Shown here in pieces: positions 1 to 39,547 of a stretch of 39,547 bases of DNA. The notes under the pieces are model-generated. The model searched no databases, had not been told where the DNA came from, and was given only the letters and a program-made list of their open reading frames with translations. Made by a program: the position numbers and the translations under genes. The stretch lies in contig JBLHOD010000001.1 of the NCBI GenBank assembly GCA_047622545.1, positions 1-39,547 on the forward strand, in the 5' to 3' direction. This DNA is from Polaribacter sp. Lineage in GTDB: Bacteria; Bacteroidota; Bacteroidia; Flavobacteriales; Flavobacteriaceae. Positions within the stretch are counted from its first letter, which is position 1, and each line of letters begins with the position of its first letter.

Positions 1-10
1 CCACCCCGAC
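1..10 (+). tRNA. Probable 3' end of an upstream tRNA (tRNA-Pro-like acceptor end), truncated by the window edge
   Basis: CCACCCCGAC resembles the 3' acceptor strand of tRNA-Pro genes and lies 40 bp upstream of another tRNA; only 10 nt are visible. Confidence 0.35.
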
Positions 11-50
11 ATATTGAAGTTGTTTTTACAACTTAAAGAATTAAAGTATT

Positions 51-124
51 GGTTGCGTAGCTCAGCTGGATAGAGCAACTCACTTCTAATGAGTAGGTCC
101 CAGGTTCGAATCCTGGCGCGATCA
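51..124 (+). tRNA. tRNA-Arg (anticodon TCT), integration target
   Basis: Acceptor stem GGTTGCG/CGCGATC, D arm GCTCAGCTGGATAGAGC, anticodon stem ACTCA/TGAGT with TCT at 85-87, T loop GGTTCGAATCC. Confidence 0.97.
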
Positions 125-127
125 CAA
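113..127 (+). repeat. attL core (tRNA 3' end) CTGGCGCGATCACAA
   Basis: Identical 15-mer at 39421-39435; integrase gene starts about 100 bp downstream. Confidence 0.9.
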
Positions 128-129
128 GG

Positions 130-156
130 AAAACCACGAATTTGCGTGGTTTTTTT
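130..156 (+). terminator. Intrinsic terminator after the tRNA
   Basis: AAAACCACG-aatttg-CGTGGTTTT followed by a T-run. Confidence 0.75.
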
Positions 157-184
157 GTTTCTATTACTTTTTTATTTTACATTT

Positions 185-234
185 ACCGCAACAAAATGAA
201 ACATTTTAAAACATTTTTGCGGAAAATTTGCGGA
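185..234. promoter_or_regulatory. Putative integrase arm-type binding sites
   Basis: TTTGCGGA direct repeats at 216-223 and 227-234 (11-bp period) plus inverted CCGCAA at 186-191, between attL and int. Confidence 0.45.
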
Positions 235-1445
235 TGAAAATCGAATTAAAACTACTTAAAGCGAAAAAAAATACAACTGAAGGTTTTCCGTTGGTATTTG
301 AATTTTCGCACCAGGGAAAAAGAAAACAAAAAACAATTGGATTTTCAAAGATAGAACATTTTATTGATGATCATAAAGCAATTTCTGCAAAGCATCCTGA
401 TTTTGAAGTTTTGCATCCAATTATTACTGAATATAAAATTCTTGCAAGAAAAATTGTTTTATCCGGAATCGATGATGTGGAAAAAGCGTATAAAATGCTT
501 TTTGAAATGAATCAATCGGAACCATCTTTTAAAAAATATTTAGACATTTTATTTGCAGAAATGGAATCGCAAGTAAAAACATTCGAAAAAAATGGCAATA
601 TTCTTTATAGAAATAAAACTGCTGGTAATTTAAAAGTGTATAAAAATGTTTGGGCGCAATTTGAAAATATAATGAATGATCTTGCGGCATCTGAAATTAA
701 TTTCGCTATTTTGACTATTTTTAAAAATAATATGATTAATAAAGGAAATTCTAAAGCAACAATTCATGGCTATTTGTCGATTCTGCGTTCGCTTTATAAT
801 CAATCTAGTGTAAAGTATGGTTTTGAAAATTTAAAACCTTTTGCTGGTGTTTTTTCTGGTTTAAAAGTAAAATCTTATAATTCTAAAAAAAAGCATATTG
901 CGAAAGAAGATATTCAGAAATTAGAATCCTGGACTGGTCCAAAACTAAAAACCGAAGCGGTTGATTTTTTTCTGCTTCAATTCTACTTTGCTGGTGCTGA
1001 TTTAATTGATATTTACTATTTAGAAAATGCGCAATTGGTAAAAAATAGGCTATATTTTGAACGTGGAAAAACTTCTACAGGTAAATTAATTGATATTACA
1101 ATTCATCCAAAAGCGGCCGCAATTTTGAAAAAATACAAAAATAGCTCTAAATATGTTTTCGAATTTCGAAAAGACATTAAAGGTTATGAAACATTTAGAT
1201 CAAGATATGCAAAAAATTTAAGCAAAGTGCAGGAGCAGCTCGAGATTAATGTAATGCCAATTGGTGGAAATTTGGGTGTAAAAGTAGCACGACATACATT
1301 TGCAACCATTGGTAAAAACTTAATGATTGAAGCTGATATTCTACGCGAATTAATGGGCCACGAACGTGATGAAGTAGATAATTATTATAAAGATAAGTTT
1401 CCGCAAAAGGTTCGTGATGCCGCGCTTTTTGAAATTATTGGATAG
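228..1445 (+). CDS. Phage tyrosine integrase (Bacteroidota type); likely start ATG 234
   Basis: C-terminal ARHTFAT ... LMGH ... NYY catalytic motifs, N-terminal arm-binding-like beta region, central SAM-like region (ATIHGYLSILRSLYN); adjacent to attL. Confidence 0.93.
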   Translation: MRMKIELKLLKAKKNTTEGFPLVFEFSHQGKRKQKTIGFSKIEHFIDDHKAISAKHPDFEVLHPIITEYKILARKIVLSGIDDVEKAYKMLFEMNQSEPSFKKYLDILFAEMESQVKTFEKNGNILYRNKTAGNLKVYKNVWAQFENIMNDLAASEINFAILTIFKNNMINKGNSKATIHGYLSILRSLYNQSSVKYGFENLKPFAGVFSGLKVKSYNSKKKHIAKEDIQKLESWTGPKLKTEAVDFFLLQFYFAGADLIDIYYLENAQLVKNRLYFERGKTSTGKLIDITIHPKAAAILKKYKNSSKYVFEFRKDIKGYETFRSRYAKNLSKVQEQLEINVMPIGGNLGVKVARHTFATIGKNLMIEADILRELMGHERDEVDNYYKDKFPQKVRDAALFEIIG

Positions 1446-1806
1446 TAATTTCTTTAGTTTCAATTGCTGATTCAATATCAATATACAATGGAATCATACC
1501 AAAATCTTTTGATACTATATAAGCTTTTAAAAATCCATTACTAAGTTTAAAAACTTCGATTTTATTGATTTTTAATATTGAATTTGAAAGTTTTGAATCT
1601 GCATTATTGTTTCCTTGTGTTAGAAACAGAAAATATTCTTTGTTCCAGGGATAGCCAATTACTATTTTTTCATCAACTTTAAAAATAGATCCATCCTTGG
1701 AAATATATTCTGTTAATTTTCCTTCTTCGTTTAATTCGTTAAATTTTCCTGTTTGGGAAAAGCAAATGCTGGTGAAAAATAATGCTGCTATGAATATTTT
1801 TTTCAT
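1435..1806 (-). CDS. Exported hypothetical protein in the lysogeny module
   Basis: Signal peptide MKKIFIAALFFTSICFSQ; co-oriented downstream of the repressor. Confidence 0.7.
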   Translation of the reverse strand: MKKIFIAALFFTSICFSQTGKFNELNEEGKLTEYISKDGSIFKVDEKIVIGYPWNKEYFLFLTQGNNNADSKLSNSILKINKIEVFKLSNGFLKAYIVSKDFGMIPLYIDIESAIETKEITIQ

Positions 1807-1839
1807 TATAAATTGTTTTAAATCAAATATAGTAAAAAT

Positions 1840-2211
1840 TTAAAATTTAATATTATTTTCATTTAGTAATTTTTTTAATTTAATATTTTCAATTAGAAGT
1901 TCATTTCTTTCTTCTAGGCAAAAAATATACTCATTTGTGTAATTTTTTAATTCAGAAGCTTCTTTTGTTTCGTTTAATGTGGATAATTCTTTATTTAATG
2001 ATGTTCCTAAAACTTTACTTTCTAGGTATTCTAATATTGTATTCAGTGTTTTTTCTTGTGGATTTTTTACAATACCACTTAAGATTTTATCTATTCCCGA
2101 TACGCTAAGTTTGGTTTTTTTACCTATTTCATATGATGTTATTTCTAATTCTAACACTTTTTCGATAATAAAATTTAGCTTTTGTTTTTTGCTTAAACCG
2201 TACATAATCAA
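1840..2211 (-). CDS. XRE/CI-like HTH repressor of prophage A
   Basis: HTH pattern ITSYEIGKKTKLSVSGIDKILSG..KNPQEKTLNTI; divergent from the early operon. Confidence 0.8.
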   Translation of the reverse strand: MIMYGLSKKQKLNFIIEKVLELEITSYEIGKKTKLSVSGIDKILSGIVKNPQEKTLNTILEYLESKVLGTSLNKELSTLNETKEASELKNYTNEYIFCLEERNELLIENIKLKKLLNENNIKF

Positions 2212-2337
2212 TTATTTAAAGTTATTTTATAAAATATAATACACAATAATTGTACATCTATTTTTATTTGTGATATAAATGTGATACATTTGTGTTATAA
2301 TAATTCACATTATATATAATACAAATATACAAAAGTT
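2212..2337. promoter_or_regulatory. Divergent genetic-switch region of prophage A
   Basis: Repeated TGTGAT/TGTGTT and inverted ACACA/TCACA half-sites; Bacteroidota -7-like TACATTTG at 2285-2292. Confidence 0.55.
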
Positions 2338-2601
2338 ATGCCGAAAATTAAATCTAAAAACATGAAACAAAGAGATTTTAAAACTTTAAGAAGATTTAAT
2401 ATAGCTTCTGATTCATGTAATGTTTTAAAAAATTTCTTTCAAAAAGGTTTTAAAAATTTTCATGCCTTATTTGCAATTGTGCAAAACTTTCATCCAGAGA
2501 TAACTGAAAAAATGCTTTGGGATTTTTGGCATTTTAGAAAATTTGACGAAAAGATGTTAAATGTGTTGGAAGGTGTTTATGAAAAATTAAAAGCTGAATA
2601 A
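2338..2601 (+). CDS. First early gene, Cro position, hypothetical
   Basis: Position divergent to the repressor; abuts the next ORF. Confidence 0.65.
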   Translation: MPKIKSKNMKQRDFKTLRRFNIASDSCNVLKNFFQKGFKNFHALFAIVQNFHPEITEKMLWDFWHFRKFDEKMLNVLEGVYEKLKAE

Positions 2602-2910
2602 ATGAATACTGTAATCAACACCGCTGAATTTATCCAAACATTAAAACGAGAAGGTTTAATAATTGTTTCAATTGCTGAATTGGATCGTTTGAGTTTTAAA
2701 AAACAAAATCAAAAACGCGATATGCTTTTGGCTCGAAAATCTTTAACTCTTTTAGAGATTATTAAATTAGATATTTTGCCAATTAAAACAAAACAAGGTA
2801 TTCGTGCCTGGATAGAAAATGGTAAAATATTAGCAGCAGAAGTTTCTAATTCTTTTGATGGAAAAATTAAAATACAAACATCATTTTTAAAAAGATTAGG
2901 CTATGTGTAA
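2602..2910 (+). CDS. Putative excisionase-like/HTH DNA-binding protein
   Basis: Basic 102-aa protein with HTH-like TKQGIRAWIENGKI; early operon position. Confidence 0.5.
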   Translation: MNTVINTAEFIQTLKREGLIIVSIAELDRLSFKKQNQKRDMLLARKSLTLLEIIKLDILPIKTKQGIRAWIENGKILAAEVSNSFDGKIKIQTSFLKRLGYV

Positions 2911-3085
2911 AAAAGTAATTCGTATGCCTAAATCGGCTGCAAATAATGCTGCTGAATTTGTAGTAACCAATTCTAAAGTTGGTAAAACTTATGCTTCTAA
3001 ATGCAAAAGTAATATATGTTCGCCACAATATATTATAGACACTATTTCTGAATGTTCAATCTGTAAAAAAATAAAATCATGTTAG
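2903..3085 (+). CDS. Small Cys-rich phage protein
   Basis: Overlapping start/stop coupling on both sides; CxxC at the C-terminus. Confidence 0.55.
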   Translation: MCKKVIRMPKSAANNAAEFVVTNSKVGKTYASKCKSNICSPQYIIDTISECSICKKIKSC

Positions 3086-3291
3086 CTTATTTAGTACTTA
3101 TCGGAATTTTTGTTGGTTTTACTGTTTCAATCTTAATTATGATTAAATGGTTTTTTAGAGATTATGCGATTTATCAAAATTCTATGAAACATAAATCAAA
3201 TGATCTACACGATTGTGATGATTATATAATCTGTGATGAAGGTCATCCAGAAAAACCTTTTAAATGTAAATTCTGTGGAAAAAGATATTAA
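3079..3291 (+). CDS. Small membrane protein with C-terminal Zn-finger-like motif
   Basis: N-terminal hydrophobic helix, C-terminal CKFCGK. Confidence 0.55.
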   Translation: MLAYLVLIGIFVGFTVSILIMIKWFFRDYAIYQNSMKHKSNDLHDCDDYIICDEGHPEKPFKCKFCGKRY

Positions 3292-3436
3292 AGATAAAAT
3301 AGTAATTGCAGTGCTTTATGTTTTGATGTTTATATCAATATGTGCAATTATTCAATGTTTATACGAAAGGCATCTAATTATAAAGCAAATTGAAATGCAT
3401 GAAGCCAAATTAAAAGAATTATTAACTAAAAATTAA
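3233..3436 (+). CDS. Small single-TM hypothetical protein (true start probably downstream)
   Basis: Hydrophobic stretch IVIAVLYVLMFISICAII; fills the operon gap. Confidence 0.45.
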   Translation: MMKVIQKNLLNVNSVEKDIKDKIVIAVLYVLMFISICAIIQCLYERHLIIKQIEMHEAKLKELLTKN

Positions 3437-3442
3437 ATACAA

Positions 3443-3862
3443 ATGGAAAAACAAATTTTACAATCGGAATCTGCTGAAGATAGATTGGAACAGTTGAAAA
3501 ATTCTGCTGATAAAGTTGAAAAATTTTCTTATCCGCGTGAGCTTTCAAATGGTGAAGTTCAGGAATTGCAAGGAAGATTATCGCAAGATATGATTTTTGT
3601 GGACCAGGAAGAACAAAAATTAAAAGTAGCAAAAGAGATTTTTAAAAGTGCAGTTAAACCTGTAAAGCAGCAATTAGCTTCAAATCTTACAATGATTAGA
3701 ACACAAGTAGAAGAAGTGACTGAAGATGTTTATTTGTTAAAAGATGTTGCAGAAGGCAAAATGGGTTATTACTCAAAATATGGAAAATTGGTTTTTGAAC
3801 GTAGTTTAAAATCAGATGAAATGCAATATAGTATTCAAGAACATTTAAGAAAAGCTAATTAA
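3443..3862 (+). CDS. Coiled-coil phage early protein
   Basis: 139-aa ORF with A-rich leader, tightly coupled to the next gene. Confidence 0.8.
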   Translation: MEKQILQSESAEDRLEQLKNSADKVEKFSYPRELSNGEVQELQGRLSQDMIFVDQEEQKLKVAKEIFKSAVKPVKQQLASNLTMIRTQVEEVTEDVYLLKDVAEGKMGYYSKYGKLVFERSLKSDEMQYSIQEHLRKAN

Positions 3863-3864
3863 TC

Positions 3865-4578
3865 ATGGAAAGTAACTTAAAAATAAACGTTGAAGCTGGA
3901 ATCAAAGAATTAGTAATTCGTGAAGGAAAAGCAAACGAAGTTCATGTTCCAAGTGGAATTTCTTTAAATAATTTAACAATCGATTCTGTTAAAGAATATT
4001 TAACCAAAAAAGGAATAAAAGAAACTGAAATTGAAAATAGTTTTGTTTTGTTTTCTTATGAAGAAAAAACCATTGAATTGCTTTATGCTGCAAGAATTGA
4101 AAATCCTGATAGAATAAAAGGTGAAGTTCGACTTCATCCAGATTTGAAAAAATTTGAAATCAATGAAGGAAGAAGATATACAACTTTTCAGTTGGCTGAT
4201 TTCATCCGAATGAACAGACACTTTTTTGAAACTAAAGATGTTGCTTTAAAATTAGAAAATGTACTTAGAAATTTTACTGCTGATGTAGATAGAAGGGTTG
4301 AAGCTTCAGATGATAAGCGTGCTAATGTAAAAGCAAGTATTGTTCAAACAGTAAAAACAAATATTCCGGAAAACTTTACATTAAAACTTCCTGTTTTTGT
4401 TGGATCAGAACCAATTCCTGTTTTGGTTGAAATTGATATTAATTCTACAGATATAAGTTGCTCGTTAATGTCGCCAAACTTAAAAGAATTAATTGATGTT
4501 GAAACAAAAGCAATTATTGATGTTGAGTTAGATGCTGTTAAAAAATTGTATCCTGAATTAAGAATCTTTCAAAAATAA
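3865..4578 (+). CDS. Phage early hypothetical protein (possibly YfdQ/DUF2303-like)
   Basis: 237-aa ORF; C-terminal IPENFTLKLPVFVG is reminiscent of that family; assignment by eye. Confidence 0.6.
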   Translation: MESNLKINVEAGIKELVIREGKANEVHVPSGISLNNLTIDSVKEYLTKKGIKETEIENSFVLFSYEEKTIELLYAARIENPDRIKGEVRLHPDLKKFEINEGRRYTTFQLADFIRMNRHFFETKDVALKLENVLRNFTADVDRRVEASDDKRANVKASIVQTVKTNIPENFTLKLPVFVGSEPIPVLVEIDINSTDISCSLMSPNLKELIDVETKAIIDVELDAVKKLYPELRIFQK

Positions 4579-4584
4579 TTAACA

Positions 4585-4926
4585 ATGAACGCTACTACCT
4601 ACACATACAACGAAGCGAAAGCAAAACAAGTAGAAAATGCAGTAATGCAAGTTTTTCAATGCAGTATATCTGATTTAATTGGTAATTCCGATACGCAGTA
4701 TAAAAAGGTAGTAGTGTTTATTTTAAATAAGCTGCTAGGTTACGATAAAAGAAATATTGGTGTTGCTTACTCTATAACTTATTTGTTCGTGCCAACAGTT
4801 GTAAATGAAATCGAAAACGAATTTCTTCTAAATTTTGAAATGCGTAAAAAAATAACCGAAGTAACTAAAATTATAGGATATGAAAGCAGATGCTTGGAAG
4901 AAAGAAGAATTGAATTTGTTGCATAA
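4585..4926 (+). CDS. Hypothetical helical protein
   Basis: In-operon ORF overlapping the next gene. Confidence 0.6.
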   Translation: MNATTYTYNEAKAKQVENAVMQVFQCSISDLIGNSDTQYKKVVVFILNKLLGYDKRNIGVAYSITYLFVPTVVNEIENEFLLNFEMRKKITEVTKIIGYESRCLEERRIEFVA

Positions 4927-5758
4927 AATATATGCAAATTCTAATAAAACGGTTTTAATTGCTTCTTTTCCAAATAGATCATATGGAGCTTTAAAAAATA
5001 GAGCAACACTTTTAGGATTAAAAAAAGCTATTGGATTTTCGGGAAAAAAGAGTTGGAAAGAAGAAGAAAAAACAGAATTCAAGAAAATATTTGCTACTGT
5101 TTCTAATCCAGAATTAGCTATAAAATTCGAATGTACGATTAATTCTGTAACACATTTATCTAGCAAATTAGGTTTAAAAAAATCGATTGAATTTAAAAAA
5201 CAAATGGTTTCGAAAAACTTTTTAGAAGCAGGAAAAAAAACACGATTCAATCCTGGTGATGTTCCACATTCGAAAGGAAGAAAACGCGAAGAATGGATGA
5301 GTAAAGAAGGAGTTCTTAAAATGAACAAAACGCAATTTAAAAAAGGATCTGTTCCGCATAATCATAAAGAATTAGGAAATGAACGCGTTACAAAGGATGG
5401 ATATATTGAAATTAAAGTAAATGATTTTCATGGAGAAAAATCAAAGAAAAATTATCAATTAAAGCAACGAATTGTTTGGGAACAACATAATGGTCCAATT
5501 CCTAAAAAAATGAATGTAGCGTTTAAAGAATCAGCTTCAAAAACTGAATTTACAGTTGATGATTTGTATTTAGAATCTAATATAGAAAATATGAATCGAA
5601 ATGCAATGTGTGATGATTCAATAGTAAAAAGGTTTTTAGGAATTACAGCACAAAATCAGGTTGAGTTTATAAAAGATAAACTTCCTGAAATTATTGAACT
5701 AAAAAGAAATCATATAAAATTAACTAAACAAATAAAAGATCATGTTAAATCAAATTAA
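4880..5758 (+). CDS. HNH-endonuclease-related protein with N-terminal helical repeats; nuclease motif appears degenerate
   Basis: W..EE repeats, TRFNPG/TQFKKG motifs, ERVTKDGYIEIK, RIVWEQHNGPIP; the expected catalytic His/Asn residues are not evident. Confidence 0.7.
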   Translation: MKADAWKKEELNLLHKIYANSNKTVLIASFPNRSYGALKNRATLLGLKKAIGFSGKKSWKEEEKTEFKKIFATVSNPELAIKFECTINSVTHLSSKLGLKKSIEFKKQMVSKNFLEAGKKTRFNPGDVPHSKGRKREEWMSKEGVLKMNKTQFKKGSVPHNHKELGNERVTKDGYIEIKVNDFHGEKSKKNYQLKQRIVWEQHNGPIPKKMNVAFKESASKTEFTVDDLYLESNIENMNRNAMCDDSIVKRFLGITAQNQVEFIKDKLPEIIELKRNHIKLTKQIKDHVKSN

Positions 5759-6170
5759 AGAAACATTAGAAGGTAAAGTTTTCATCTATCAAGAAGCAGC
5801 GCATTTGCCAAAAAGAGAATTAGTATGTGAAAGCGTTGAAAGTAAAGGTGATAAAATAATTATTTCAACAAATGCAAGAACATTTGCTATTTATCCATTT
5901 GATGCTGAAGATTTTTTAAGTAAGTGTAAAGTTTTGGAAAAATCATCGCACGAAGTAGTGATTCATAAGCCATCGCAAAAAGATGTATATCAAGTGGCAG
6001 AATACTGTGAAGATGTTTCTATATCATTAAAATCTATGTTCGATAAGATTGTTTCGGGCAAAGCTTCTGATAAAGAGATTCAAGGCTCCAAAGCAGCTAT
6101 ATCTGTTGCAGGAAAGATTATTGATATAGAAAAGATTAAGCTAGGTTATTTAATCTTAAATCATAAGTAA
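5742..6170 (+). CDS. Hypothetical phage protein
   Basis: 142-aa ORF coupled to both neighbours. Confidence 0.7.
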   Translation: MLNQIKETLEGKVFIYQEAAHLPKRELVCESVESKGDKIIISTNARTFAIYPFDAEDFLSKCKVLEKSSHEVVIHKPSQKDVYQVAEYCEDVSISLKSMFDKIVSGKASDKEIQGSKAAISVAGKIIDIEKIKLGYLILNHK

Positions 6171-6171
6171 A

Positions 6172-6912
6172 ATGATATTTCAGTTCGATAGTAAAATAGC
6201 AGAAGATTATGGCATAAACGAAGCCGTTTTTGTACATAATATATTCTTCTGGATAAATCATAACAAAGCCAATAATAAGCATTGCTATGAGGATAAATAT
6301 TGGACTTACAATACAAAGATGGCATACGTAAAATTGTTTCCTTTTTGGACCTATGAGCAAGTAAAAAAGATAATAAGAAATCTAGTAGAAAAAGATGTTT
6401 TATTAACCGCTAATTTCAACGAAAACAGCTGGGATAAAACATTGTGGTACACCTTAACAGATGAAGTTCTTTTTTATTACGAAAGTATGCTTAACCCTAG
6501 TAAAAATGCATTGGTGCAAAAACAACAATCGAGTGTTGCAAAAACAACAGTCGATAGTGGAAATAACAACAATCGAATGTTGCAAAAGCAACTTTCATAT
6601 ATAGGAACAGATAATAAAACACATATAATAAAACCAGATAGTGAAAATGCACTCGCTTTTTTTAAAGATAATTTTCCTTCGAGATATGAAAAGTTTTTAA
6701 TGGAATATAAATCAAAGATAAAAGACTTTGCAAAATTCGAAAAACTGATAGAATTGAAAATGGAAGAAGAAAGTACACCATACGAACAAAAACCAATAAT
6801 TGCTAGAATAGAACGATTTGCAATTAACTTCATTGAAAACGATACGAAAGTCATTAGAATGAATCATCAACAACCAGAGCAAAAACAAGCCTACCAAGAC
6901 CTTATATTTTAA
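6172..6912 (+). CDS. Phage replication initiator (replisome organiser)
   Basis: N-terminal wHTH-type YGINEAVF..FWI..YWTYNT..LFPFW; internal iterons; directly upstream of DnaB. Confidence 0.8.
   Translation: MIFQFDSKIAEDYGINEAVFVHNIFFWINHNKANNKHCYEDKYWTYNTKMAYVKLFPFWTYEQVKKIIRNLVEKDVLLTANFNENSWDKTLWYTLTDEVLFYYESMLNPSKNALVQKQQSSVAKTTVDSGNNNNRMLQKQLSYIGTDNKTHIIKPDSENALAFFKDNFPSRYEKFLMEYKSKIKDFAKFEKLIELKMEEESTPYEQKPIIARIERFAINFIENDTKVIRMNHQQPEQKQAYQDLIF
6515..6592 (+). repeat. Four ~22-bp iterons inside the initiator gene (putative origin of prophage A)
   Basis: TGCAAAAACAACAATCG.. at 6515, TGCAAAAACAACAGTCG at 6537, TGGAAATAACAACAATCG at 6558, TGCAAAAGCAAC at 6581. Confidence 0.75.
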
Positions 6913-6918
6913 AACTAA

Positions 6919-8412
6919 ATGGAAACAACAAACTTACATAAAGGATTCGTGCCGCCACAAGCAATTGAAATAGAAGATGCTGTATTGGGTGCTGCAATAG
7001 TAGATGCTTCTGGATTGGATGAAATGATGATGATTTTAAAAACAGAAGAAATGTTTTATAAAGAATCATCAAGATTTATTTATACAGCAATCAAATCATT
7101 ATTTGAAAACGGAAGTCCAATTGATTTAATGACTGTATCACAAAAATTAAAATCGTTTGGAAAATTAGAATTAGCTGGTGGTGATTTTGCTTTAATAGAA
7201 TTAACACAAAAAGTTTCTTCTTCTGCTCACATGGAATACTGGTGTAGATTGATTCAGCAAAAATATATTGCGCGTGAGATAATAAAATTCAATACTCAAA
7301 CAACTGCATTAGCCTATGATGAAGGAACAGATATATTTGAATTAATGGGAAGGTTGCAAATGCAATTTGATGAAATATCAAACGTAACATTAACCGGAAG
7401 GAAATCGAAATCATTCAAAGAAAACTTATCTGATCTATCTAAACGAATTGAGCACCTATCACATCAAGCAGAAACTAATGAATTGATTGGAGTGCATACA
7501 GGCTTTAAACGTGTAAATAAGTTTACAGGTGGTTATCATAACCAAGAATTGATAATATTAGCAGCGCGTCCTGGTATGGGTAAAACTTCTATGGTTTTAA
7601 AAACAGTTATAGAGAATGCAAAGATTGATAATGCAGTAGGTTTTATTTCTTTGGAAATGTCTGTGATGCAGTTAACAGCAAGAGCTGTTGCAATTGATAC
7701 TAACTTTCATTTATCACAATTGATTAAGACAGGATTCGAAAAACAAAAGTACTTTGAATCATATGCTAATCACTCACATAGAATGGGTAGTTATCCAATA
7801 TACATTGATGATGCATCTGAATCTGATATTAATACAGTCATATTGAAAGCCCGATTTTGGAAGCGTAAGTACGATATTAAGCTATTGGTTATTGATTATC
7901 TACAATTGATGAAGGATGTTTCTGTAAAAGGAAATCGTGAGCAGGAAATCAGTTCTATTAGTAGAAGATTAAAGATGTTAGCTAAAGAGTTAGATATTCC
8001 TATAATAGCCTTATCGCAATTAAGTAGAGCAGTAGAAACGCGTGGTTCAAGTAAAAGACCGTTACTGTCTGATTTACGTGAGAGTGGAGCAATTGAACAG
8101 GATGCAGATATAATACAATTTCTTTATCGACCAGAGTATTATAAGATTGAATTGGAAGGACCAGAGTTTGAACGTATGGTTGATGAAGGAGGTAATACTG
8201 AATTGATATTCGCTAAGTATAGAAGCGGTTCTGTAGGTACATCATTTTTAAAATGGATTGGTGATAAGACTAAGTTCGTTGATCCAACAGATGAAACAGA
8301 AAACTATATGCAGCATCCAGATGATTATGAAGAAAGTAAAGCGCTACCAAGTCCAACAGTTAATGAAGCATTCGATATAGAAGATAATCCTAAAGATGAT
8401 ATTCCTTTTTAA
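6919..8412 (+). CDS. dnaB: Phage-encoded replicative DNA helicase
   Basis: PPQAIEIE N-terminus, AARPGMGKT Walker A, SLEM, VIDYLQL, LSQLSR, SDLRESGAIEQDAD. Confidence 0.97.
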   Translation: METTNLHKGFVPPQAIEIEDAVLGAAIVDASGLDEMMMILKTEEMFYKESSRFIYTAIKSLFENGSPIDLMTVSQKLKSFGKLELAGGDFALIELTQKVSSSAHMEYWCRLIQQKYIAREIIKFNTQTTALAYDEGTDIFELMGRLQMQFDEISNVTLTGRKSKSFKENLSDLSKRIEHLSHQAETNELIGVHTGFKRVNKFTGGYHNQELIILAARPGMGKTSMVLKTVIENAKIDNAVGFISLEMSVMQLTARAVAIDTNFHLSQLIKTGFEKQKYFESYANHSHRMGSYPIYIDDASESDINTVILKARFWKRKYDIKLLVIDYLQLMKDVSVKGNREQEISSISRRLKMLAKELDIPIIALSQLSRAVETRGSSKRPLLSDLRESGAIEQDADIIQFLYRPEYYKIELEGPEFERMVDEGGNTELIFAKYRSGSVGTSFLKWIGDKTKFVDPTDETENYMQHPDDYEESKALPSPTVNEAFDIEDNPKDDIPF

Positions 8413-8414
8413 TC

Positions 8415-8714
8415 ATGGCAAAGAAACCACAAACAATCAAAAGAAGTTGGGTGCAAGAACGCAAGCCTTTCGAACGTGAGAACTCTAATACAGAATTCTA
8501 TAACAGTTGGCCCTGGAGAAAGTTGCGCAAAAGATTCCTAGCAGCTAATCCTTTATGTGTTGATTGCGAAGCTAAAGATATGATTACTAAATCTACAGTT
8601 GCAGATCATATAGTTAGGATTAATGCTGGAGGTGAACCGCTAAACGAAAAGAACTTGCAAGCATTATGTGAACATCATCATAATAAAAAATCTGCATTTG
8701 AATCTAGGAAATAG
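8415..8714 (+). CDS. Terminase-associated HNH endonuclease (HK97 gp74-like)
   Basis: FY.S..WRKLR, PLCVDC, VADHI, NLQALC..HH; immediately upstream of terS. Confidence 0.9.
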   Translation: MAKKPQTIKRSWVQERKPFERENSNTEFYNSWPWRKLRKRFLAANPLCVDCEAKDMITKSTVADHIVRINAGGEPLNEKNLQALCEHHHNKKSAFESRK

Positions 8715-8810
8715 GGGTATGGGGTAAAATCACAAACAGATAGCGAAGCGCCTACATCGCTGTTTAGTTGAAATTTTACTCGAAGTAAATAATTAGGTAG
8801 GGGGGTGTAA
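8713..8810. other. Putative cos/packaging-site region of prophage A
   Basis: G-rich blocks GGGGTATGGGG and GGTAGGGGGG between HNH and terS, the usual position of cos in HNH/P27-TerS phages. Confidence 0.45.
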
Positions 8811-8829
8811 CAAGTTAAGCGTTAATATT

Positions 8830-9306
8830 ATGAGTAAAGCAAATTTAAAAGTTATCAAAGGTGATGGGGAAGAAAAAAAAGTAAATTCAAATCTTTATGA
8901 GATTTTGAAAAAGCTTCCGGCTCCAATTGTAAAAATGAAATTAACGGTGGACCAAAAATATTGGTACAACTATTTTGGTACTCAATTAATCGAATCCGAA
9001 AAACTAACAAAACCAGATTTAATTCATCTTCATAGATTATCAACTTCTGTAGATTATTACATTCAAGCAGAAAATGAAATTCGTAAAAAAGGATTTCATG
9101 GTGGATTAATTCAAACCTTCAAAGGTGGAGCAACAAACGTTTCTGGATACGTTACAATTCGCGAAAAAATGCTAAAAGATATTGATGAATTATCTAAACA
9201 TTTTGGCTTCAGTTTCAAAGATAGATCAAAGCTTCAAGAAACATCAAATACTAATCCAGGACAAACTTCATTATTTGATGAATTCTTAAAAGCTAAACAT
9301 GGATAA
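8830..9306 (+). CDS. terS: Terminase small subunit, P27 family
   Basis: Follows HNH; C-terminal LSKHFGFSFKDRSKL matches the P27-type 'FG.TP..R..L' pattern. Confidence 0.8.
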   Translation: MSKANLKVIKGDGEEKKVNSNLYEILKKLPAPIVKMKLTVDQKYWYNYFGTQLIESEKLTKPDLIHLHRLSTSVDYYIQAENEIRKKGFHGGLIQTFKGGATNVSGYVTIREKMLKDIDELSKHFGFSFKDRSKLQETSNTNPGQTSLFDEFLKAKHG

Positions 9307-9308
9307 TT

Positions 9309-9374
9309 ATGAAACTAACAAAAATATTTTTTCTAACATTTTTTTTATCATTTTCTGTAATGGCTTTTGGATAA
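9309..9374 (+). pseudogene. 21-aa signal-peptide-like ORF ending at the first cassette core site
   Basis: MKLTKIFFLTFFLSFSVMAFG* starts 2 nt after the terS stop; its stop TAA is part of GGATAAC. Confidence 0.35.
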
Positions 9375-9396
9375 CGTTCCCACGATAGGGGCTTTT

Positions 9397-9596
9397 GGAT
9401 AACAGCGGAAAAGAGCTTGAAGTAGTTGCTGAATTAATAACTAAACAAAATAAACAAAAACAAATGATTAAGATAGATTATAAAGAAAGAGCAGAAGATT
9501 TAGCTAATGACAACATTAAGTTAATGGACAAAAACTCTAGTCTAAACTCTGAAAATGAAAAACTTAAAATGCAATTACTACAAGCTAATGTTGTAG
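9397..9596. repeat. attC-like hairpin A (long loop containing an ATG)
   Basis: GGATAAC 9397-9403; arms AGCTTGAAGTAGTTGC / GCAATTACTACAAGCT; GTTGTAG 9590-9596. Confidence 0.7.
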
Positions 9597-9706
9597 GGCA
9601 AAGCGAACAGTTAAAAAAGTTTTGGGAATATTTCGATAAAGAAAGTATTGCTATTAACTGCAATGATAAAGAACGTGACCAAGTGATAAAAGACTTTTTT
9701 AATTGA
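9464..9706 (+). CDS. 80-aa protein starting inside hairpin A and ending at hairpin B
   Basis: ATG 9464 after an A-rich leader (ORF track starts at TTG 9395); crosses the core as ..ANVVGQSEQL..; TGA 9704-9706 abuts CTACAAC. Confidence 0.65.
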   Translation: MIKIDYKERAEDLANDNIKLMDKNSSLNSENEKLKMQLLQANVVGQSEQLKKFWEYFDKESIAINCNDKERDQVIKDFFN

Positions 9707-9842
9707 CTACAACGGTTCTCGGCTTTGTCGTCGTTGTGGCGATTTAAGACCAAACTTAACAAATAACAACTAATTTTTAAATTAAAAACTATGAATACAA
9801 ATAAAGACCAAGTGCCACAATGCGACAAAACCGCTGTTGGCA
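9707..9842. repeat. attC-like hairpin B
   Basis: CTACAAC 9707-9713; arms CTTTGTCGTCGTTGTGGC / GCCACAATGCGACAAAA; GTTGGCA 9836-9842. Confidence 0.8.
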
Positions 9843-9846
9843 GTAG

Positions 9847-10314
9847 TTATTTATCATCTATCAAAACGAATAAAGTTTTTGAAGAAAAAGCAATTATTAT
9901 TTCATATTTGAGATACCATGATCTAAATGTTCCATTCTCTTCATCTCTGTAAGCATTTAAGTCATTTTGGTCAAATTCTTTTTGATATACAAAATCTTCT
10001 CCCAAAACAGAATAAAATAAATTAATTAAATCTCTCACATCTTTTTCATCAGCATCATTTTTAGATAAAAAAATTGACCTTTTACCATTCGCTTTTTCGG
10101 ATAAACTTATATATTCAAAAGGCTTTTCACCTTCATTTAGGTTTAAATCGGAAACTTTAATAACATTCTTTAATTCATCATCAATAGTTACTTCACCAAC
10201 TTCCATTTCCTCATGATTATAATCATAGGGGTTAACATTAAGTTCTGTTAAAATACTATCTAATTTTGAAGAATTATTGTTATTATCACTTTTTAAAAAA
10301 TCAAAAAATCCCAT
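9847..10314 (-). CDS. Cassette gene: acidic hypothetical protein
   Basis: 155-aa ORF with MGFFDFLK start; stop 11 bp from the GTT core. Confidence 0.8.
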   Translation of the reverse strand: MGFFDFLKSDNNNNSSKLDSILTELNVNPYDYNHEEMEVGEVTIDDELKNVIKVSDLNLNEGEKPFEYISLSEKANGKRSIFLSKNDADEKDVRDLINLFYSVLGEDFVYQKEFDQNDLNAYRDEENGTFRSWYLKYEIIIAFSSKTLFVLIDDK

Positions 10315-10363
10315 ATTATATTTTATTATTTAGTTTGTTTTAGACGATTTTCTTTATAATTAC

Positions 10364-10492
10364 TGCTTACGTTGTTGTGTAAGGAAAGTTGCGTGTTTGC
10401 GAGGATTTTCCGAAGGAAAATCAGAAGCTAGCAAACACGCAACTAACTTAGGTTTAGCTAAAACTAGCAATTTTTTTTACACGGTGTTGGCT
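10364..10492. repeat. attC-like hairpin C with nested internal hairpins
   Basis: TGCTTAC (variant core); arms GTGTAAGGAAAGTTGC / GCAATTTTTTTTACAC; GTTGGCT 10486-10492. Confidence 0.78.
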
Positions 10493-10499
10493 GTAGTTT

Positions 10500-10940
10500 T
10501 TATAATTTAAATTTTGGTTTACTTTCAATTCTTTTGATTATTTCTTTAGTTTCTTTTTTTGAATTATACCAAGCTATCCCAAAACAAATAGCCAAAATGA
10601 GAGTAGTTATTGTAAATATTCCATTAAAGAAAAGGTTCCAAGAAGAATTAAACCCTTGAATACTACTCCCTTCAGCTATTGTATTCAGTAATAAAGGCAA
10701 GAAAAGAGCAACAGTGGCAATTGTAAGTTCTTTCCATAAATTATCACTTCCTCTTTTTATTGTATTAAATTCATGTTCATTTAGTGAATAAAAAGTTGAA
10801 TGTCCATCAAAATGCATTTCAGAAGTGGCTTTGGCTTTATTAATTTCTTCAATAGGTAAAGCTTGCGAGTTTTCTTCTTGCCCTTCCGATATTTGACTAT
10901 TTATATCGCTAGGGTTATTAGATTTCGTTTCCATCTGCAT
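10500..10940 (-). CDS. Cassette gene: two-TM membrane protein
   Basis: Two hydrophobic helices; overlaps the upstream gene. Confidence 0.8.
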   Translation of the reverse strand: MQMETKSNNPSDINSQISEGQEENSQALPIEEINKAKATSEMHFDGHSTFYSLNEHEFNTIKRGSDNLWKELTIATVALFLPLLLNTIAEGSSIQGFNSSWNLFFNGIFTITTLILAICFGIAWYNSKKETKEIIKRIESKPKFKL

Positions 10941-11295
10941 CTACTTTTTTACCTAATAACCATGTATATTCAAAAATTACACCTTTATCATTATTAATAC
11001 CAAACACTCTGTAATTAAAAAAAAGGTTTCTACCTTCCAACCATCCAACTCTAATTGGATTTACATTTCCTGTTCCTAACGAATTATTAAAATTCACGAA
11101 ATTTAGACCAATACCGACTTTCTCAAGTTTGTAAGGTTCTAACCTTGTCTCTTTATTTTCTATATCAGCTGTAAATTTAAATTCAGCTAAAAATTGAAAT
11201 TTTGAACCAAGAGAAATTTCAATATTTTCTTTATTTGGGTTTATTAAAGAACCTTTCTCATAAACATCAAGTTCTCCTATTTTAGTTTTTATCAT
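10918..11295 (-). CDS. Cassette gene: small beta-rich protein (DUF6864-like)
   Basis: Alternating beta pattern with NFNNSLGTG..P..VG motif; family call from memory. Confidence 0.6.
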   Translation of the reverse strand: MIKTKIGELDVYEKGSLINPNKENIEISLGSKFQFLAEFKFTADIENKETRLEPYKLEKVGIGLNFVNFNNSLGTGNVNPIRVGWLEGRNLFFNYRVFGINNDKGVIFEYTWLLGKKVDADGNEI

Positions 11296-11336
11296 TGTCT
11301 TGAATTACTTTTATTTTCTCGTGTTGTTTAAATTAC

Positions 11337-11461
11337 AGCCAACGTTATGCCACTTAGTAAGGTTGTGGACTTTTGAAAACGAGTACTTTCGGCTGGAAGT
11401 AAACGTTATTAAAAAAAGGCAATTCCACTACACCCAAAATCTCGATAAATGGCGGTTATGC
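11337..11461. repeat. attC-like hairpin D
   Basis: AGCCAAC 11337-11343; imperfect arms CCACTTAGTAAGGTTGTGG / CCAAAATCTCGATAAATGG; GTTATGC 11455-11461 contains the stop codon of the DUF4435-like gene. Confidence 0.7.
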
Positions 11462-12421
11462 GAAGTTTTCTTGGGGCAAAGATTTTAAATATTTTATTAA
11501 ACTTTCACAAGTTATTGCATTATTAGTAAGTTGAGAAATTGATGTGGAATATTCAAAACGCAATGGAGAAGAATATTTTTTAGGAAAAACGGAATTTTTT
11601 CTTTTGCCAATTTCATCTTGAAATCTATTTAGAAATGAAATTAAAAACTTTAATTCAAATTTACCTCTAAATGTTTTAGACTTATTAACAGATTTGAATA
11701 TTTCCAGTTTTTTATCAAAATTTAAGTCTGTTATTTTGGGTGATTCTGAAAATAAAGTTTCGATATTTTCTTTACTTTTAAGTTCTTCAGGAAATAAAAT
11801 TGTTATTAAATCATTCTTAACAATCTTTTCAAAAATATCACAATTAAAATATCTCTTTAATGTGTCATCAATGTTTAACCTTGTATTCGAATTATTTAGT
11901 TTACGAAAATCATTTTGGCAACTTAACCAAGCATTAAAAAATATTATATTTGAATGGAAAACCTCTTTACAATTAACATACAGATCAATGGCTTGATTGA
12001 AAACAGGACAACTTTTAGGAATATTAAATTCATTTATTAAAATATTTTCAAAAGCTTCATCAATAGTGTAAAAATTTTCTATACTATAAAATGGGGTGAC
12101 ATAAATTTTACCATCTAAATTATTTTCTTCAAAGTCTTTATCTACAAAATACATAGTTGAGGAGTTCGCATATATTACATGATTATTCATTAATTGATGT
12201 AATTTTATTAAATTTCCTTTCCCATTGCAATTATAGTTGAATATCTCATGTTGATGGTTGTAAGATTTAATCCTAAATGAATAATATGATCTATCTTCTT
12301 TACCTTCGTAAAAACAATAGAGATTCTTTTTGTTTTTATTAAAATCTAAGACAAATTCAGTGTAAGCAACTAATTCTGATTCAAGTTCCTTTTTTGCAAT
12401 TTCAATTATATTACTTTCCAT
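11456..12421 (-). CDS. DUF4435-like TOPRIM nuclease (PARIS AriB-like)
   Basis: TOPRIM motifs FYEGKED, GKGNL, FVDKDF, YSIENF, RGKF; 2 bp downstream of an ABC ATPase. Confidence 0.8.
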   Translation of the reverse strand: MESNIIEIAKKELESELVAYTEFVLDFNKNKKNLYCFYEGKEDRSYYSFRIKSYNHQHEIFNYNCNGKGNLIKLHQLMNNHVIYANSSTMYFVDKDFEENNLDGKIYVTPFYSIENFYTIDEAFENILINEFNIPKSCPVFNQAIDLYVNCKEVFHSNIIFFNAWLSCQNDFRKLNNSNTRLNIDDTLKRYFNCDIFEKIVKNDLITILFPEELKSKENIETLFSESPKITDLNFDKKLEIFKSVNKSKTFRGKFELKFLISFLNRFQDEIGKRKNSVFPKKYSSPLRFEYSTSISQLTNNAITCESLIKYLKSLPQENFA

Positions 12422-12423
12422 TT

Positions 12424-13815
12424 TTAATCTATAAATACATTCATACCTATTGCAAAATTTTCTAATTCATTACTAAAAATAAATGGTGAATGAGTTACTG
12501 CTAATAAAAATTTACATTTATCTGATTCCATAACATGAGGCAGTAATTGCTTTTGCCACTTTATTGAAAGTGAAAGTTCAGGTTCATCGAAAAAAATCAT
12601 TAAATCACTAAGGTCTTCAAGATATATTTTAGAAAAGAGTGAAATTATTTGTTTTTCTCCTGATGATAACTGATTAAGTTCAACCTTTTCCTCAGTTTGG
12701 CTATTGTATATATTTAAGGTTACTGAACTTTCATCAAAAAACATTTTTTTACCGACTAAATATTGATTGGTGACTTTTTCAAAATCTTTAATAGAATTAT
12801 CCAATTCTCTTTGACGTAAATAAATATCTTCAAGTTTTGTTAAAAAATATGCAAGTTCAGGTTTAGTTAATAATTCTTTTGAGTCCAAAAGCATTAAAAT
12901 ATTTTCCCTATCAGCTTGCGATAAATTGTTTTTAACACGATTTAAAATAATTTCAATATTATTTCTATTTATATTTAAAATTTCATCTTTAGACAATTTT
13001 GGAAAACCCTCTTGTAATTGGTGTAACATTTCACCAGTTACTTTTGCAAAACCTTTAATTGAACTGTCGTTAATTTTAGAAATAATTTTTCTAATTCTTT
13101 CTTCAACATCCTCCATTCCAAATTGAATTAATGTTTCATCTTCTAGATCTTCTGTTTCTTCTCTTTCATCTTCATCGTCCCACAGCATATTATTCATTTC
13201 GTCATTATGTATTCTTCGTAATTTACCTAAATTATGTAATTCCTCTTCAACTCTTCTGTATGTTGGGAAGTAAATAATATTAGTATTGAATTCTATTTCT
13301 AGAAAACTCACTAATTTTTCTAAACTAGTAAAATCTGGTTGCTTAGAAATTAGGTCTATTAATTCAACTATTAATCCAATAGGAGGATTATTTAATTCTA
13401 CAGCTAACTTATTTTTTCGAACATATTCGTAAATTATTCTATGCTTATCTATATTTTCTTCACTTCTATTTGAAATAAATGAATTTAAGTCTTCGATATT
13501 TAAAATTTTGGTGATTTCAGATTTTAAATTTTTATATCTTAAATTTCTTTTATTATTTAAACTTTCTAAATAACTGTTAAGTTGTAATTTCGTAAAACTA
13601 AATTGGTTATTATCAATAGTTAAGGAAATACTATCAAAGTTTATTTTTAGTAATTTTTTCCACTTTTTGGTAAGAGTAAAGTATAATGAATTAAGTATAG
13701 ATGTTTTACCTAAACCGTTTTCACCCATTAAGATTAATACATTATTATCAAAATGTAAATCAACGTTTTGATATCCAAATAGTTTTTTTATTTTAAAATT
13801 TTGTAAGTTATTCAT
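12424..13815 (-). CDS. AAA_15/AAA_21 ABC-type ATPase (PARIS AriA-like)
   Basis: Walker A GENGLGKT, YFPTYR, signature LSSGEKQ, Walker B FFDEPELSL, H-loop VTHSPF. Confidence 0.9.
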   Translation of the reverse strand: MNNLQNFKIKKLFGYQNVDLHFDNNVLILMGENGLGKTSILNSLYFTLTKKWKKLLKINFDSISLTIDNNQFSFTKLQLNSYLESLNNKRNLRYKNLKSEITKILNIEDLNSFISNRSEENIDKHRIIYEYVRKNKLAVELNNPPIGLIVELIDLISKQPDFTSLEKLVSFLEIEFNTNIIYFPTYRRVEEELHNLGKLRRIHNDEMNNMLWDDEDEREETEDLEDETLIQFGMEDVEERIRKIISKINDSSIKGFAKVTGEMLHQLQEGFPKLSKDEILNINRNNIEIILNRVKNNLSQADRENILMLLDSKELLTKPELAYFLTKLEDIYLRQRELDNSIKDFEKVTNQYLVGKKMFFDESSVTLNIYNSQTEEKVELNQLSSGEKQIISLFSKIYLEDLSDLMIFFDEPELSLSIKWQKQLLPHVMESDKCKFLLAVTHSPFIFSNELENFAIGMNVFID

Positions 13816-13870
13816 TTTTGTTTTTCTAAATTTTGTTTAATAAATATGAGTTCTTATGAGTAAAAATGTA

Positions 13871-14115
13871 GCATAACGTCAGTATGTAAAAAATTAAAAT
13901 CAAACTCTTGAGAATCCCATATTTGAGATTGTTCTTTGGAGTTCTTTGAATACTTTCTAGATTTGAAGAGATTTTTTCACAGCCTGACGTTTTTCAGCTT
14001 GCGAAAGTTGCGTTTTACAGCACCAAGCCTTTACAAATATACACTAACTTTTAAATTTAAAAATATATTTATAGACACTTCCTAAACTAGCCACTTTTAC
14101 AAACAGCTGTTGTGT
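13871..14115. repeat. attC-like hairpin E with two alternative left cores
   Basis: GCATAAC 13871-13877 and GCCTGAC 13982-13988; arm GCTTGCGAAAGTTGC vs GCCACTTTTACAAAC; GTTGTGT 14109-14115. Confidence 0.65.
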
Positions 14116-14124
14116 GTTCGGTTT

Positions 14125-14493
14125 TTATTCTTTTTCTGATAGTTTTATATTAATATAACATAAAAAAGCTCCAATTATTCTCAAAACAGAGTTCCAAATA
14201 CCAACATTTTCTCTGTTAGTTGAGAACAAGTAATAATCACCAACAATAACGATTAATACCCAAATAATTAAAAATATATTCAATGTTTGGATTTTAAATT
14301 TTGGTGCAATAAGATAGACAGGAACAATAAAAAACAATCCTTGTAGTAAAAATAAAGAACCGTTCAATAAAAAAGAATTTGCAAATGTATTACTAGACAA
14401 AAAAAGTTGCACAAGTTGTTGATATAAATATGGAAATATTATTGAGCATATTATTGATACTGGTAAAACTAAAATCCAACGAAGTATATTCAT
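14125..14493 (-). CDS. Cassette gene: four-TM membrane protein
   Basis: Four hydrophobic segments; stop 16 bp from the GTT core. Confidence 0.8.
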   Translation of the reverse strand: MNILRWILVLPVSIICSIIFPYLYQQLVQLFLSSNTFANSFLLNGSLFLLQGLFFIVPVYLIAPKFKIQTLNIFLIIWVLIVIVGDYYLFSTNRENVGIWNSVLRIIGAFLCYINIKLSEKE

Positions 14494-14643
14494 AAAAGTG
14501 GTTTAATATCGAATACAATATTAAAATAAAAAAAGTTAAGAATTTTACGGTTTCCCGTAAAGCATTTAAAAATTAATTATGAGGTTTAATATTCCTCCTT
14601 AAAAATTATGTCTATAAATAAAAAACAAAATTTTAATTCATAG

Positions 14644-14699
14644 TGGTTTTTCAGAAGGAAAAACCAAGCCTAAACTGTTTTTGCTAACCGTTGTTGGCA
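14644..14699. repeat. Degenerate attC-like site F (right half only recognisable)
   Basis: Internal hairpin TGGTTTTTC-AGAAG-GAAAAACCA similar to that in site C; GTTGGCA 14693-14699. Confidence 0.5.
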
Positions 14700-14716
14700 T
14701 AAGATTATTATTTTAT

Positions 14717-15292
14717 TTAATTATTGCTATTTATTTCATATATAGAATTAAAATCATTTATGAAATTATTTTTTTCGAAATATAAATATTTGTTTTCCAG
14801 TTTGTTATATTCTAATTTATTATCTATGTCTTTTAAAAAACCATTAAGGTATTTAGTTGTTAAATTTGTTTTATAATATTTAGTATCAACAGCTATTATG
14901 TTCTTTTCTAAATTATAATCAAAATTCATACCTTCAGAATCATAATACTCTGCTAAAATGAATAATGAATATCCATTTTTTAAACAATAGGATTGAATAA
15001 TTTCGAGTGGATAACAAACTTTACTTTTACATTTTGAACCCCAAATATATACAATTGATTTTTCGTTTTTGAGTAAACATTTTTTTAAAGTTAAACCATC
15101 TGTTATAAAAATAAAATTTTCAATTTTTGAATATTTACCACAGATTGTATCAGTATTTTTTGTTTTGATAAATAAGTTTGGACTTTCTTTCTTTGTCTTG
15201 TTATAATAACTATAAAGGCCTTGAAAACCTCCATTAAATGAACAAGAAGTAATAATTAAACAAATAACAGTAAGATAAAATATTTTTTTCAT
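14717..15292 (-). CDS. Cassette gene: lipoprotein, possibly thioredoxin-like fold
   Basis: Lipobox-like IITSC; IVYIWGSKCKSKVC resembles a W..C..C redoxin motif. Confidence 0.7.
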   Translation of the reverse strand: MKKIFYLTVICLIITSCSFNGGFQGLYSYYNKTKKESPNLFIKTKNTDTICGKYSKIENFIFITDGLTLKKCLLKNEKSIVYIWGSKCKSKVCYPLEIIQSYCLKNGYSLFILAEYYDSEGMNFDYNLEKNIIAVDTKYYKTNLTTKYLNGFLKDIDNKLEYNKLENKYLYFEKNNFINDFNSIYEINSNN

Positions 15293-15305
15293 ATTAATTT
15301 AGTTT

Positions 15306-15340
15306 AAAACAAGGTTGAAGTAAATAATTCAACCTTGTTT
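15306..15340. terminator. Strong hairpin between the two lipoprotein genes
   Basis: AAAACAAGGTTGAA ... TTCAACCTTGTTTT inverted repeat. Confidence 0.65.
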
Positions 15341-15350
15341 TGTTGTTTTT

Positions 15351-15872
15351 TTAATTTTCTAAAGCATTAATAATGTAACCACCAAAGTTACCTACACTTG
15401 AGTCAAATTGATATTCACCTTTAAGTAAAGTTGTCTTAACACTACTTATGTTATTATCAATATATAATGTTTGACGATTATTAATTGCATTTAAATGTTC
15501 GCTTTTTGTAGGGTCTAATTTAATTGTTAAATATCCAGTTTTTGTTTCATCATATATAATGATTTCACCACCGTTTACAACTCTATTTTGATCATAACAG
15601 TCAACAACCACGCCATGTTCAGTACAGCAAAACCAGCAATCAACATAATTACATAATCCAAAGCCACTACAGCTTTTACTTGTTCTACCCCAGCTATCCC
15701 AATCTGCATAATGAAAATGAAATTCTTTTTCCTTTTTTAGATAATTTTCATTAATATTATTTTCAGTTGAATCTACTGAATTAATTATGGTTTCTTCATT
15801 TTCAGAACATGATGTAAATATTAAAAAAATGATAAAACACATTAAACTTATTGTTGAAAATATTTTTTTCAT
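15351..15872 (-). CDS. Cassette gene: Cys-rich lipoprotein
   Basis: Lipobox-like IFTSC; WGRTSKSCSGFGLC..CWFCC. Confidence 0.75.
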   Translation of the reverse strand: MKKIFSTISLMCFIIFLIFTSCSENEETIINSVDSTENNINENYLKKEKEFHFHYADWDSWGRTSKSCSGFGLCNYVDCWFCCTEHGVVVDCYDQNRVVNGGEIIIYDETKTGYLTIKLDPTKSEHLNAINNRQTLYIDNNISSVKTTLLKGEYQFDSSVGNFGGYIINALEN

Positions 15873-16069
15873 AATTGATATTTTACCCTATTATTAATTC
15901 GGTCTACCGAAAGGACGACAACTTTAGGCACAATTTTGTTTTAAGTTAATTTGTACCGCCCTGTTGGTTTACTAACTTTTACTTATTACTAACTTTTCGT
16001 TTTTCCTTGAATGAATTCTATTGTATCTTCAAGCGATTCGTCCTTTTAGCAATGTTTTTCAAAATTTTC

Positions 16070-16200
16070 TGCCAACGATTAGTATATGAAAAGTAGATAA
16101 TTCCGAAGCACAAAACTTTCGGTTAAGTACAAACTTTGATACGAGCTAAAAGTATTTAATTCATTACTAATTCGCCTATTTTTTATATACACTGTTGTAG
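16070..16200. repeat. attC-like hairpin G
   Basis: TGCCAAC 16070-16076; arms GTATATGAAAAGTAG / CTATTTTTTATATAC; GTTGTAG 16194-16200. Confidence 0.8.
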
Positions 16201-16267
16201 CACGTTTTGTATTACAATCCGTAATACAAATTTTATTTTTTCAAAGCAAACTTTAATTTCGAAAATA

Positions 16268-16525
16268 TTAGAAATTAAGGCCTAATTCTTTTAATTTAAT
16301 TTTTATTTCTTCTGTTTGATTTTTTATTTTAAACATCTCGTTTCTGTCAGTAGAAGTATCAATATAAACAAAAGCGTCAGAATCATTTATTAATTCTATT
16401 ATTGTATAAAGTTGCGAATATACAAACCCATAACAATCTTTAAAATATTGCTTGTTTTCAATTTCGTTTAGTTGATATTCTTTTTCTCCGTCAAAGAATA
16501 TTATATTTAATATTGGTTCTGTCAT
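16268..16525 (-). CDS. Cassette gene: small acidic hypothetical protein
   Basis: 85-aa ORF between site G and half-site H. Confidence 0.7.
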   Translation of the reverse strand: MTEPILNIIFFDGEKEYQLNEIENKQYFKDCYGFVYSQLYTIIELINDSDAFVYIDTSTDRNEMFKIKNQTEEIKIKLKELGLNF

Positions 16526-16539
16526 TTTTTTTTAAAATT

Positions 16540-16580
16540 CCTATTTCGCCATACCAAACCGTAGTTGTGTGTTCGGCTTT
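16540..16580. repeat. Half attC-like site H
   Basis: GTTGTGTGTTCGG at 16564-16576 is identical to 14109-14121; no left arm seen. Confidence 0.5.
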
Positions 16581-17080
16581 TATAATTTGAATAAACTTTT
16601 TTAACATTTTTTAAGTAAAAAGTATTTTTATAAACCAATACTTATAACACCTTTTTTTTATGATAAATTAATTATTATATTTTCAAAATTAGAATTTTTT
16701 TTTCAAAAAACTAATAATATACGGAAGAAAGATTACGGTTTAACCGTATTTTTTATTAGCTCATTTACACAATAATAATAACCATAATAAAGCTACTTTT
16801 ATAATTTAAATTAAACGCAATTTTGTTTTATAAGTTGGCAGTGTTTTATTCAAACATTTACCACGATAATTCAACAAAGATATAATTTATCATTTGTTGC
16901 ATTAAGTTATTGAATGCTCACGCGTTTTTCTCAATTCATTGCTAACTCAAATATATCCGAAAATATAAAAAACAAATTAAGTTATTTTATTAATATTCAG
17001 TACATTATTAGAGTATAATTAAACGAACAAAATTCGTTTTTATTTTTGATACTTAGATCAAATATAAACTTTTAGTATTT

Positions 17081-18784
17081 CTAAATAACTGTAGGATCAC
17101 TCATGTTAAATTCTCCTTCAGAAGTTACAAACTTGGTCCAGGTTGGTCGCATTACTAAATATTTGAATGCATCTGAATAATTGGTAGAATACATCGGTCG
17201 TAAATGCATGGCTAATTTTTCAGAAGATTTGTCTTTATATATTTTTGACGCTCCAGTTCTATCTCTTCTATTGTCAATTTTGGTCAACTCAATAGAACTT
17301 TTTACACATTTACAATTGAATTTGTCAATTTTTAATTTTGGTAAACCTTTCACAGTTTCGCCCATCATTCCTTTAACAAAATTATACTCATCTTCTTGCA
17401 AAATTGTTCCTTGGCCAACGCTCATTAATTCAACATACCAACCGGTAGAGTTTCCAAATTCATCATACTCAATTGCTTTTTTTAGCGCAGAAGCCCAATC
17501 TCGTTTGGTATTTGCGTTTTGATTTCCCGAACGGTCATAATACAATTTTAGTTTTTTTAATTTATGATATTTATAGTATTCTCTATATTGTTTTCCCAAT
17601 TGTATTTCATTCTCTGGAGCAAGCGTATGAAATTCTTTTAATAAATATAAATATTCTCCTCTAGGTTGTGCTGTAACCATACTGCACATTCCTCCAAAAT
17701 CTACACCCGCTTCTAATTCTTGATTATGATCAATATACCTTAAAGCTAGTGAGCTTTCTTCAATAGTATCTAAAATTCCAAATTTATCATAATAAGAATT
17801 TATGGTTCCATCTTCAAAAAAATGATGCTCTCCAAGATTGCCATAAAACTTTTCACCTTTTGTTAAATTGACTTTAAAGGACAAAATAGCACTTTTAAAT
17901 TCTTCGATTCCAAGAGCTTTTAAACTGTCTTTAAAAAATCCTTGCGTTAAAACATCCACATTTACAAAAGAAGAAACAACATAAAAAAATGTCAAATCTT
18001 TACGAGCTCTTATCCAACGCTCTCGCCATCTACCTAAATTTTTTCTTAATTGCTCAACCTTAATTTTATCATTGTCTTTTTGAGCATTATACAATTCAAT
18101 GTTAATTTCATTTAACACCAGGGCACAATTCAAAGCCAATTTCACCTGGTCTAAGTCCATGTCTTTTTCATGCTGCATTATCCAATCTTCATCACCATCT
18201 AAAATATTAGGCATATCGGTGGTAAATGTTCGACCTCTATAAAAAACAGAATGGCCAAACTGTGCATATTCTCCACGAATTGCTGGATTTAGCTTTTTAA
18301 GTTTTTGAAATTTTAACAAACGAGCTTCATCCCCAAAAATATGTTGAAATGAATCTCCAGCCAAACCTGAAGGTTGATCTAAACTTCCAAGACTAAACAT
18401 ACATCCATTGTAAATAGATATGGTATGTTTGAAACTTTCGACTGGCTTGTAGTTTAATTTAAAATGATTTGGAGGTCTTTTGTCTGTTACATAATGAATT
18501 CCTTCTTTCCATCCTTCACGGTTCCAACCCTCAATAAGTGTTGGAACTACATTACGCATTGCATTTACATACGTATCAGAAACAAATACACTACGACTGC
18601 GTGGCATATCTTCTACAACATTAATAGATCGCTTTGCAATTATTTCTGATGTTTTGGCAGTTGCACGACCAGCAATTCCGTAAAAATCTTTTGGCTGAAT
18701 TAAATCTACTAAAATCGTAAACCAATTAGCATAAATAGATTCTATATTTATGTCATCAGCCTTTACGTGGGTTTTCCGACTCAT
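17081..18784 (-). CDS. terL: Terminase large subunit of prophage B
   Basis: Walker A-like AGRATAKT, Walker B IFGDEA, RNase H-like nuclease motifs AGVDFG, YYDRSG, YSDAFKY. Confidence 0.88.
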   Translation of the reverse strand: MSRKTHVKADDINIESIYANWFTILVDLIQPKDFYGIAGRATAKTSEIIAKRSINVVEDMPRSRSVFVSDTYVNAMRNVVPTLIEGWNREGWKEGIHYVTDKRPPNHFKLNYKPVESFKHTISIYNGCMFSLGSLDQPSGLAGDSFQHIFGDEARLLKFQKLKKLNPAIRGEYAQFGHSVFYRGRTFTTDMPNILDGDEDWIMQHEKDMDLDQVKLALNCALVLNEINIELYNAQKDNDKIKVEQLRKNLGRWRERWIRARKDLTFFYVVSSFVNVDVLTQGFFKDSLKALGIEEFKSAILSFKVNLTKGEKFYGNLGEHHFFEDGTINSYYDKFGILDTIEESSLALRYIDHNQELEAGVDFGGMCSMVTAQPRGEYLYLLKEFHTLAPENEIQLGKQYREYYKYHKLKKLKLYYDRSGNQNANTKRDWASALKKAIEYDEFGNSTGWYVELMSVGQGTILQEDEYNFVKGMMGETVKGLPKLKIDKFNCKCVKSSIELTKIDNRRDRTGASKIYKDKSSEKLAMHLRPMYSTNYSDAFKYLVMRPTWTKFVTSEGEFNMSDPTVI

Positions 18785-19394
18785 CTTGAAATATTTTTAA
18801 TTCATAACCTGGAACTAAGGCTTCTTGTTTAATTCTATTTTTTTCTTTTTCTGTAAGTTCTGGAAGAGCATCAATCATTTTAGACAATTTTTGTCTATCT
18901 ACAGTACCAAATTCAAAAATTGAAGCATCAAGACTATATAATTTAACCGGTCTTCTAAATAATTCTTCAGGAAGTTTCTCTTCATCTGGTTCGTTAACAC
19001 CTCTCACAGAAATGATATCAAGAATCATTTTTGATATTTTAGCGGCATCATTTATATCTTTCATATTCAACATAGCAAAGTGAATTACTTTGTCTAGTTT
19101 TTCAGCATAAATGTTTCGCCAAGCCATTTTAGAAACTACAGCATCTTTATAAAAATATTCGCGAGCTTCAGCAATTATATTTTTTGCTTTGTATCTGGAT
19201 AGCCCATCTACTAACATTAAATGCTTGATGATTGTTTCGTCATTTGCAAATTGGTCTATTCGCATAAGCATTCCCCGAACTTTGTCCAATAGCTCTAAAT
19301 ATTCTGCAATACCAGGAGGAGCATTTTCCAAAGAACCATGTTCCATGAAATCATAAATGTCTTGTAATGTTATATCTTCAATTTTCATCTCCAA
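18756..19394 (-). CDS. Helical protein upstream of terL, candidate terminase small subunit
   Basis: Overlaps the terL start; call is positional. Confidence 0.55.
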   Translation of the reverse strand: MEMKIEDITLQDIYDFMEHGSLENAPPGIAEYLELLDKVRGMLMRIDQFANDETIIKHLMLVDGLSRYKAKNIIAEAREYFYKDAVVSKMAWRNIYAEKLDKVIHFAMLNMKDINDAAKISKMILDIISVRGVNEPDEEKLPEELFRRPVKLYSLDASIFEFGTVDRQKLSKMIDALPELTEKEKNRIKQEALVPGYELKIFQDESENPRKG

Positions 19395-19701
19395 AAAGGC
19401 ATTTGTTTCTTGTATTTATAATTTCAATTTCTTTGCTTTCTTTTAGGAAAATTTGTGCTGCAGTAATATTGCCACTTTCTGCCAATTCTTTTTGCTTATT
19501 CATAATGTTGAATTGACTCACTAATTTTCCTCTCTCATAAGATTTTCTAACCTCTGATTCTTTATTATTCCAGATTTCTACGAACGCTTTTTTATCTACA
19601 TCTAAATACAAAGCAATTTGAGGAAGGCTATAATTTACAGCTGCCAAATCGTGAATGTTTGTGTATTCTTCTTCAGAAAATTTTAGAGGTAAGTAGTTCA
19701 T
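19378..19701 (-). CDS. Small HTH protein, TerS-like
   Basis: YSLPQIALYLDVD HTH; ELAESGNITAAQIFL resembles terminase-small-like motifs. Confidence 0.55.
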   Translation of the reverse strand: MNYLPLKFSEEEYTNIHDLAAVNYSLPQIALYLDVDKKAFVEIWNNKESEVRKSYERGKLVSQFNIMNKQKELAESGNITAAQIFLKESKEIEIINTRNKCLFGDEN

Positions 19702-20288
19702 TAATAAGTTTTCAAATTAGCATTTGTAAAAAGTTCTTTTCTAAAATCATACAATCCCTTACTATTTGCAAAAAGATATTGTTCGTAATGTGCGTTTTCG
19801 CTCCAGTTTCCAGAACCTTCAACGACATAATGAAAATCTGCTGTTTTCATAATACACACTTTTGCATGTGACCAGGCATAAACTGCTTTTATATTTCCTC
19901 TTGAGCTACATAATGCTTTTAAATGTTCTATTGTAGTAGGATTTCGTTTAATCATACTATCGGAAATCATTATTGTTATTTGCTCAATCATTCCTTTGTC
20001 GTGCATTTCTACCAAAGCATCAATAACTCTGCGTGAAATAGAGTAGGTGCAAGCATGTAATTCCTTAATAGTAAACATTCGTGCAATCATAGGAATAAAA
20101 GTAAAAGCATTAAAAGCCTTATCACTTTGTAAAAAGAAAAACTCATCAACACTTGGCAGTCTGTTTAAATCTTGATCTAAAGAACTAATCTTTTGAAAAT
20201 GATTGGCAACATATTTACTGGTCCAGAGCTCTGATGGTTTTTCTTCCTTTTCCTTTTTTAAGTTTTTATAATCAAATAGTTTATTCAC
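19701..20288 (-). CDS. Single-domain phospholipase D-family (HKD) nuclease-like protein
   Basis: SHAKV....VEGSGNWS....EQ = HxK...GSxN...E pattern. Confidence 0.75.
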   Translation of the reverse strand: MNKLFDYKNLKKEKEEKPSELWTSKYVANHFQKISSLDQDLNRLPSVDEFFFLQSDKAFNAFTFIPMIARMFTIKELHACTYSISRRVIDALVEMHDKGMIEQITIMISDSMIKRNPTTIEHLKALCSSRGNIKAVYAWSHAKVCIMKTADFHYVVEGSGNWSENAHYEQYLFANSKGLYDFRKELFTNANLKTY

Positions 20289-21303
20289 TCACTCCTAATT
20301 TTTGTTTAACTAGATTTAGTTTGAATTCACGATTTAAAATTAAACGATTAACGTTTAAAATTTTAGTTTCATCGCCAGATGCTTTTTCAATTTTTTTAGT
20401 TTGATCATGAAAATATTTACTAGATGAATTTATGAATTTAAGACATTCGTCTTTTGTCATATTTTCAACCTCTCTAGTAATAATTGTTTGAACGAATAAA
20501 GGATGCTCACCTAATAATTTTCCATTCTCTTTGTAGTATTGTAATTCTTTGTGAAGAGCTAAATTTTCATTGTAGTCTTCTTCAACAAGTTTTGCCAATT
20601 CATCTTCTTCAACTTTCGGAAGTTCTAAAGTCTTATCTAGTACTTGCTGTAGTTTTGCGTGATTCTCTTCATATCTTTTGAATGCAGCAACTTTTCGACC
20701 TACAACTGTATGAAGTATATCTGGACAATTTTTATCGTTTAAGAAAGGATATTCTTCTCTTAGTGGTTGATGTTTTGATTTTGTTGTGTTTTCAGTTTCT
20801 AAACCTTTTAAGTATTCTTGATGCTCTGGAGAATTCAAAATAGTAGTTAATTCTTCTATTAAAATTTCAGTAATTTCACCTCTAATAACTAATTCAAAAG
20901 ATTCATCTTTTAAAACAATTTCAATAATTTCCTCTAATCCAGCAACACGATTTTCGACTTGACTATTTTTAGCCCATTCTCTTAATTGCTCTTGATTCAT
21001 ATCTAAAATGAATTGAGGAATTACTTGAGGCTCATCATTACCAACAACTTTCATTTTTGGAGAAGCTTGTGGTTTTGCTTTTACTAAATCAATATCAGTA
21101 ATCGCACAAAGTTTTTTTAAATCATATAAAAGAAACTCTAAATTAGAATCAGAAAAACCAACTCTATTTAATTTTTGCAATTGAAAATCTTCTTTGTTTG
21201 GCAATTTTTTGTAAAGCCCCAAAGCTTTATTGAATTGCTCATATTTACTTTTTGGTAAACTCACCAAAAATAATATGGCTGCTGCTTTAATATTTTGTGA
21301 CAT
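20281..21303 (-). CDS. Phage hypothetical protein (start probably ATG 21303, not 21423)
   Basis: Long ORF; the upstream in-frame extension overlaps a terminator and the conserved promoter motif. Confidence 0.75.
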   Translation of the reverse strand: MSQNIKAAAILFLVSLPKSKYEQFNKALGLYKKLPNKEDFQLQKLNRVGFSDSNLEFLLYDLKKLCAITDIDLVKAKPQASPKMKVVGNDEPQVIPQFILDMNQEQLREWAKNSQVENRVAGLEEIIEIVLKDESFELVIRGEITEILIEELTTILNSPEHQEYLKGLETENTTKSKHQPLREEYPFLNDKNCPDILHTVVGRKVAAFKRYEENHAKLQQVLDKTLELPKVEEDELAKLVEEDYNENLALHKELQYYKENGKLLGEHPLFVQTIITREVENMTKDECLKFINSSSKYFHDQTKKIEKASGDETKILNVNRLILNREFKLNLVKQKLGVSE

Positions 21304-21332
21304 AACTATTATTTTACTTAGTTTATTTATTT

Positions 21333-21371
21333 CAAAGATGGTAATTACCTTTTTTTTTTCGTGTGACATGG
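21333..21371 (-). promoter_or_regulatory. Putative phage late promoter 3
   Basis: - strand CCATGTCACAC-N20-CATCTTTG. Confidence 0.7.
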
Positions 21372-21381
21372 TGCACACATA

Positions 21382-21410
21382 AAAAAAGCCTCTGATTAAC
21401 AGAGGCTTCT
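21382..21410 (-). terminator. Intrinsic terminator of the capsid operon
   Basis: AAGCCTCTG/CAGAGGCTT stem; A-run on + strand gives a U-tail on the - strand. Confidence 0.75.
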
Positions 21411-21431
21411 TAACATTAAACAAACAACTAT

Positions 21432-22253
21432 TTAACTACGAGATAATTCAATAAAATAGGCTGTTGTTCCTGCGTTAACAACCATAAAATTGATAACAGC
21501 ATTTTCTAAGGCTGTCCAAGTAGTTCCATTTAATAAAACTACAGTAACAAGATTAGAAGGTCCAGAATCTAATGTTGCTGGATCACTACCACCTTGACCA
21601 ATTAATGTGATAGTTTGTTTTTGATACATTCCTGTAAAATCAAATTCTATTGGAACCGAGGTTGATAAAGCAGGCAACTTATAATTATATCCATTATTAA
21701 TATTTATTGGCACTGCCGAAATATCGGTTACAATAAAAGGATGAGCTAATACTACATCGCCTTCATAATGTTTAGGTACTAAACTTGTTTTCGCAAAAGC
21801 TTCAAAGTTAAACGTATGGAATCTTCCATCGTTATTGTCAGTTTTAGAAGGCTTTAATTGCAATGGAGCACAAGGAGTTCCCATTACTTCATAAAAATCT
21901 TCTTGACAAGCTCTATGTAATATAATTACATTTTTGCCAAGTAAATTTTGTGTAAGCTCTTTAACAGCTAAACCATTACCAGGATGTTGCATCATATATT
22001 TCTGAGAAATATTTATGGAGTCTTCATCACCATCACTTTCATAAGGAGCTTCTGTTTTAGATTTTGTTCCGTAAACAGTAATAGGGTATTTACCTGATTT
22101 CATTAAAAAATTACCTATCATTTTTACTCCGTTTGGATCACTTGGAGGAAAAACTGCAATATCTTCTACAATCATTATAATTGTATCTCCTTTTGGAGCA
22201 CCAGAGCCGGGACTAATCCCGCTCTGTTTTGCTAAATTTGGAAATGTATACAT
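21432..22253 (-). CDS. Virion structural protein after the capsid gene (tail-tube/decoration candidate)
   Basis: Beta-rich, directly downstream of the capsid gene; C-terminal domain resembles the capsid C-terminal repeats. Confidence 0.6.
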   Translation of the reverse strand: MYTFPNLAKQSGISPGSGAPKGDTIIMIVEDIAVFPPSDPNGVKMIGNFLMKSGKYPITVYGTKSKTEAPYESDGDEDSINISQKYMMQHPGNGLAVKELTQNLLGKNVIILHRACQEDFYEVMGTPCAPLQLKPSKTDNNDGRFHTFNFEAFAKTSLVPKHYEGDVVLAHPFIVTDISAVPININNGYNYKLPALSTSVPIEFDFTGMYQKQTITLIGQGGSDPATLDSGPSNLVTVVLLNGTTWTALENAVINFMVVNAGTTAYFIELSRS

Positions 22254-22280
22254 TTTCTATTTTTTTTTATTAGTTAATAA

Positions 22281-24443
22281 TTAGGCTACAACTCTTTTGA
22301 TTTCTACCCAAACACCATCTACCAACATCAATTCGATATAATCAGCAGCTGTTCCTAAAGTTAAAGCAGCAGTTAAAGAAATTCCTTCACCAGTTACCAT
22401 TGTAACTTCTATGTCTACTAAATCAGTTCCATAGATTTTGATAGTTTTTCCTTCAACACCATTTATGATTGATGTAACTGCTAAATCTGCATCACCTGAA
22501 TAAGTAAATACATTTCCTTCGTTTGCATCAATTACAGCAGTATCATAATTAACATTATTTGTAATTGGTCCAGCTGGTTCAGTTGTTCTTGAAACTTGCA
22601 TAAATGTTCCATCTTCTTTTACTAATAACGTTAGTGTACCACCATTATTTAAAGCAAAATCAGAACCAATAACAATCTTAGTATTTTTTTTAACAGCTTT
22701 TGCAGATGCTAATCCTGTGTTACCTGTAATTTTAATAACCATTCCTGGTACAGCTCCTTCAATAGCAGTAATATCAGTGTTGAATGTTTTATCAACTGTC
22801 ATGTTATTAAATGTCAATTTAATAATACCAGTTTCATCATCAAACAATGGAGCTGTTATAGACTTATCAAAAATAGGAGCATCATTAGACCATACCATTT
22901 GTCTTTCAAATTCCGCTGGATCACCTTCAGCTAATTTAACACCTACATATTTGAAACCAATTCCTAAACGGTAATCAGCAAATATGTTTGTATCTCTTTT
23001 ATCTTGCTGAGTAACGAACTTACTTTTTTCGTTTGCGTTATAATCTAATATATCAACATTTGAAGATTTAGTAATTCCAATGAATAAAGATTTAGTTTGG
23101 TCTTTTAACGGTTGAAAAATAAAGTTTGGGTAATCAATTGGATGATTTTTTGTGTATTGCATCATTCCTTGATCTGTATTATACTGTAATTGATATTCTT
23201 TTCCAGCACGCTCACGATACCAAGCCTCTAATTGTGTTGACATTTGAATCTCCATTCCTTGTTGATTTCTATCTTCTTCAGGAATAGATTCAATCATTTC
23301 ACGGATATAATCAACAATATTTGCTTTAGTTGGCAATCCATATGAAACTGAGAAAGGTTTGTATTTTTCAGTTACAAATCTATGATACCACCATAAATAA
23401 CGTAAACCATTTTGCGAATTTACATTTGCACCTGGATTACCATCACCTTCTGGAGACTCCACAAAAATACCATTGATTTGAGCTACTCTGTCGTCTAATT
23501 TTTGACGTTTTACTAATTCACCTAATAAATACCCAATGAAAGTAGTTTTGAATGGAGAAGAACCTTCACGGTTATAATTTCTAATCCAAGTATTTTCAAT
23601 TTCTTGTAATTCATACCCTTCAAACGTTATATCAATTTTCTTTCTAAAAACTTGACGTTGTTCTGCAGCAATTTTGAATTTGTTTTTTGGAGACCATCCT
23701 TTTTTACGCCCTTGAACAATTTCAGCAGCCAAGAAAGAACCATTTGCAATTCTATCTAGAACACCTGTAGTACGTGACCATTGTTTTGGTAAATCTTCAA
23801 AGTCGTTAAATAATGAATCTAATTGGGTAGGATTTTCACGAACAAAATGCTCTAAATCATCTTGAAGTAAAGGGATTTTAGAATCAGTCATAAAGTCTGT
23901 AGCTTTTACACTACCGTCTCTTAAACGTGCGTTCCAAGGTCTTTTATCAAAAGCATCCCAATCTTTACCAGACGCATGTAAATGTGTTTCTGAATGTTTC
24001 ATTGATTTGTTAAATTCATTTTTAATAATCGCTTCTGGAGAATCTCCAATATCTTCAGCAATTAGTTTTTTGACCATTTCATTGGTTTTTTGTTGGTCAG
24101 CCTTAATTGCTTGAAGAGTTTCTAACATTCCTGTTTCGCCTTTTTCGTTTTTTGCAATTTTTGCAATTTCTTCAGCGGACAAATTAGATTCTTTTACTAA
24201 AGCATCAATCTCATCTTGAATTGCTTTTAAATCCATTTGTTCATTGTCCTTCATAGCTATTAACTCATTGTTAAACGCTTTTTTTAGATCTTCAAGTTTA
24301 ACATCACCTAAGTGAGCTTTTAACTTTTCGTCTTGTTCTGCTGTAAAATCAACCACATTGTTTTCGGCATTTACCGGAATCTCCGATATGTTTAGCAAGG
24401 CCATTAGGAATGTGGCTGTTTTAGCCAAAAATTTCCATTTCAT
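22281..24443 (-). CDS. Major capsid protein with N-terminal scaffold-like coil and C-terminal extra domains
   Basis: Follows the S49 protease; charged helical N-terminus, ~350-aa core, two repeated beta domains. Confidence 0.72.
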   Translation of the reverse strand: MKWKFLAKTATFLMALLNISEIPVNAENNVVDFTAEQDEKLKAHLGDVKLEDLKKAFNNELIAMKDNEQMDLKAIQDEIDALVKESNLSAEEIAKIAKNEKGETGMLETLQAIKADQQKTNEMVKKLIAEDIGDSPEAIIKNEFNKSMKHSETHLHASGKDWDAFDKRPWNARLRDGSVKATDFMTDSKIPLLQDDLEHFVRENPTQLDSLFNDFEDLPKQWSRTTGVLDRIANGSFLAAEIVQGRKKGWSPKNKFKIAAEQRQVFRKKIDITFEGYELQEIENTWIRNYNREGSSPFKTTFIGYLLGELVKRQKLDDRVAQINGIFVESPEGDGNPGANVNSQNGLRYLWWYHRFVTEKYKPFSVSYGLPTKANIVDYIREMIESIPEEDRNQQGMEIQMSTQLEAWYRERAGKEYQLQYNTDQGMMQYTKNHPIDYPNFIFQPLKDQTKSLFIGITKSSNVDILDYNANEKSKFVTQQDKRDTNIFADYRLGIGFKYVGVKLAEGDPAEFERQMVWSNDAPIFDKSITAPLFDDETGIIKLTFNNMTVDKTFNTDITAIEGAVPGMVIKITGNTGLASAKAVKKNTKIVIGSDFALNNGGTLTLLVKEDGTFMQVSRTTEPAGPITNNVNYDTAVIDANEGNVFTYSGDADLAVTSIINGVEGKTIKIYGTDLVDIEVTMVTGEGISLTAALTLGTAADYIELMLVDGVWVEIKRVVA

Positions 24444-24459
24444 CTTTTAAAATTTTAAA

Positions 24460-25353
24460 TTAAACATTTGATTTATATAGTGATTTCATTTCACTCAACA
24501 CTAAAGCCAAATTAATGGCATCTTCTAAACTTCCCATACTGTCAGCCAATCCAATTCCGATAGCTTTATCAGTATAAAATGTTTTTCCTGTTATTACTCC
24601 AGGTTCTCTTAAATCTAAATTTGGTCTAGCTTTTTTAACCGCATTTTGAAAATTGATTGCTAAAGGAGAAAGCATTTCATCTTTAATCATATCGTATTTT
24701 CCATCCAAGGCTAACAAAAAAGCTTGATTTTTTGTTTCTGATTCTTTTGGATAAATATCATGAAAAGTATATCCTAATGTTTCAAGATATTTTTGATTAT
24801 CTTTAAAAGACAATACAACTCCAACAGAACCAATAGTAGCCGAAATATCATTACTAGCCATTACATGATCGCAACATGAATACATTGCATATAAGTGAGC
24901 GGAACAACATTGGTCATACAATCCGATAACTGGCTTAGTTTTCATTTTTCCAAATTCTACAAATGGAGCAATTGCCGAAACAGAACCACCTGGTCCATCA
25001 ATATTTAAAACTATAGCCGCAATGTTTGGATTTTTATCAGCTGCTTTTAAAACTTTTACAATTTCATCAGCACCATAAGTACACCAATCACCATATTTAA
25101 TAATTGCTCCAATCATATCTACAACTGCAATAGAACCTTTTGGAATAGCCATATTACCATCTTGGTCGGCTTTTATGCCATTGATGTTTTCGTCAAAATA
25201 TGATATTAGAGATTTTACTTCATTACTTTGTGGCAATGCAATAGCTTCACCACTCATAATTTTATGAGCAATAATTCCCCAGTGTTGCAAACCATCAAAA
25301 CTCATGGCCCATAGTCCGCGAGAAATTTCATTTAATAAAGGATTTACTTTCAT
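24460..25353 (-). CDS. S49 (SppA/ClpP-like) prohead protease
   Basis: LNIDGPGGSV, CCSAHLY, IGSVGV, GLADSMGSLEDA. Confidence 0.92.
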   Translation of the reverse strand: MKVNPLLNEISRGLWAMSFDGLQHWGIIAHKIMSGEAIALPQSNEVKSLISYFDENINGIKADQDGNMAIPKGSIAVVDMIGAIIKYGDWCTYGADEIVKVLKAADKNPNIAAIVLNIDGPGGSVSAIAPFVEFGKMKTKPVIGLYDQCCSAHLYAMYSCCDHVMASNDISATIGSVGVVLSFKDNQKYLETLGYTFHDIYPKESETKNQAFLLALDGKYDMIKDEMLSPLAINFQNAVKKARPNLDLREPGVITGKTFYTDKAIGIGLADSMGSLEDAINLALVLSEMKSLYKSNV

Positions 25354-25366
25354 AACTTATTTTTTA

Positions 25367-25405
25367 CGAATTTCACGTTTTACAGTTAAAGACTGTGTGA
25401 CATGG
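25367..25405 (-). promoter_or_regulatory. Putative phage late promoter 2
   Basis: - strand CCATGTCACAC-N20-GAAATTCG. Confidence 0.7.
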
Positions 25406-25415
25406 TTTTTACTTA

Positions 25416-25586
25416 TTATTGGAAAATGTTTTTAATTTCTCTATTCATTTTCTTTTTTAAAATCATGATGTCAGCACAAACTTTTCCAAAGTCTTTATAT
25501 GCTGAATCTGAAACTGAGGAAAGACTTTCAATGTTTTCAAACATGGAAGCTCTTTTTAATTGGAGTTTTAATAATTCTTGTTTCAT
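25416..25586 (-). CDS. 56-aa hypothetical protein ending the lysis operon (below the ORF-track cutoff)
   Basis: MKQELLKLQLKRASMFENIE...NIFQ*; ATG overlaps the stop of the upstream gene (TAATG). Confidence 0.55.
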   Translation of the reverse strand: MKQELLKLQLKRASMFENIESLSSVSDSAYKDFGKVCADIMILKKKMNREIKNIFQ

Positions 25587-26194
25587 TATTCCTTTTTTTG
25601 AATTTTCATAAATTTACTTTCTCCACATTCATCAAAAACTTTGGCTGTAAATTGTTTCTTTCCTAAAAATGTTGTTTTTAAACCTAGAAATTTCCATTCT
25701 CTACGCTCCCAATACGCAACAGCATCAGATTTATTGTTAAATGTTTTTTCGGTGAATACAACCTTTAAAGAATCGTTTTTGTATTCTACAAATCCTTTAT
25801 TTGTTTGGCATTTTGTACTGTCGACAAAAGGAGTTTTGGCGGGAATTTTTTTATTGATTGATTCTAATAATTTAGAAACATCAATTTCGTTTTTATCAGT
25901 ATCTCTATAGTTTAAAGTTTGAGAAACTATAGATTGAATTCTATTTAATTTTATATTATTTTCCTCAAGCTTTTTATTTAGTCCTGGATTATCATATTCT
26001 AAATAATCTTTGATTTCATCTGAAGATAATGACTGAGTTGTAAATCTTAAACTATCTGCCTTTCTTAATTGAACTGCATTTTCTGATTGTCTTTTATTTT
26101 CTGCAACTTGATAGCTGTAATCTTTATAGAACCAAACAACCACAATTATTAAAAGCATAAATCCTATTTGACGAATGTTATTTAATGCGATCAT
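25586..26194 (-). CDS. Membrane-anchored lysis-module protein (spanin-like position)
   Basis: N-terminal TM helix then coiled region; follows the endolysin. Confidence 0.55.
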   Translation of the reverse strand: MIALNNIRQIGFMLLIIVVVWFYKDYSYQVAENKRQSENAVQLRKADSLRFTTQSLSSDEIKDYLEYDNPGLNKKLEENNIKLNRIQSIVSQTLNYRDTDKNEIDVSKLLESINKKIPAKTPFVDSTKCQTNKGFVEYKNDSLKVVFTEKTFNNKSDAVAYWERREWKFLGLKTTFLGKKQFTAKVFDECGESKFMKIQKKE

Positions 26195-26195
26195 A

Positions 26196-26720
26196 CTAAG
26201 CTACTTTTAAAGTTTGTGTGCATTTTTTTAAATCAACAACTCTAATCGTATTAGGTTGTACATTTAATGTATGAATATCCATGTGTAACCAACCTTTTGT
26301 TATTGATGGATCCTCAAGCCTTCTTAACCCTAAATTGTAAAATTCCTTGATATTGTCTTTTACAATTTTAAACATTGCTTCTTCATCGCCTTTTGGGTCA
26401 ATTGCTCTACCAAGTTTATGAGCTGAAAGTTTAGCTCCAATTCTACATTTAATAGAACGGAAACCACTCCATTTTGAATAGTATGAAGCTTCTATTTTTT
26501 TTATTAACCACTCATTAGACTTTTCGGAATTAGCTGCATAAAAAGCCCACCAATTATTAATTCTTAATGGTTTTCCAAGTTTTTCACGCATTAAATCTGC
26601 TATTTTAAATAGGCTATTGTCTATTTTTGAAATACCTCTATCGTTTTCTGTGAAGTATGTAAAAGGATCTACAAACTCGTCTAAATGAAAGTGTTTTGAA
26701 ACTTTTATTCTTTCTACCAT
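26196..26720 (-). CDS. Endolysin, peptidase M15-like
   Basis: HFHLDEFV, SGFR, SAHKLGRAID, WLHMD Zn-peptidase motifs. Confidence 0.85.
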   Translation of the reverse strand: MVERIKVSKHFHLDEFVDPFTYFTENDRGISKIDNSLFKIADLMREKLGKPLRINNWWAFYAANSEKSNEWLIKKIEASYYSKWSGFRSIKCRIGAKLSAHKLGRAIDPKGDEEAMFKIVKDNIKEFYNLGLRRLEDPSITKGWLHMDIHTLNVQPNTIRVVDLKKCTQTLKVA

Positions 26721-27031
26721 TATTTCTTCTTTTTTAATTTGTTGAAAATTTTATCTTCTTTAACCTTTGTTATCATTAGAAATAATATCAAAACATTGAA
26801 AATTGTTTCGATTGCATTAATATCTAAAAAATTCTTTTCATCGTTATAAATAAAAGCATGTTTGAAAAATGAAACACTCATAAAAAGTGAGAAAAATGTT
26901 AATATTATATAGGCAGATTTTCTGCAAATACTACGCTCTTTTTGGTCTGTTGTTTTAATAAAAAATGCAAAAAACAAACACCCAAAAACTATCCAATTAA
27001 TTATCAGTATCATCTTTTCCATTTTTATCAA
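26720..27031 (-). CDS. Three-TM holin-like protein
   Basis: Three hydrophobic helices and a basic C-terminus, upstream of the endolysin. Confidence 0.6.
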   Translation of the reverse strand: MIKMEKMILIINWIVFGCLFFAFFIKTTDQKERSICRKSAYIILTFFSLFMSVSFFKHAFIYNDEKNFLDINAIETIFNVLILFLMITKVKEDKIFNKLKKKK

Positions 27032-27317
27032 TTGTTTTGGTTAGTTTTCTAACCGCTGTTTTTAAAAATTCCTCTAATCCATACGCGACTATTACAGTAG
27101 CTAGAAGAGTCATTTTAATAGATAGGTTAAAATATTCCATTACAGCTGGCATTAAAAAAAATGCAACTATGACAGAACCAAGTATTTTACCTATTAGGAT
27201 TGTTCGTTTAATTGATTCCTTATGCTCTGTAGAAAATAAAGCATAAAATGTCGTAGAAATTGAAGCTAAAAAAATGAATATTTGATTAACAAATTCTGAA
27301 TTAAAATTATCTTTCAT
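26997..27317 (-). CDS. Holin-like membrane protein (start probably ATG 27317)
   Basis: Three TM segments; first gene after late promoter 1. Confidence 0.65.
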   Translation of the reverse strand: MKDNFNSEFVNQIFIFLASISTTFYALFSTEHKESIKRTILIGKILGSVIVAFFLMPAVMEYFNLSIKMTLLATVIVAYGLEEFLKTAVRKLTKTIDKNGKDDTDN

Positions 27318-27339
27318 TATGTAGTTCTTTAATATAGCT

Positions 27340-27378
27340 CGAAAGTAAAGCAATATTATATCCTAGTGTGTGACATGG
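27340..27378 (-). promoter_or_regulatory. Putative phage late promoter 1
   Basis: - strand CCATGTCACAC-N20-TACTTTCG. Confidence 0.7.
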
Positions 27379-27923
27379 TTTGAAGCATAATTTAAAACCT
27401 GGTTCGAAGATTGAACCTGAAATCTTGATAAAATTTTAGTTTTTTTTTGACGGTAATAAAGGCCTCTTAATGTTTCATTGTCGAAACCACAATCTAATAA
27501 TTCATAATCATCTATAAATGAATTTATGGCGTCTCTAACTTCTAAGCCAGAACGAACAGAACCATTGATAAAAAAGACAAAGGAAACTCTGAACATGTCT
27601 TCTAACAAATCATTAAAATGCTTTGCTTTTTTTGTTTCCAATAACAAAGGAGATTTTACACCTTCTTGATCAATATAAAGAAGTCCGGAATATTGAAAGG
27701 TTTTCTTTTTTTCTAAGGATAGAAATAACAAAAACTGATCTTGCTTATCTCTCTTTCTTTTATAATTAATTAGTTCATATAAATATTTTGCAATAGAAGA
27801 TGACGGTAAAAAACGTACATACATAACTTTTCTTCCCTCATATGAAGCTTCTATTCCGTTGAATTCTTTCATGAAGAAAGAAACTAAGTGAGGTCTAATA
27901 TTTGTATGAACTAATTCTTGCAT
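27363..27923 (-). CDS. Hypothetical protein, candidate late-gene activator
   Basis: C-terminal HTH-like DAINSFIDDYEL..FDNETLRGLYYR; lies immediately upstream of the late operons. Confidence 0.5.
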   Translation of the reverse strand: MQELVHTNIRPHLVSFFMKEFNGIEASYEGRKVMYVRFLPSSSIAKYLYELINYKRKRDKQDQFLLFLSLEKKKTFQYSGLLYIDQEGVKSPLLLETKKAKHFNDLLEDMFRVSFVFFINGSVRSGLEVRDAINSFIDDYELLDCGFDNETLRGLYYRQKKTKILSRFQVQSSNQVLNYASNHVTH

Positions 27924-28008
27924 TAAGAAGGAATATTAAATTGTTTTGAGTAATAAAAACCGCCAATTAACCGGGTAATTTTATGTGTTACATAATTTTT
28001 TATTGTTT

Positions 28009-28302
28009 TTAATTACCACCAAATTTATGTGATGGTGATGATGGTGTTACTATTTTATCTGAAATGATTTCTTGTTCACACATAATATCGAAATGAAATC
28101 CATCAAGATAAGTTGGTTCAGTTATTATGTTACCATCATTATCCATTTCTCCTGGTGTTTCAACTATTCGACCAATATCTACAATTGCGTGCACACCTTC
28201 TTGGTTACAAACTTCATCTTCAATTAATCGTGTTAAATTTTCATTTTGAAAGAAACTAACTCCTTCTTCTTTTGTGCTAAATCTTAATTTGTATATGTTC
28301 AT
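28009..28302 (-). CDS. Small acidic phage protein (fibre-associated)
   Basis: Follows the fibre-like gene; D.DGNIITEP..LDGFH motif. Confidence 0.6.
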   Translation of the reverse strand: MNIYKLRFSTKEEGVSFFQNENLTRLIEDEVCNQEGVHAIVDIGRIVETPGEMDNDGNIITEPTYLDGFHFDIMCEQEIISDKIVTPSSPSHKFGGN

Positions 28303-28306
28303 AGTT

Positions 28307-29398
28307 TTATAATATATTCTGCATTACCACTGATTTGATTCGACCATTCGGCATGGTGTAAGTTGCTGGTATTGTTGTTAAAACCTGCGTCGTATTGTCT
28401 TTAAAAGTTGTTGTTATTTTTAAAGTACCAGGTGGTGGAATTACAGTTGCTAAATCCTGATTTATTGTTACTTGAGCTGTTGTTGTTGGAATTATTGATG
28501 TAGCTCCTGTTCCTAACTCTACTTGAGCACCCCATAGATAACAAGCATCTACGCCAACTAAATTTTGAAATGATTGATATCTACCTCCATTTACATTATT
28601 CGTTGGATAAATCTCATTTGTTGTCACCGCAGATGCGGTTGCAGTTGCAGAGATGGAAATTCTGTACCAACCATTCCCATAATTTTCTACTTTAGGTGAA
28701 CCTGCTCCTCCTTGATTTCCAATAGTTCCGTTAGCAATATTAAAATTTGCCCAAGTATCAATTGAAAAAGCGGTAGATTGCAATAGCAATTGCATCCAAT
28801 CTTGTTCTGCTTTTTTAACAAATACAGAAAATGTATAAGTCAAACCAGCGGTATAATTTATTAAGTTATATAATCTATGTCTAGTCGATGAAGCATCAAC
28901 CTCTATTGATAATAAATCAGCATCTAAAAAACCATTTGGTGATGTAAGCACATTTGATGTAATAACAATATTGGAGTTCGCTGCCCAATTAGCAAAATCA
29001 GCATACCTTGTGGTTAAATTAGTCCTTTGAGGTTCGATTAAAATACTTGGGCAGCCTCCGCCAGTGTAATCTATTTTTATTACATCTAGATCAACGGTTT
29101 CTATTAATCCATTAGGATTTACTCTTGTATCAGTTGTATTTCTAACAACGTTTAAATCACCATTTCCACTAGAAGGAACGACTGATAATAATTTATTTTT
29201 TTTATAAGAATTGGCGGTTACTATTAGGCTTGATTTATCTAATAGCCCAGAATTATCAATAGTAGTCAAAAAATCAAAAAGACAATTTTCTGTTTCAAAG
29301 AAAGCGTAATTTAAAAATATCCTTTCTTTGAAATTATTTATAATTGTTTGTATCTGTCCAGAACCTCTCGATTTTATATATAAATTTCTATTATTCAT
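28307..29398 (-). CDS. Head-spike/fibre-like protein with a carbohydrate-binding-like domain
   Basis: TRVNPNGLIE, LIEPQRTNL, YTFSVFVK, NGWYRIS, YLWGAQVE..ATSIIPTT motifs typical of phage fibre/spike proteins. Confidence 0.75.
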   Translation of the reverse strand: MNNRNLYIKSRGSGQIQTIINNFKERIFLNYAFFETENCLFDFLTTIDNSGLLDKSSLIVTANSYKKNKLLSVVPSSGNGDLNVVRNTTDTRVNPNGLIETVDLDVIKIDYTGGGCPSILIEPQRTNLTTRYADFANWAANSNIVITSNVLTSPNGFLDADLLSIEVDASSTRHRLYNLINYTAGLTYTFSVFVKKAEQDWMQLLLQSTAFSIDTWANFNIANGTIGNQGGAGSPKVENYGNGWYRISISATATASAVTTNEIYPTNNVNGGRYQSFQNLVGVDACYLWGAQVELGTGATSIIPTTTAQVTINQDLATVIPPPGTLKITTTFKDNTTQVLTTIPATYTMPNGRIKSVVMQNIL

Positions 29399-30902
29399 AA
29401 CTAATATTTAAGTTTACAACTCCCTCAGAGTCTGAGTTAATTGTTATTAAGGCTCCTTGGTTTATTGGTTCTCCTAAATCATAAGAATTCGCATCTTGTA
29501 AAATAGTAAGCGTTGGTGTTCCCTTTATATTAGTAATTGAATTAATCTTTATGTTTTCTGGGGCATAAAAATAATTTTTCAAAGTAGAATCTAATTCAAC
29601 AGTCACAACTCCAAAAACACTTTGTTGGTTAACCCAACCTCTGGTAGCAACCATTCCACTTTCTCCAAACTGAATATTAATATCAGATGTTAGGTTGTCT
29701 GTTGTAATGTTTACTCCAATATCTGCTTGATTAGGATTAGAGGAAATTTTAATTGCGTTTCTAGTAAAGAATATTCGATTTCTTCTCAATAATGCGTCTG
29801 CATAACTTTTAACATCTGACATTAAATTTAAAAAACCACCTGAAATTGTTCCAGAAGAATTGCGAAATTTAACTCCAAGACTTGTGTTTTTTACAGTACT
29901 CGATATGATAGCAAAACCATCTTTGTCTAAATATATTGAAGAAACAAAATCGTTTGCCGTATCTGAGGCAGAATAAATAAAATTCTCATTCGAAAATTCT
30001 AAATAAGCGTTATTATCTGATGAGCTCCAATAACCACCTTTATCTATAACGTTTTGAAGGTCTTGTGATTCCCAGCTACGAAAAACCTCTTCAACTTCTA
30101 CATTTTTAAATCTTAAAAAAATAATTTCATTGGCTGGAATAATTACTGATATTTCATTTTTTAGAAGAATTGGAAACTCTATTCCAGCAATATCGTTATG
30201 TTTTATTTCAACTGCATTTCCTGTTAAGTTTTGCAAATAAATAGACTTTCCTTCATACGGATATTCACTACCCGATGTTAATAATGTAAAATCAAAACCC
30301 GATATTGAAGTTAAACCTGGATTAGTAAGTGAAATAAATGATTTTCCATTTGGTAACAATGGAATTGAAACAGAAGCTCCCGAACCATTGAAAACATAAG
30401 TATCTGAAAAAACTTTTTTAATATACTCTCCTCCAACCATAGGAACTGTTGGATTCCCGATCGAAGCTTCATCTACCAAGACAATTGTATAATCTAACTG
30501 ATCAACTTCTTTATTCGGAACTGCTGGAGAAGTATCACTTTCTTCACCAACTATTAATTCGAAAGTATTATTGGTATTTAATACTATTCTATAAAAAACT
30601 TTCATTCCTGCAGAAGCCAAAGCAATAGGAATTCCTACTAATAATGTATTACTGTATTGTTGTCCGTTAATATTCCAAACAGTATCGGGATTAGCTTTAA
30701 AAATTCCATTTTCAATTTCGAATCCTTTATCATCAATTATTTTATCAGATTCAGAAGTACTATTTAATAATAGAAAATTAATTCTATCTCTGATTTGATT
30801 AATTTGTTCGGCATTCAAATAGTATTTTAATCCGAATTGCTGAAACCAAGCTTCTAGCTCTGGAGAATTGATTTTATCTTCCCAATCTAAAGAATTGCTC
30901 AT
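29391..30902 (-). CDS. Putative structural/fibre protein
   Basis: 503-aa beta-rich ORF in the same operon; QDLQNVIDKG motif. Confidence 0.6.
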   Translation of the reverse strand: MSNSLDWEDKINSPELEAWFQQFGLKYYLNAEQINQIRDRINFLLLNSTSESDKIIDDKGFEIENGIFKANPDTVWNINGQQYSNTLLVGIPIALASAGMKVFYRIVLNTNNTFELIVGEESDTSPAVPNKEVDQLDYTIVLVDEASIGNPTVPMVGGEYIKKVFSDTYVFNGSGASVSIPLLPNGKSFISLTNPGLTSISGFDFTLLTSGSEYPYEGKSIYLQNLTGNAVEIKHNDIAGIEFPILLKNEISVIIPANEIIFLRFKNVEVEEVFRSWESQDLQNVIDKGGYWSSSDNNAYLEFSNENFIYSASDTANDFVSSIYLDKDGFAIISSTVKNTSLGVKFRNSSGTISGGFLNLMSDVKSYADALLRRNRIFFTRNAIKISSNPNQADIGVNITTDNLTSDINIQFGESGMVATRGWVNQQSVFGVVTVELDSTLKNYFYAPENIKINSITNIKGTPTLTILQDANSYDLGEPINQGALITINSDSEGVVNLNISYE

Positions 30903-31402
30903 GGTGTTGTAATTAAATTTAATGGAATAAAGACTGGTAATCCAAACACATTAAAGTTTGGAGTATATCCAGATGCAAATATTGATGAACTCTCAAAAGT
31001 GAATTCAGCTAACTGATGATTTTGTTTAATTGTTCTTTTTGGTTTTGAATTCTGATTGATATCATTCCTTCCTATAACTATATCTAAACCGTTGGTTTGT
31101 TTTAGTTTAATAAATTTAGCATTCATTAATAAAGCAATTCTATCAGCTCTATAAGGATCAGAATTTGGAAAACGAAATACTGCTTTTTGTTTATATGAAG
31201 TTCCTGCTTTACTTTCAGTACTTTCTTCAGAAAAATCAATTGATGATAATGAGGCATATACTTTTTGAAAATCAGTATTTTCAAATTGTGAATTATAGAA
31301 AGGCTGCCATCCTTCAATAACAGAATGAAGTGCATCACCTTGAAAAGCTAATTCAACGCCACATAAATTTATATTAGAAAGAACTCTATCAAGCAGTTGC
31401 AT
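30899..31402 (-). CDS. Phage hypothetical (probable structural) protein
   Basis: First gene of the operon, 4-bp overlap with the next gene. Confidence 0.7.
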   Translation of the reverse strand: MQLLDRVLSNINLCGVELAFQGDALHSVIEGWQPFYNSQFENTDFQKVYASLSSIDFSEESTESKAGTSYKQKAVFRFPNSDPYRADRIALLMNAKFIKLKQTNGLDIVIGRNDINQNSKPKRTIKQNHQLAEFTFESSSIFASGYTPNFNVFGLPVFIPLNLITTP

Positions 31403-31433
31403 AACATTTTATGTTTTCACGAAGATATAAAAA

Positions 31434-31453
31434 GTTTATCTATTTTGATAAAG
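31434..31453. promoter_or_regulatory. Third copy of the prophage B operator palindrome
   Basis: GTTTATCTATTTTGATAAAG matches GTTTATCAAATTTGATAAAC at 17/20 positions. Confidence 0.65.
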
Positions 31454-31509
31454 TTTTTTGTTTAAAATAATCAAAAACGATAAGTAATTTTCTAAAAAGT
31501 TCATTAAAA

Positions 31510-31775
31510 AAGTGTAATTCTGTAATTTTTAGTTTTCATAGCTTGTTAAGTACTGTAAAATATAGGTTTTTTAAGTTACAACCGTTTTGTAATTTGGGAA
31601 GAAAAGAAAAATGTAAAATTGTACGGTTACTTTTAATTACATTTTTTTTGTAATTTATATTACAAAATTACATTTAAATTGTAATTAATTTTCATAGCAT
31701 TTTCAACACATTCCATCGTATATTACAAAATTACAGTTTTTTATATGTTTATAAGAAAGGGGAGGGAGGAGGGGA
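31510..31775. repeat. TGTAA(T)/(A)TTACA repeat cluster, putative origin of prophage B
   Basis: More than ten TGTAA/TTACA units in both orientations in an AT-rich non-coding tract, ending in a GGGGAGGGAGGAGGGG block. Confidence 0.55.
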
Positions 31776-32022
31776 AACATGAGGCACATATACGCGACCT
31801 TTTCGCTAGAATGGATAAAGAATATATTTGTAATGTGTAAGTGCTGGAAAAGGCTTATTTCTACTTGAAATAAAAGGAGTAGAGCCTACTATCTTCTTTT
31901 AATTTCTGAATAATGGAATCCTGGTGAATGCTTATCTGTGAAATTGAGAATTTCTTGATATCAGCATTGTATGTTAGATTGATTCCAACGGATCCAATGG
32001 TTCTAGCATGATGTAAAAACAC

Positions 32023-32050
32023 AAAACCCCGCTTTTAAACGAGGTTTTTG
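32023..32050. terminator. Probable terminator of the early operon of prophage B
   Basis: CAAAACCCCG...CGAGGTTTTTG imperfect stem flanked by A/T runs. Confidence 0.5.
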
Positions 32051-32199
32051 TTGGAATTTTCAGGAATTTATAGGAATTCCGATAATTCCGATTGTTAATT
32101 TTTACTTTTTTTTATTCTCAATTTGACACTTAGTTCATGGCTTCCTAATCTTACAACATTGCTTTAAAAGCCATCGTTAAAATTATGCTGAAAACTTAT

Positions 32200-32460
32200 T
32201 TAAACTATTAATTTTACTTGTTTAGTGAACTTGTTTTTAAAATCATCGATATCAATACAAGAAGTACTAATTGATTTTGGTTCATTGTTTACTTTAAAAC
32301 TTATTAGAATAGAACTTTGATTGTCATCTACTATCATGTAAATCTTTGAGGCAATTGGAAAATCATTTTCTACTAAAATATCTGATGCTATTTTCTTGAT
32401 TTGATTTGGTGTTAAGTCATGCATGTTATATGAAGTTCTGAGGTTTATCAATTTTTTCAA
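32200..32460 (-). CDS. Hypothetical protein
   Basis: Last ORF of the early operon; start may be ATG 32424. Confidence 0.55.
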   Translation of the reverse strand: MKKLINLRTSYNMHDLTPNQIKKIASDILVENDFPIASKIYMIVDDNQSSILISFKVNNEPKSISTSCIDIDDFKNKFTKQVKLIV

Positions 32461-33148
32461 ATTCTATAACCCAAACGAATGGGTTTAAAATCCAAGAATC
32501 ATCACCATTAATTGAAATCCATAATGAGCGAAATGAATTTATAGGATTAAAAAAAGGTGTTGGATATTTATCTCTGTAATCTTTGTATAAATCAAAGCCA
32601 TTTCTATTTTTTCCAAAACATTCAACTCCTTCAGCAATTGCGTCACTTTCTGAAATATCATTTAACCTTTCGACTCTTACATTTGTTACTTTTAGAAAAA
32701 TTCTACATGCTTCTTTTGGCATGTGAATGGATGGCCTTTTTTTACCTCTATTTAATGGCTGTTTTATAGAGCTATTTTGAATATCAGCTTTGTAAAATAT
32801 TTCAACATTACAATTAATTAATAATCTTGGATTCCAATGATTATAATTACTAGCAGTATAAAATGATTCTCTAACCCAAAGAATATCACCTTTTTTCCCG
32901 AAAGGGCATAATATATCTAAGTAAACATCTGATAAACTCTTAAATCCTAAAATGAGCTTTTCATCTCTTGTATATAATGCTGAATTGTTGTCATCAGGAT
33001 TATCGAAAGTTGTAAGTAACTTCCAGTTTTCTGGATTTTTATTAATTTCATTTAATCTATTAGTTCGCCTAGTTTGTGTTTTTCTACCTTCTAAAATGGC
33101 ATTAACCATATCAGTTGAAAATAGAATAGGTATGAATTTTTGTGTCAT
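32426..33148 (-). CDS. Phage ASCH/PUA-related protein
   Basis: PILFSTDMVNAILEGRKTQTRR, GDILWVRE, PSIHMP, VRVERLNDIS..AIAEG, NPFVWVIEF. Confidence 0.82.
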   Translation of the reverse strand: MTQKFIPILFSTDMVNAILEGRKTQTRRTNRLNEINKNPENWKLLTTFDNPDDNNSALYTRDEKLILGFKSLSDVYLDILCPFGKKGDILWVRESFYTASNYNHWNPRLLINCNVEIFYKADIQNSSIKQPLNRGKKRPSIHMPKEACRIFLKVTNVRVERLNDISESDAIAEGVECFGKNRNGFDLYKDYRDKYPTPFFNPINSFRSLWISINGDDSWILNPFVWVIEFEKIDKPQNFI

Positions 33149-33166
33149 TGTGTGTGTTTTAAGTGA

Positions 33167-33403
33167 TTAAAATATTAAGTTGAATACTATTGTTGCAATT
33201 ACTCCAATAATGAAATACAAGAGCCTCAATACTCTTAAATCTCGCTTGTATAAGTATTGCATACTTCTAATTGAAAATTGCTCGCATATTGCGAATAACT
33301 CTCTGCCATTTGCACCAATTGATATTTGATCAATGTGCGTTACGCGTTCACCACCTTTCTGGTTGATGATATCGCAAAGGATTTTTTTTGGTGTCATTTT
33401 CAT
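33167..33403 (-). CDS. Small protein with a C-terminal TM helix
   Basis: In-operon ORF. Confidence 0.55.
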   Translation of the reverse strand: MKMTPKKILCDIINQKGGERVTHIDQISIGANGRELFAICEQFSIRSMQYLYKRDLRVLRLLYFIIGVIATIVFNLIF

Positions 33404-33429
33404 TTATATTTTTTTAAAATTTGGCCTGT

Positions 33430-33570
33430 TTAAAAAAGTTTTTTACAAATAGTACATTCGGTAACTTCTATAGTGAGAATGGACCAATTAACTTCACCAG
33501 ACTTTTTTACTTTCCTTTTTTTATGTATTCCTATTTTGCATAAGAGCTTACTAAACTTGTGGAACTTCAT
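33430..33570 (-). CDS. 46-aa Zn-binding-like phage protein (below the ORF-track cutoff)
   Basis: MKFHKFSKLLCKIGIH...ECTICKKLF*; fills the operon gap. Confidence 0.45.
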   Translation of the reverse strand: MKFHKFSKLLCKIGIHKKRKVKKSGEVNWSILTIEVTECTICKKLF

Positions 33571-33778
33571 TAACTTTAGTTTTTATTGGTTCTTCTAGCA
33601 ATCCATAGAAATCATTGTTTCCGCATTCTGGACATGTTAAGTCGAATACTTTTAATTCATGACGTCTAGTTTCTTTTTCTACTTTTTCTTCATCTGTTCC
33701 TTCCCATTTGCATTTTTGATCGCAACATTGATACGCTTTAGGAGTTTCTCCTTTTCTTGAAAATTTTCTTTTTGCCAT
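33551..33778 (-). CDS. Small Zn-ribbon protein (start probably ATG 33778)
   Basis: CCDQKC.W.G ... CPECG. Confidence 0.65.
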   Translation of the reverse strand: MAKRKFSRKGETPKAYQCCDQKCKWEGTDEEKVEKETRRHELKVFDLTCPECGNNDFYGLLEEPIKTKVNEVPQV

Positions 33779-33800
33779 TGTGTTTTTATTTAAGTGATTA

Positions 33801-34373
33801 TTATGCGGTTTTTTGTATTTCAATTTGTTCAAACTTTTGCTTTTTATAAGGAACGAAAATCGAACCTTCAGCAATTTTGGTTTTAATAGAATCAATATTT
33901 GTATAAGGACTTATAAAAAATGGTCCTTGAATAGCATTATATTTCATTTGTTCTAATTTAGAATCTGAATTAACTTTAAAAGTTCCTTGATGATTCTCAG
34001 GAGACATTAGATAGTAAATTGTATTCATCGCTAGAAAATTAGCTCCTTCAAACAAATCAAATTCATCGGCAGTTCTTATATACATTTTGAATATCAATTC
34101 TGCATTAGTATCATCAGCTATTAATTTATATATCAAATTATTGGCTACTAATATTTCAACTTCTTTTTTATAATATTTTTTGTTTCTTGTTACTTCATAA
34201 GAATGTAAATGTGTATTTACATTCTGAAGCTTATAGGTTCCGTAAAAATTAAGTGTTCCAATGTTCTTTATGAAAAACAAAGTGTTTTCAGTAAATTGTC
34301 CTGTGTGCGAAATAATATCAGATTTCACGCATTTTTGTAATCTTCCTGGTATTGTAAAAAACTTTGTTTCCAT
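33801..34373 (-). CDS. Hypothetical phage protein
   Basis: 190-aa in-operon ORF. Confidence 0.7.
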   Translation of the reverse strand: METKFFTIPGRLQKCVKSDIISHTGQFTENTLFFIKNIGTLNFYGTYKLQNVNTHLHSYEVTRNKKYYKKEVEILVANNLIYKLIADDTNAELIFKMYIRTADEFDLFEGANFLAMNTIYYLMSPENHQGTFKVNSDSKLEQMKYNAIQGPFFISPYTNIDSIKTKIAEGSIFVPYKKQKFEQIEIQKTA

Positions 34374-34378
34374 GGTTC

Positions 34379-34546
34379 TTAATTTTGAAGTTTATCTAAT
34401 ATTATATTTGAAAGTCTGTGTAAAAAATCACTTCCTTTCATAAAATTATTATCTATATCCCAGAAGAAAGCAGCACATACAACTTCAAATTCTTCTATGT
34501 TTTTACAGTTCATGAATATTTCAATTATTTCTAGTTTAGTGTACAT
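34379..34546 (-). CDS. 55-aa hypothetical protein (below the ORF-track cutoff)
   Basis: MYTKLEIIEIFMNC...DKLQN*; fills the gap between 34536 and 34373. Confidence 0.45.
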   Translation of the reverse strand: MYTKLEIIEIFMNCKNIEEFEVVCAAFFWDIDNNFMKGSDFLHRLSNIILDKLQN

Positions 34547-34922
34547 AATTATCAAGATTAATTATTGTACATCTTCTAAATAAAGAACTATCATATTGCA
34601 TATATTTTGATAATTGAATACTAGATGTAATATTTATGATTATTTGCTCTATGTGTTTATCAAATGGAATCTTTCCTCTTTTGTTTATAGTTATTTTCTC
34701 AAAAGTTGAAAACATTGCATACTCTAATTTATCTATAGGTAAATCATCAATTATTAAACTTTTAGTATTTTCTTTTATACAAGAAAATTCAAAATGTGAA
34801 TGTTTTAATGTTGATCCTTGTATGTGTATTTGTTCATCCTCTAAGAAAACATTTGCTAGCTGTTTTGAAAGGATTGTTTTTCCGGTATTTCTTTTTCCTG
34901 TAATTAAAATTATTCTTCTCAT
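34536..34922 (-). CDS. Stand-alone SF3-helicase-like P-loop domain
   Basis: GKRNTGKT Walker A, LIIDD Walker B, INKRG..PF, SLFRR. Confidence 0.7.
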   Translation of the reverse strand: MRRIILITGKRNTGKTILSKQLANVFLEDEQIHIQGSTLKHSHFEFSCIKENTKSLIIDDLPIDKLEYAMFSTFEKITINKRGKIPFDKHIEQIIINITSSIQLSKYMQYDSSLFRRCTIINLDNYVH

Positions 34923-34933
34923 GGTTACTTTTT

Positions 34934-37801
34934 TTAATATGGTATATCGTCTTTTGGTACTTCTGTTATTTGACTTTCAACTTTTGCAATTTGCTCAGAT
35001 TTAGTGGTGTCTATGTAGAATACTTCTTCAGATTTATTATTAATTGTTTTAATAATTCTATTTCCAGAATTGTGTAACTCTTTTGGGTTAAAAACCCATC
35101 CTTCATTCCATTTACATAAGGCCATTAAGGCTTTTTTAAATTTATTTTGAGTCCATTTGGTTTGCTTTGTAGCTTTTAAAAACTCTTCGAAGGCAAATTC
35201 TTTCATCACAAATTCATTCAAATACTTAAGCTTTCCGTTTTCATCTGTATTGTTAAAGAAAGCCTCTGCCCAACCTTGAAAAGCATCTCCCATTTCAACT
35301 TGTAATGTTCTTTTGGTAACATTATCCATTGGAGGATTTATCTTTTCTTCTATGCTTAAAAAAAACTTAACCGCTTGACCGCAAAAATTATAGTACATGT
35401 TATAATCATCCCAACTAAAATCAGTGAACAAATTTTTTCCATTAAAATCATCTGATACTTTTCTAATTTGCTTGTATTCATCATCATCATTTGAATGATA
35501 ATAATCTGAAAAAACACTTATCAATAATCTACGAGCTGTTGATGGATCAACATTTCTTAGAGCAAAGTTTGATGTAAAACAAAATTTTGGAGATTTAGCA
35601 AAGTCAATTTCGAATGGTGAACCATTTTTAGGATTAACTTTTAATGATCCCGTAATTTCAGAGAAGAAGAAATCAAAATTTAAATACTGTGTTGCATCAT
35701 CGATTAAAATGTAGTCAGTATCTTCAGTTACTTCGTGATAGATAAAATCATTTTGAGTTAGTTTTGGGTCACGACCCTTTAAATAAACCCTTCTTTTATT
35801 GATTTTATTTAGAAAACTATAACATAAACTTTTACCAGTTCCTCCATGACTTTCTCCTAAATCAGAGACTTTATTATCCATTGCAAAAACAGCCCAAGGT
35901 TTATTGTAATTTTTATACTTATGTAGCATATAACCAATGCTGTAAATTTTATTAATCAAATGAAGCTTTTGCTCATGTACTTCATCATCTGAAAGGTTTT
36001 TACCGGCAATATTGAAATGATTAGCTTCAAAATAAGCATCCATTTCTTTTTGTGGTCTTCCTTCAAATGAATCCTCTAAGTCTTTTTTCCAATGCACTCT
36101 TGAAGTATTTATTAAATAATTCAAGAACATATTTTCTTTGTTCATGATATCAATGTCCCAATTTCCAGATTCGTCTTTTTTGATTTTGAAATGATCTTCT
36201 TCTAATTTTACTTCAAAATCTAAAACTTTATCTTCCCATACATATTTATCAACTTCACCTTGTTTAAATTCTTTAATTTCAGTTCCGGTAATCTGCCAAA
36301 CCTTTCTATTAAAGAACCAAAACTGATTTTCTCTGTCTGCATCAGAAAAATTAATATGTAATGCTGGCAATTTTGATAAACTCTTTTCTCCTAACTGTGG
36401 TGATTTATATACATAATCTCTCAATTCAGTTGCCATTCCTCTATCTTCAAGGAATTTATGCACAAAATTTTCAATCATATAAGGCTCTAGTATTCTTACT
36501 ATTGAACCTTCTTTTTTTATGTATATGTAACCATCTTTAAAATTTTCAGCTTCGTATCTTCCAAAGCCTAGTTTTGAGAGGAAATGATACAATTTAGTAT
36601 TTGATAAATTGTAAGTGGTTTTTTTTGTACTTGGGTTAAAATGTTCAGTCCAAAATTGTAAAGGCAAAGAGTTCGCAACAAGCTTATTAAAACCATTGAT
36701 GAATGATTTATTTGAAGCTTGATAAAATGTTTGAACATAGTCTTTAAAATCTTTTTTTGGATTTCCTTTTCTGTCCTTTAGCTGCTTTAATTTTTCTGGA
36801 AGCCATAATAATTTTACATCTAGAAATTTTAAACCTACTTCAATACCTTGCTTTACACCAGTGTGGTCTAAATCTGCGATATATATAATTTCCTTTGCTT
36901 TTGTTTTAAGAACTTTATAATCTTCCCATTCTAAATGTTCTGATTCAGAGTTAAACCAAATAGGATATTCTTCAAAAGAACGTAGGTTTAAAGCATCAGA
37001 ACCACCTGATACTATGAAAACTCTATCTAATCTAGGATCAAACTTTTCTTTTTTCTTTGTGTTTCCTCCTTCAGTTTCATCTGTAATTGAATATTCGTAA
37101 TCCTCTTCTTCAATTTTTTTCTTTTTTTTCTGGAATTCTTTATCAACAGCTTCTAAACCCCAAACATGTCTTTTTGGTTTATCACCAGCATAACGAAAAC
37201 GAAATTGTTTTTCAAACGAATTTGGTTGGTAAATCTTTTGCCAGTGCCCAAAATCAAAAACAAATATTGGATAATCTTCAGTTGCAGTAGTAACTATTGC
37301 TTCATTTTCTTTGCAGAAAGTAAAGGAAGAACATGATTTTAAATTATAATCCGTACAATGATCTTCATTAACTCTTGGTCCTAATAATTGTAAATGATCT
37401 TTTGAAATAGTTTCGTGATATTCAAAAGAATAATCTCCTTTTGATTCATCTTTTTTGAGAGGTCTTTTGGTAATAGTAGGAGTATAGATAACTTGTTTAG
37501 CCCCTTCAACATGATATCTTGCGCCAAGAATAGAACAAGCTTCACCATATGTTTTGCCTTCTTCTACCATACAAACTTGAATACCATTTCTAGGAACTGC
37601 ATCACCACCAAAGTCAGTTACTAGCCAAATACCTTCAGGTAGTTTTTTTAATGATGCAGACGCTGTTTTTTCTGATGTTCGTAATTTAAAAGTTTTAGCA
37701 GCTTTATGAACTACTTTTGTAGCATCTGGATAATAATCTAGTATGATTTGTAAACCACCATCAGTCGCATTAAATATATCTTGGTCTTTAACGTAGCTCA
37801 T
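34934..37801 (-). CDS. Primase-helicase (TOPRIM primase + SF3-like P-loop helicase)
   Basis: N-terminal EKTASA..VTDFG, TOPRIM SGGSDAL / IADLDHTG / KDFKD, helicase GGTGKS, LIDD, FTSN, ARR. Confidence 0.88.
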   Translation of the reverse strand: MSYVKDQDIFNATDGGLQIILDYYPDATKVVHKAAKTFKLRTSEKTASASLKKLPEGIWLVTDFGGDAVPRNGIQVCMVEEGKTYGEACSILGARYHVEGAKQVIYTPTITKRPLKKDESKGDYSFEYHETISKDHLQLLGPRVNEDHCTDYNLKSCSSFTFCKENEAIVTTATEDYPIFVFDFGHWQKIYQPNSFEKQFRFRYAGDKPKRHVWGLEAVDKEFQKKKKKIEEEDYEYSITDETEGGNTKKKEKFDPRLDRVFIVSGGSDALNLRSFEEYPIWFNSESEHLEWEDYKVLKTKAKEIIYIADLDHTGVKQGIEVGLKFLDVKLLWLPEKLKQLKDRKGNPKKDFKDYVQTFYQASNKSFINGFNKLVANSLPLQFWTEHFNPSTKKTTYNLSNTKLYHFLSKLGFGRYEAENFKDGYIYIKKEGSIVRILEPYMIENFVHKFLEDRGMATELRDYVYKSPQLGEKSLSKLPALHINFSDADRENQFWFFNRKVWQITGTEIKEFKQGEVDKYVWEDKVLDFEVKLEEDHFKIKKDESGNWDIDIMNKENMFLNYLINTSRVHWKKDLEDSFEGRPQKEMDAYFEANHFNIAGKNLSDDEVHEQKLHLINKIYSIGYMLHKYKNYNKPWAVFAMDNKVSDLGESHGGTGKSLCYSFLNKINKRRVYLKGRDPKLTQNDFIYHEVTEDTDYILIDDATQYLNFDFFFSEITGSLKVNPKNGSPFEIDFAKSPKFCFTSNFALRNVDPSTARRLLISVFSDYYHSNDDDEYKQIRKVSDDFNGKNLFTDFSWDDYNMYYNFCGQAVKFFLSIEEKINPPMDNVTKRTLQVEMGDAFQGWAEAFFNNTDENGKLKYLNEFVMKEFAFEEFLKATKQTKWTQNKFKKALMALCKWNEGWVFNPKELHNSGNRIIKTINNKSEEVFYIDTTKSEQIAKVESQITEVPKDDIPY

Positions 37802-37803
37802 TG

Positions 37804-37996
37804 TTATTTTACTTGTTCAGGGTTTGTAACTTCGATTTCTTTAGCTATATCTAATTGCAACTTCTCTAAATGAGATTGCATTTGGTTTAATATTTTTACA
37901 TTCTTTTCTTCACTAAATAATTCAGAAGATTTAAACTGATTTATTCTAGCTTCTTGAGCATTTATTTGCGATTGGATATCTTTTATTTTGCACATA
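37804..37996 (-). CDS. Small coiled-coil protein (start probably the internal ATG of MCKIK, near 37995)
   Basis: The upstream extension in the ORF track crosses a terminator-like hairpin at 38009-38032. Confidence 0.55.
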
Positions 37997-38097
37997 GTTT
38001 TTGTTTTAAAAACTCCTTCCGAAAAAGGAGTTTGTTGTTTTATAAAAATTTGTGTAAGCACACAAACCATAAGGGTAAGAACGTATATCTAGCAATG

Positions 38098-38655
38098 CTA
38101 AATGAGGTTAAGTAAAAAGCAAATGTTTGCTATTCCTTGTTTTGTTTGTACTCCAACTGTATCGTGGATATATTTTTTTGCTTTGTGAAATGAACCTAAA
38201 GGAAGCTTCATTTCTTCTGCTATTACTTCATTAGTCATTTCAGAGCATGATAACTGCATTAGCTTAACATCTGTTTTTGTTAAACGAACTTCATTAATCA
38301 TTGGTAACTTACAAAGGATTCCTTCGTGTGGACATTTACCATGATTAGGACATGGCCAGTATTCTCCATCTTGTACTTCACCATCTTTTATATCTGCATT
38401 GAAATCTAAACCCCCAAATCTGCATGTTGCAAATTGTTCAATTCTTTTCATATCAGAAGTAGGGTGCATTGCATGTAATGATATTTGAACATCAATACTT
38501 TTTCCAATTTCCTCTTTTAAGATTTCAATTGTTGTAAAAGGTAGTTCCGTGAATGTTTTAATCTTTCCGTTTTGAATTGCTTTTAATTCATCTTTTTCTA
38601 AAAAAAATTCAGTTGATGAATCTGTCATACCAGGGTATGTTTTTACGTGTGTCAT
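38098..38655 (-). CDS. LuxR-type HTH regulator with a Cys-rich linker
   Basis: LT..DVKLMQL....TNEVIAEEM; CPNHGKCPHEG.LC. Confidence 0.78.
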   Translation of the reverse strand: MTHVKTYPGMTDSSTEFFLEKDELKAIQNGKIKTFTELPFTTIEILKEEIGKSIDVQISLHAMHPTSDMKRIEQFATCRFGGLDFNADIKDGEVQDGEYWPCPNHGKCPHEGILCKLPMINEVRLTKTDVKLMQLSCSEMTNEVIAEEMKLPLGSFHKAKKYIHDTVGVQTKQGIANICFLLNLI

Positions 38656-38665
38656 TTTAAGTGAT

Positions 38666-38950
38666 TTAGGATTTAATTAATTCTTTTAAGCTTTCAATAT
38701 TTTTTTTATTATCTAATGCTACCTCGACTAGCGCTTTGATAATTAATATTTGTTTTTCAAAACCATCATATTTGTTTTTTACATTACGTATAGTTCTATC
38801 AGATGGGGAAAATCTAGTATCGTATGATTTTAGTTTTTCACATACAGAACATGTATAGTTAGATGGTAAAAATTCATCAATTATTTTGAATGAATCTTCA
38901 ATATGTGAATGCATATTGTTTTGTTTTGTTTTTTCTACTACATTTGACAT
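38666..38950 (-). CDS. First early gene of prophage B (Cro position)
   Basis: Divergent from the repressor; SDRTIRNVKN is HTH-like. Confidence 0.65.
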   Translation of the reverse strand: MSNVVEKTKQNNMHSHIEDSFKIIDEFLPSNYTCSVCEKLKSYDTRFSPSDRTIRNVKNKYDGFEKQILIIKALVEVALDNKKNIESLKELIKS

Positions 38951-38994
38951 AAATTATACATATTTGAGTAATTATGTAGCAAATATATACAAAT

Positions 38995-39046
38995 GTTTAT
39001 CAAATTTGATAAACTTATAAGATAAAGTTTATCAAATTTGATTAGT
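38995..39046. promoter_or_regulatory. Operator pair in the prophage B switch region
   Basis: Perfect 20-bp palindrome GTTTATCAAATTTGATAAAC (38995-39014) and a variant at 39027-39046. Confidence 0.8.
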
Positions 39047-39072
39047 TTATATTAATTCTAAATTATATATAT

Positions 39073-39372
39073 ATGACTTTTAATGAGAAAGTTGAGGAGT
39101 TTTTTGATAAAAAAGGCTTGTCAAATAGGGAAGTTGCTAGAATGATGGATTATCCAGAACAATTAATTTCTAGACATATGCATTCGGAAAAGTTATCAAT
39201 TACCTGGATTCAAAAATTATTGGATGCTTTTCCAGAAATTGATATGAACTATTTATTAAAAGATGAAAATCTTTTAAATAAACCAAGAGAAGAATATAAA
39301 AAAAGAAGTACTGTTATTATTGATGAAATTGAAGAGCGTTTAGTCGAATTAAAAACTCTGGTGACACGATAA
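39073..39372 (+). CDS. XRE-family repressor of prophage B
   Basis: KKGLSNREVARMMDY..QLISR ... FPEIDMNYLL. Confidence 0.85.
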   Translation: MTFNEKVEEFFDKKGLSNREVARMMDYPEQLISRHMHSEKLSITWIQKLLDAFPEIDMNYLLKDENLLNKPREEYKKRSTVIIDEIEERLVELKTLVTR

Positions 39373-39420
39373 TAACACGAACTAACTATAATTAACTGTT
39401 AATCAGTGTGCAATTGATTT

Positions 39421-39435
39421 CTGGCGCGATCACAA
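39421..39435 (+). repeat. attR core CTGGCGCGATCACAA
   Basis: Exact copy of 113-127. Confidence 0.9.
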
Positions 39436-39464
39436 AAAAAGCCTTGCATTTGCAAGGTTTTTTT
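39434..39464 (+). terminator. Probable original tRNA terminator displaced by integration
   Basis: AAAAAAAGCCTTGC-attt-GCAAGGTTTTTTT. Confidence 0.75.
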
Positions 39465-39547
39465 GTTTATGTTGTGGTTCAGTTTTATTTCTTTTATTTT
39501 AAAGAATATGTTTTTTTAGTAAAAATTTTGTTACAAGTAATTTTTAA

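Follow-up and report, generated by a model that had tools for sequence, protein, structure and literature searches.

The window analysed here, a 39,547-nt stretch of a Polaribacter sp. genome, comprises two truncated prophages which face in opposite directions and are joined at a cassette array, the composite sitting in a tRNA-Arg gene (Table 1). The array begins about 65-95 nt past the terS stop codon of the left prophage, a locus at which sister phages also hold cassette arrays. This terS-terL locus contains different cargo in two relatives (L001 and L221) and is empty in L004 and L005. On the other side, three relatives exhibit a variable region and more late genes after the 567-aa terminase-like gene. 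These late genes are absent from the window, as is a recombinase of the sister-phage type, and no attI-like site was found within the window. The prophage integrase shows no meaningful similarity to the cassette recombinase described below.

With regard to the assembly, the contigs of X1, the possible source run, are interrupted within E3, E4, and E5 and no piece crosses the whole array, so the cassette order depends on the original assembly. The window array could accordingly be two separate arrays joined as a chimera at a repeated hairpin, the system itself being real. This is unlikely, as read depth is even (50-65) over all unique pieces, the att repeat closes both ends, and in either case the cassettes connect without interruption to terS on the left and to terL on the right.

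Table 1. Features of the composite prophage and its cassette array.
Feature	Coordinates	Strand	Remarks
tRNA-Arg(TCT)	51..125	+	Insertion site of the composite prophage
att direct repeat, left copy	113..127	+	15 bp; tRNA 3' end
Prophage integrase	228..1445	+	tRNA-targeting type
Small terminase (terS)	8830..9306	+	Left prophage
Duplicated core	9363..9403	+	13-14-bp direct repeat ending AAC at 9373-9375 and 9401-9403; decayed left end of array
E1 hairpin	9401..9592	+	Phage-type, 192 nt; left core degenerate; holds start of ORF 9464
Phage-type cassette gene	9464..9706	+	80 aa
E2 hairpin	9711..9838	+	Phage family; best-formed site
Cargo gene	9847..10314	-	155 aa; no family found; cassette ends 5/6 complementary
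E3 hairpin	10368..10488	+	Chromosomal family; crossover-side core altered to TAC
Two-gene cassette	10500..11295	-	Ends 6/6 complementary
Two-helix membrane protein	10500-10940	-	146 aa; in two-gene cassette
DUF6864 gene	10918-11295	-	In two-gene cassette
E4 hairpin	11341..11457	+	Weak arms; part of PARIS cassette
Predicted PARIS defence pair	11456..13815	-	Cassette 11344-13877, ends 5/6 complementary
AriB/DUF4435	11456-12421	-	PADLOC AriB E 3e-27; Pfam DUF4435 above cut-off
AriA-like ATPase	12424-13815	-	PADLOC AriA E 4e-29
E5a hairpin	13875..13991	+	Near-symmetric, 117 nt; overlaps E5b
E5b hairpin	13986..14111	+	Decayed; core GAC; top strand folds better
Membrane protein cargo	14125..14493	-	122 aa; matching upstream core not found
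E6	14644..14701	+	Right arm only; GTT at 14693
Two lipoprotein-like cargo genes	14717..15872	-	15351-15872 and 14717-15292; cassette 14693-16076, ends 5/6 complementary
Non-coding cassette leader	15892..16076	-	
E7 hairpin	16074..16196	+	Chromosomal and plasmid family
Cargo gene	16268..16525	-	85 aa
E8	16540..16577	+	Right arm only; GTT at 16564
E9	16834..16843	+	Bare core; GTT at 16834
Terminase-like gene	17081..18784	-	567 aa; second, opposite-facing prophage
att direct repeat, right copy	39421..39435	+	15 bp

The array comprises six full sites of 117-192 nt and another three that are truncated; they lie between the cargo genes and share a single polarity. A model-free scan for arms found five sites in 9300-17100, versus 0-1 per shuffle (one match over ten shuffles), one further site in the remaining window, and none in the opposite polarity. 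The initial annotation described elements running from AAC to GTT. Six full sites are indeed present, but E3 begins with TAC, E5b with GAC, and the left core of E1 is degenerate. The hairpins have little sequence in common, as had been noticed, with a mean column identity of 35%. Integron attC cores follow the consensus RYYYAAC/GTTRRRY. This consensus, which had also been proposed here, does not describe the present cores, which consist of GTT and six variable bases: besides AAC/GTT, only the base that follows is constant, and the six bases vary per cassette. For five minus-strand cargo genes, the distance between the stop and the G of the GTT core is 11, 14, 1, 16, and 24 nt, within the annotated 1-24 bp, and the stop codon of the DUF4435-like gene is the TTA of G-TTA itself. 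The stop of the sixth, at 16268, lies 74 nt from the GTT core.

Whole-element folding is significant versus shuffled sequences for three of the six sites tested, namely E2 (z of -2.7/-2.1), E3 (-4.9/-5.4, inner stem), and E5a (-2.3/-3.2), while E4, E5b, and E7 fold no better than shuffles (z between -0.7 and +1.2). The window region and seven array loci had no match to any Rfam family. For three window cargo segments, a matching upstream core was not found. As three of six sites fold poorly, two cores are altered, three sites are truncated, and three cargo segments have no upstream core, much of the window array may be immobile. None of the hairpins is unique; each belongs to a repeat family, the relatives occurring in various contexts. 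Those of E1 and E2 belong to freshwater Flavobacterium phages: E2 shows 83.5% identity in cultured Flavobacterium phages, and a 192-nt relative of E1 occurs in Lillamyvirus. A contig (X4) matches 9406-9592 only. E3 has 85-93% identical copies in many Flavobacteriaceae genomes, E7 shows 82-85% identity on Myroides and Riemerella plasmids, and variants of E5a are present at high depth in three runs.

Most of the window cargo is host-type. The E1 cassette, on the other hand, is phage-type, its gene being antisense and starting within its own hairpin. This 80-aa gene reads across the GTT core as a Val codon and stops right before E2, and its relatives have either its N-part or its C-part in common with it. 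PARIS is described as an AriA ABC ATPase with an AriB DUF4435/TOPRIM nuclease (PMC11464382), and the neighbouring AriA-like and AriB-like genes are predicted to form such a pair. As in known PARIS, the two genes are adjacent in a prophage variable locus; the difference is that the predicted pair is packaged here as a core-bounded cassette. A 2471-nt contig from another study (X2) matches 11434-13853 with 80 differences (97% identical). It starts inside E4, its match stops 22 nt short of the far core, and the array flanks of PARIS are barely covered in that study. A PARIS homologue in genome G360, only 41-47% identical to the window pair, is bounded on both sides by complementary cores of its own and has a different hairpin and different neighbours. 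Eight distant AriA relatives exhibit no hairpins, and AriB has a match in one of 400 genomes of the family. The non-coding leader and the start of a cassette in genome G264 show 82% identity, with the breakpoint exactly at the core. The DUF6864 gene has no relative among metagenome contigs, no interbacterial immunity family was found in the window cargo with Pfam or PADLOC, and a near-identical copy with both junctions visible was found for no window cassette.

In relatives, the gene and its downstream hairpin recur as a unit, the boundary of which lies at C|GTT within a few bases. In the window, the six variable end bases are complementary at 4, 5, 6, 5, and 5 positions for cassettes versus 1, 1, 4, 1, 1, and 2 for hairpins. 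In chromosomal arrays, the means are 5.3 for cassette ends (n=135), 2.15 for hairpin ends (n=201), and 2.16 for random pairs. At least five of six bases are complementary in 535 of 575 cassette ends versus 79 of 784 hairpin ends in a larger de-duplicated set, and phage arrays show complementary cassette ends in 29/31 cases. The counted pairs and sites are related, not independent, and among them 51 pairs of cassette bodies from 16 loci are at least 95% identical with both neighbours differing. Their downstream hairpin is at least 90% identical in 49 pairs and their upstream hairpin in 7 (mean identities of 0.98 and 0.69, random 0.63). The breakpoints lie 1-2 identical bases before GTT in 22/30 cases and 3-4 from the next GTT in 25/30. 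A 444-bp cassette ending at the core is 100% identical at two differing places in two cultured phages and is missing from the first of these places in a third. Relatives thus contain cassettes that are joined at the cores and set among different neighbours, as anticipated in the initial annotation.

The hairpins could instead be MITE/REP-like mobile repeats inserting between genes, the array being a pile-up with the genes as passengers. This would account for the widespread hairpin families, for near-identical copies heading unrelated genes (331 of 474 pairs at least 96% identical), for the few related bodies with different hairpins (downstream <0.7 in 11 of 121 pairs, body identity <95%), and for the modularity of the 80-aa ORF at the core. 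Nevertheless, this explanation is largely refuted and very improbable: hairpins travel with the gene upstream of them, show strict polarity, and are placed behind a recombinase with a half-site. As the cassette ends are complementary and the hairpin ends, no better than random, mostly are not, the unit is the gene plus hairpin and not a MITE. The sites show neither terminal repeats of their own nor target duplications that are independent of adjacent genes. Alternatively, real units could be moved by homologous or micro-homology recombination between hairpin linkers, as in phage mosaicism, in which case the neighbouring recombinase would be a bystander or would use double-stranded sites. Many array-bearing phages are indeed without such a recombinase (L001, L221, and Lillamyvirus regions examined), and hairpin families offer up to 120 nt of homology. 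This is quite unlikely, as breakpoints cluster at 1-4 bases from GTT even where the hairpins differ, a site-specific step is needed to account for the complementary cassette ends and the fixed half-site, and the strand-skewed folding (the bottom strand folds better in 771 of 781 distinct sites) fits a single-strand substrate.

Two tyrosine recombinases, of 398 and 266 aa and both encoded outside the window, are candidate enzymes, assigned to the arrays by position. The 398-aa enzyme is found with an attI-like half-site and an array on contig C18, which belongs to the same bin as the window contig (an 82% complete assembly) and may stem from the same cell. The initial annotation had suggested looking for a tyrosine recombinase beside larger arrays; besides C18, 80 recombinase loci show 206 sites downstream in one polarity versus 1 in the opposite polarity and 1 upstream. 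A site is present in 38 of the 43 loci with at least 2 kb downstream. The array head half-site in bacteria, ATATAACNA|GTT, was found in 35 loci. The 266-aa enzyme is carried by sister phages at the same terS-terL locus, with a different conserved half-site 56-61 nt before the recombinase start. There, the 9-base core partner of the last cassette starts 61 nt before the recombinase ATG in 9/9 loci with an upstream hairpin, and no hairpin was found downstream of the recombinase. The recombinase occurs in 69 of 150 genomes of the genus. Distant homologues include Chlorobi, Flavobacterium, and a further member of the Bacteroidota; 9 of 20 are without hairpins despite long flanks, and two more had flanks that were too short.

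The hallmark of integron integrases is an IntI-specific insertion (intI_Cterm) (PMC4889954). This insertion is absent from both host and phage enzymes, the region comprising 17 versus 60 residues against VchIntI4 and missing about 40 against IntI1. The best solved relatives are XerA, and the catalytic R-K-H-R-H-Y columns are invariant. Unlike XerA, XerC, and XerD, the recombinase is flanked by cassette arrays and not by dif. Its identity is 22-25% to the Xer-like proteins of its own bin and 34% to IntI1 over 273 columns.

The sites could be ordinary integron attC sites (CALIN) with IntI supplied from elsewhere, which we regard as highly unlikely. The GTT/AAC core, cassette logic, and bottom-strand folding skew are all alike, the recombinase reaches 201.7 bits on the integron-integrase model, and IntI1 falls among these enzymes in a small tree. 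However, this score is below the cut-off of 265 and split in two, and no IntI is present among the four tyrosine recombinases of the bin. The annotated array without an integron integrase is real, with no IntI-type enzyme in the window or the bin. Moreover, of 348 chromosomal sites, 307 have arms offset by 3 nt, and the host enzyme has the half-site on its 3' side. Qi et al. 2023 (PMC9892861) report, in the accessible text, two sites, which they name attC, beside DNA methyltransferases in the Polaribacter phage P12002L, a Flavobacteriaceae phage. P12002L_attC1, with the same 6-versus-3-nt arm offset as the sites here, is the sole family-like site that they tested and was not recombined by IntI1; attC2, which was recombined, is not a whole site of this family. 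The P12002L genome contains four more sites of this family at 32.5-40.9 kb.

In comparison with integrons, sedentary chromosomal integrons, and CALINs, the cassette is the same (a gene and its downstream hairpin, GTT/AAC cores, complementary ends), as are the single polarity, the head half-site, the better-folding strand, and the defence and resistance cargo. An attI half-site analogue is present in the 35 bacterial and in 9 phage loci. In contrast, cores here are GTT+N6, arms are offset by about 3 nt, and genes of phage cassettes are antisense (29/29), often with the start inside the hairpin. The host enzyme has an extra N-terminal domain of about 90 aa; its gene is oriented towards the array, and the half-site is located at the 3' end of this gene. 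The annotated integron layout stands in its cassette logic; as the enzymes are not IntI, we use "integron-like" and not "integron". The system works like an integron, yet is not one by definition.

Such a Bacteroidota system has barely been described before, and rAID-1 is the closest published hint. Together with the Polaribacter phage CALIN, it is partial prior art that the initial annotation, in stating that integrons are poorly documented in Bacteroidota and phages, had missed. As its accessible description has it, rAID-1 comprises, in a Bacteroidales host, a XerD-like recombinase (>44% identity to B. fragilis BF9343_RS08045) 5' of at least two co-directional genes with GC <=41%, a motif 3' of the recombinase stop, and repeated intergenic sequences likened to integrons (Ross et al., bioRxiv 10.1101/471110). 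This layout of a recombinase, at least two co-directional genes, and low GC is found on C18 (six co-directional genes after the recombinase; genome GC 31%) and not in the window. Compared by description only, rAID-1 differs in being defined by T6SS-immunity cargo in gut Bacteroidales, and cassette boundaries, hairpins, attI, or phages do not appear in the accessible text.

Based on these observations, the region is very probably a partly decayed array of cassettes that a XerA-like Bacteroidota tyrosine recombinase without the IntI insertion likely excises and inserts. A cassette here combines one or two genes with two complementary cores, GTT and AAC, and an asymmetric 120-190-nt hairpin. As identical, exact-ended copies occur with differing neighbours beside recombinases, these units are likely shuffled by the integron-like system, which supports the initial reading of recombinase-served shuffling; recombination itself we infer from sequence comparison. 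The strand opposite host-type genes would fold as single-stranded DNA, the enzyme would cut at the GTT core of the folded hairpin, and cassettes would be released in circular form, with reinsertion at the half-site or another hairpin. The terS locus of the left prophage is a cassette locus: it contains one phage-type cassette (E1) and has acquired host-type ones, among them the predicted PARIS pair, from which the lysogen would gain protection. A deletion fusing the two tandem prophages, possibly a product of recombination between two of these sites, likely removed the recombinase of the phage itself along with attI and the late genes, and no enzyme other than that of the host would remain to act on the window array.

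A wider reading, for and against which we see even chances, is that of a second phylum-wide integron lineage whose recombinases never had the IntI insertion. Bacterial enzymes with an N-terminal fork-recognition (UvsW/XPB/HARP-like) domain and minimal 266-aa enzymes of temperate phages would serve one cassette pool, a source of clinical resistance genes and phage methylases as well as of anti-phage systems. The hairpin of phage cassettes would also provide the translation start and code for an N-terminal module, and the creation of cassettes would be recorded where near-identical hairpins adjoin unrelated genes with the junction exactly at AAC.

As integrons are defined and detected by IntI and the attC model, a system without these escapes standard surveys. 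Sites occur in distant Bacteroidota and Chlorobi, in cultured phages, whose methylase content is said to affect plating efficiency (PMC7077304, accessible text), and on plasmids of Riemerella and Myroides, where they lie between resistance genes. The window adds a prophage cassette locus filled with host-type cargo, including a predicted defence system. If confirmed, the system would be a common gene-capture route for Bacteroidota and their phages, hairpin recombination would be possible without the IntI insertion, and near-identical hairpins on unrelated genes would provide material for the question of cassette origin.

The array of cassette-like units that the initial annotation had reported inside a prophage is real. 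All of it has a single polarity: six sites are complete, three survive as remnants, and a near-symmetric hairpin overlaps one of the complete sites. A model-free scan returned five sites versus one in ten shuffles summed. Several of the sites are decayed, and only three of the six fold better than shuffled sequences. No known RNA family was found among the sites or the array loci, and a scan for the Bacteroidetes -7 box, run without a control, gave 19 matches in an AT-rich region and was given no weight. The near-symmetric hairpin E5a, which overlaps E5b and exhibits high-depth variants in three runs, may belong to a separate repeat family. E5b and E8 have a core in common and matching flanks (82% over 34 nt), which may reflect a partial duplication. 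A duplicated core that includes a 13-base look-alike of the phage half-site is present as well, at the end of the array opposite to that expected for a half-site. Elsewhere in the genome bin, contigs C9, C36, C43, C137, and C248 carry more sites of this hairpin family, singly or in pairs.

Positions of the features discussed in the text
Feature	Sequence	Position	Remark
tRNA-Arg(TCT)	window	51-125	
Repeat of the tRNA 3' end	window	39421	15 bases
Left prophage half	window		integrase, repressor, DnaB, HNH, small terminase
Hairpin sites E1-E9	window	9401-16843	
Duplicated core	window	9363-9403	includes the half-site look-alike
Look-alike of the phage half-site	window	9370	13 bases
Stretch matched by a contig of another study	window	11434-13853	97% identity
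Hairpin E5a	window	13875-13991	
Shared core and flank, E5b	window	14100-14133	
Shared core and flank, E8	window	16555-16588	
Non-coding leader	window	15892-16076	
First hairpin at terS stop codon	phage locus L221	11474	
First hairpin at terS stop codon	phage locus L003	10459	
First hairpin at terS stop codon	phage locus L229	2035	
First hairpin at terS stop codon	phage locus L231	525	
Bare-core array end	phage locus L001	12594-12620	
Bare-core array end	phage locus L221	11755-11770	
Reverse-transcriptase-like ORF	phage locus L006	2772-3842	
Reverse-transcriptase-like ORF	phage locus L005	13241-14203	
Riemerella anatipestifer plasmid sites	NZ_CP072192.1 (L149)	1399-8533	
Myroides odoratimimus plasmid sites	NZ_CP013691.1 (L148)	8026-10853	

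With regard to the mobile unit, the six bases beyond each AAC or GTT are variable. In the window, these bases pair at 4, 5, 6, 5, and 5 positions across cassettes (a gene or genes with the downstream hairpin), versus 1, 1, 4, 1, 1, and 2 across hairpins. Over 80 Flavobacteriaceae loci, cassettes averaged 5.3 paired bases (n=135), hairpins 2.15 (n=201), and randomly drawn pairs 2.16. When a larger collection was freed of duplicates, 535 of its 575 cassettes reached a pairing of 5/6, as did 79 of its 784 hairpins, and phage cassettes exhibited this complementarity in 29/31 cases. Among 607 cassettes, we found 51 near-identical pairs (bodies at least 95% identical, both neighbours different; the pairs are related and come from 16 loci), in which the downstream hairpin was kept in 49 and the upstream hairpin in 7. 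Identity began 1-2 bases before GTT in 22 of 30 pairs and ended 3-4 bases into the next core in 25 of 30. Cultured Lillamyvirus phages carry a 444-bp cassette at two places, the first of which lacks it in a third phage, and this cassette also ends at the core; in these phages, a relative of E2 stands at the head of the methylase cassette. Cassette copies with AAC/GTT junctions and other neighbours, which the initial annotation had proposed to look for, therefore exist, and the behaviour that it had set against its own reading, MITE or REP insertions independent of the genes, was not seen. Judged from these comparisons, the cassettes follow the logic of integrons and not that of a MITE, because their ends are complementary, the hairpin travels with the gene, and the copies end at the core. 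Exchange at both cores was rejected as a general rule for chromosomes, where the downstream hairpin moves with the gene and swaps are rare. An obligatory in-frame Val at the GTT of phage cassettes was likewise rejected: in a set of 44 hairpins, 18 ORFs cross the core, and only 11 of these have it. Chromosomal arrays (L150-L189) include many cassettes of 300-500 nt, repeated within one array, and a share of cassettes apparently without a sense ORF; the longer ORF is antisense in 138 of 607 cassettes.

Some window cassettes have counterparts elsewhere. The AAA/DUF4435 pair is predicted to be PARIS-like, and its only homologue in 400 genomes of the family has its own complementary cores, a different hairpin, and different neighbours; no hairpins were found near eight distant AriA loci. 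A contig of another study matches part of the array but hardly covers its flanks, the far junction lying beyond the match. The non-coding leader is common to genome G264 (82%) exactly up to the core, with different genes behind it, and has no Rfam match. A contig from sequencing run X4 matches E1 only and ends at GTT. For the protein that starts in E1, three relatives share only the hairpin-coded N-terminal part and three only the C-terminal part, the switch being located at the core Val. The ORF of this protein (9464) gave one spurious match in viral contigs, E2 gave only AT-rich noise in 100 related genomes, and no family or relative was found for the remaining cargo.

A tyrosine recombinase adjacent to larger arrays had been anticipated, and one was found on contig C18 of the same bin, where a 398-aa enzyme is followed by an attI-like half-site and then by six co-directional genes separated by these sites. 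Downstream of 80 relatives of this recombinase, 206 sites lie in one polarity and one in the opposite polarity, and a single site lies upstream. The half-site, ATATAACNA directly followed by GTT, is present in 35 relatives, 15-223 nt past the recombinase stop. The enzyme is present in 69 of 150 genomes of the genus. Of 20 distant homologues, including those named from Chlorobi and Flavobacterium, nine have these sites, nine do not, and two loci are too short to judge. The integrase of the window was rejected as the cassette enzyme, as it exhibits no similarity beyond the catalytic motif. The extra N-terminal domain of the host enzyme, modelled at pLDDT 81, matched nothing in the PDB by profile and nothing in Foldseek at E<=0.001; its likeness to the N-terminal domain of UvsW (Z 6.9) and the damage-recognition domain of XPB (Z 6.2) is below the clear level of the tool. 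The UvsW/XPB-type fold reads branched DNA. This domain is missing from five array-less homologues and from the phage enzymes.

Sister phages of the left half, whose terS is 70-76% identical, hold between terS and terL, in this order, 1-7 hairpins, a fixed half-site, and a 266-aa recombinase that is 30% identical to the host enzyme. Loci L222-L232 contain a complete phage-borne system, and L225 exhibits three additional upstream sites of opposite polarity. The core partner begins 61 nt before the ATG in all nine loci with an upstream hairpin (of 13 phage loci, four had too little upstream DNA to count), and two loci have the last cassette in common. Other sisters, both nearer and farther ones, carry either hairpins with no recombinase or an empty site. 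A search of cultured phages for the recombinase found nothing closer than integrases at 32-39%. In four loci, the first hairpin opens at the terS stop codon, TAA-C being the core, which suggests that this codon served as the original target. In two phages without the recombinase, the arrays close with a bare core and a similar short sequence, possibly a second kind of half-site. By eye, two related phages also have reverse-transcriptase-like ORFs close to their terminase genes. Sites of this family also flank resistance genes on a Riemerella plasmid, where the ends pair at 6/6 in five out of six cassettes in a row (those of MarR, a hypothetical pair, ere(D), erm(F), and estT), blaOXA being the exception. 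On a Myroides plasmid, blaMYO-1 reaches 5/6 and GNAT 6/6, while blaOXA does not pair.

The window, contig C1 of a Flavobacteriaceae bin of 82% completeness, is a single 39.3-kb element integrated in tRNA-Arg(TCT). Its left half shows colinearity to the viral contigs L001/L219-L221 (integrase 76%, terS 81%), but the large terminase and the genes after it are missing. The right half, in opposite orientation, matches a second phage family (L088-L090) and lacks the late genes that come after the terminase-like gene in its relatives; no hairpins were found near three of these relatives. The array is located where the two halves meet. Apart from the 13-base look-alike, no remnant of the phage recombinase and no half-site was found in the window. 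In the likely history, a phage cassette locus would first have gained host cassettes, and the enzyme, half-site, and late genes would then have been lost in a deletion fusing two tandem prophages, which possibly ran through two such hairpin sites. A mis-join of the assembly at E3-E5 could conceivably account for the order of the array instead.

Beyond the unit, its boundary, its polarity, the half-site, and the association of enzyme with array, which are observed, cassettes would move by way of a folded single strand (the one opposite host-type genes), cleavage at GTT, and circular intermediates. Folding is better on that strand in 771 of 781 sites, and an arm offset of 3 nt is present in 307 of 348. 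Phage arrays encode their genes on the other strand (29/29), as part of the phage transcript; of the cassettes in the window, that of E1 alone is phage-type and the rest are host-type.

The rAID-1 element has the same layout as the host loci, and its repeats were noted as integron-like in that report (10.1101/471110). According to Qi et al. (PMC9892861), Polaribacter phage P12002L carries a CALIN, and its site resembling this family is the one that IntI1 failed to recombine; we found four further sites of this family in its genome. Beyond these two partial parallels, no description of the full system was found in the literature covered, in which subscription journals and preprint supplements were sparsely represented. 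The insertion of IntI is absent from both the host and the phage enzymes. An origin independent of IntI is not supported: a small tree of 273 columns places its single, long-branched IntI1 amid these enzymes. Because the defining IntI feature is absent, the array is not classed as an integron, although it appears to function like one. The best explanation, which we consider quite probable, is a partly decayed cassette array that was likely moved by a Bacteroidota tyrosine recombinase without the IntI insertion.

Follow-up and report, generated by a model that had tools for sequence, protein, structure and literature searches.

The window, that is the whole stretch of 39,547 nucleotides from Polaribacter sp. 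that was analysed, contains a defective-looking flavobacterial prophage in which a row of gene cassettes sits (Table 1). A tRNA-Arg gene (51–125) and a repeat (108–165 and 39416–39473) lie at the ends of the window, and the six cassette units stand at the junction of two phage arms. For the 567-amino-acid gene that ends the right arm, family and profile searches (Pfam and phrog among them) gave no match; it has three viral relatives (62–74%). A prophage relative with an empty site was looked for and none was found, every relative matching a single arm only, and an Rfam search of positions 9300–17100 returned nothing.

Each cassette opens with a GTT, followed by a gene, an AAC and a hairpin about 124 nt long, and extends to the next GTT; its first 14 bases are the complement of the 14 bases just ahead of its hairpin. 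The array in the window is partly decayed, with three orphan half-sites and one altered core, the end of U2 at 10370 reading GTA and not GTT. The ORF of U1 (9395–9706) begins upstream, crosses the GTT and is antisense relative to the other units. Hairpin h1 matches 23 Flavobacterium phage records (83.5% over 131 nt), and in lillamy9-1 the start of a methyltransferase gene falls inside an h1-like site. In a sample of 400 genomes of the family, sites of the h2 and h6 kind rank as the best matches; the exact h2 pattern has matches in two viral contigs and none in plasmids. U2 has four homologues (65–83%); a close homologue within a cassette was found in 0 of 200 genomes of the genus, and 400 genomes of the family yielded one 33% match, outside a cassette. 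U3 encodes a DUF6864 protein (125 amino acids) and a membrane-like protein (146 amino acids), and the genes of U5 gave weak matches at most in family searches. Close copies of U2 and U4 were sought in genomes, metagenomes and viruses, with distant matches only; a 97% copy of U4 is present in another sequencing run, and its homologue in genome G360 is likewise a cassette.

U4 combines an AAA ATPase (12424–13815; AAA_15 45.9 bits, AAA_21 40.9 bits) with a DUF4435 protein (11456–12421; 115.3 bits), and PADLOC calls the two AriA and AriB. The published thresholds for PARIS are an adjacent AAA_15 (32 bits) or AAA_21 (27 bits) plus DUF4435 (27 bits) (PMC9122126), all of which the pair exceeds, making it, by sequence, a candidate PARIS system. 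As in the prophage defence hotspots of PARIS (PMC9122126), an AAA ATPase and a DUF4435 protein occupy a variable spot beside packaging genes; unlike there, the putative system here forms a cassette that has recombination sites.

Table 1. Features of the cassette region and the flanking phage arms (positions in the window)
Feature	Position	Strand	Basis
Prophage tyrosine integrase	228–1445	+	Pfam Phage_int_SAM_5 and weak Phage_integrase
Terminase small subunit, final conserved gene of left phage arm	8830–9306	+	PF05119, phrog_83, relatives
Unit U1, phage-type, poorly paired ends	9590–9713	+	4/7 at positions 4–10, 0/3 beyond
Hairpin h1, phage-type site	9711–9838	-	Fold; phage matches
Cassette U2, 155-aa protein, no assigned function	9836–10370	-	6/7 + 3/3 end matches
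Hairpin h2, chromosomal-type site, 3/6 spacer	10368–10488	-	Matches host C18 sites; site caller
Cassette U3, two genes, perfect ends	10486–11343	-	7/7 + 3/3; Pfam
Hairpin h3	11341–11457	-	Fold; similar pieces in three sequencing runs
Cassette U4, PARIS-like pair	11455–13877	-	AAA ATPase + DUF4435; 5/7 end matches
Decayed stretch, hairpin remnants and unpartnered half-site 14109	13878–14692	-	
122-aa membrane-like gene	14125–14493		Within decayed stretch 13878–14692
Cassette U5, two lipoprotein-like genes (173, 191 aa)	14693–16076	-	6/7 + 3/3
Hairpin h6, chromosomal-type site	16074–16196	-	Genome-wide site scan; many family matches
Decayed stretch, unpartnered half-sites 16194 and 16564	16194–16833	-	
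85-aa gene	16268–16525		Within decayed stretch 16194–16833
Unit U6, 113 bp, truncated hairpin	16834–16946	-	5/7; no ORF of 70 aa
567-aa gene, final gene of right phage arm	17081–18784	-	Terminase-like from motifs alone

A sequence-only reading of the window had listed six pairs of ends, each said to be complementary within its own unit and not to neighbouring ends. All 12 motifs are present where they had been placed, each with one occurrence, and the pairing is indeed cassette-specific: whether 12, 15 or 20 bases outside the GTT core are compared, the cognate arrangement is the single best of 720 permutations, so that cognate ends do score better than non-cognate ones. At positions 4–10 it gives 33 matches, also the best of 720 (mean over pairings 19.3), with 4, 6, 7, 5, 6 and 5 of 7 for U1 to U6; at positions 8–14, outside the 7-bp core, its score is reached by 6 of the 720 pairings. 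The six pairs are thus cognate overall, although two of them are weak and the list was selected from nine half-sites, of which the omitted ones at 14109, 16194 and 16564 find best partners with only 4, 3 and 4 of 7. The start of U2 (9836) scores equally with the end at 11343 and with its own end (6 versus 6). The match reaches past the 7-bp core as had been read, but it is not a plain stem of 10–15 bp: 10 bp are followed by a fixed mismatch at position 11 and by 3 bp. When joined ends were folded in silico, U3 and U4 had their cognate junction ranked first and U2 did not, and the bottom strand folded lower than the top strand in all three cognate junctions tried.

The same build recurs in related genomes, which are non-independent samples. 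With a caller of inner arms, used after a generic hairpin caller had proved too insensitive, 352 further cassettes were called from the inner arms alone, their ends being unused. The ends of 201 cassettes match at a mean of 6.14 of 7 positions versus 2.70 ± 0.10 after shuffling (reached by 0 of 10000 shuffles), and 131 are perfect (7/7) with the cognate end versus 9 with the neighbouring end; in the replication with 151 new cassettes the means are 5.81 and 2.54 of 7 and the perfect ends 86 and 3. Position 11 is A in 200 of the 201 starts and G in 173 of the 201 reversed ends, so that the bottom strand has a G-T pair where the top strand has A-C. The sites, of which 292 were called versus 9 in shuffled DNA, combine AAC and GTT cores with inverted inner arms. 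Their central spacers are 3/6 (225 of 292) or 3/5 (39 of 292) and not of the integron type with 5–6 bases per arm, the caller having permitted left spacers of 1–3 only, a setting picked after the first sites had been examined. Gene orientation agrees with that of the site in 367 of 382 ORF-bearing cassettes, and single arrays reach more than 40 sites.

That the units are discrete and mobile had been concluded mainly from the cognate pairing. The conclusion holds, supported by duplicates with exact boundaries, by reshuffling to the first place behind an attI-like site and by ends that co-vary. For example, near-identical copies of cassettes run from GTT to GTT past the downstream hairpin in 57 of 57 pairs (11 clusters from 4 genomes), and the upstream hairpin is kept in 21 of them. 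The unit had been drawn without a hairpin; recent copies carry the downstream one. Copies of one cassette were found both behind the attI-like site and within arrays. In five cross-genome pairs the start has changed at positions 4–10, and in four of these the end has changed to match; the end of the PARIS-like cassette has likewise changed to match its start relative to the G360 homologue. Between genomes, 11 of 13 homologous cassettes have a different hairpin; in the alignments of homologous cassettes one of twelve (L049/L122) was unanchored and left out, and how sharply the hairpin switches at AAC was assessed visually, without a count. A match beyond the 7-bp core is not in itself special. 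End pairing is typical of integrons: class 1 integron cassettes also pair over about 10–11 bp, and nine canonical cassettes (spacers 5/6) to about position 11, in a small control in which two of the nine cassettes span a missed site and one site was called in a Shewanella phage.

On host contig C18 a recombinase gene (5227–6423) is followed by a half-site and then by cassettes with cognate ends. This half-site, which ends in GTT, follows the recombinase gene both on C18 and in relatives and is absent from the window; copies of internal cassettes start exactly at it, which is the mark of an attI in integrons. Co-oriented sites are contained in 15 of 20 regions downstream of homologues of the recombinase. 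The C18 enzyme scores 214.8 bits with NF040815 (archaeal XerA; cut-off 220) and 201.7 bits with TIGR02249 (cut-off 265), and its best structural match is 5HXY; nothing in the host genome (assembly 82% complete) scores above the TIGR02249 cut-off. The insertion (I2) present in IntI1 and in a Shewanella IntI is missing in the C18 enzyme and in five relatives, while the C-terminal SPLD motif is common to the C18 enzyme and both aligned IntI proteins. With XerA and XerC/D the C18 enzyme shares the domain layout, the catalytic residues and the lack of the insertion; it differs from them in preceding a cassette array and in ending in SPLD, and the host has a separate Xer gene on contig C12. The cassette recombinase is probably not IntI, which the sequence-only reading had missed. 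Since it is without the insertion that IntI uses for folded sites, single-strand recombination would need another reader. It should be noted that the recombinase lies on a different contig from the window, its action on the array there being an assumption. The prophage integrase was dismissed as cassette enzyme because it fits the tRNA-Arg att repeat and has no significant likeness to the C18 recombinase. The first cassette of the host array is a TIR cassette.

We consider it likely that the six units are integron-like cassettes of Flavobacteriaceae, lying without an enzyme at the phage-arm junction and probably moved by the host's XerA-like recombinase, which would act on a hairpin predicted to form in single-stranded DNA. 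On excision a circle would form whose outer stem (10 bp, the G-T wobble of the bottom strand, 3 bp) is closed by the two ends of the cassette itself; the bottom strand would be cut at AAC as in attC, and the circle would re-enter at the attI-like site. The G-T asymmetry and the folding results are hints of such bottom-strand recombination. The hairpin may be replaced through a rarer crossover at the other AAC or through gene conversion. A circular form may reasonably be inferred; no circle joint was seen among the 15 joints listed, out of 20, from assembled contigs, which is evidence neither for nor against it. The PARIS-like cassette would guard the lysogen from other phages; abortive infection and tRNA cleavage are the activities expected of a PARIS system.

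The same cassettes and recombinase could, in principle, engage in a double-stranded exchange of the Xer type, with the ends as palindromic binding arms and a hairpin that never forms. The C18 recombinase is nearest to archaeal XerA and without the IntI insertion, and arms of 10–14 bp suit Xer-type binding. We nevertheless regard this as improbable: the 102 distinct 7-mers among 201 starts, together with the co-varying ends, argue for pairing and against recognition by sequence, only one of the two strands has the fixed mismatch as a G-T pair, and the arms are about 124 nt apart unless the strand is folded. Slightly less credit is due to the idea that the array is what remains of a canonical integron (a CALIN), with an IntI missing from the assembly as its enzyme. 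The AAC/GTT cores, GTT-to-GTT units and cognate ends are all integron-like, the assembly reaches 82% completeness, and phage CALINs have been published (Qi et al., 2023; PMC9892861). However, although the layout of the array fits that of a CALIN (two or more sites and no integrase close by), the sites themselves are non-canonical attC, with 3/6 spacers in 225 of 292 versus the canonical 5/6 (PMC5027507), no TIGR02249 match above cut-off exists in the genome, and the arrays stand behind recombinases without the insertion. The available part of Qi et al. (2023; PMC9892861) describes hairpin-bounded genes, similar to those in the window, in integrase-less flavobacterial phages, including Polaribacter phage P12002L, takes their sites as ordinary attC for IntI and names no other recombinase. 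Of the six sites reported there as tested with IntI1, only attC1 of P12002L failed to recombine; attC1 has the identical asymmetric build of h1 and is, in that part, the sole printed test of such a build, whereas attC2, which recombined, could not be placed in the family of sites with 3/6 spacers.

It is very unlikely that the genes are individual small transposons, non-autonomous and framed by terminal inverted repeats, and that REP-like repeats unconnected with them make up the hairpins. The ends do form inverted repeats, and the gene module retains them while swapping its hairpin between genomes (11 of 13 pairs); yet recent copies carry the hairpin (57 of 57), the ends vary by cassette, which repeats belonging to one transposase would not do, inspection of the boundaries by eye showed no target duplications, and genes and sites are co-oriented. 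Least credible is an origin of the pairs in an assembly artefact or in the choice by eye of chance matches within AT-rich DNA, an explanation already refuted as regards end pairing. The selection of six pairs, two weak, from nine half-sites and the breaks of the likely source run at h2, h3 and 13934–14075 would favour it. Against it stand the blind replication on 352 cassettes and the fact that each unit lies within one unbroken contig of that run, with zero differences and an even read depth of 50–65; the end pairs are therefore not assembly joins. The breaks at hairpins could alter the order of the units, leaving their ends untouched.

The favoured reading, of cassettes moved by an XerA-like enzyme, places the system close to integrons, especially the sedentary chromosomal ones, with which it shares a tyrosine recombinase beside an attI-like half-site and a co-oriented cassette array, the AAC/GTT core, the GTT-to-GTT unit with its hairpin downstream, cognate ends, a reshuffling that brings cassettes to first place and a cargo of defence genes. 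It differs from them in that the C18 recombinase is without the IntI insertion of about 40 residues and has about 95 extra N-terminal residues, in that its gene is directed towards the array and not away from it, in the spacers (3/6 instead of 5/6), in the outer stem of 10 + 3 bp with a fixed G-T, and in hairpins that are mostly swapped out between genomes. No paper describing the present cassette system was found in the literature.

Tentatively, Flavobacteriaceae and their phages may harbour a widespread second integron lineage, in which an I2-less XerA-like enzyme would act on folded single strands and the lasting unit would be a gene with its own self-complementary ends of 14 bp, the hairpin being exchangeable at the inner AAC; the phage arms may owe their fusion at h1 to the same crossover. 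Cognate pairing by itself is expected in integron-type cassettes and is not the surprise. If true, such a lineage would represent a surviving intermediate in the emergence of the integron integrase and give direct access to the way in which genes gain attC. The I2 insertion has been described as essential to integron function (PMC8138268), its origin as a chicken-and-egg problem and a reliable model of cassette genesis as lacking (the latter two in the available part of PMC4792948), and IntegronFinder 2.0, in the portion available, found almost no complete integrons in Bacteroidetes (PMC9024848). With an I2-less platform, cognate co-varying ends and swappable hairpins, one enzyme and one site are enough to put both questions, the origin of I2 and the genesis of cassettes, to the test. 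The arrays further hold an unscreened stock of defence genes, as the PARIS-like pair in the window and the TIR cassette in the host array illustrate.

In the cassette array of the window, all 12 end motifs of the six units U1–U6 occur once each at the places ascribed to them, and the cognate pairing ranks first among the 720 start-end permutations; with positions 8–14 (counted from the GTT core) by themselves, 6 of 720 pairings reach the cognate score. In the four middle units, 5–7 of 7 positions match; position 11 is a G/A mismatch, and the three positions after it all match. The sequence-only reading, which had taken the end pairs to be cassette-specific, is confirmed with corrections: the outer units U1 and U6 pair weakly, and the window holds three further half-sites, not listed earlier, that have no partner. 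Each unit is contained in a single contig of the likely source sequencing run, the contigs of which break at the hairpins h2 and h3 and at 13934–14075, with even depth. U4, a PARIS-like pair (AAA ATPase and DUF4435 protein), lies above the published PARIS thresholds; there is a 97% copy in another sequencing run, and the homologue in genome G360 is also a cassette, both ends being altered in concert. A short palindromic motif, possibly a promoter or operator, is present upstream of both genes without cognate cassette starts, and a similar one behind the recombinase of a left-arm-related phage (L105).

Locations of the features discussed
Feature	Location	Remark
U1	9590–9713
U2	9836–10370
U3	10486–11343
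U4	11455–13877
U5	14693–16076
U6	16834–16946
Hairpins h1, h2, h3	9711–9838, 10368–10488, 11341–11457
Palindromic motif	14545–14560, 16735–16750
tRNA-Arg	start of window
Tyrosine integrase	228–1445
DnaB, HNH, small terminase	window	protein-family matches
Repeat of tRNA end	39416–39473
Array at the apparent seam	9306–17081
22-bp-period repeats	6518–6592
Host platform	G000:C18:5227–10910 (L011)	complete: recombinase, attI-like half-site, four cassettes
C18 cassette contents		TIR protein, unknown, beta-lactamase-family hydrolase, GNAT
Further chromosomal-type site	G000:C9 near 509	outside C18 array
Recombinase without insertion, 266 aa	L105:8843–9643	left-arm-related phage, between small and large terminase, hairpin upstream
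attC1 of phage P12002L	L111 near 30050

For related genomes, sites were called from the inner arms alone, with a pattern derived from C18 (a host contig with a XerA-like recombinase and an array) and its relatives. The 43 loci (622 kb) gave 292 sites, compared with 9 after the DNA was shuffled. The 201 distinct cassettes found there have on average 6.14 matches at positions 4–10 vs 2.70 ± 0.10 after shuffling (0 of 10000 shuffles as high; the loci were picked because they match a recombinase or a hairpin, and genomes of relatives are non-independent, so that p-values are overstated and it is the effect size that matters). Pairing is perfect in 131 of 201 with the cognate end vs 9 of 201 with the end across the neighbouring hairpin. 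Replication with 40 more loci and 151 new cassettes yielded 5.81 vs 2.54, and 86 vs 3 perfect pairings. At position 11, 200 of 201 starts have A and 173 of 201 reversed ends have G. This position is never paired on the top strand; on the bottom strand it would be G-T. Pairing resumes at positions 12–14 (0.86, 0.89, 0.74), and the central spacer is 3/6 in 225 of the 292 sites.

As control, nine canonical cassettes out of five class 1 integron regions were used, in which positions 5–11 match at 0.67–0.89 in cognate vs 0.26–0.60 in non-cognate pairings, falling off at position 12 (n = 9). Because canonical class 1 cassettes pair likewise, cognate ends past seven bases are an integron trait common to both systems. 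The flavobacterial system differs from canonical integrons in the fixed mismatch at position 11, the extra 3 bp and a spacer of 3/6 rather than 5/6. It is integron-like in its working, but has neither the canonical spacer nor an integron integrase (no IntI above the cut-off in the genome, which is 82% complete). Full-text searches of a mainly open-access literature listed no paper describing the system. attC1 of the Polaribacter phage P12002L, which failed with IntI1 in print, shares the asymmetric build of this hairpin family; the phage carries other 3/6 sites as well (of six calls, four look convincing by eye).

Behind the gene for a 398-aa recombinase, C18 carries on the same strand a half-site and then cassettes whose ends are cognate and whose hairpins resemble h2, a site of the chromosomal type. 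The enzyme, to which archaeal XerA is nearest by score, has the catalytic residues and lacks the IntI insertion. Homologues are present in 24 of 61 genomes searched, and 15 of 20 fetched recombinase regions contain co-oriented sites; of the other five, four run out at the end of a contig, and in one the gene is broken. The same domain build is found in the 266-aa recombinase of L105. The array of the prophage is presumably served by the C18 enzyme. Homologues of the L105 recombinase occur in 23 phage records, 22 of them of Polaribacter and Cellulophaga. The TIR protein of the first C18 cassette corresponds to PADLOC PDC-S35 (323 bits).

Among 245 cassettes there are 57 pairs at least 90% identical (11 clusters, 4 genomes). 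The downstream hairpin is retained in all 57 and the upstream hairpin in 21. Among the alignments listed, copies start at one GTT and stop at the next, past the hairpin; one and the same cassette is found both right behind an attI-like site and within arrays, which argues that cassettes are excised and re-inserted in the integron manner, as judged from sequence comparison. Across genomes, the downstream hairpin differs in 11 of 13 homologous pairs (0.51–0.73; background median 0.64), even where the body is 98, 95 or 94% identical; of the remaining two, the 100% pair retains it and the 75% pair is at 0.85. By eye, five alignments lose identity within a few bases of AAC, and three lose it 5–17 bases or more later. 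The GNAT cassette from the host array carries a different hairpin in each of four genomes, its ends being unaltered. Where the start is altered, the end is altered to match in 4 of 5 pairs; lone changes among the compared pairs are one start and one end. That the units are discrete and mobile, as proposed from the sequence alone, therefore holds in substance, by exact copy boundaries, reshuffling and co-varying ends.

In the mechanism proposed, the recombinase would likely bind the folded bottom strand at inner arm and outer stem and cut at AAC, releasing gene and hairpin as a circle. The outer stem of this circle would be formed by the cassette's own ends, the neighbour's start being the poorer partner in the array, and the complementarity would be kept by selection at re-insertion. 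The unit anatomy, the pairing statistics, the copy boundaries, the reshuffling, the co-varying ends and the linkage to the recombinase are observed; the circle, the folding and its strand, the acting enzyme and the way in which hairpins are exchanged are inferred. Top-strand recombination at R'' does occur (PMC5027507). Hairpin turnover has precedents: PMC3053210 reports earlier work that found no correspondence between cassette genes and their attC sites, and gene conversion was proposed among Vibrio sites (PMC1382264). In hairpins of the phage type, such as h1, phage genes begin inside the loop and run the opposite way. h1 is attached to U2, although U2 is oriented like chromosomal cassettes; at this one locus the join would fit a hairpin exchange at the AAC of 9836–9838. 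In genome G282 (L075, L076), a 2.4-kb element has at least five insertions, each falling precisely where a cassette ends in AAC; its recombinase-like and IS91-type transposase-like ORFs (read from the translation) both look interrupted. An array of G412 (L050) contains six copies of a 550-bp GTT-to-GTT unit, one in first position, which terminates in an attI-like half-site without a hairpin.

The assembly (1.57 Mb, 82% complete, 31% GC) holds the window as one entire 39.5-kb contig, which is a prophage, since it starts with tRNA-Arg, carries the tyrosine integrase, DnaB, HNH and small terminase, and has the repeat of the tRNA end. Its hairpins and proteins have matches in Flavobacterium phages and Bacteroidota records, which point to the family Flavobacteriaceae. 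The array is flanked by the small terminase and, on its other side, by a 567-aa gene of the opposite strand. Six viral relatives match only the left arm of flanking phage genes and three only the right; the 567-aa gene is in 0 of 5 left-arm records and DnaB in 0 of 3 right-arm records. In four left-arm relatives the small terminase is followed by a 570–577-aa gene of their own, absent from the window. Because of these single-arm matches and the missing gene, the element looks like two fused phage arms with the array at the seam, possibly defective. The two arms appear to be unrelated and joined head to head; the left arm is missing its large terminase and portal-like genes, and the right arm the genes that would come next. 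Inside a replication-initiator-like gene there are three repeats with a 22-bp period, which are possible iterons.

Follow-up and report, generated by a model that had tools for sequence, protein, structure and literature searches.

Whether a recombination site can also provide the beginning of a protein is the question raised by a stretch of 39,547 nucleotides from Polaribacter sp. (contig JBLHOD010000001.1), here called the window. Its initial annotation had described two hairpins, each with a start codon in the loop and a GTT core read as an in-frame Val codon, and had proposed that such sites supply translation starts and N-termini and that exchange at the core generates fusion proteins combinatorially. 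Comparison with viral, host and cultured phage loci indicates real, reproducible modular genes across integron-like sites, in which movement of whole genes appears to be routine and swapping of N- and C-terminal halves secondary.

The prophage and its hairpin array

The window (1-39,547) is a whole prophage with an integron-like cassette array. The integrase, replication genes, an HNH gene and the terminase small subunit lie on the + strand and the structural genes on the - strand, and the array of hairpins and cargo genes (about 9370-16950) separates the two halves. The features are as follows.

51-125: tRNA-Arg
108-165 and 39416-39473: 58-nt repeat
228-1445: prophage integrase (PF00589)
9401..9592, +: hairpin A, attC-like, with left core AAC (9401-9403), arms, start-bearing loop and right core GTT (9590-9592)
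9444..9466, +: A-rich start context and ATG of ORF A
9464..9706, +: ORF A, 80 aa, with a 42-aa N-module in the hairpin and a 38-aa C-module in the mini body
9590..9612, +: 23-nt junction motif encoding VVGQSEQL, with a second AAC-N-GTT inside
9593..9710, +: mini body of cassette A, its two ends partly complementary
9711..9838, +: hairpin B, left core AAC at 9711 and right core GTT at 9836, of a widespread phage hairpin family
9791..9952, +: ORF B, 53 aa, a conserved 15-aa leader that continues into antisense DNA
9847..10314, -: cargo gene for a 155-aa protein, oriented like host cassettes, with hairpin B as its downstream site
10368..10488, +: hairpin C, host-type, with no loop-started ORF
10489..16943: rest of the array, - strand cargo genes (DUF6864; DUF4435 plus AAA ATPase; unknowns) between further hairpins
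About 11341-11457, 13875-13991, 13986-14111, 14546-14692 and 16074-16196: further hairpins, some degenerate, read by eye
16934..16955, -: putative attI-like array end, core AAC at 16944 on +

The prophage integrase is the sole PF00589 match on the contig and lies about 8 kb off the array; a group of at least two attC-like sites with no integrase nearby is what defines a CALIN, and the array fits this. The attI-like end resembles the host consensus imperfectly and is not followed by a recombinase gene. The region of hairpin C is the source of the top host matches, and the query region has matches in 76 of the 90 same-genus genomes. An Rfam search of 9200-17100 returned one chance-level match and no known structured family. 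In the source run, 9300-9950 lies in one contig with zero differences (probably the window's own source and not an independent one), and the contigs of three DNA runs contained neither a joint in 9300-9950 nor, within the array, an excision junction that could be interpreted.

The terminase small subunit (8830-9306, +) has no large subunit behind it, whereas relatives at L106-L109 do, and the structural module (17081-39372) is found past the array, on the other strand. Possibly two phage types were joined at the array to give a chimeric prophage; among the examined relatives of the small subunit (L104-L109), the window's array was absent. Within 9309-9403, a 21-codon signal-peptide-like ORF terminates at the TAA of a TAAC core, and a 14-bp direct repeat (9362-9375 and 9390-9403) brackets a weak terminator-like hairpin (9376-9392) just upstream of hairpin A. 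Within 13875-14111 two hairpins abut, with ACGTT common to both and no body between, as if the body alone was lost. The two-gene cassette at 11456-13815 (AAA ATPase plus DUF4435) is a possible defence pair; sequencing run X2 contains a near-identical contig spanning 11434-13853.

Starts in the loops and reassortment of the halves

An A-rich leader and an ATG lie, as first annotated, in the loops of hairpins A (9464) and B (9791), and GTT is an in-frame Val codon at 9590 (+126) and 9836 (+45), respectively. ORF A reads ..LLQAN|VVGQSEQL.. up to a TGA at 9704-9706, 4 nt short of the next AAC core at 9711; the mini body, put at about 115 bp in the annotation, measures 121 nt from GTT to AAC. The AAC..GTT arm finder scored hairpin A at 28.6 and hairpin B at 39.3; when 9301-17000 was shuffled 20 times with dinucleotides preserved, the best arm score never exceeded 26.6. 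By whole-region folding only hairpin B looked significant (z = -2.17 on + and -1.53 on -); hairpin A, with its atypically long left spacer of 10 nt, did not (+0.76 and +0.62) because of its long AT-rich loop, its arm stem nonetheless being in the centroid.

Both loop start contexts look like genuine host starts. Of 827 starts of long host ORFs, 87% score lower than A and 80% lower than B, while only 0.2% and 0.4%, respectively, of 6004 internal ATGs scored as high. Databases give ORF A a longer start (TTG at 9395), and its relatives P0002, P0006 and P0007 begin at the residue equivalent to its ATG. A promoter search for A and B in the prophage gave no signal above chance. ORF A had zero matches in Pfam, PHROGs and NCBIfam and fell only into unnamed clusters of the ESM Atlas (at most 0.90, low recognition).

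The annotation had held that a random frame of loop ATG relative to GTT would refute it. In an unselected set of 100 neighbouring phage hairpins, loop ORFs that continue for 25 codons or more were distributed 27/7/3 over frames 0, +1 and +2; among 40 distinct hairpin-body junctions of cultured phages the counts were 9/3/1, with 27 lacking a loop-started gene, and among 62 hairpins of host arrays 0/2/1. Loop starts are, judging from the frame-0 counts in phage (27/100) versus host hairpins (0/62), a phage-specific adaptation. Frame 0 is nevertheless a majority and not a rule, and partly so because the core consensus blocks the other frames: stops within 4 codons of the core close frames 0, +1 and +2 in 5, 17 and 43 of 99 hairpins, and among the 39 hairpins in which no frame is blocked near the core the distribution (8/4/3) was not significant (p = 0.09).

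In relatives of protein A and in phage loci, one N-half can be followed by different C-halves, and one C-half preceded by different N-halves; constant pairing of the halves would have refuted the annotation. Protein A has seven matches including itself. P0002 keeps its N-half and VVGQSEQL with a different, cysteine-rich C-half; P0003-5 carry its C-half under three unrelated N-halves; P0006 and P0007 have a related N-half with other continuations, P0007 showing no recognisable junction. Reassortment at this junction is known from protein relatives; four loci from a protein-based locus search with ORF A turned out to be unrelated. In a scan with the A arms, of 14 listed loci five belonged to an unrelated long gene and were not used, and two were dropped as duplicate junctions.

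A search for VVG[QR]SEQL, suggested in the annotation, yielded 103 viral loci, of which 89 are distinct. Each of the 83 loci with complete flanks had an ATG in frame ahead of the core and 25 or more codons past it, compared with 0, 0, 1, 6 and 2 in the other five frames; because these loci were picked by a motif known in frame, this is a property of the family and not a general rule. In high-identity pairs the common DNA was either the hairpin only or the body only. A second scan gave 79 loci (67 distinct), with frame 0 in 48 of 65, and a reticulate network: one N-half was paired with two different C-halves, and each C-half was found under other N-halves too. At least two CxxC-like motifs are present in 35 of 86 C-modules of loci L001-L103, which suggests small zinc-binding modules. 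Loci L042 and L101 have an identical partial loop, arm and body, and different non-hairpin DNA joined 48 nt before the core; ordinary genes can apparently fuse into a hairpin loop.

In the B family, 30 loci gave 25 distinct junctions, 24 with an in-frame loop ATG, and only three bodies have their own strong in-frame ATG within the first 25 codons. The bodies that follow the same or a closely related leader are unrelated to each other and 11-210 codons long, with YopX and HD domains among them. These comparisons support the proposal that hairpins supply the start codon and the N-terminus. Over 118 nt, hairpin B of the window and L115 share 98.3% identity, and the value for L140 is 96.3%; the match stops 3 nt past the G of GTT. 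In L115 a sense body of 97 codons follows there. ORF B reads, as described before, into the antisense strand of the cargo gene (9847-10314), to 9952. Since the B leader elsewhere normally stands on sense-strand bodies, the host-type cargo has likely replaced its original C-module, and the product here is probably non-productive. Neither ORF B nor the 155-aa cargo protein matched Pfam or PHROGs; the latter has one distant match (32%).

The moving unit and the candidate recombinase

Cultured Baltic Flavobacterium phages (17 genomes analysed) carry the B family and arrays of about 10-15 hairpins. Between lillamy9-1 and lillamy9-3, a 439-bp hairpin-plus-body unit is relocated to the attI-like array end, with breakpoints in ATAAC. 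For 24 bodies seen at least twice in these genomes, more than one downstream hairpin was found for 13 and more than one upstream hairpin for five, three of the latter being clear hairpin replacements on the same body. Pairwise breakpoints fell at the left core 116 times, at the right core six times and elsewhere eight times, the pairs not being independent. The relocation, the retention of hairpins and the breakpoint counts imply that routine movement keeps N and C together: by these alignments, the moving unit in near-clonal cultured phages is the hairpin plus body, a whole gene cut at the TAAC core, and swaps at the Val-side core appear to be rarer. The simplest form of the earlier proposal, with the crossover at the Val GTT, fails here, the opposite core being used; its claim of fusions keeps the reassortment of halves and loses the Val codon as the place of routine exchange. 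In one swap (body B15) the 8 nt following GTT differ, so that the join was not a clean G|TT. Isolates of Lillamyvirus, Muminvirus and Hattifnattvirus (L158-L174) differ in cassette order and methyltransferase content by whole cassettes.

A candidate enzyme is found in the hosts. On contig C18 a tyrosine recombinase is followed by AAC-NN-GTT and then by cargo genes, each with a hairpin behind it; this chromosomal integron-like locus (G000:C18:5227-13116) has the recombinase co-oriented with the cargo. ATA[TC]AAC-NN-GTT stands behind the recombinase in 27 of 28 parsed relatives (30 in all, 2 unparsed), and 12 of 22 host loci have a hairpin inside the short downstream flank. The C18 protein has 17 aa where VchIntIA (2a3v) has 60, lacking the IntI insertion, and its TIGR02249 score (201.7) is below the cut-off of 265. 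A related small recombinase (263-289 aa, 30-37% identical to the host enzyme) was detected in 9 of 49 phage records, with similarly short spacing at the site of the IntI insertion. In all eight parsed phage loci (one of nine was unparsed) it lies just downstream of the array hairpins and is preceded by an AAC-bearing array end; L106, L405-L409, L411 and L412 are complete phage-borne platforms of array, attI-like end and small tyrosine recombinase. An HxLRH-type recombinase motif was looked for and not found in hemulen6-1, suggesting a host-supplied enzyme. The cassettes are likely moved by a host or phage tyrosine recombinase without the IntI insertion.

Integrons (IntI, attI, attC) share with this system the imperfect AAC/GTT hairpins with R''/R' cores, complementary cassette ends, crossover in AAC, and excision of a gene plus its site with reinsertion at an attI-like site adjoining a tyrosine recombinase, the latter seen here by comparison only (lillamy9-1 versus 9-3). 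An attI-like site beside the recombinase, with variable sequence after G|TT, is found in host and phage loci, the match in the window being imperfect. However, the specific catalytic-domain insertion described for IntI (PMC8138268), about 43 aa, is missing; the recombinase is co-oriented with the cargo in hosts; and the array spacers are asymmetric (mostly 5-7 versus 2-3 nt), unlike those of class 1. Promoterless genes directed away from attI and served by Pc are seen in the host-type cargo, but not in ORFs A and B and the cultured-phage genes, which lie on the strand opposite the host cargo, read towards attI and can start within the site.

Competing explanations and known systems

On a narrow balance we consider it probable that the window is a cassette-array prophage in which a tyrosine recombinase moves whole genes and a rarer Val-side exchange re-pairs the halves. 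Established within this explanation are the anatomy, the frame, the reassortment, the whole-gene unit, the TAAC breakpoint and the conserved attI-like site beside an insertion-less recombinase. The enzyme, of host or phage, would likely move hairpin plus body as one gene. The ORF strand would be the bottom strand, the one that recombines, with the cut at AA|C in the left core (R'), and the genes would consequently be inverted relative to host cargo. The Val GTT would be R'', where occasional top-strand recombination (at G|TT as read along the ORFs), with the same enzyme as its likely agent, could swap bodies. For IntI1, top-strand recombination at R'' is documented at lower frequency, and with attI it is described as producing inversions (PMC5027507); body swaps in the same orientation would need two top strands, which counts against our explanation. 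GTTRRRY often puts stops in the other frames, so that frame 0 would dominate and most pairs of leader and body would be compatible. On large bodies the leader would mainly substitute for the native start, whereas in mini-cassettes of about 120 nt N and C are of similar size and would give chimeric proteins of 70-100 aa. ORF B would be a relic, its body having given way to a host-type cassette.

We put forward more tentatively, and with some doubt, a broader reading, in which the insertion-less integrase would define an unrecognised integron class of Bacteroidota and their phages. Phages would have made a device of two speeds from its cores, one core reordering whole genes and the other acting as a DNA-level exon border that builds new small proteins out of exchangeable N- and C-modules and shows how genes gain attC.

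An unlikely alternative is that the integrase moves whole cassettes and N/C swaps arise by homeologous recombination at the right arm plus a motif of 12-23 nt after GTT. The linker model of phage mosaicism is a parallel for such homology-driven swaps. The 23-nt motif is fixed at the DNA level, constant at synonymous positions though the bodies are unrelated: the first Val is GTT in 96 of 97 junctions (other Val codons there are GTT in 126 of 289), with AGC in 97, GAA in 97 and CAG in 96. In the VVG/VSG family the breakpoint can be resolved only to within this motif, which mostly travels with the C-half (L328/L329/L351, L334/L344b/L366) but does not in L330/L347, L007/L014 and L052/L348, and the window's own copy matches its N-sharer and not its C-sharers; homology-driven exchange therefore stays a live rival. 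Right arms are common to members of hairpin families, and junctions inside loops without a cognate left arm (L042/L101, L122, L114) point to homology-driven events. Against this, one B leader is joined to at least six unrelated post-GTT sequences with identity mostly ending 3-8 nt after the G, and the diagnostic base +6 goes with the body in L334/L344b/L366. A-family swaps at the second AAC-N-GTT were also tested, with mixed results.

We regard as improbable that the joins were made once, at cassette creation, by grafting a hairpin with a disposable leader onto a start-less gene, with no ongoing shuffling and an N-part serving initiation only. Bodies that are 94-96% identical stand under unrelated hairpins, which means that hairpins were replaced after the body existed, and the N-modules of 40-55 aa have low pN/pS. 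The ratios (pN/pS 0.060/0.302 in four N pairs and 0.068/0.514 in seven C pairs, hand-picked for a common half) make both halves look to be under purifying selection. Such joins would, however, account for bodies that match ordinary phage families from profile position 4-5 (three PHROG families in the B family), for short leaders on methyltransferases, and for one hairpin family with many bodies, which resembles the species-specific repeats of chromosomal integrons. Many of the pairs with the same hairpin and different bodies could date from cassette creation and not from later swapping.

Routine crossover at the Val GTT, each rearrangement making a new fusion protein, is very improbable: the sharp ends of identity at GTT in metagenomic loci would fit it, but hairpin and body move together at TAAC in near-clonal cultured phages, attI-like sites and phage recombinases stand at the downstream array end, and identical hairpin-plus-body units recur in differing contexts (the L025 group, L061/L062, L136/L137). 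That loop ORFs are chance frames in AT-rich repeats is hardly credible, since frame 0, though intrinsically least blocked, is absent from host hairpins, start contexts are strong, pN/pS is low and, in cultured phages, a 325-aa methyltransferase is annotated as starting at a B-type loop ATG.

The presence of attC sites and CALINs in virulent phages, including Polaribacter phage P12002L, has already been published (Qi et al. 2023, PMC9892861). P12002L_attC1, between methyltransferase genes, has the TAAC..GTT geometry seen here and, of six sites, was the only one not confirmed with IntI1. Section 3.4, term searches and supplement rows of the paper do not mention start codons in sites ('start codon' gave 0 matches). 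Our arm finder sees five such hairpins in the P12002L genome, and one annotated gene there, P12002L_0037, has its ATG in a hairpin loop and passes through an in-frame GTT 135 nt further on. In the gcuF1-blaOXA-28 fusion (PMC3375312) and in ORF-11 of attI1 (PMC8876359), as described in those sources, a recombination site in frame likewise supplies or extends an N-terminus; these are single cases on the cargo strand, starting from an upstream gene or attI, whereas here the start is in the loop, on the opposite strand, and both halves reassort in many phages. Synthetic attC sites built into coding sequence so that modules can be shuffled (Nivina et al. 2020, PMC7439510) also lie in frame inside a protein; they are engineered and proposed as a tool, of which the phage case would be a natural counterpart. 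A literature search covering few subscription papers found no description of loop starts, N/C reassortment or the recombinase class.

The system is a possible route for phages to make orphan microproteins and to exchange methyltransferases. Occurrence of the same body under different hairpins bears on how integron cassettes are created. With homologues of the C18 recombinase in 44 of 60 genus genomes, the combination of recombinase and array appears to be widespread and largely missed by standard integron tools; for Bacteroidetes, IntegronFinder 2 reported a single complete integron (PMC9024848). Pairs of phage and host are in culture and could serve for experiments. In the accessible text on the Baltic Flavobacterium phages (Nilsson et al. 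2020, PMC7077304), the words 'integron' and 'cassette' are absent, and methyltransferase content is linked to plating efficiency in these isolates.
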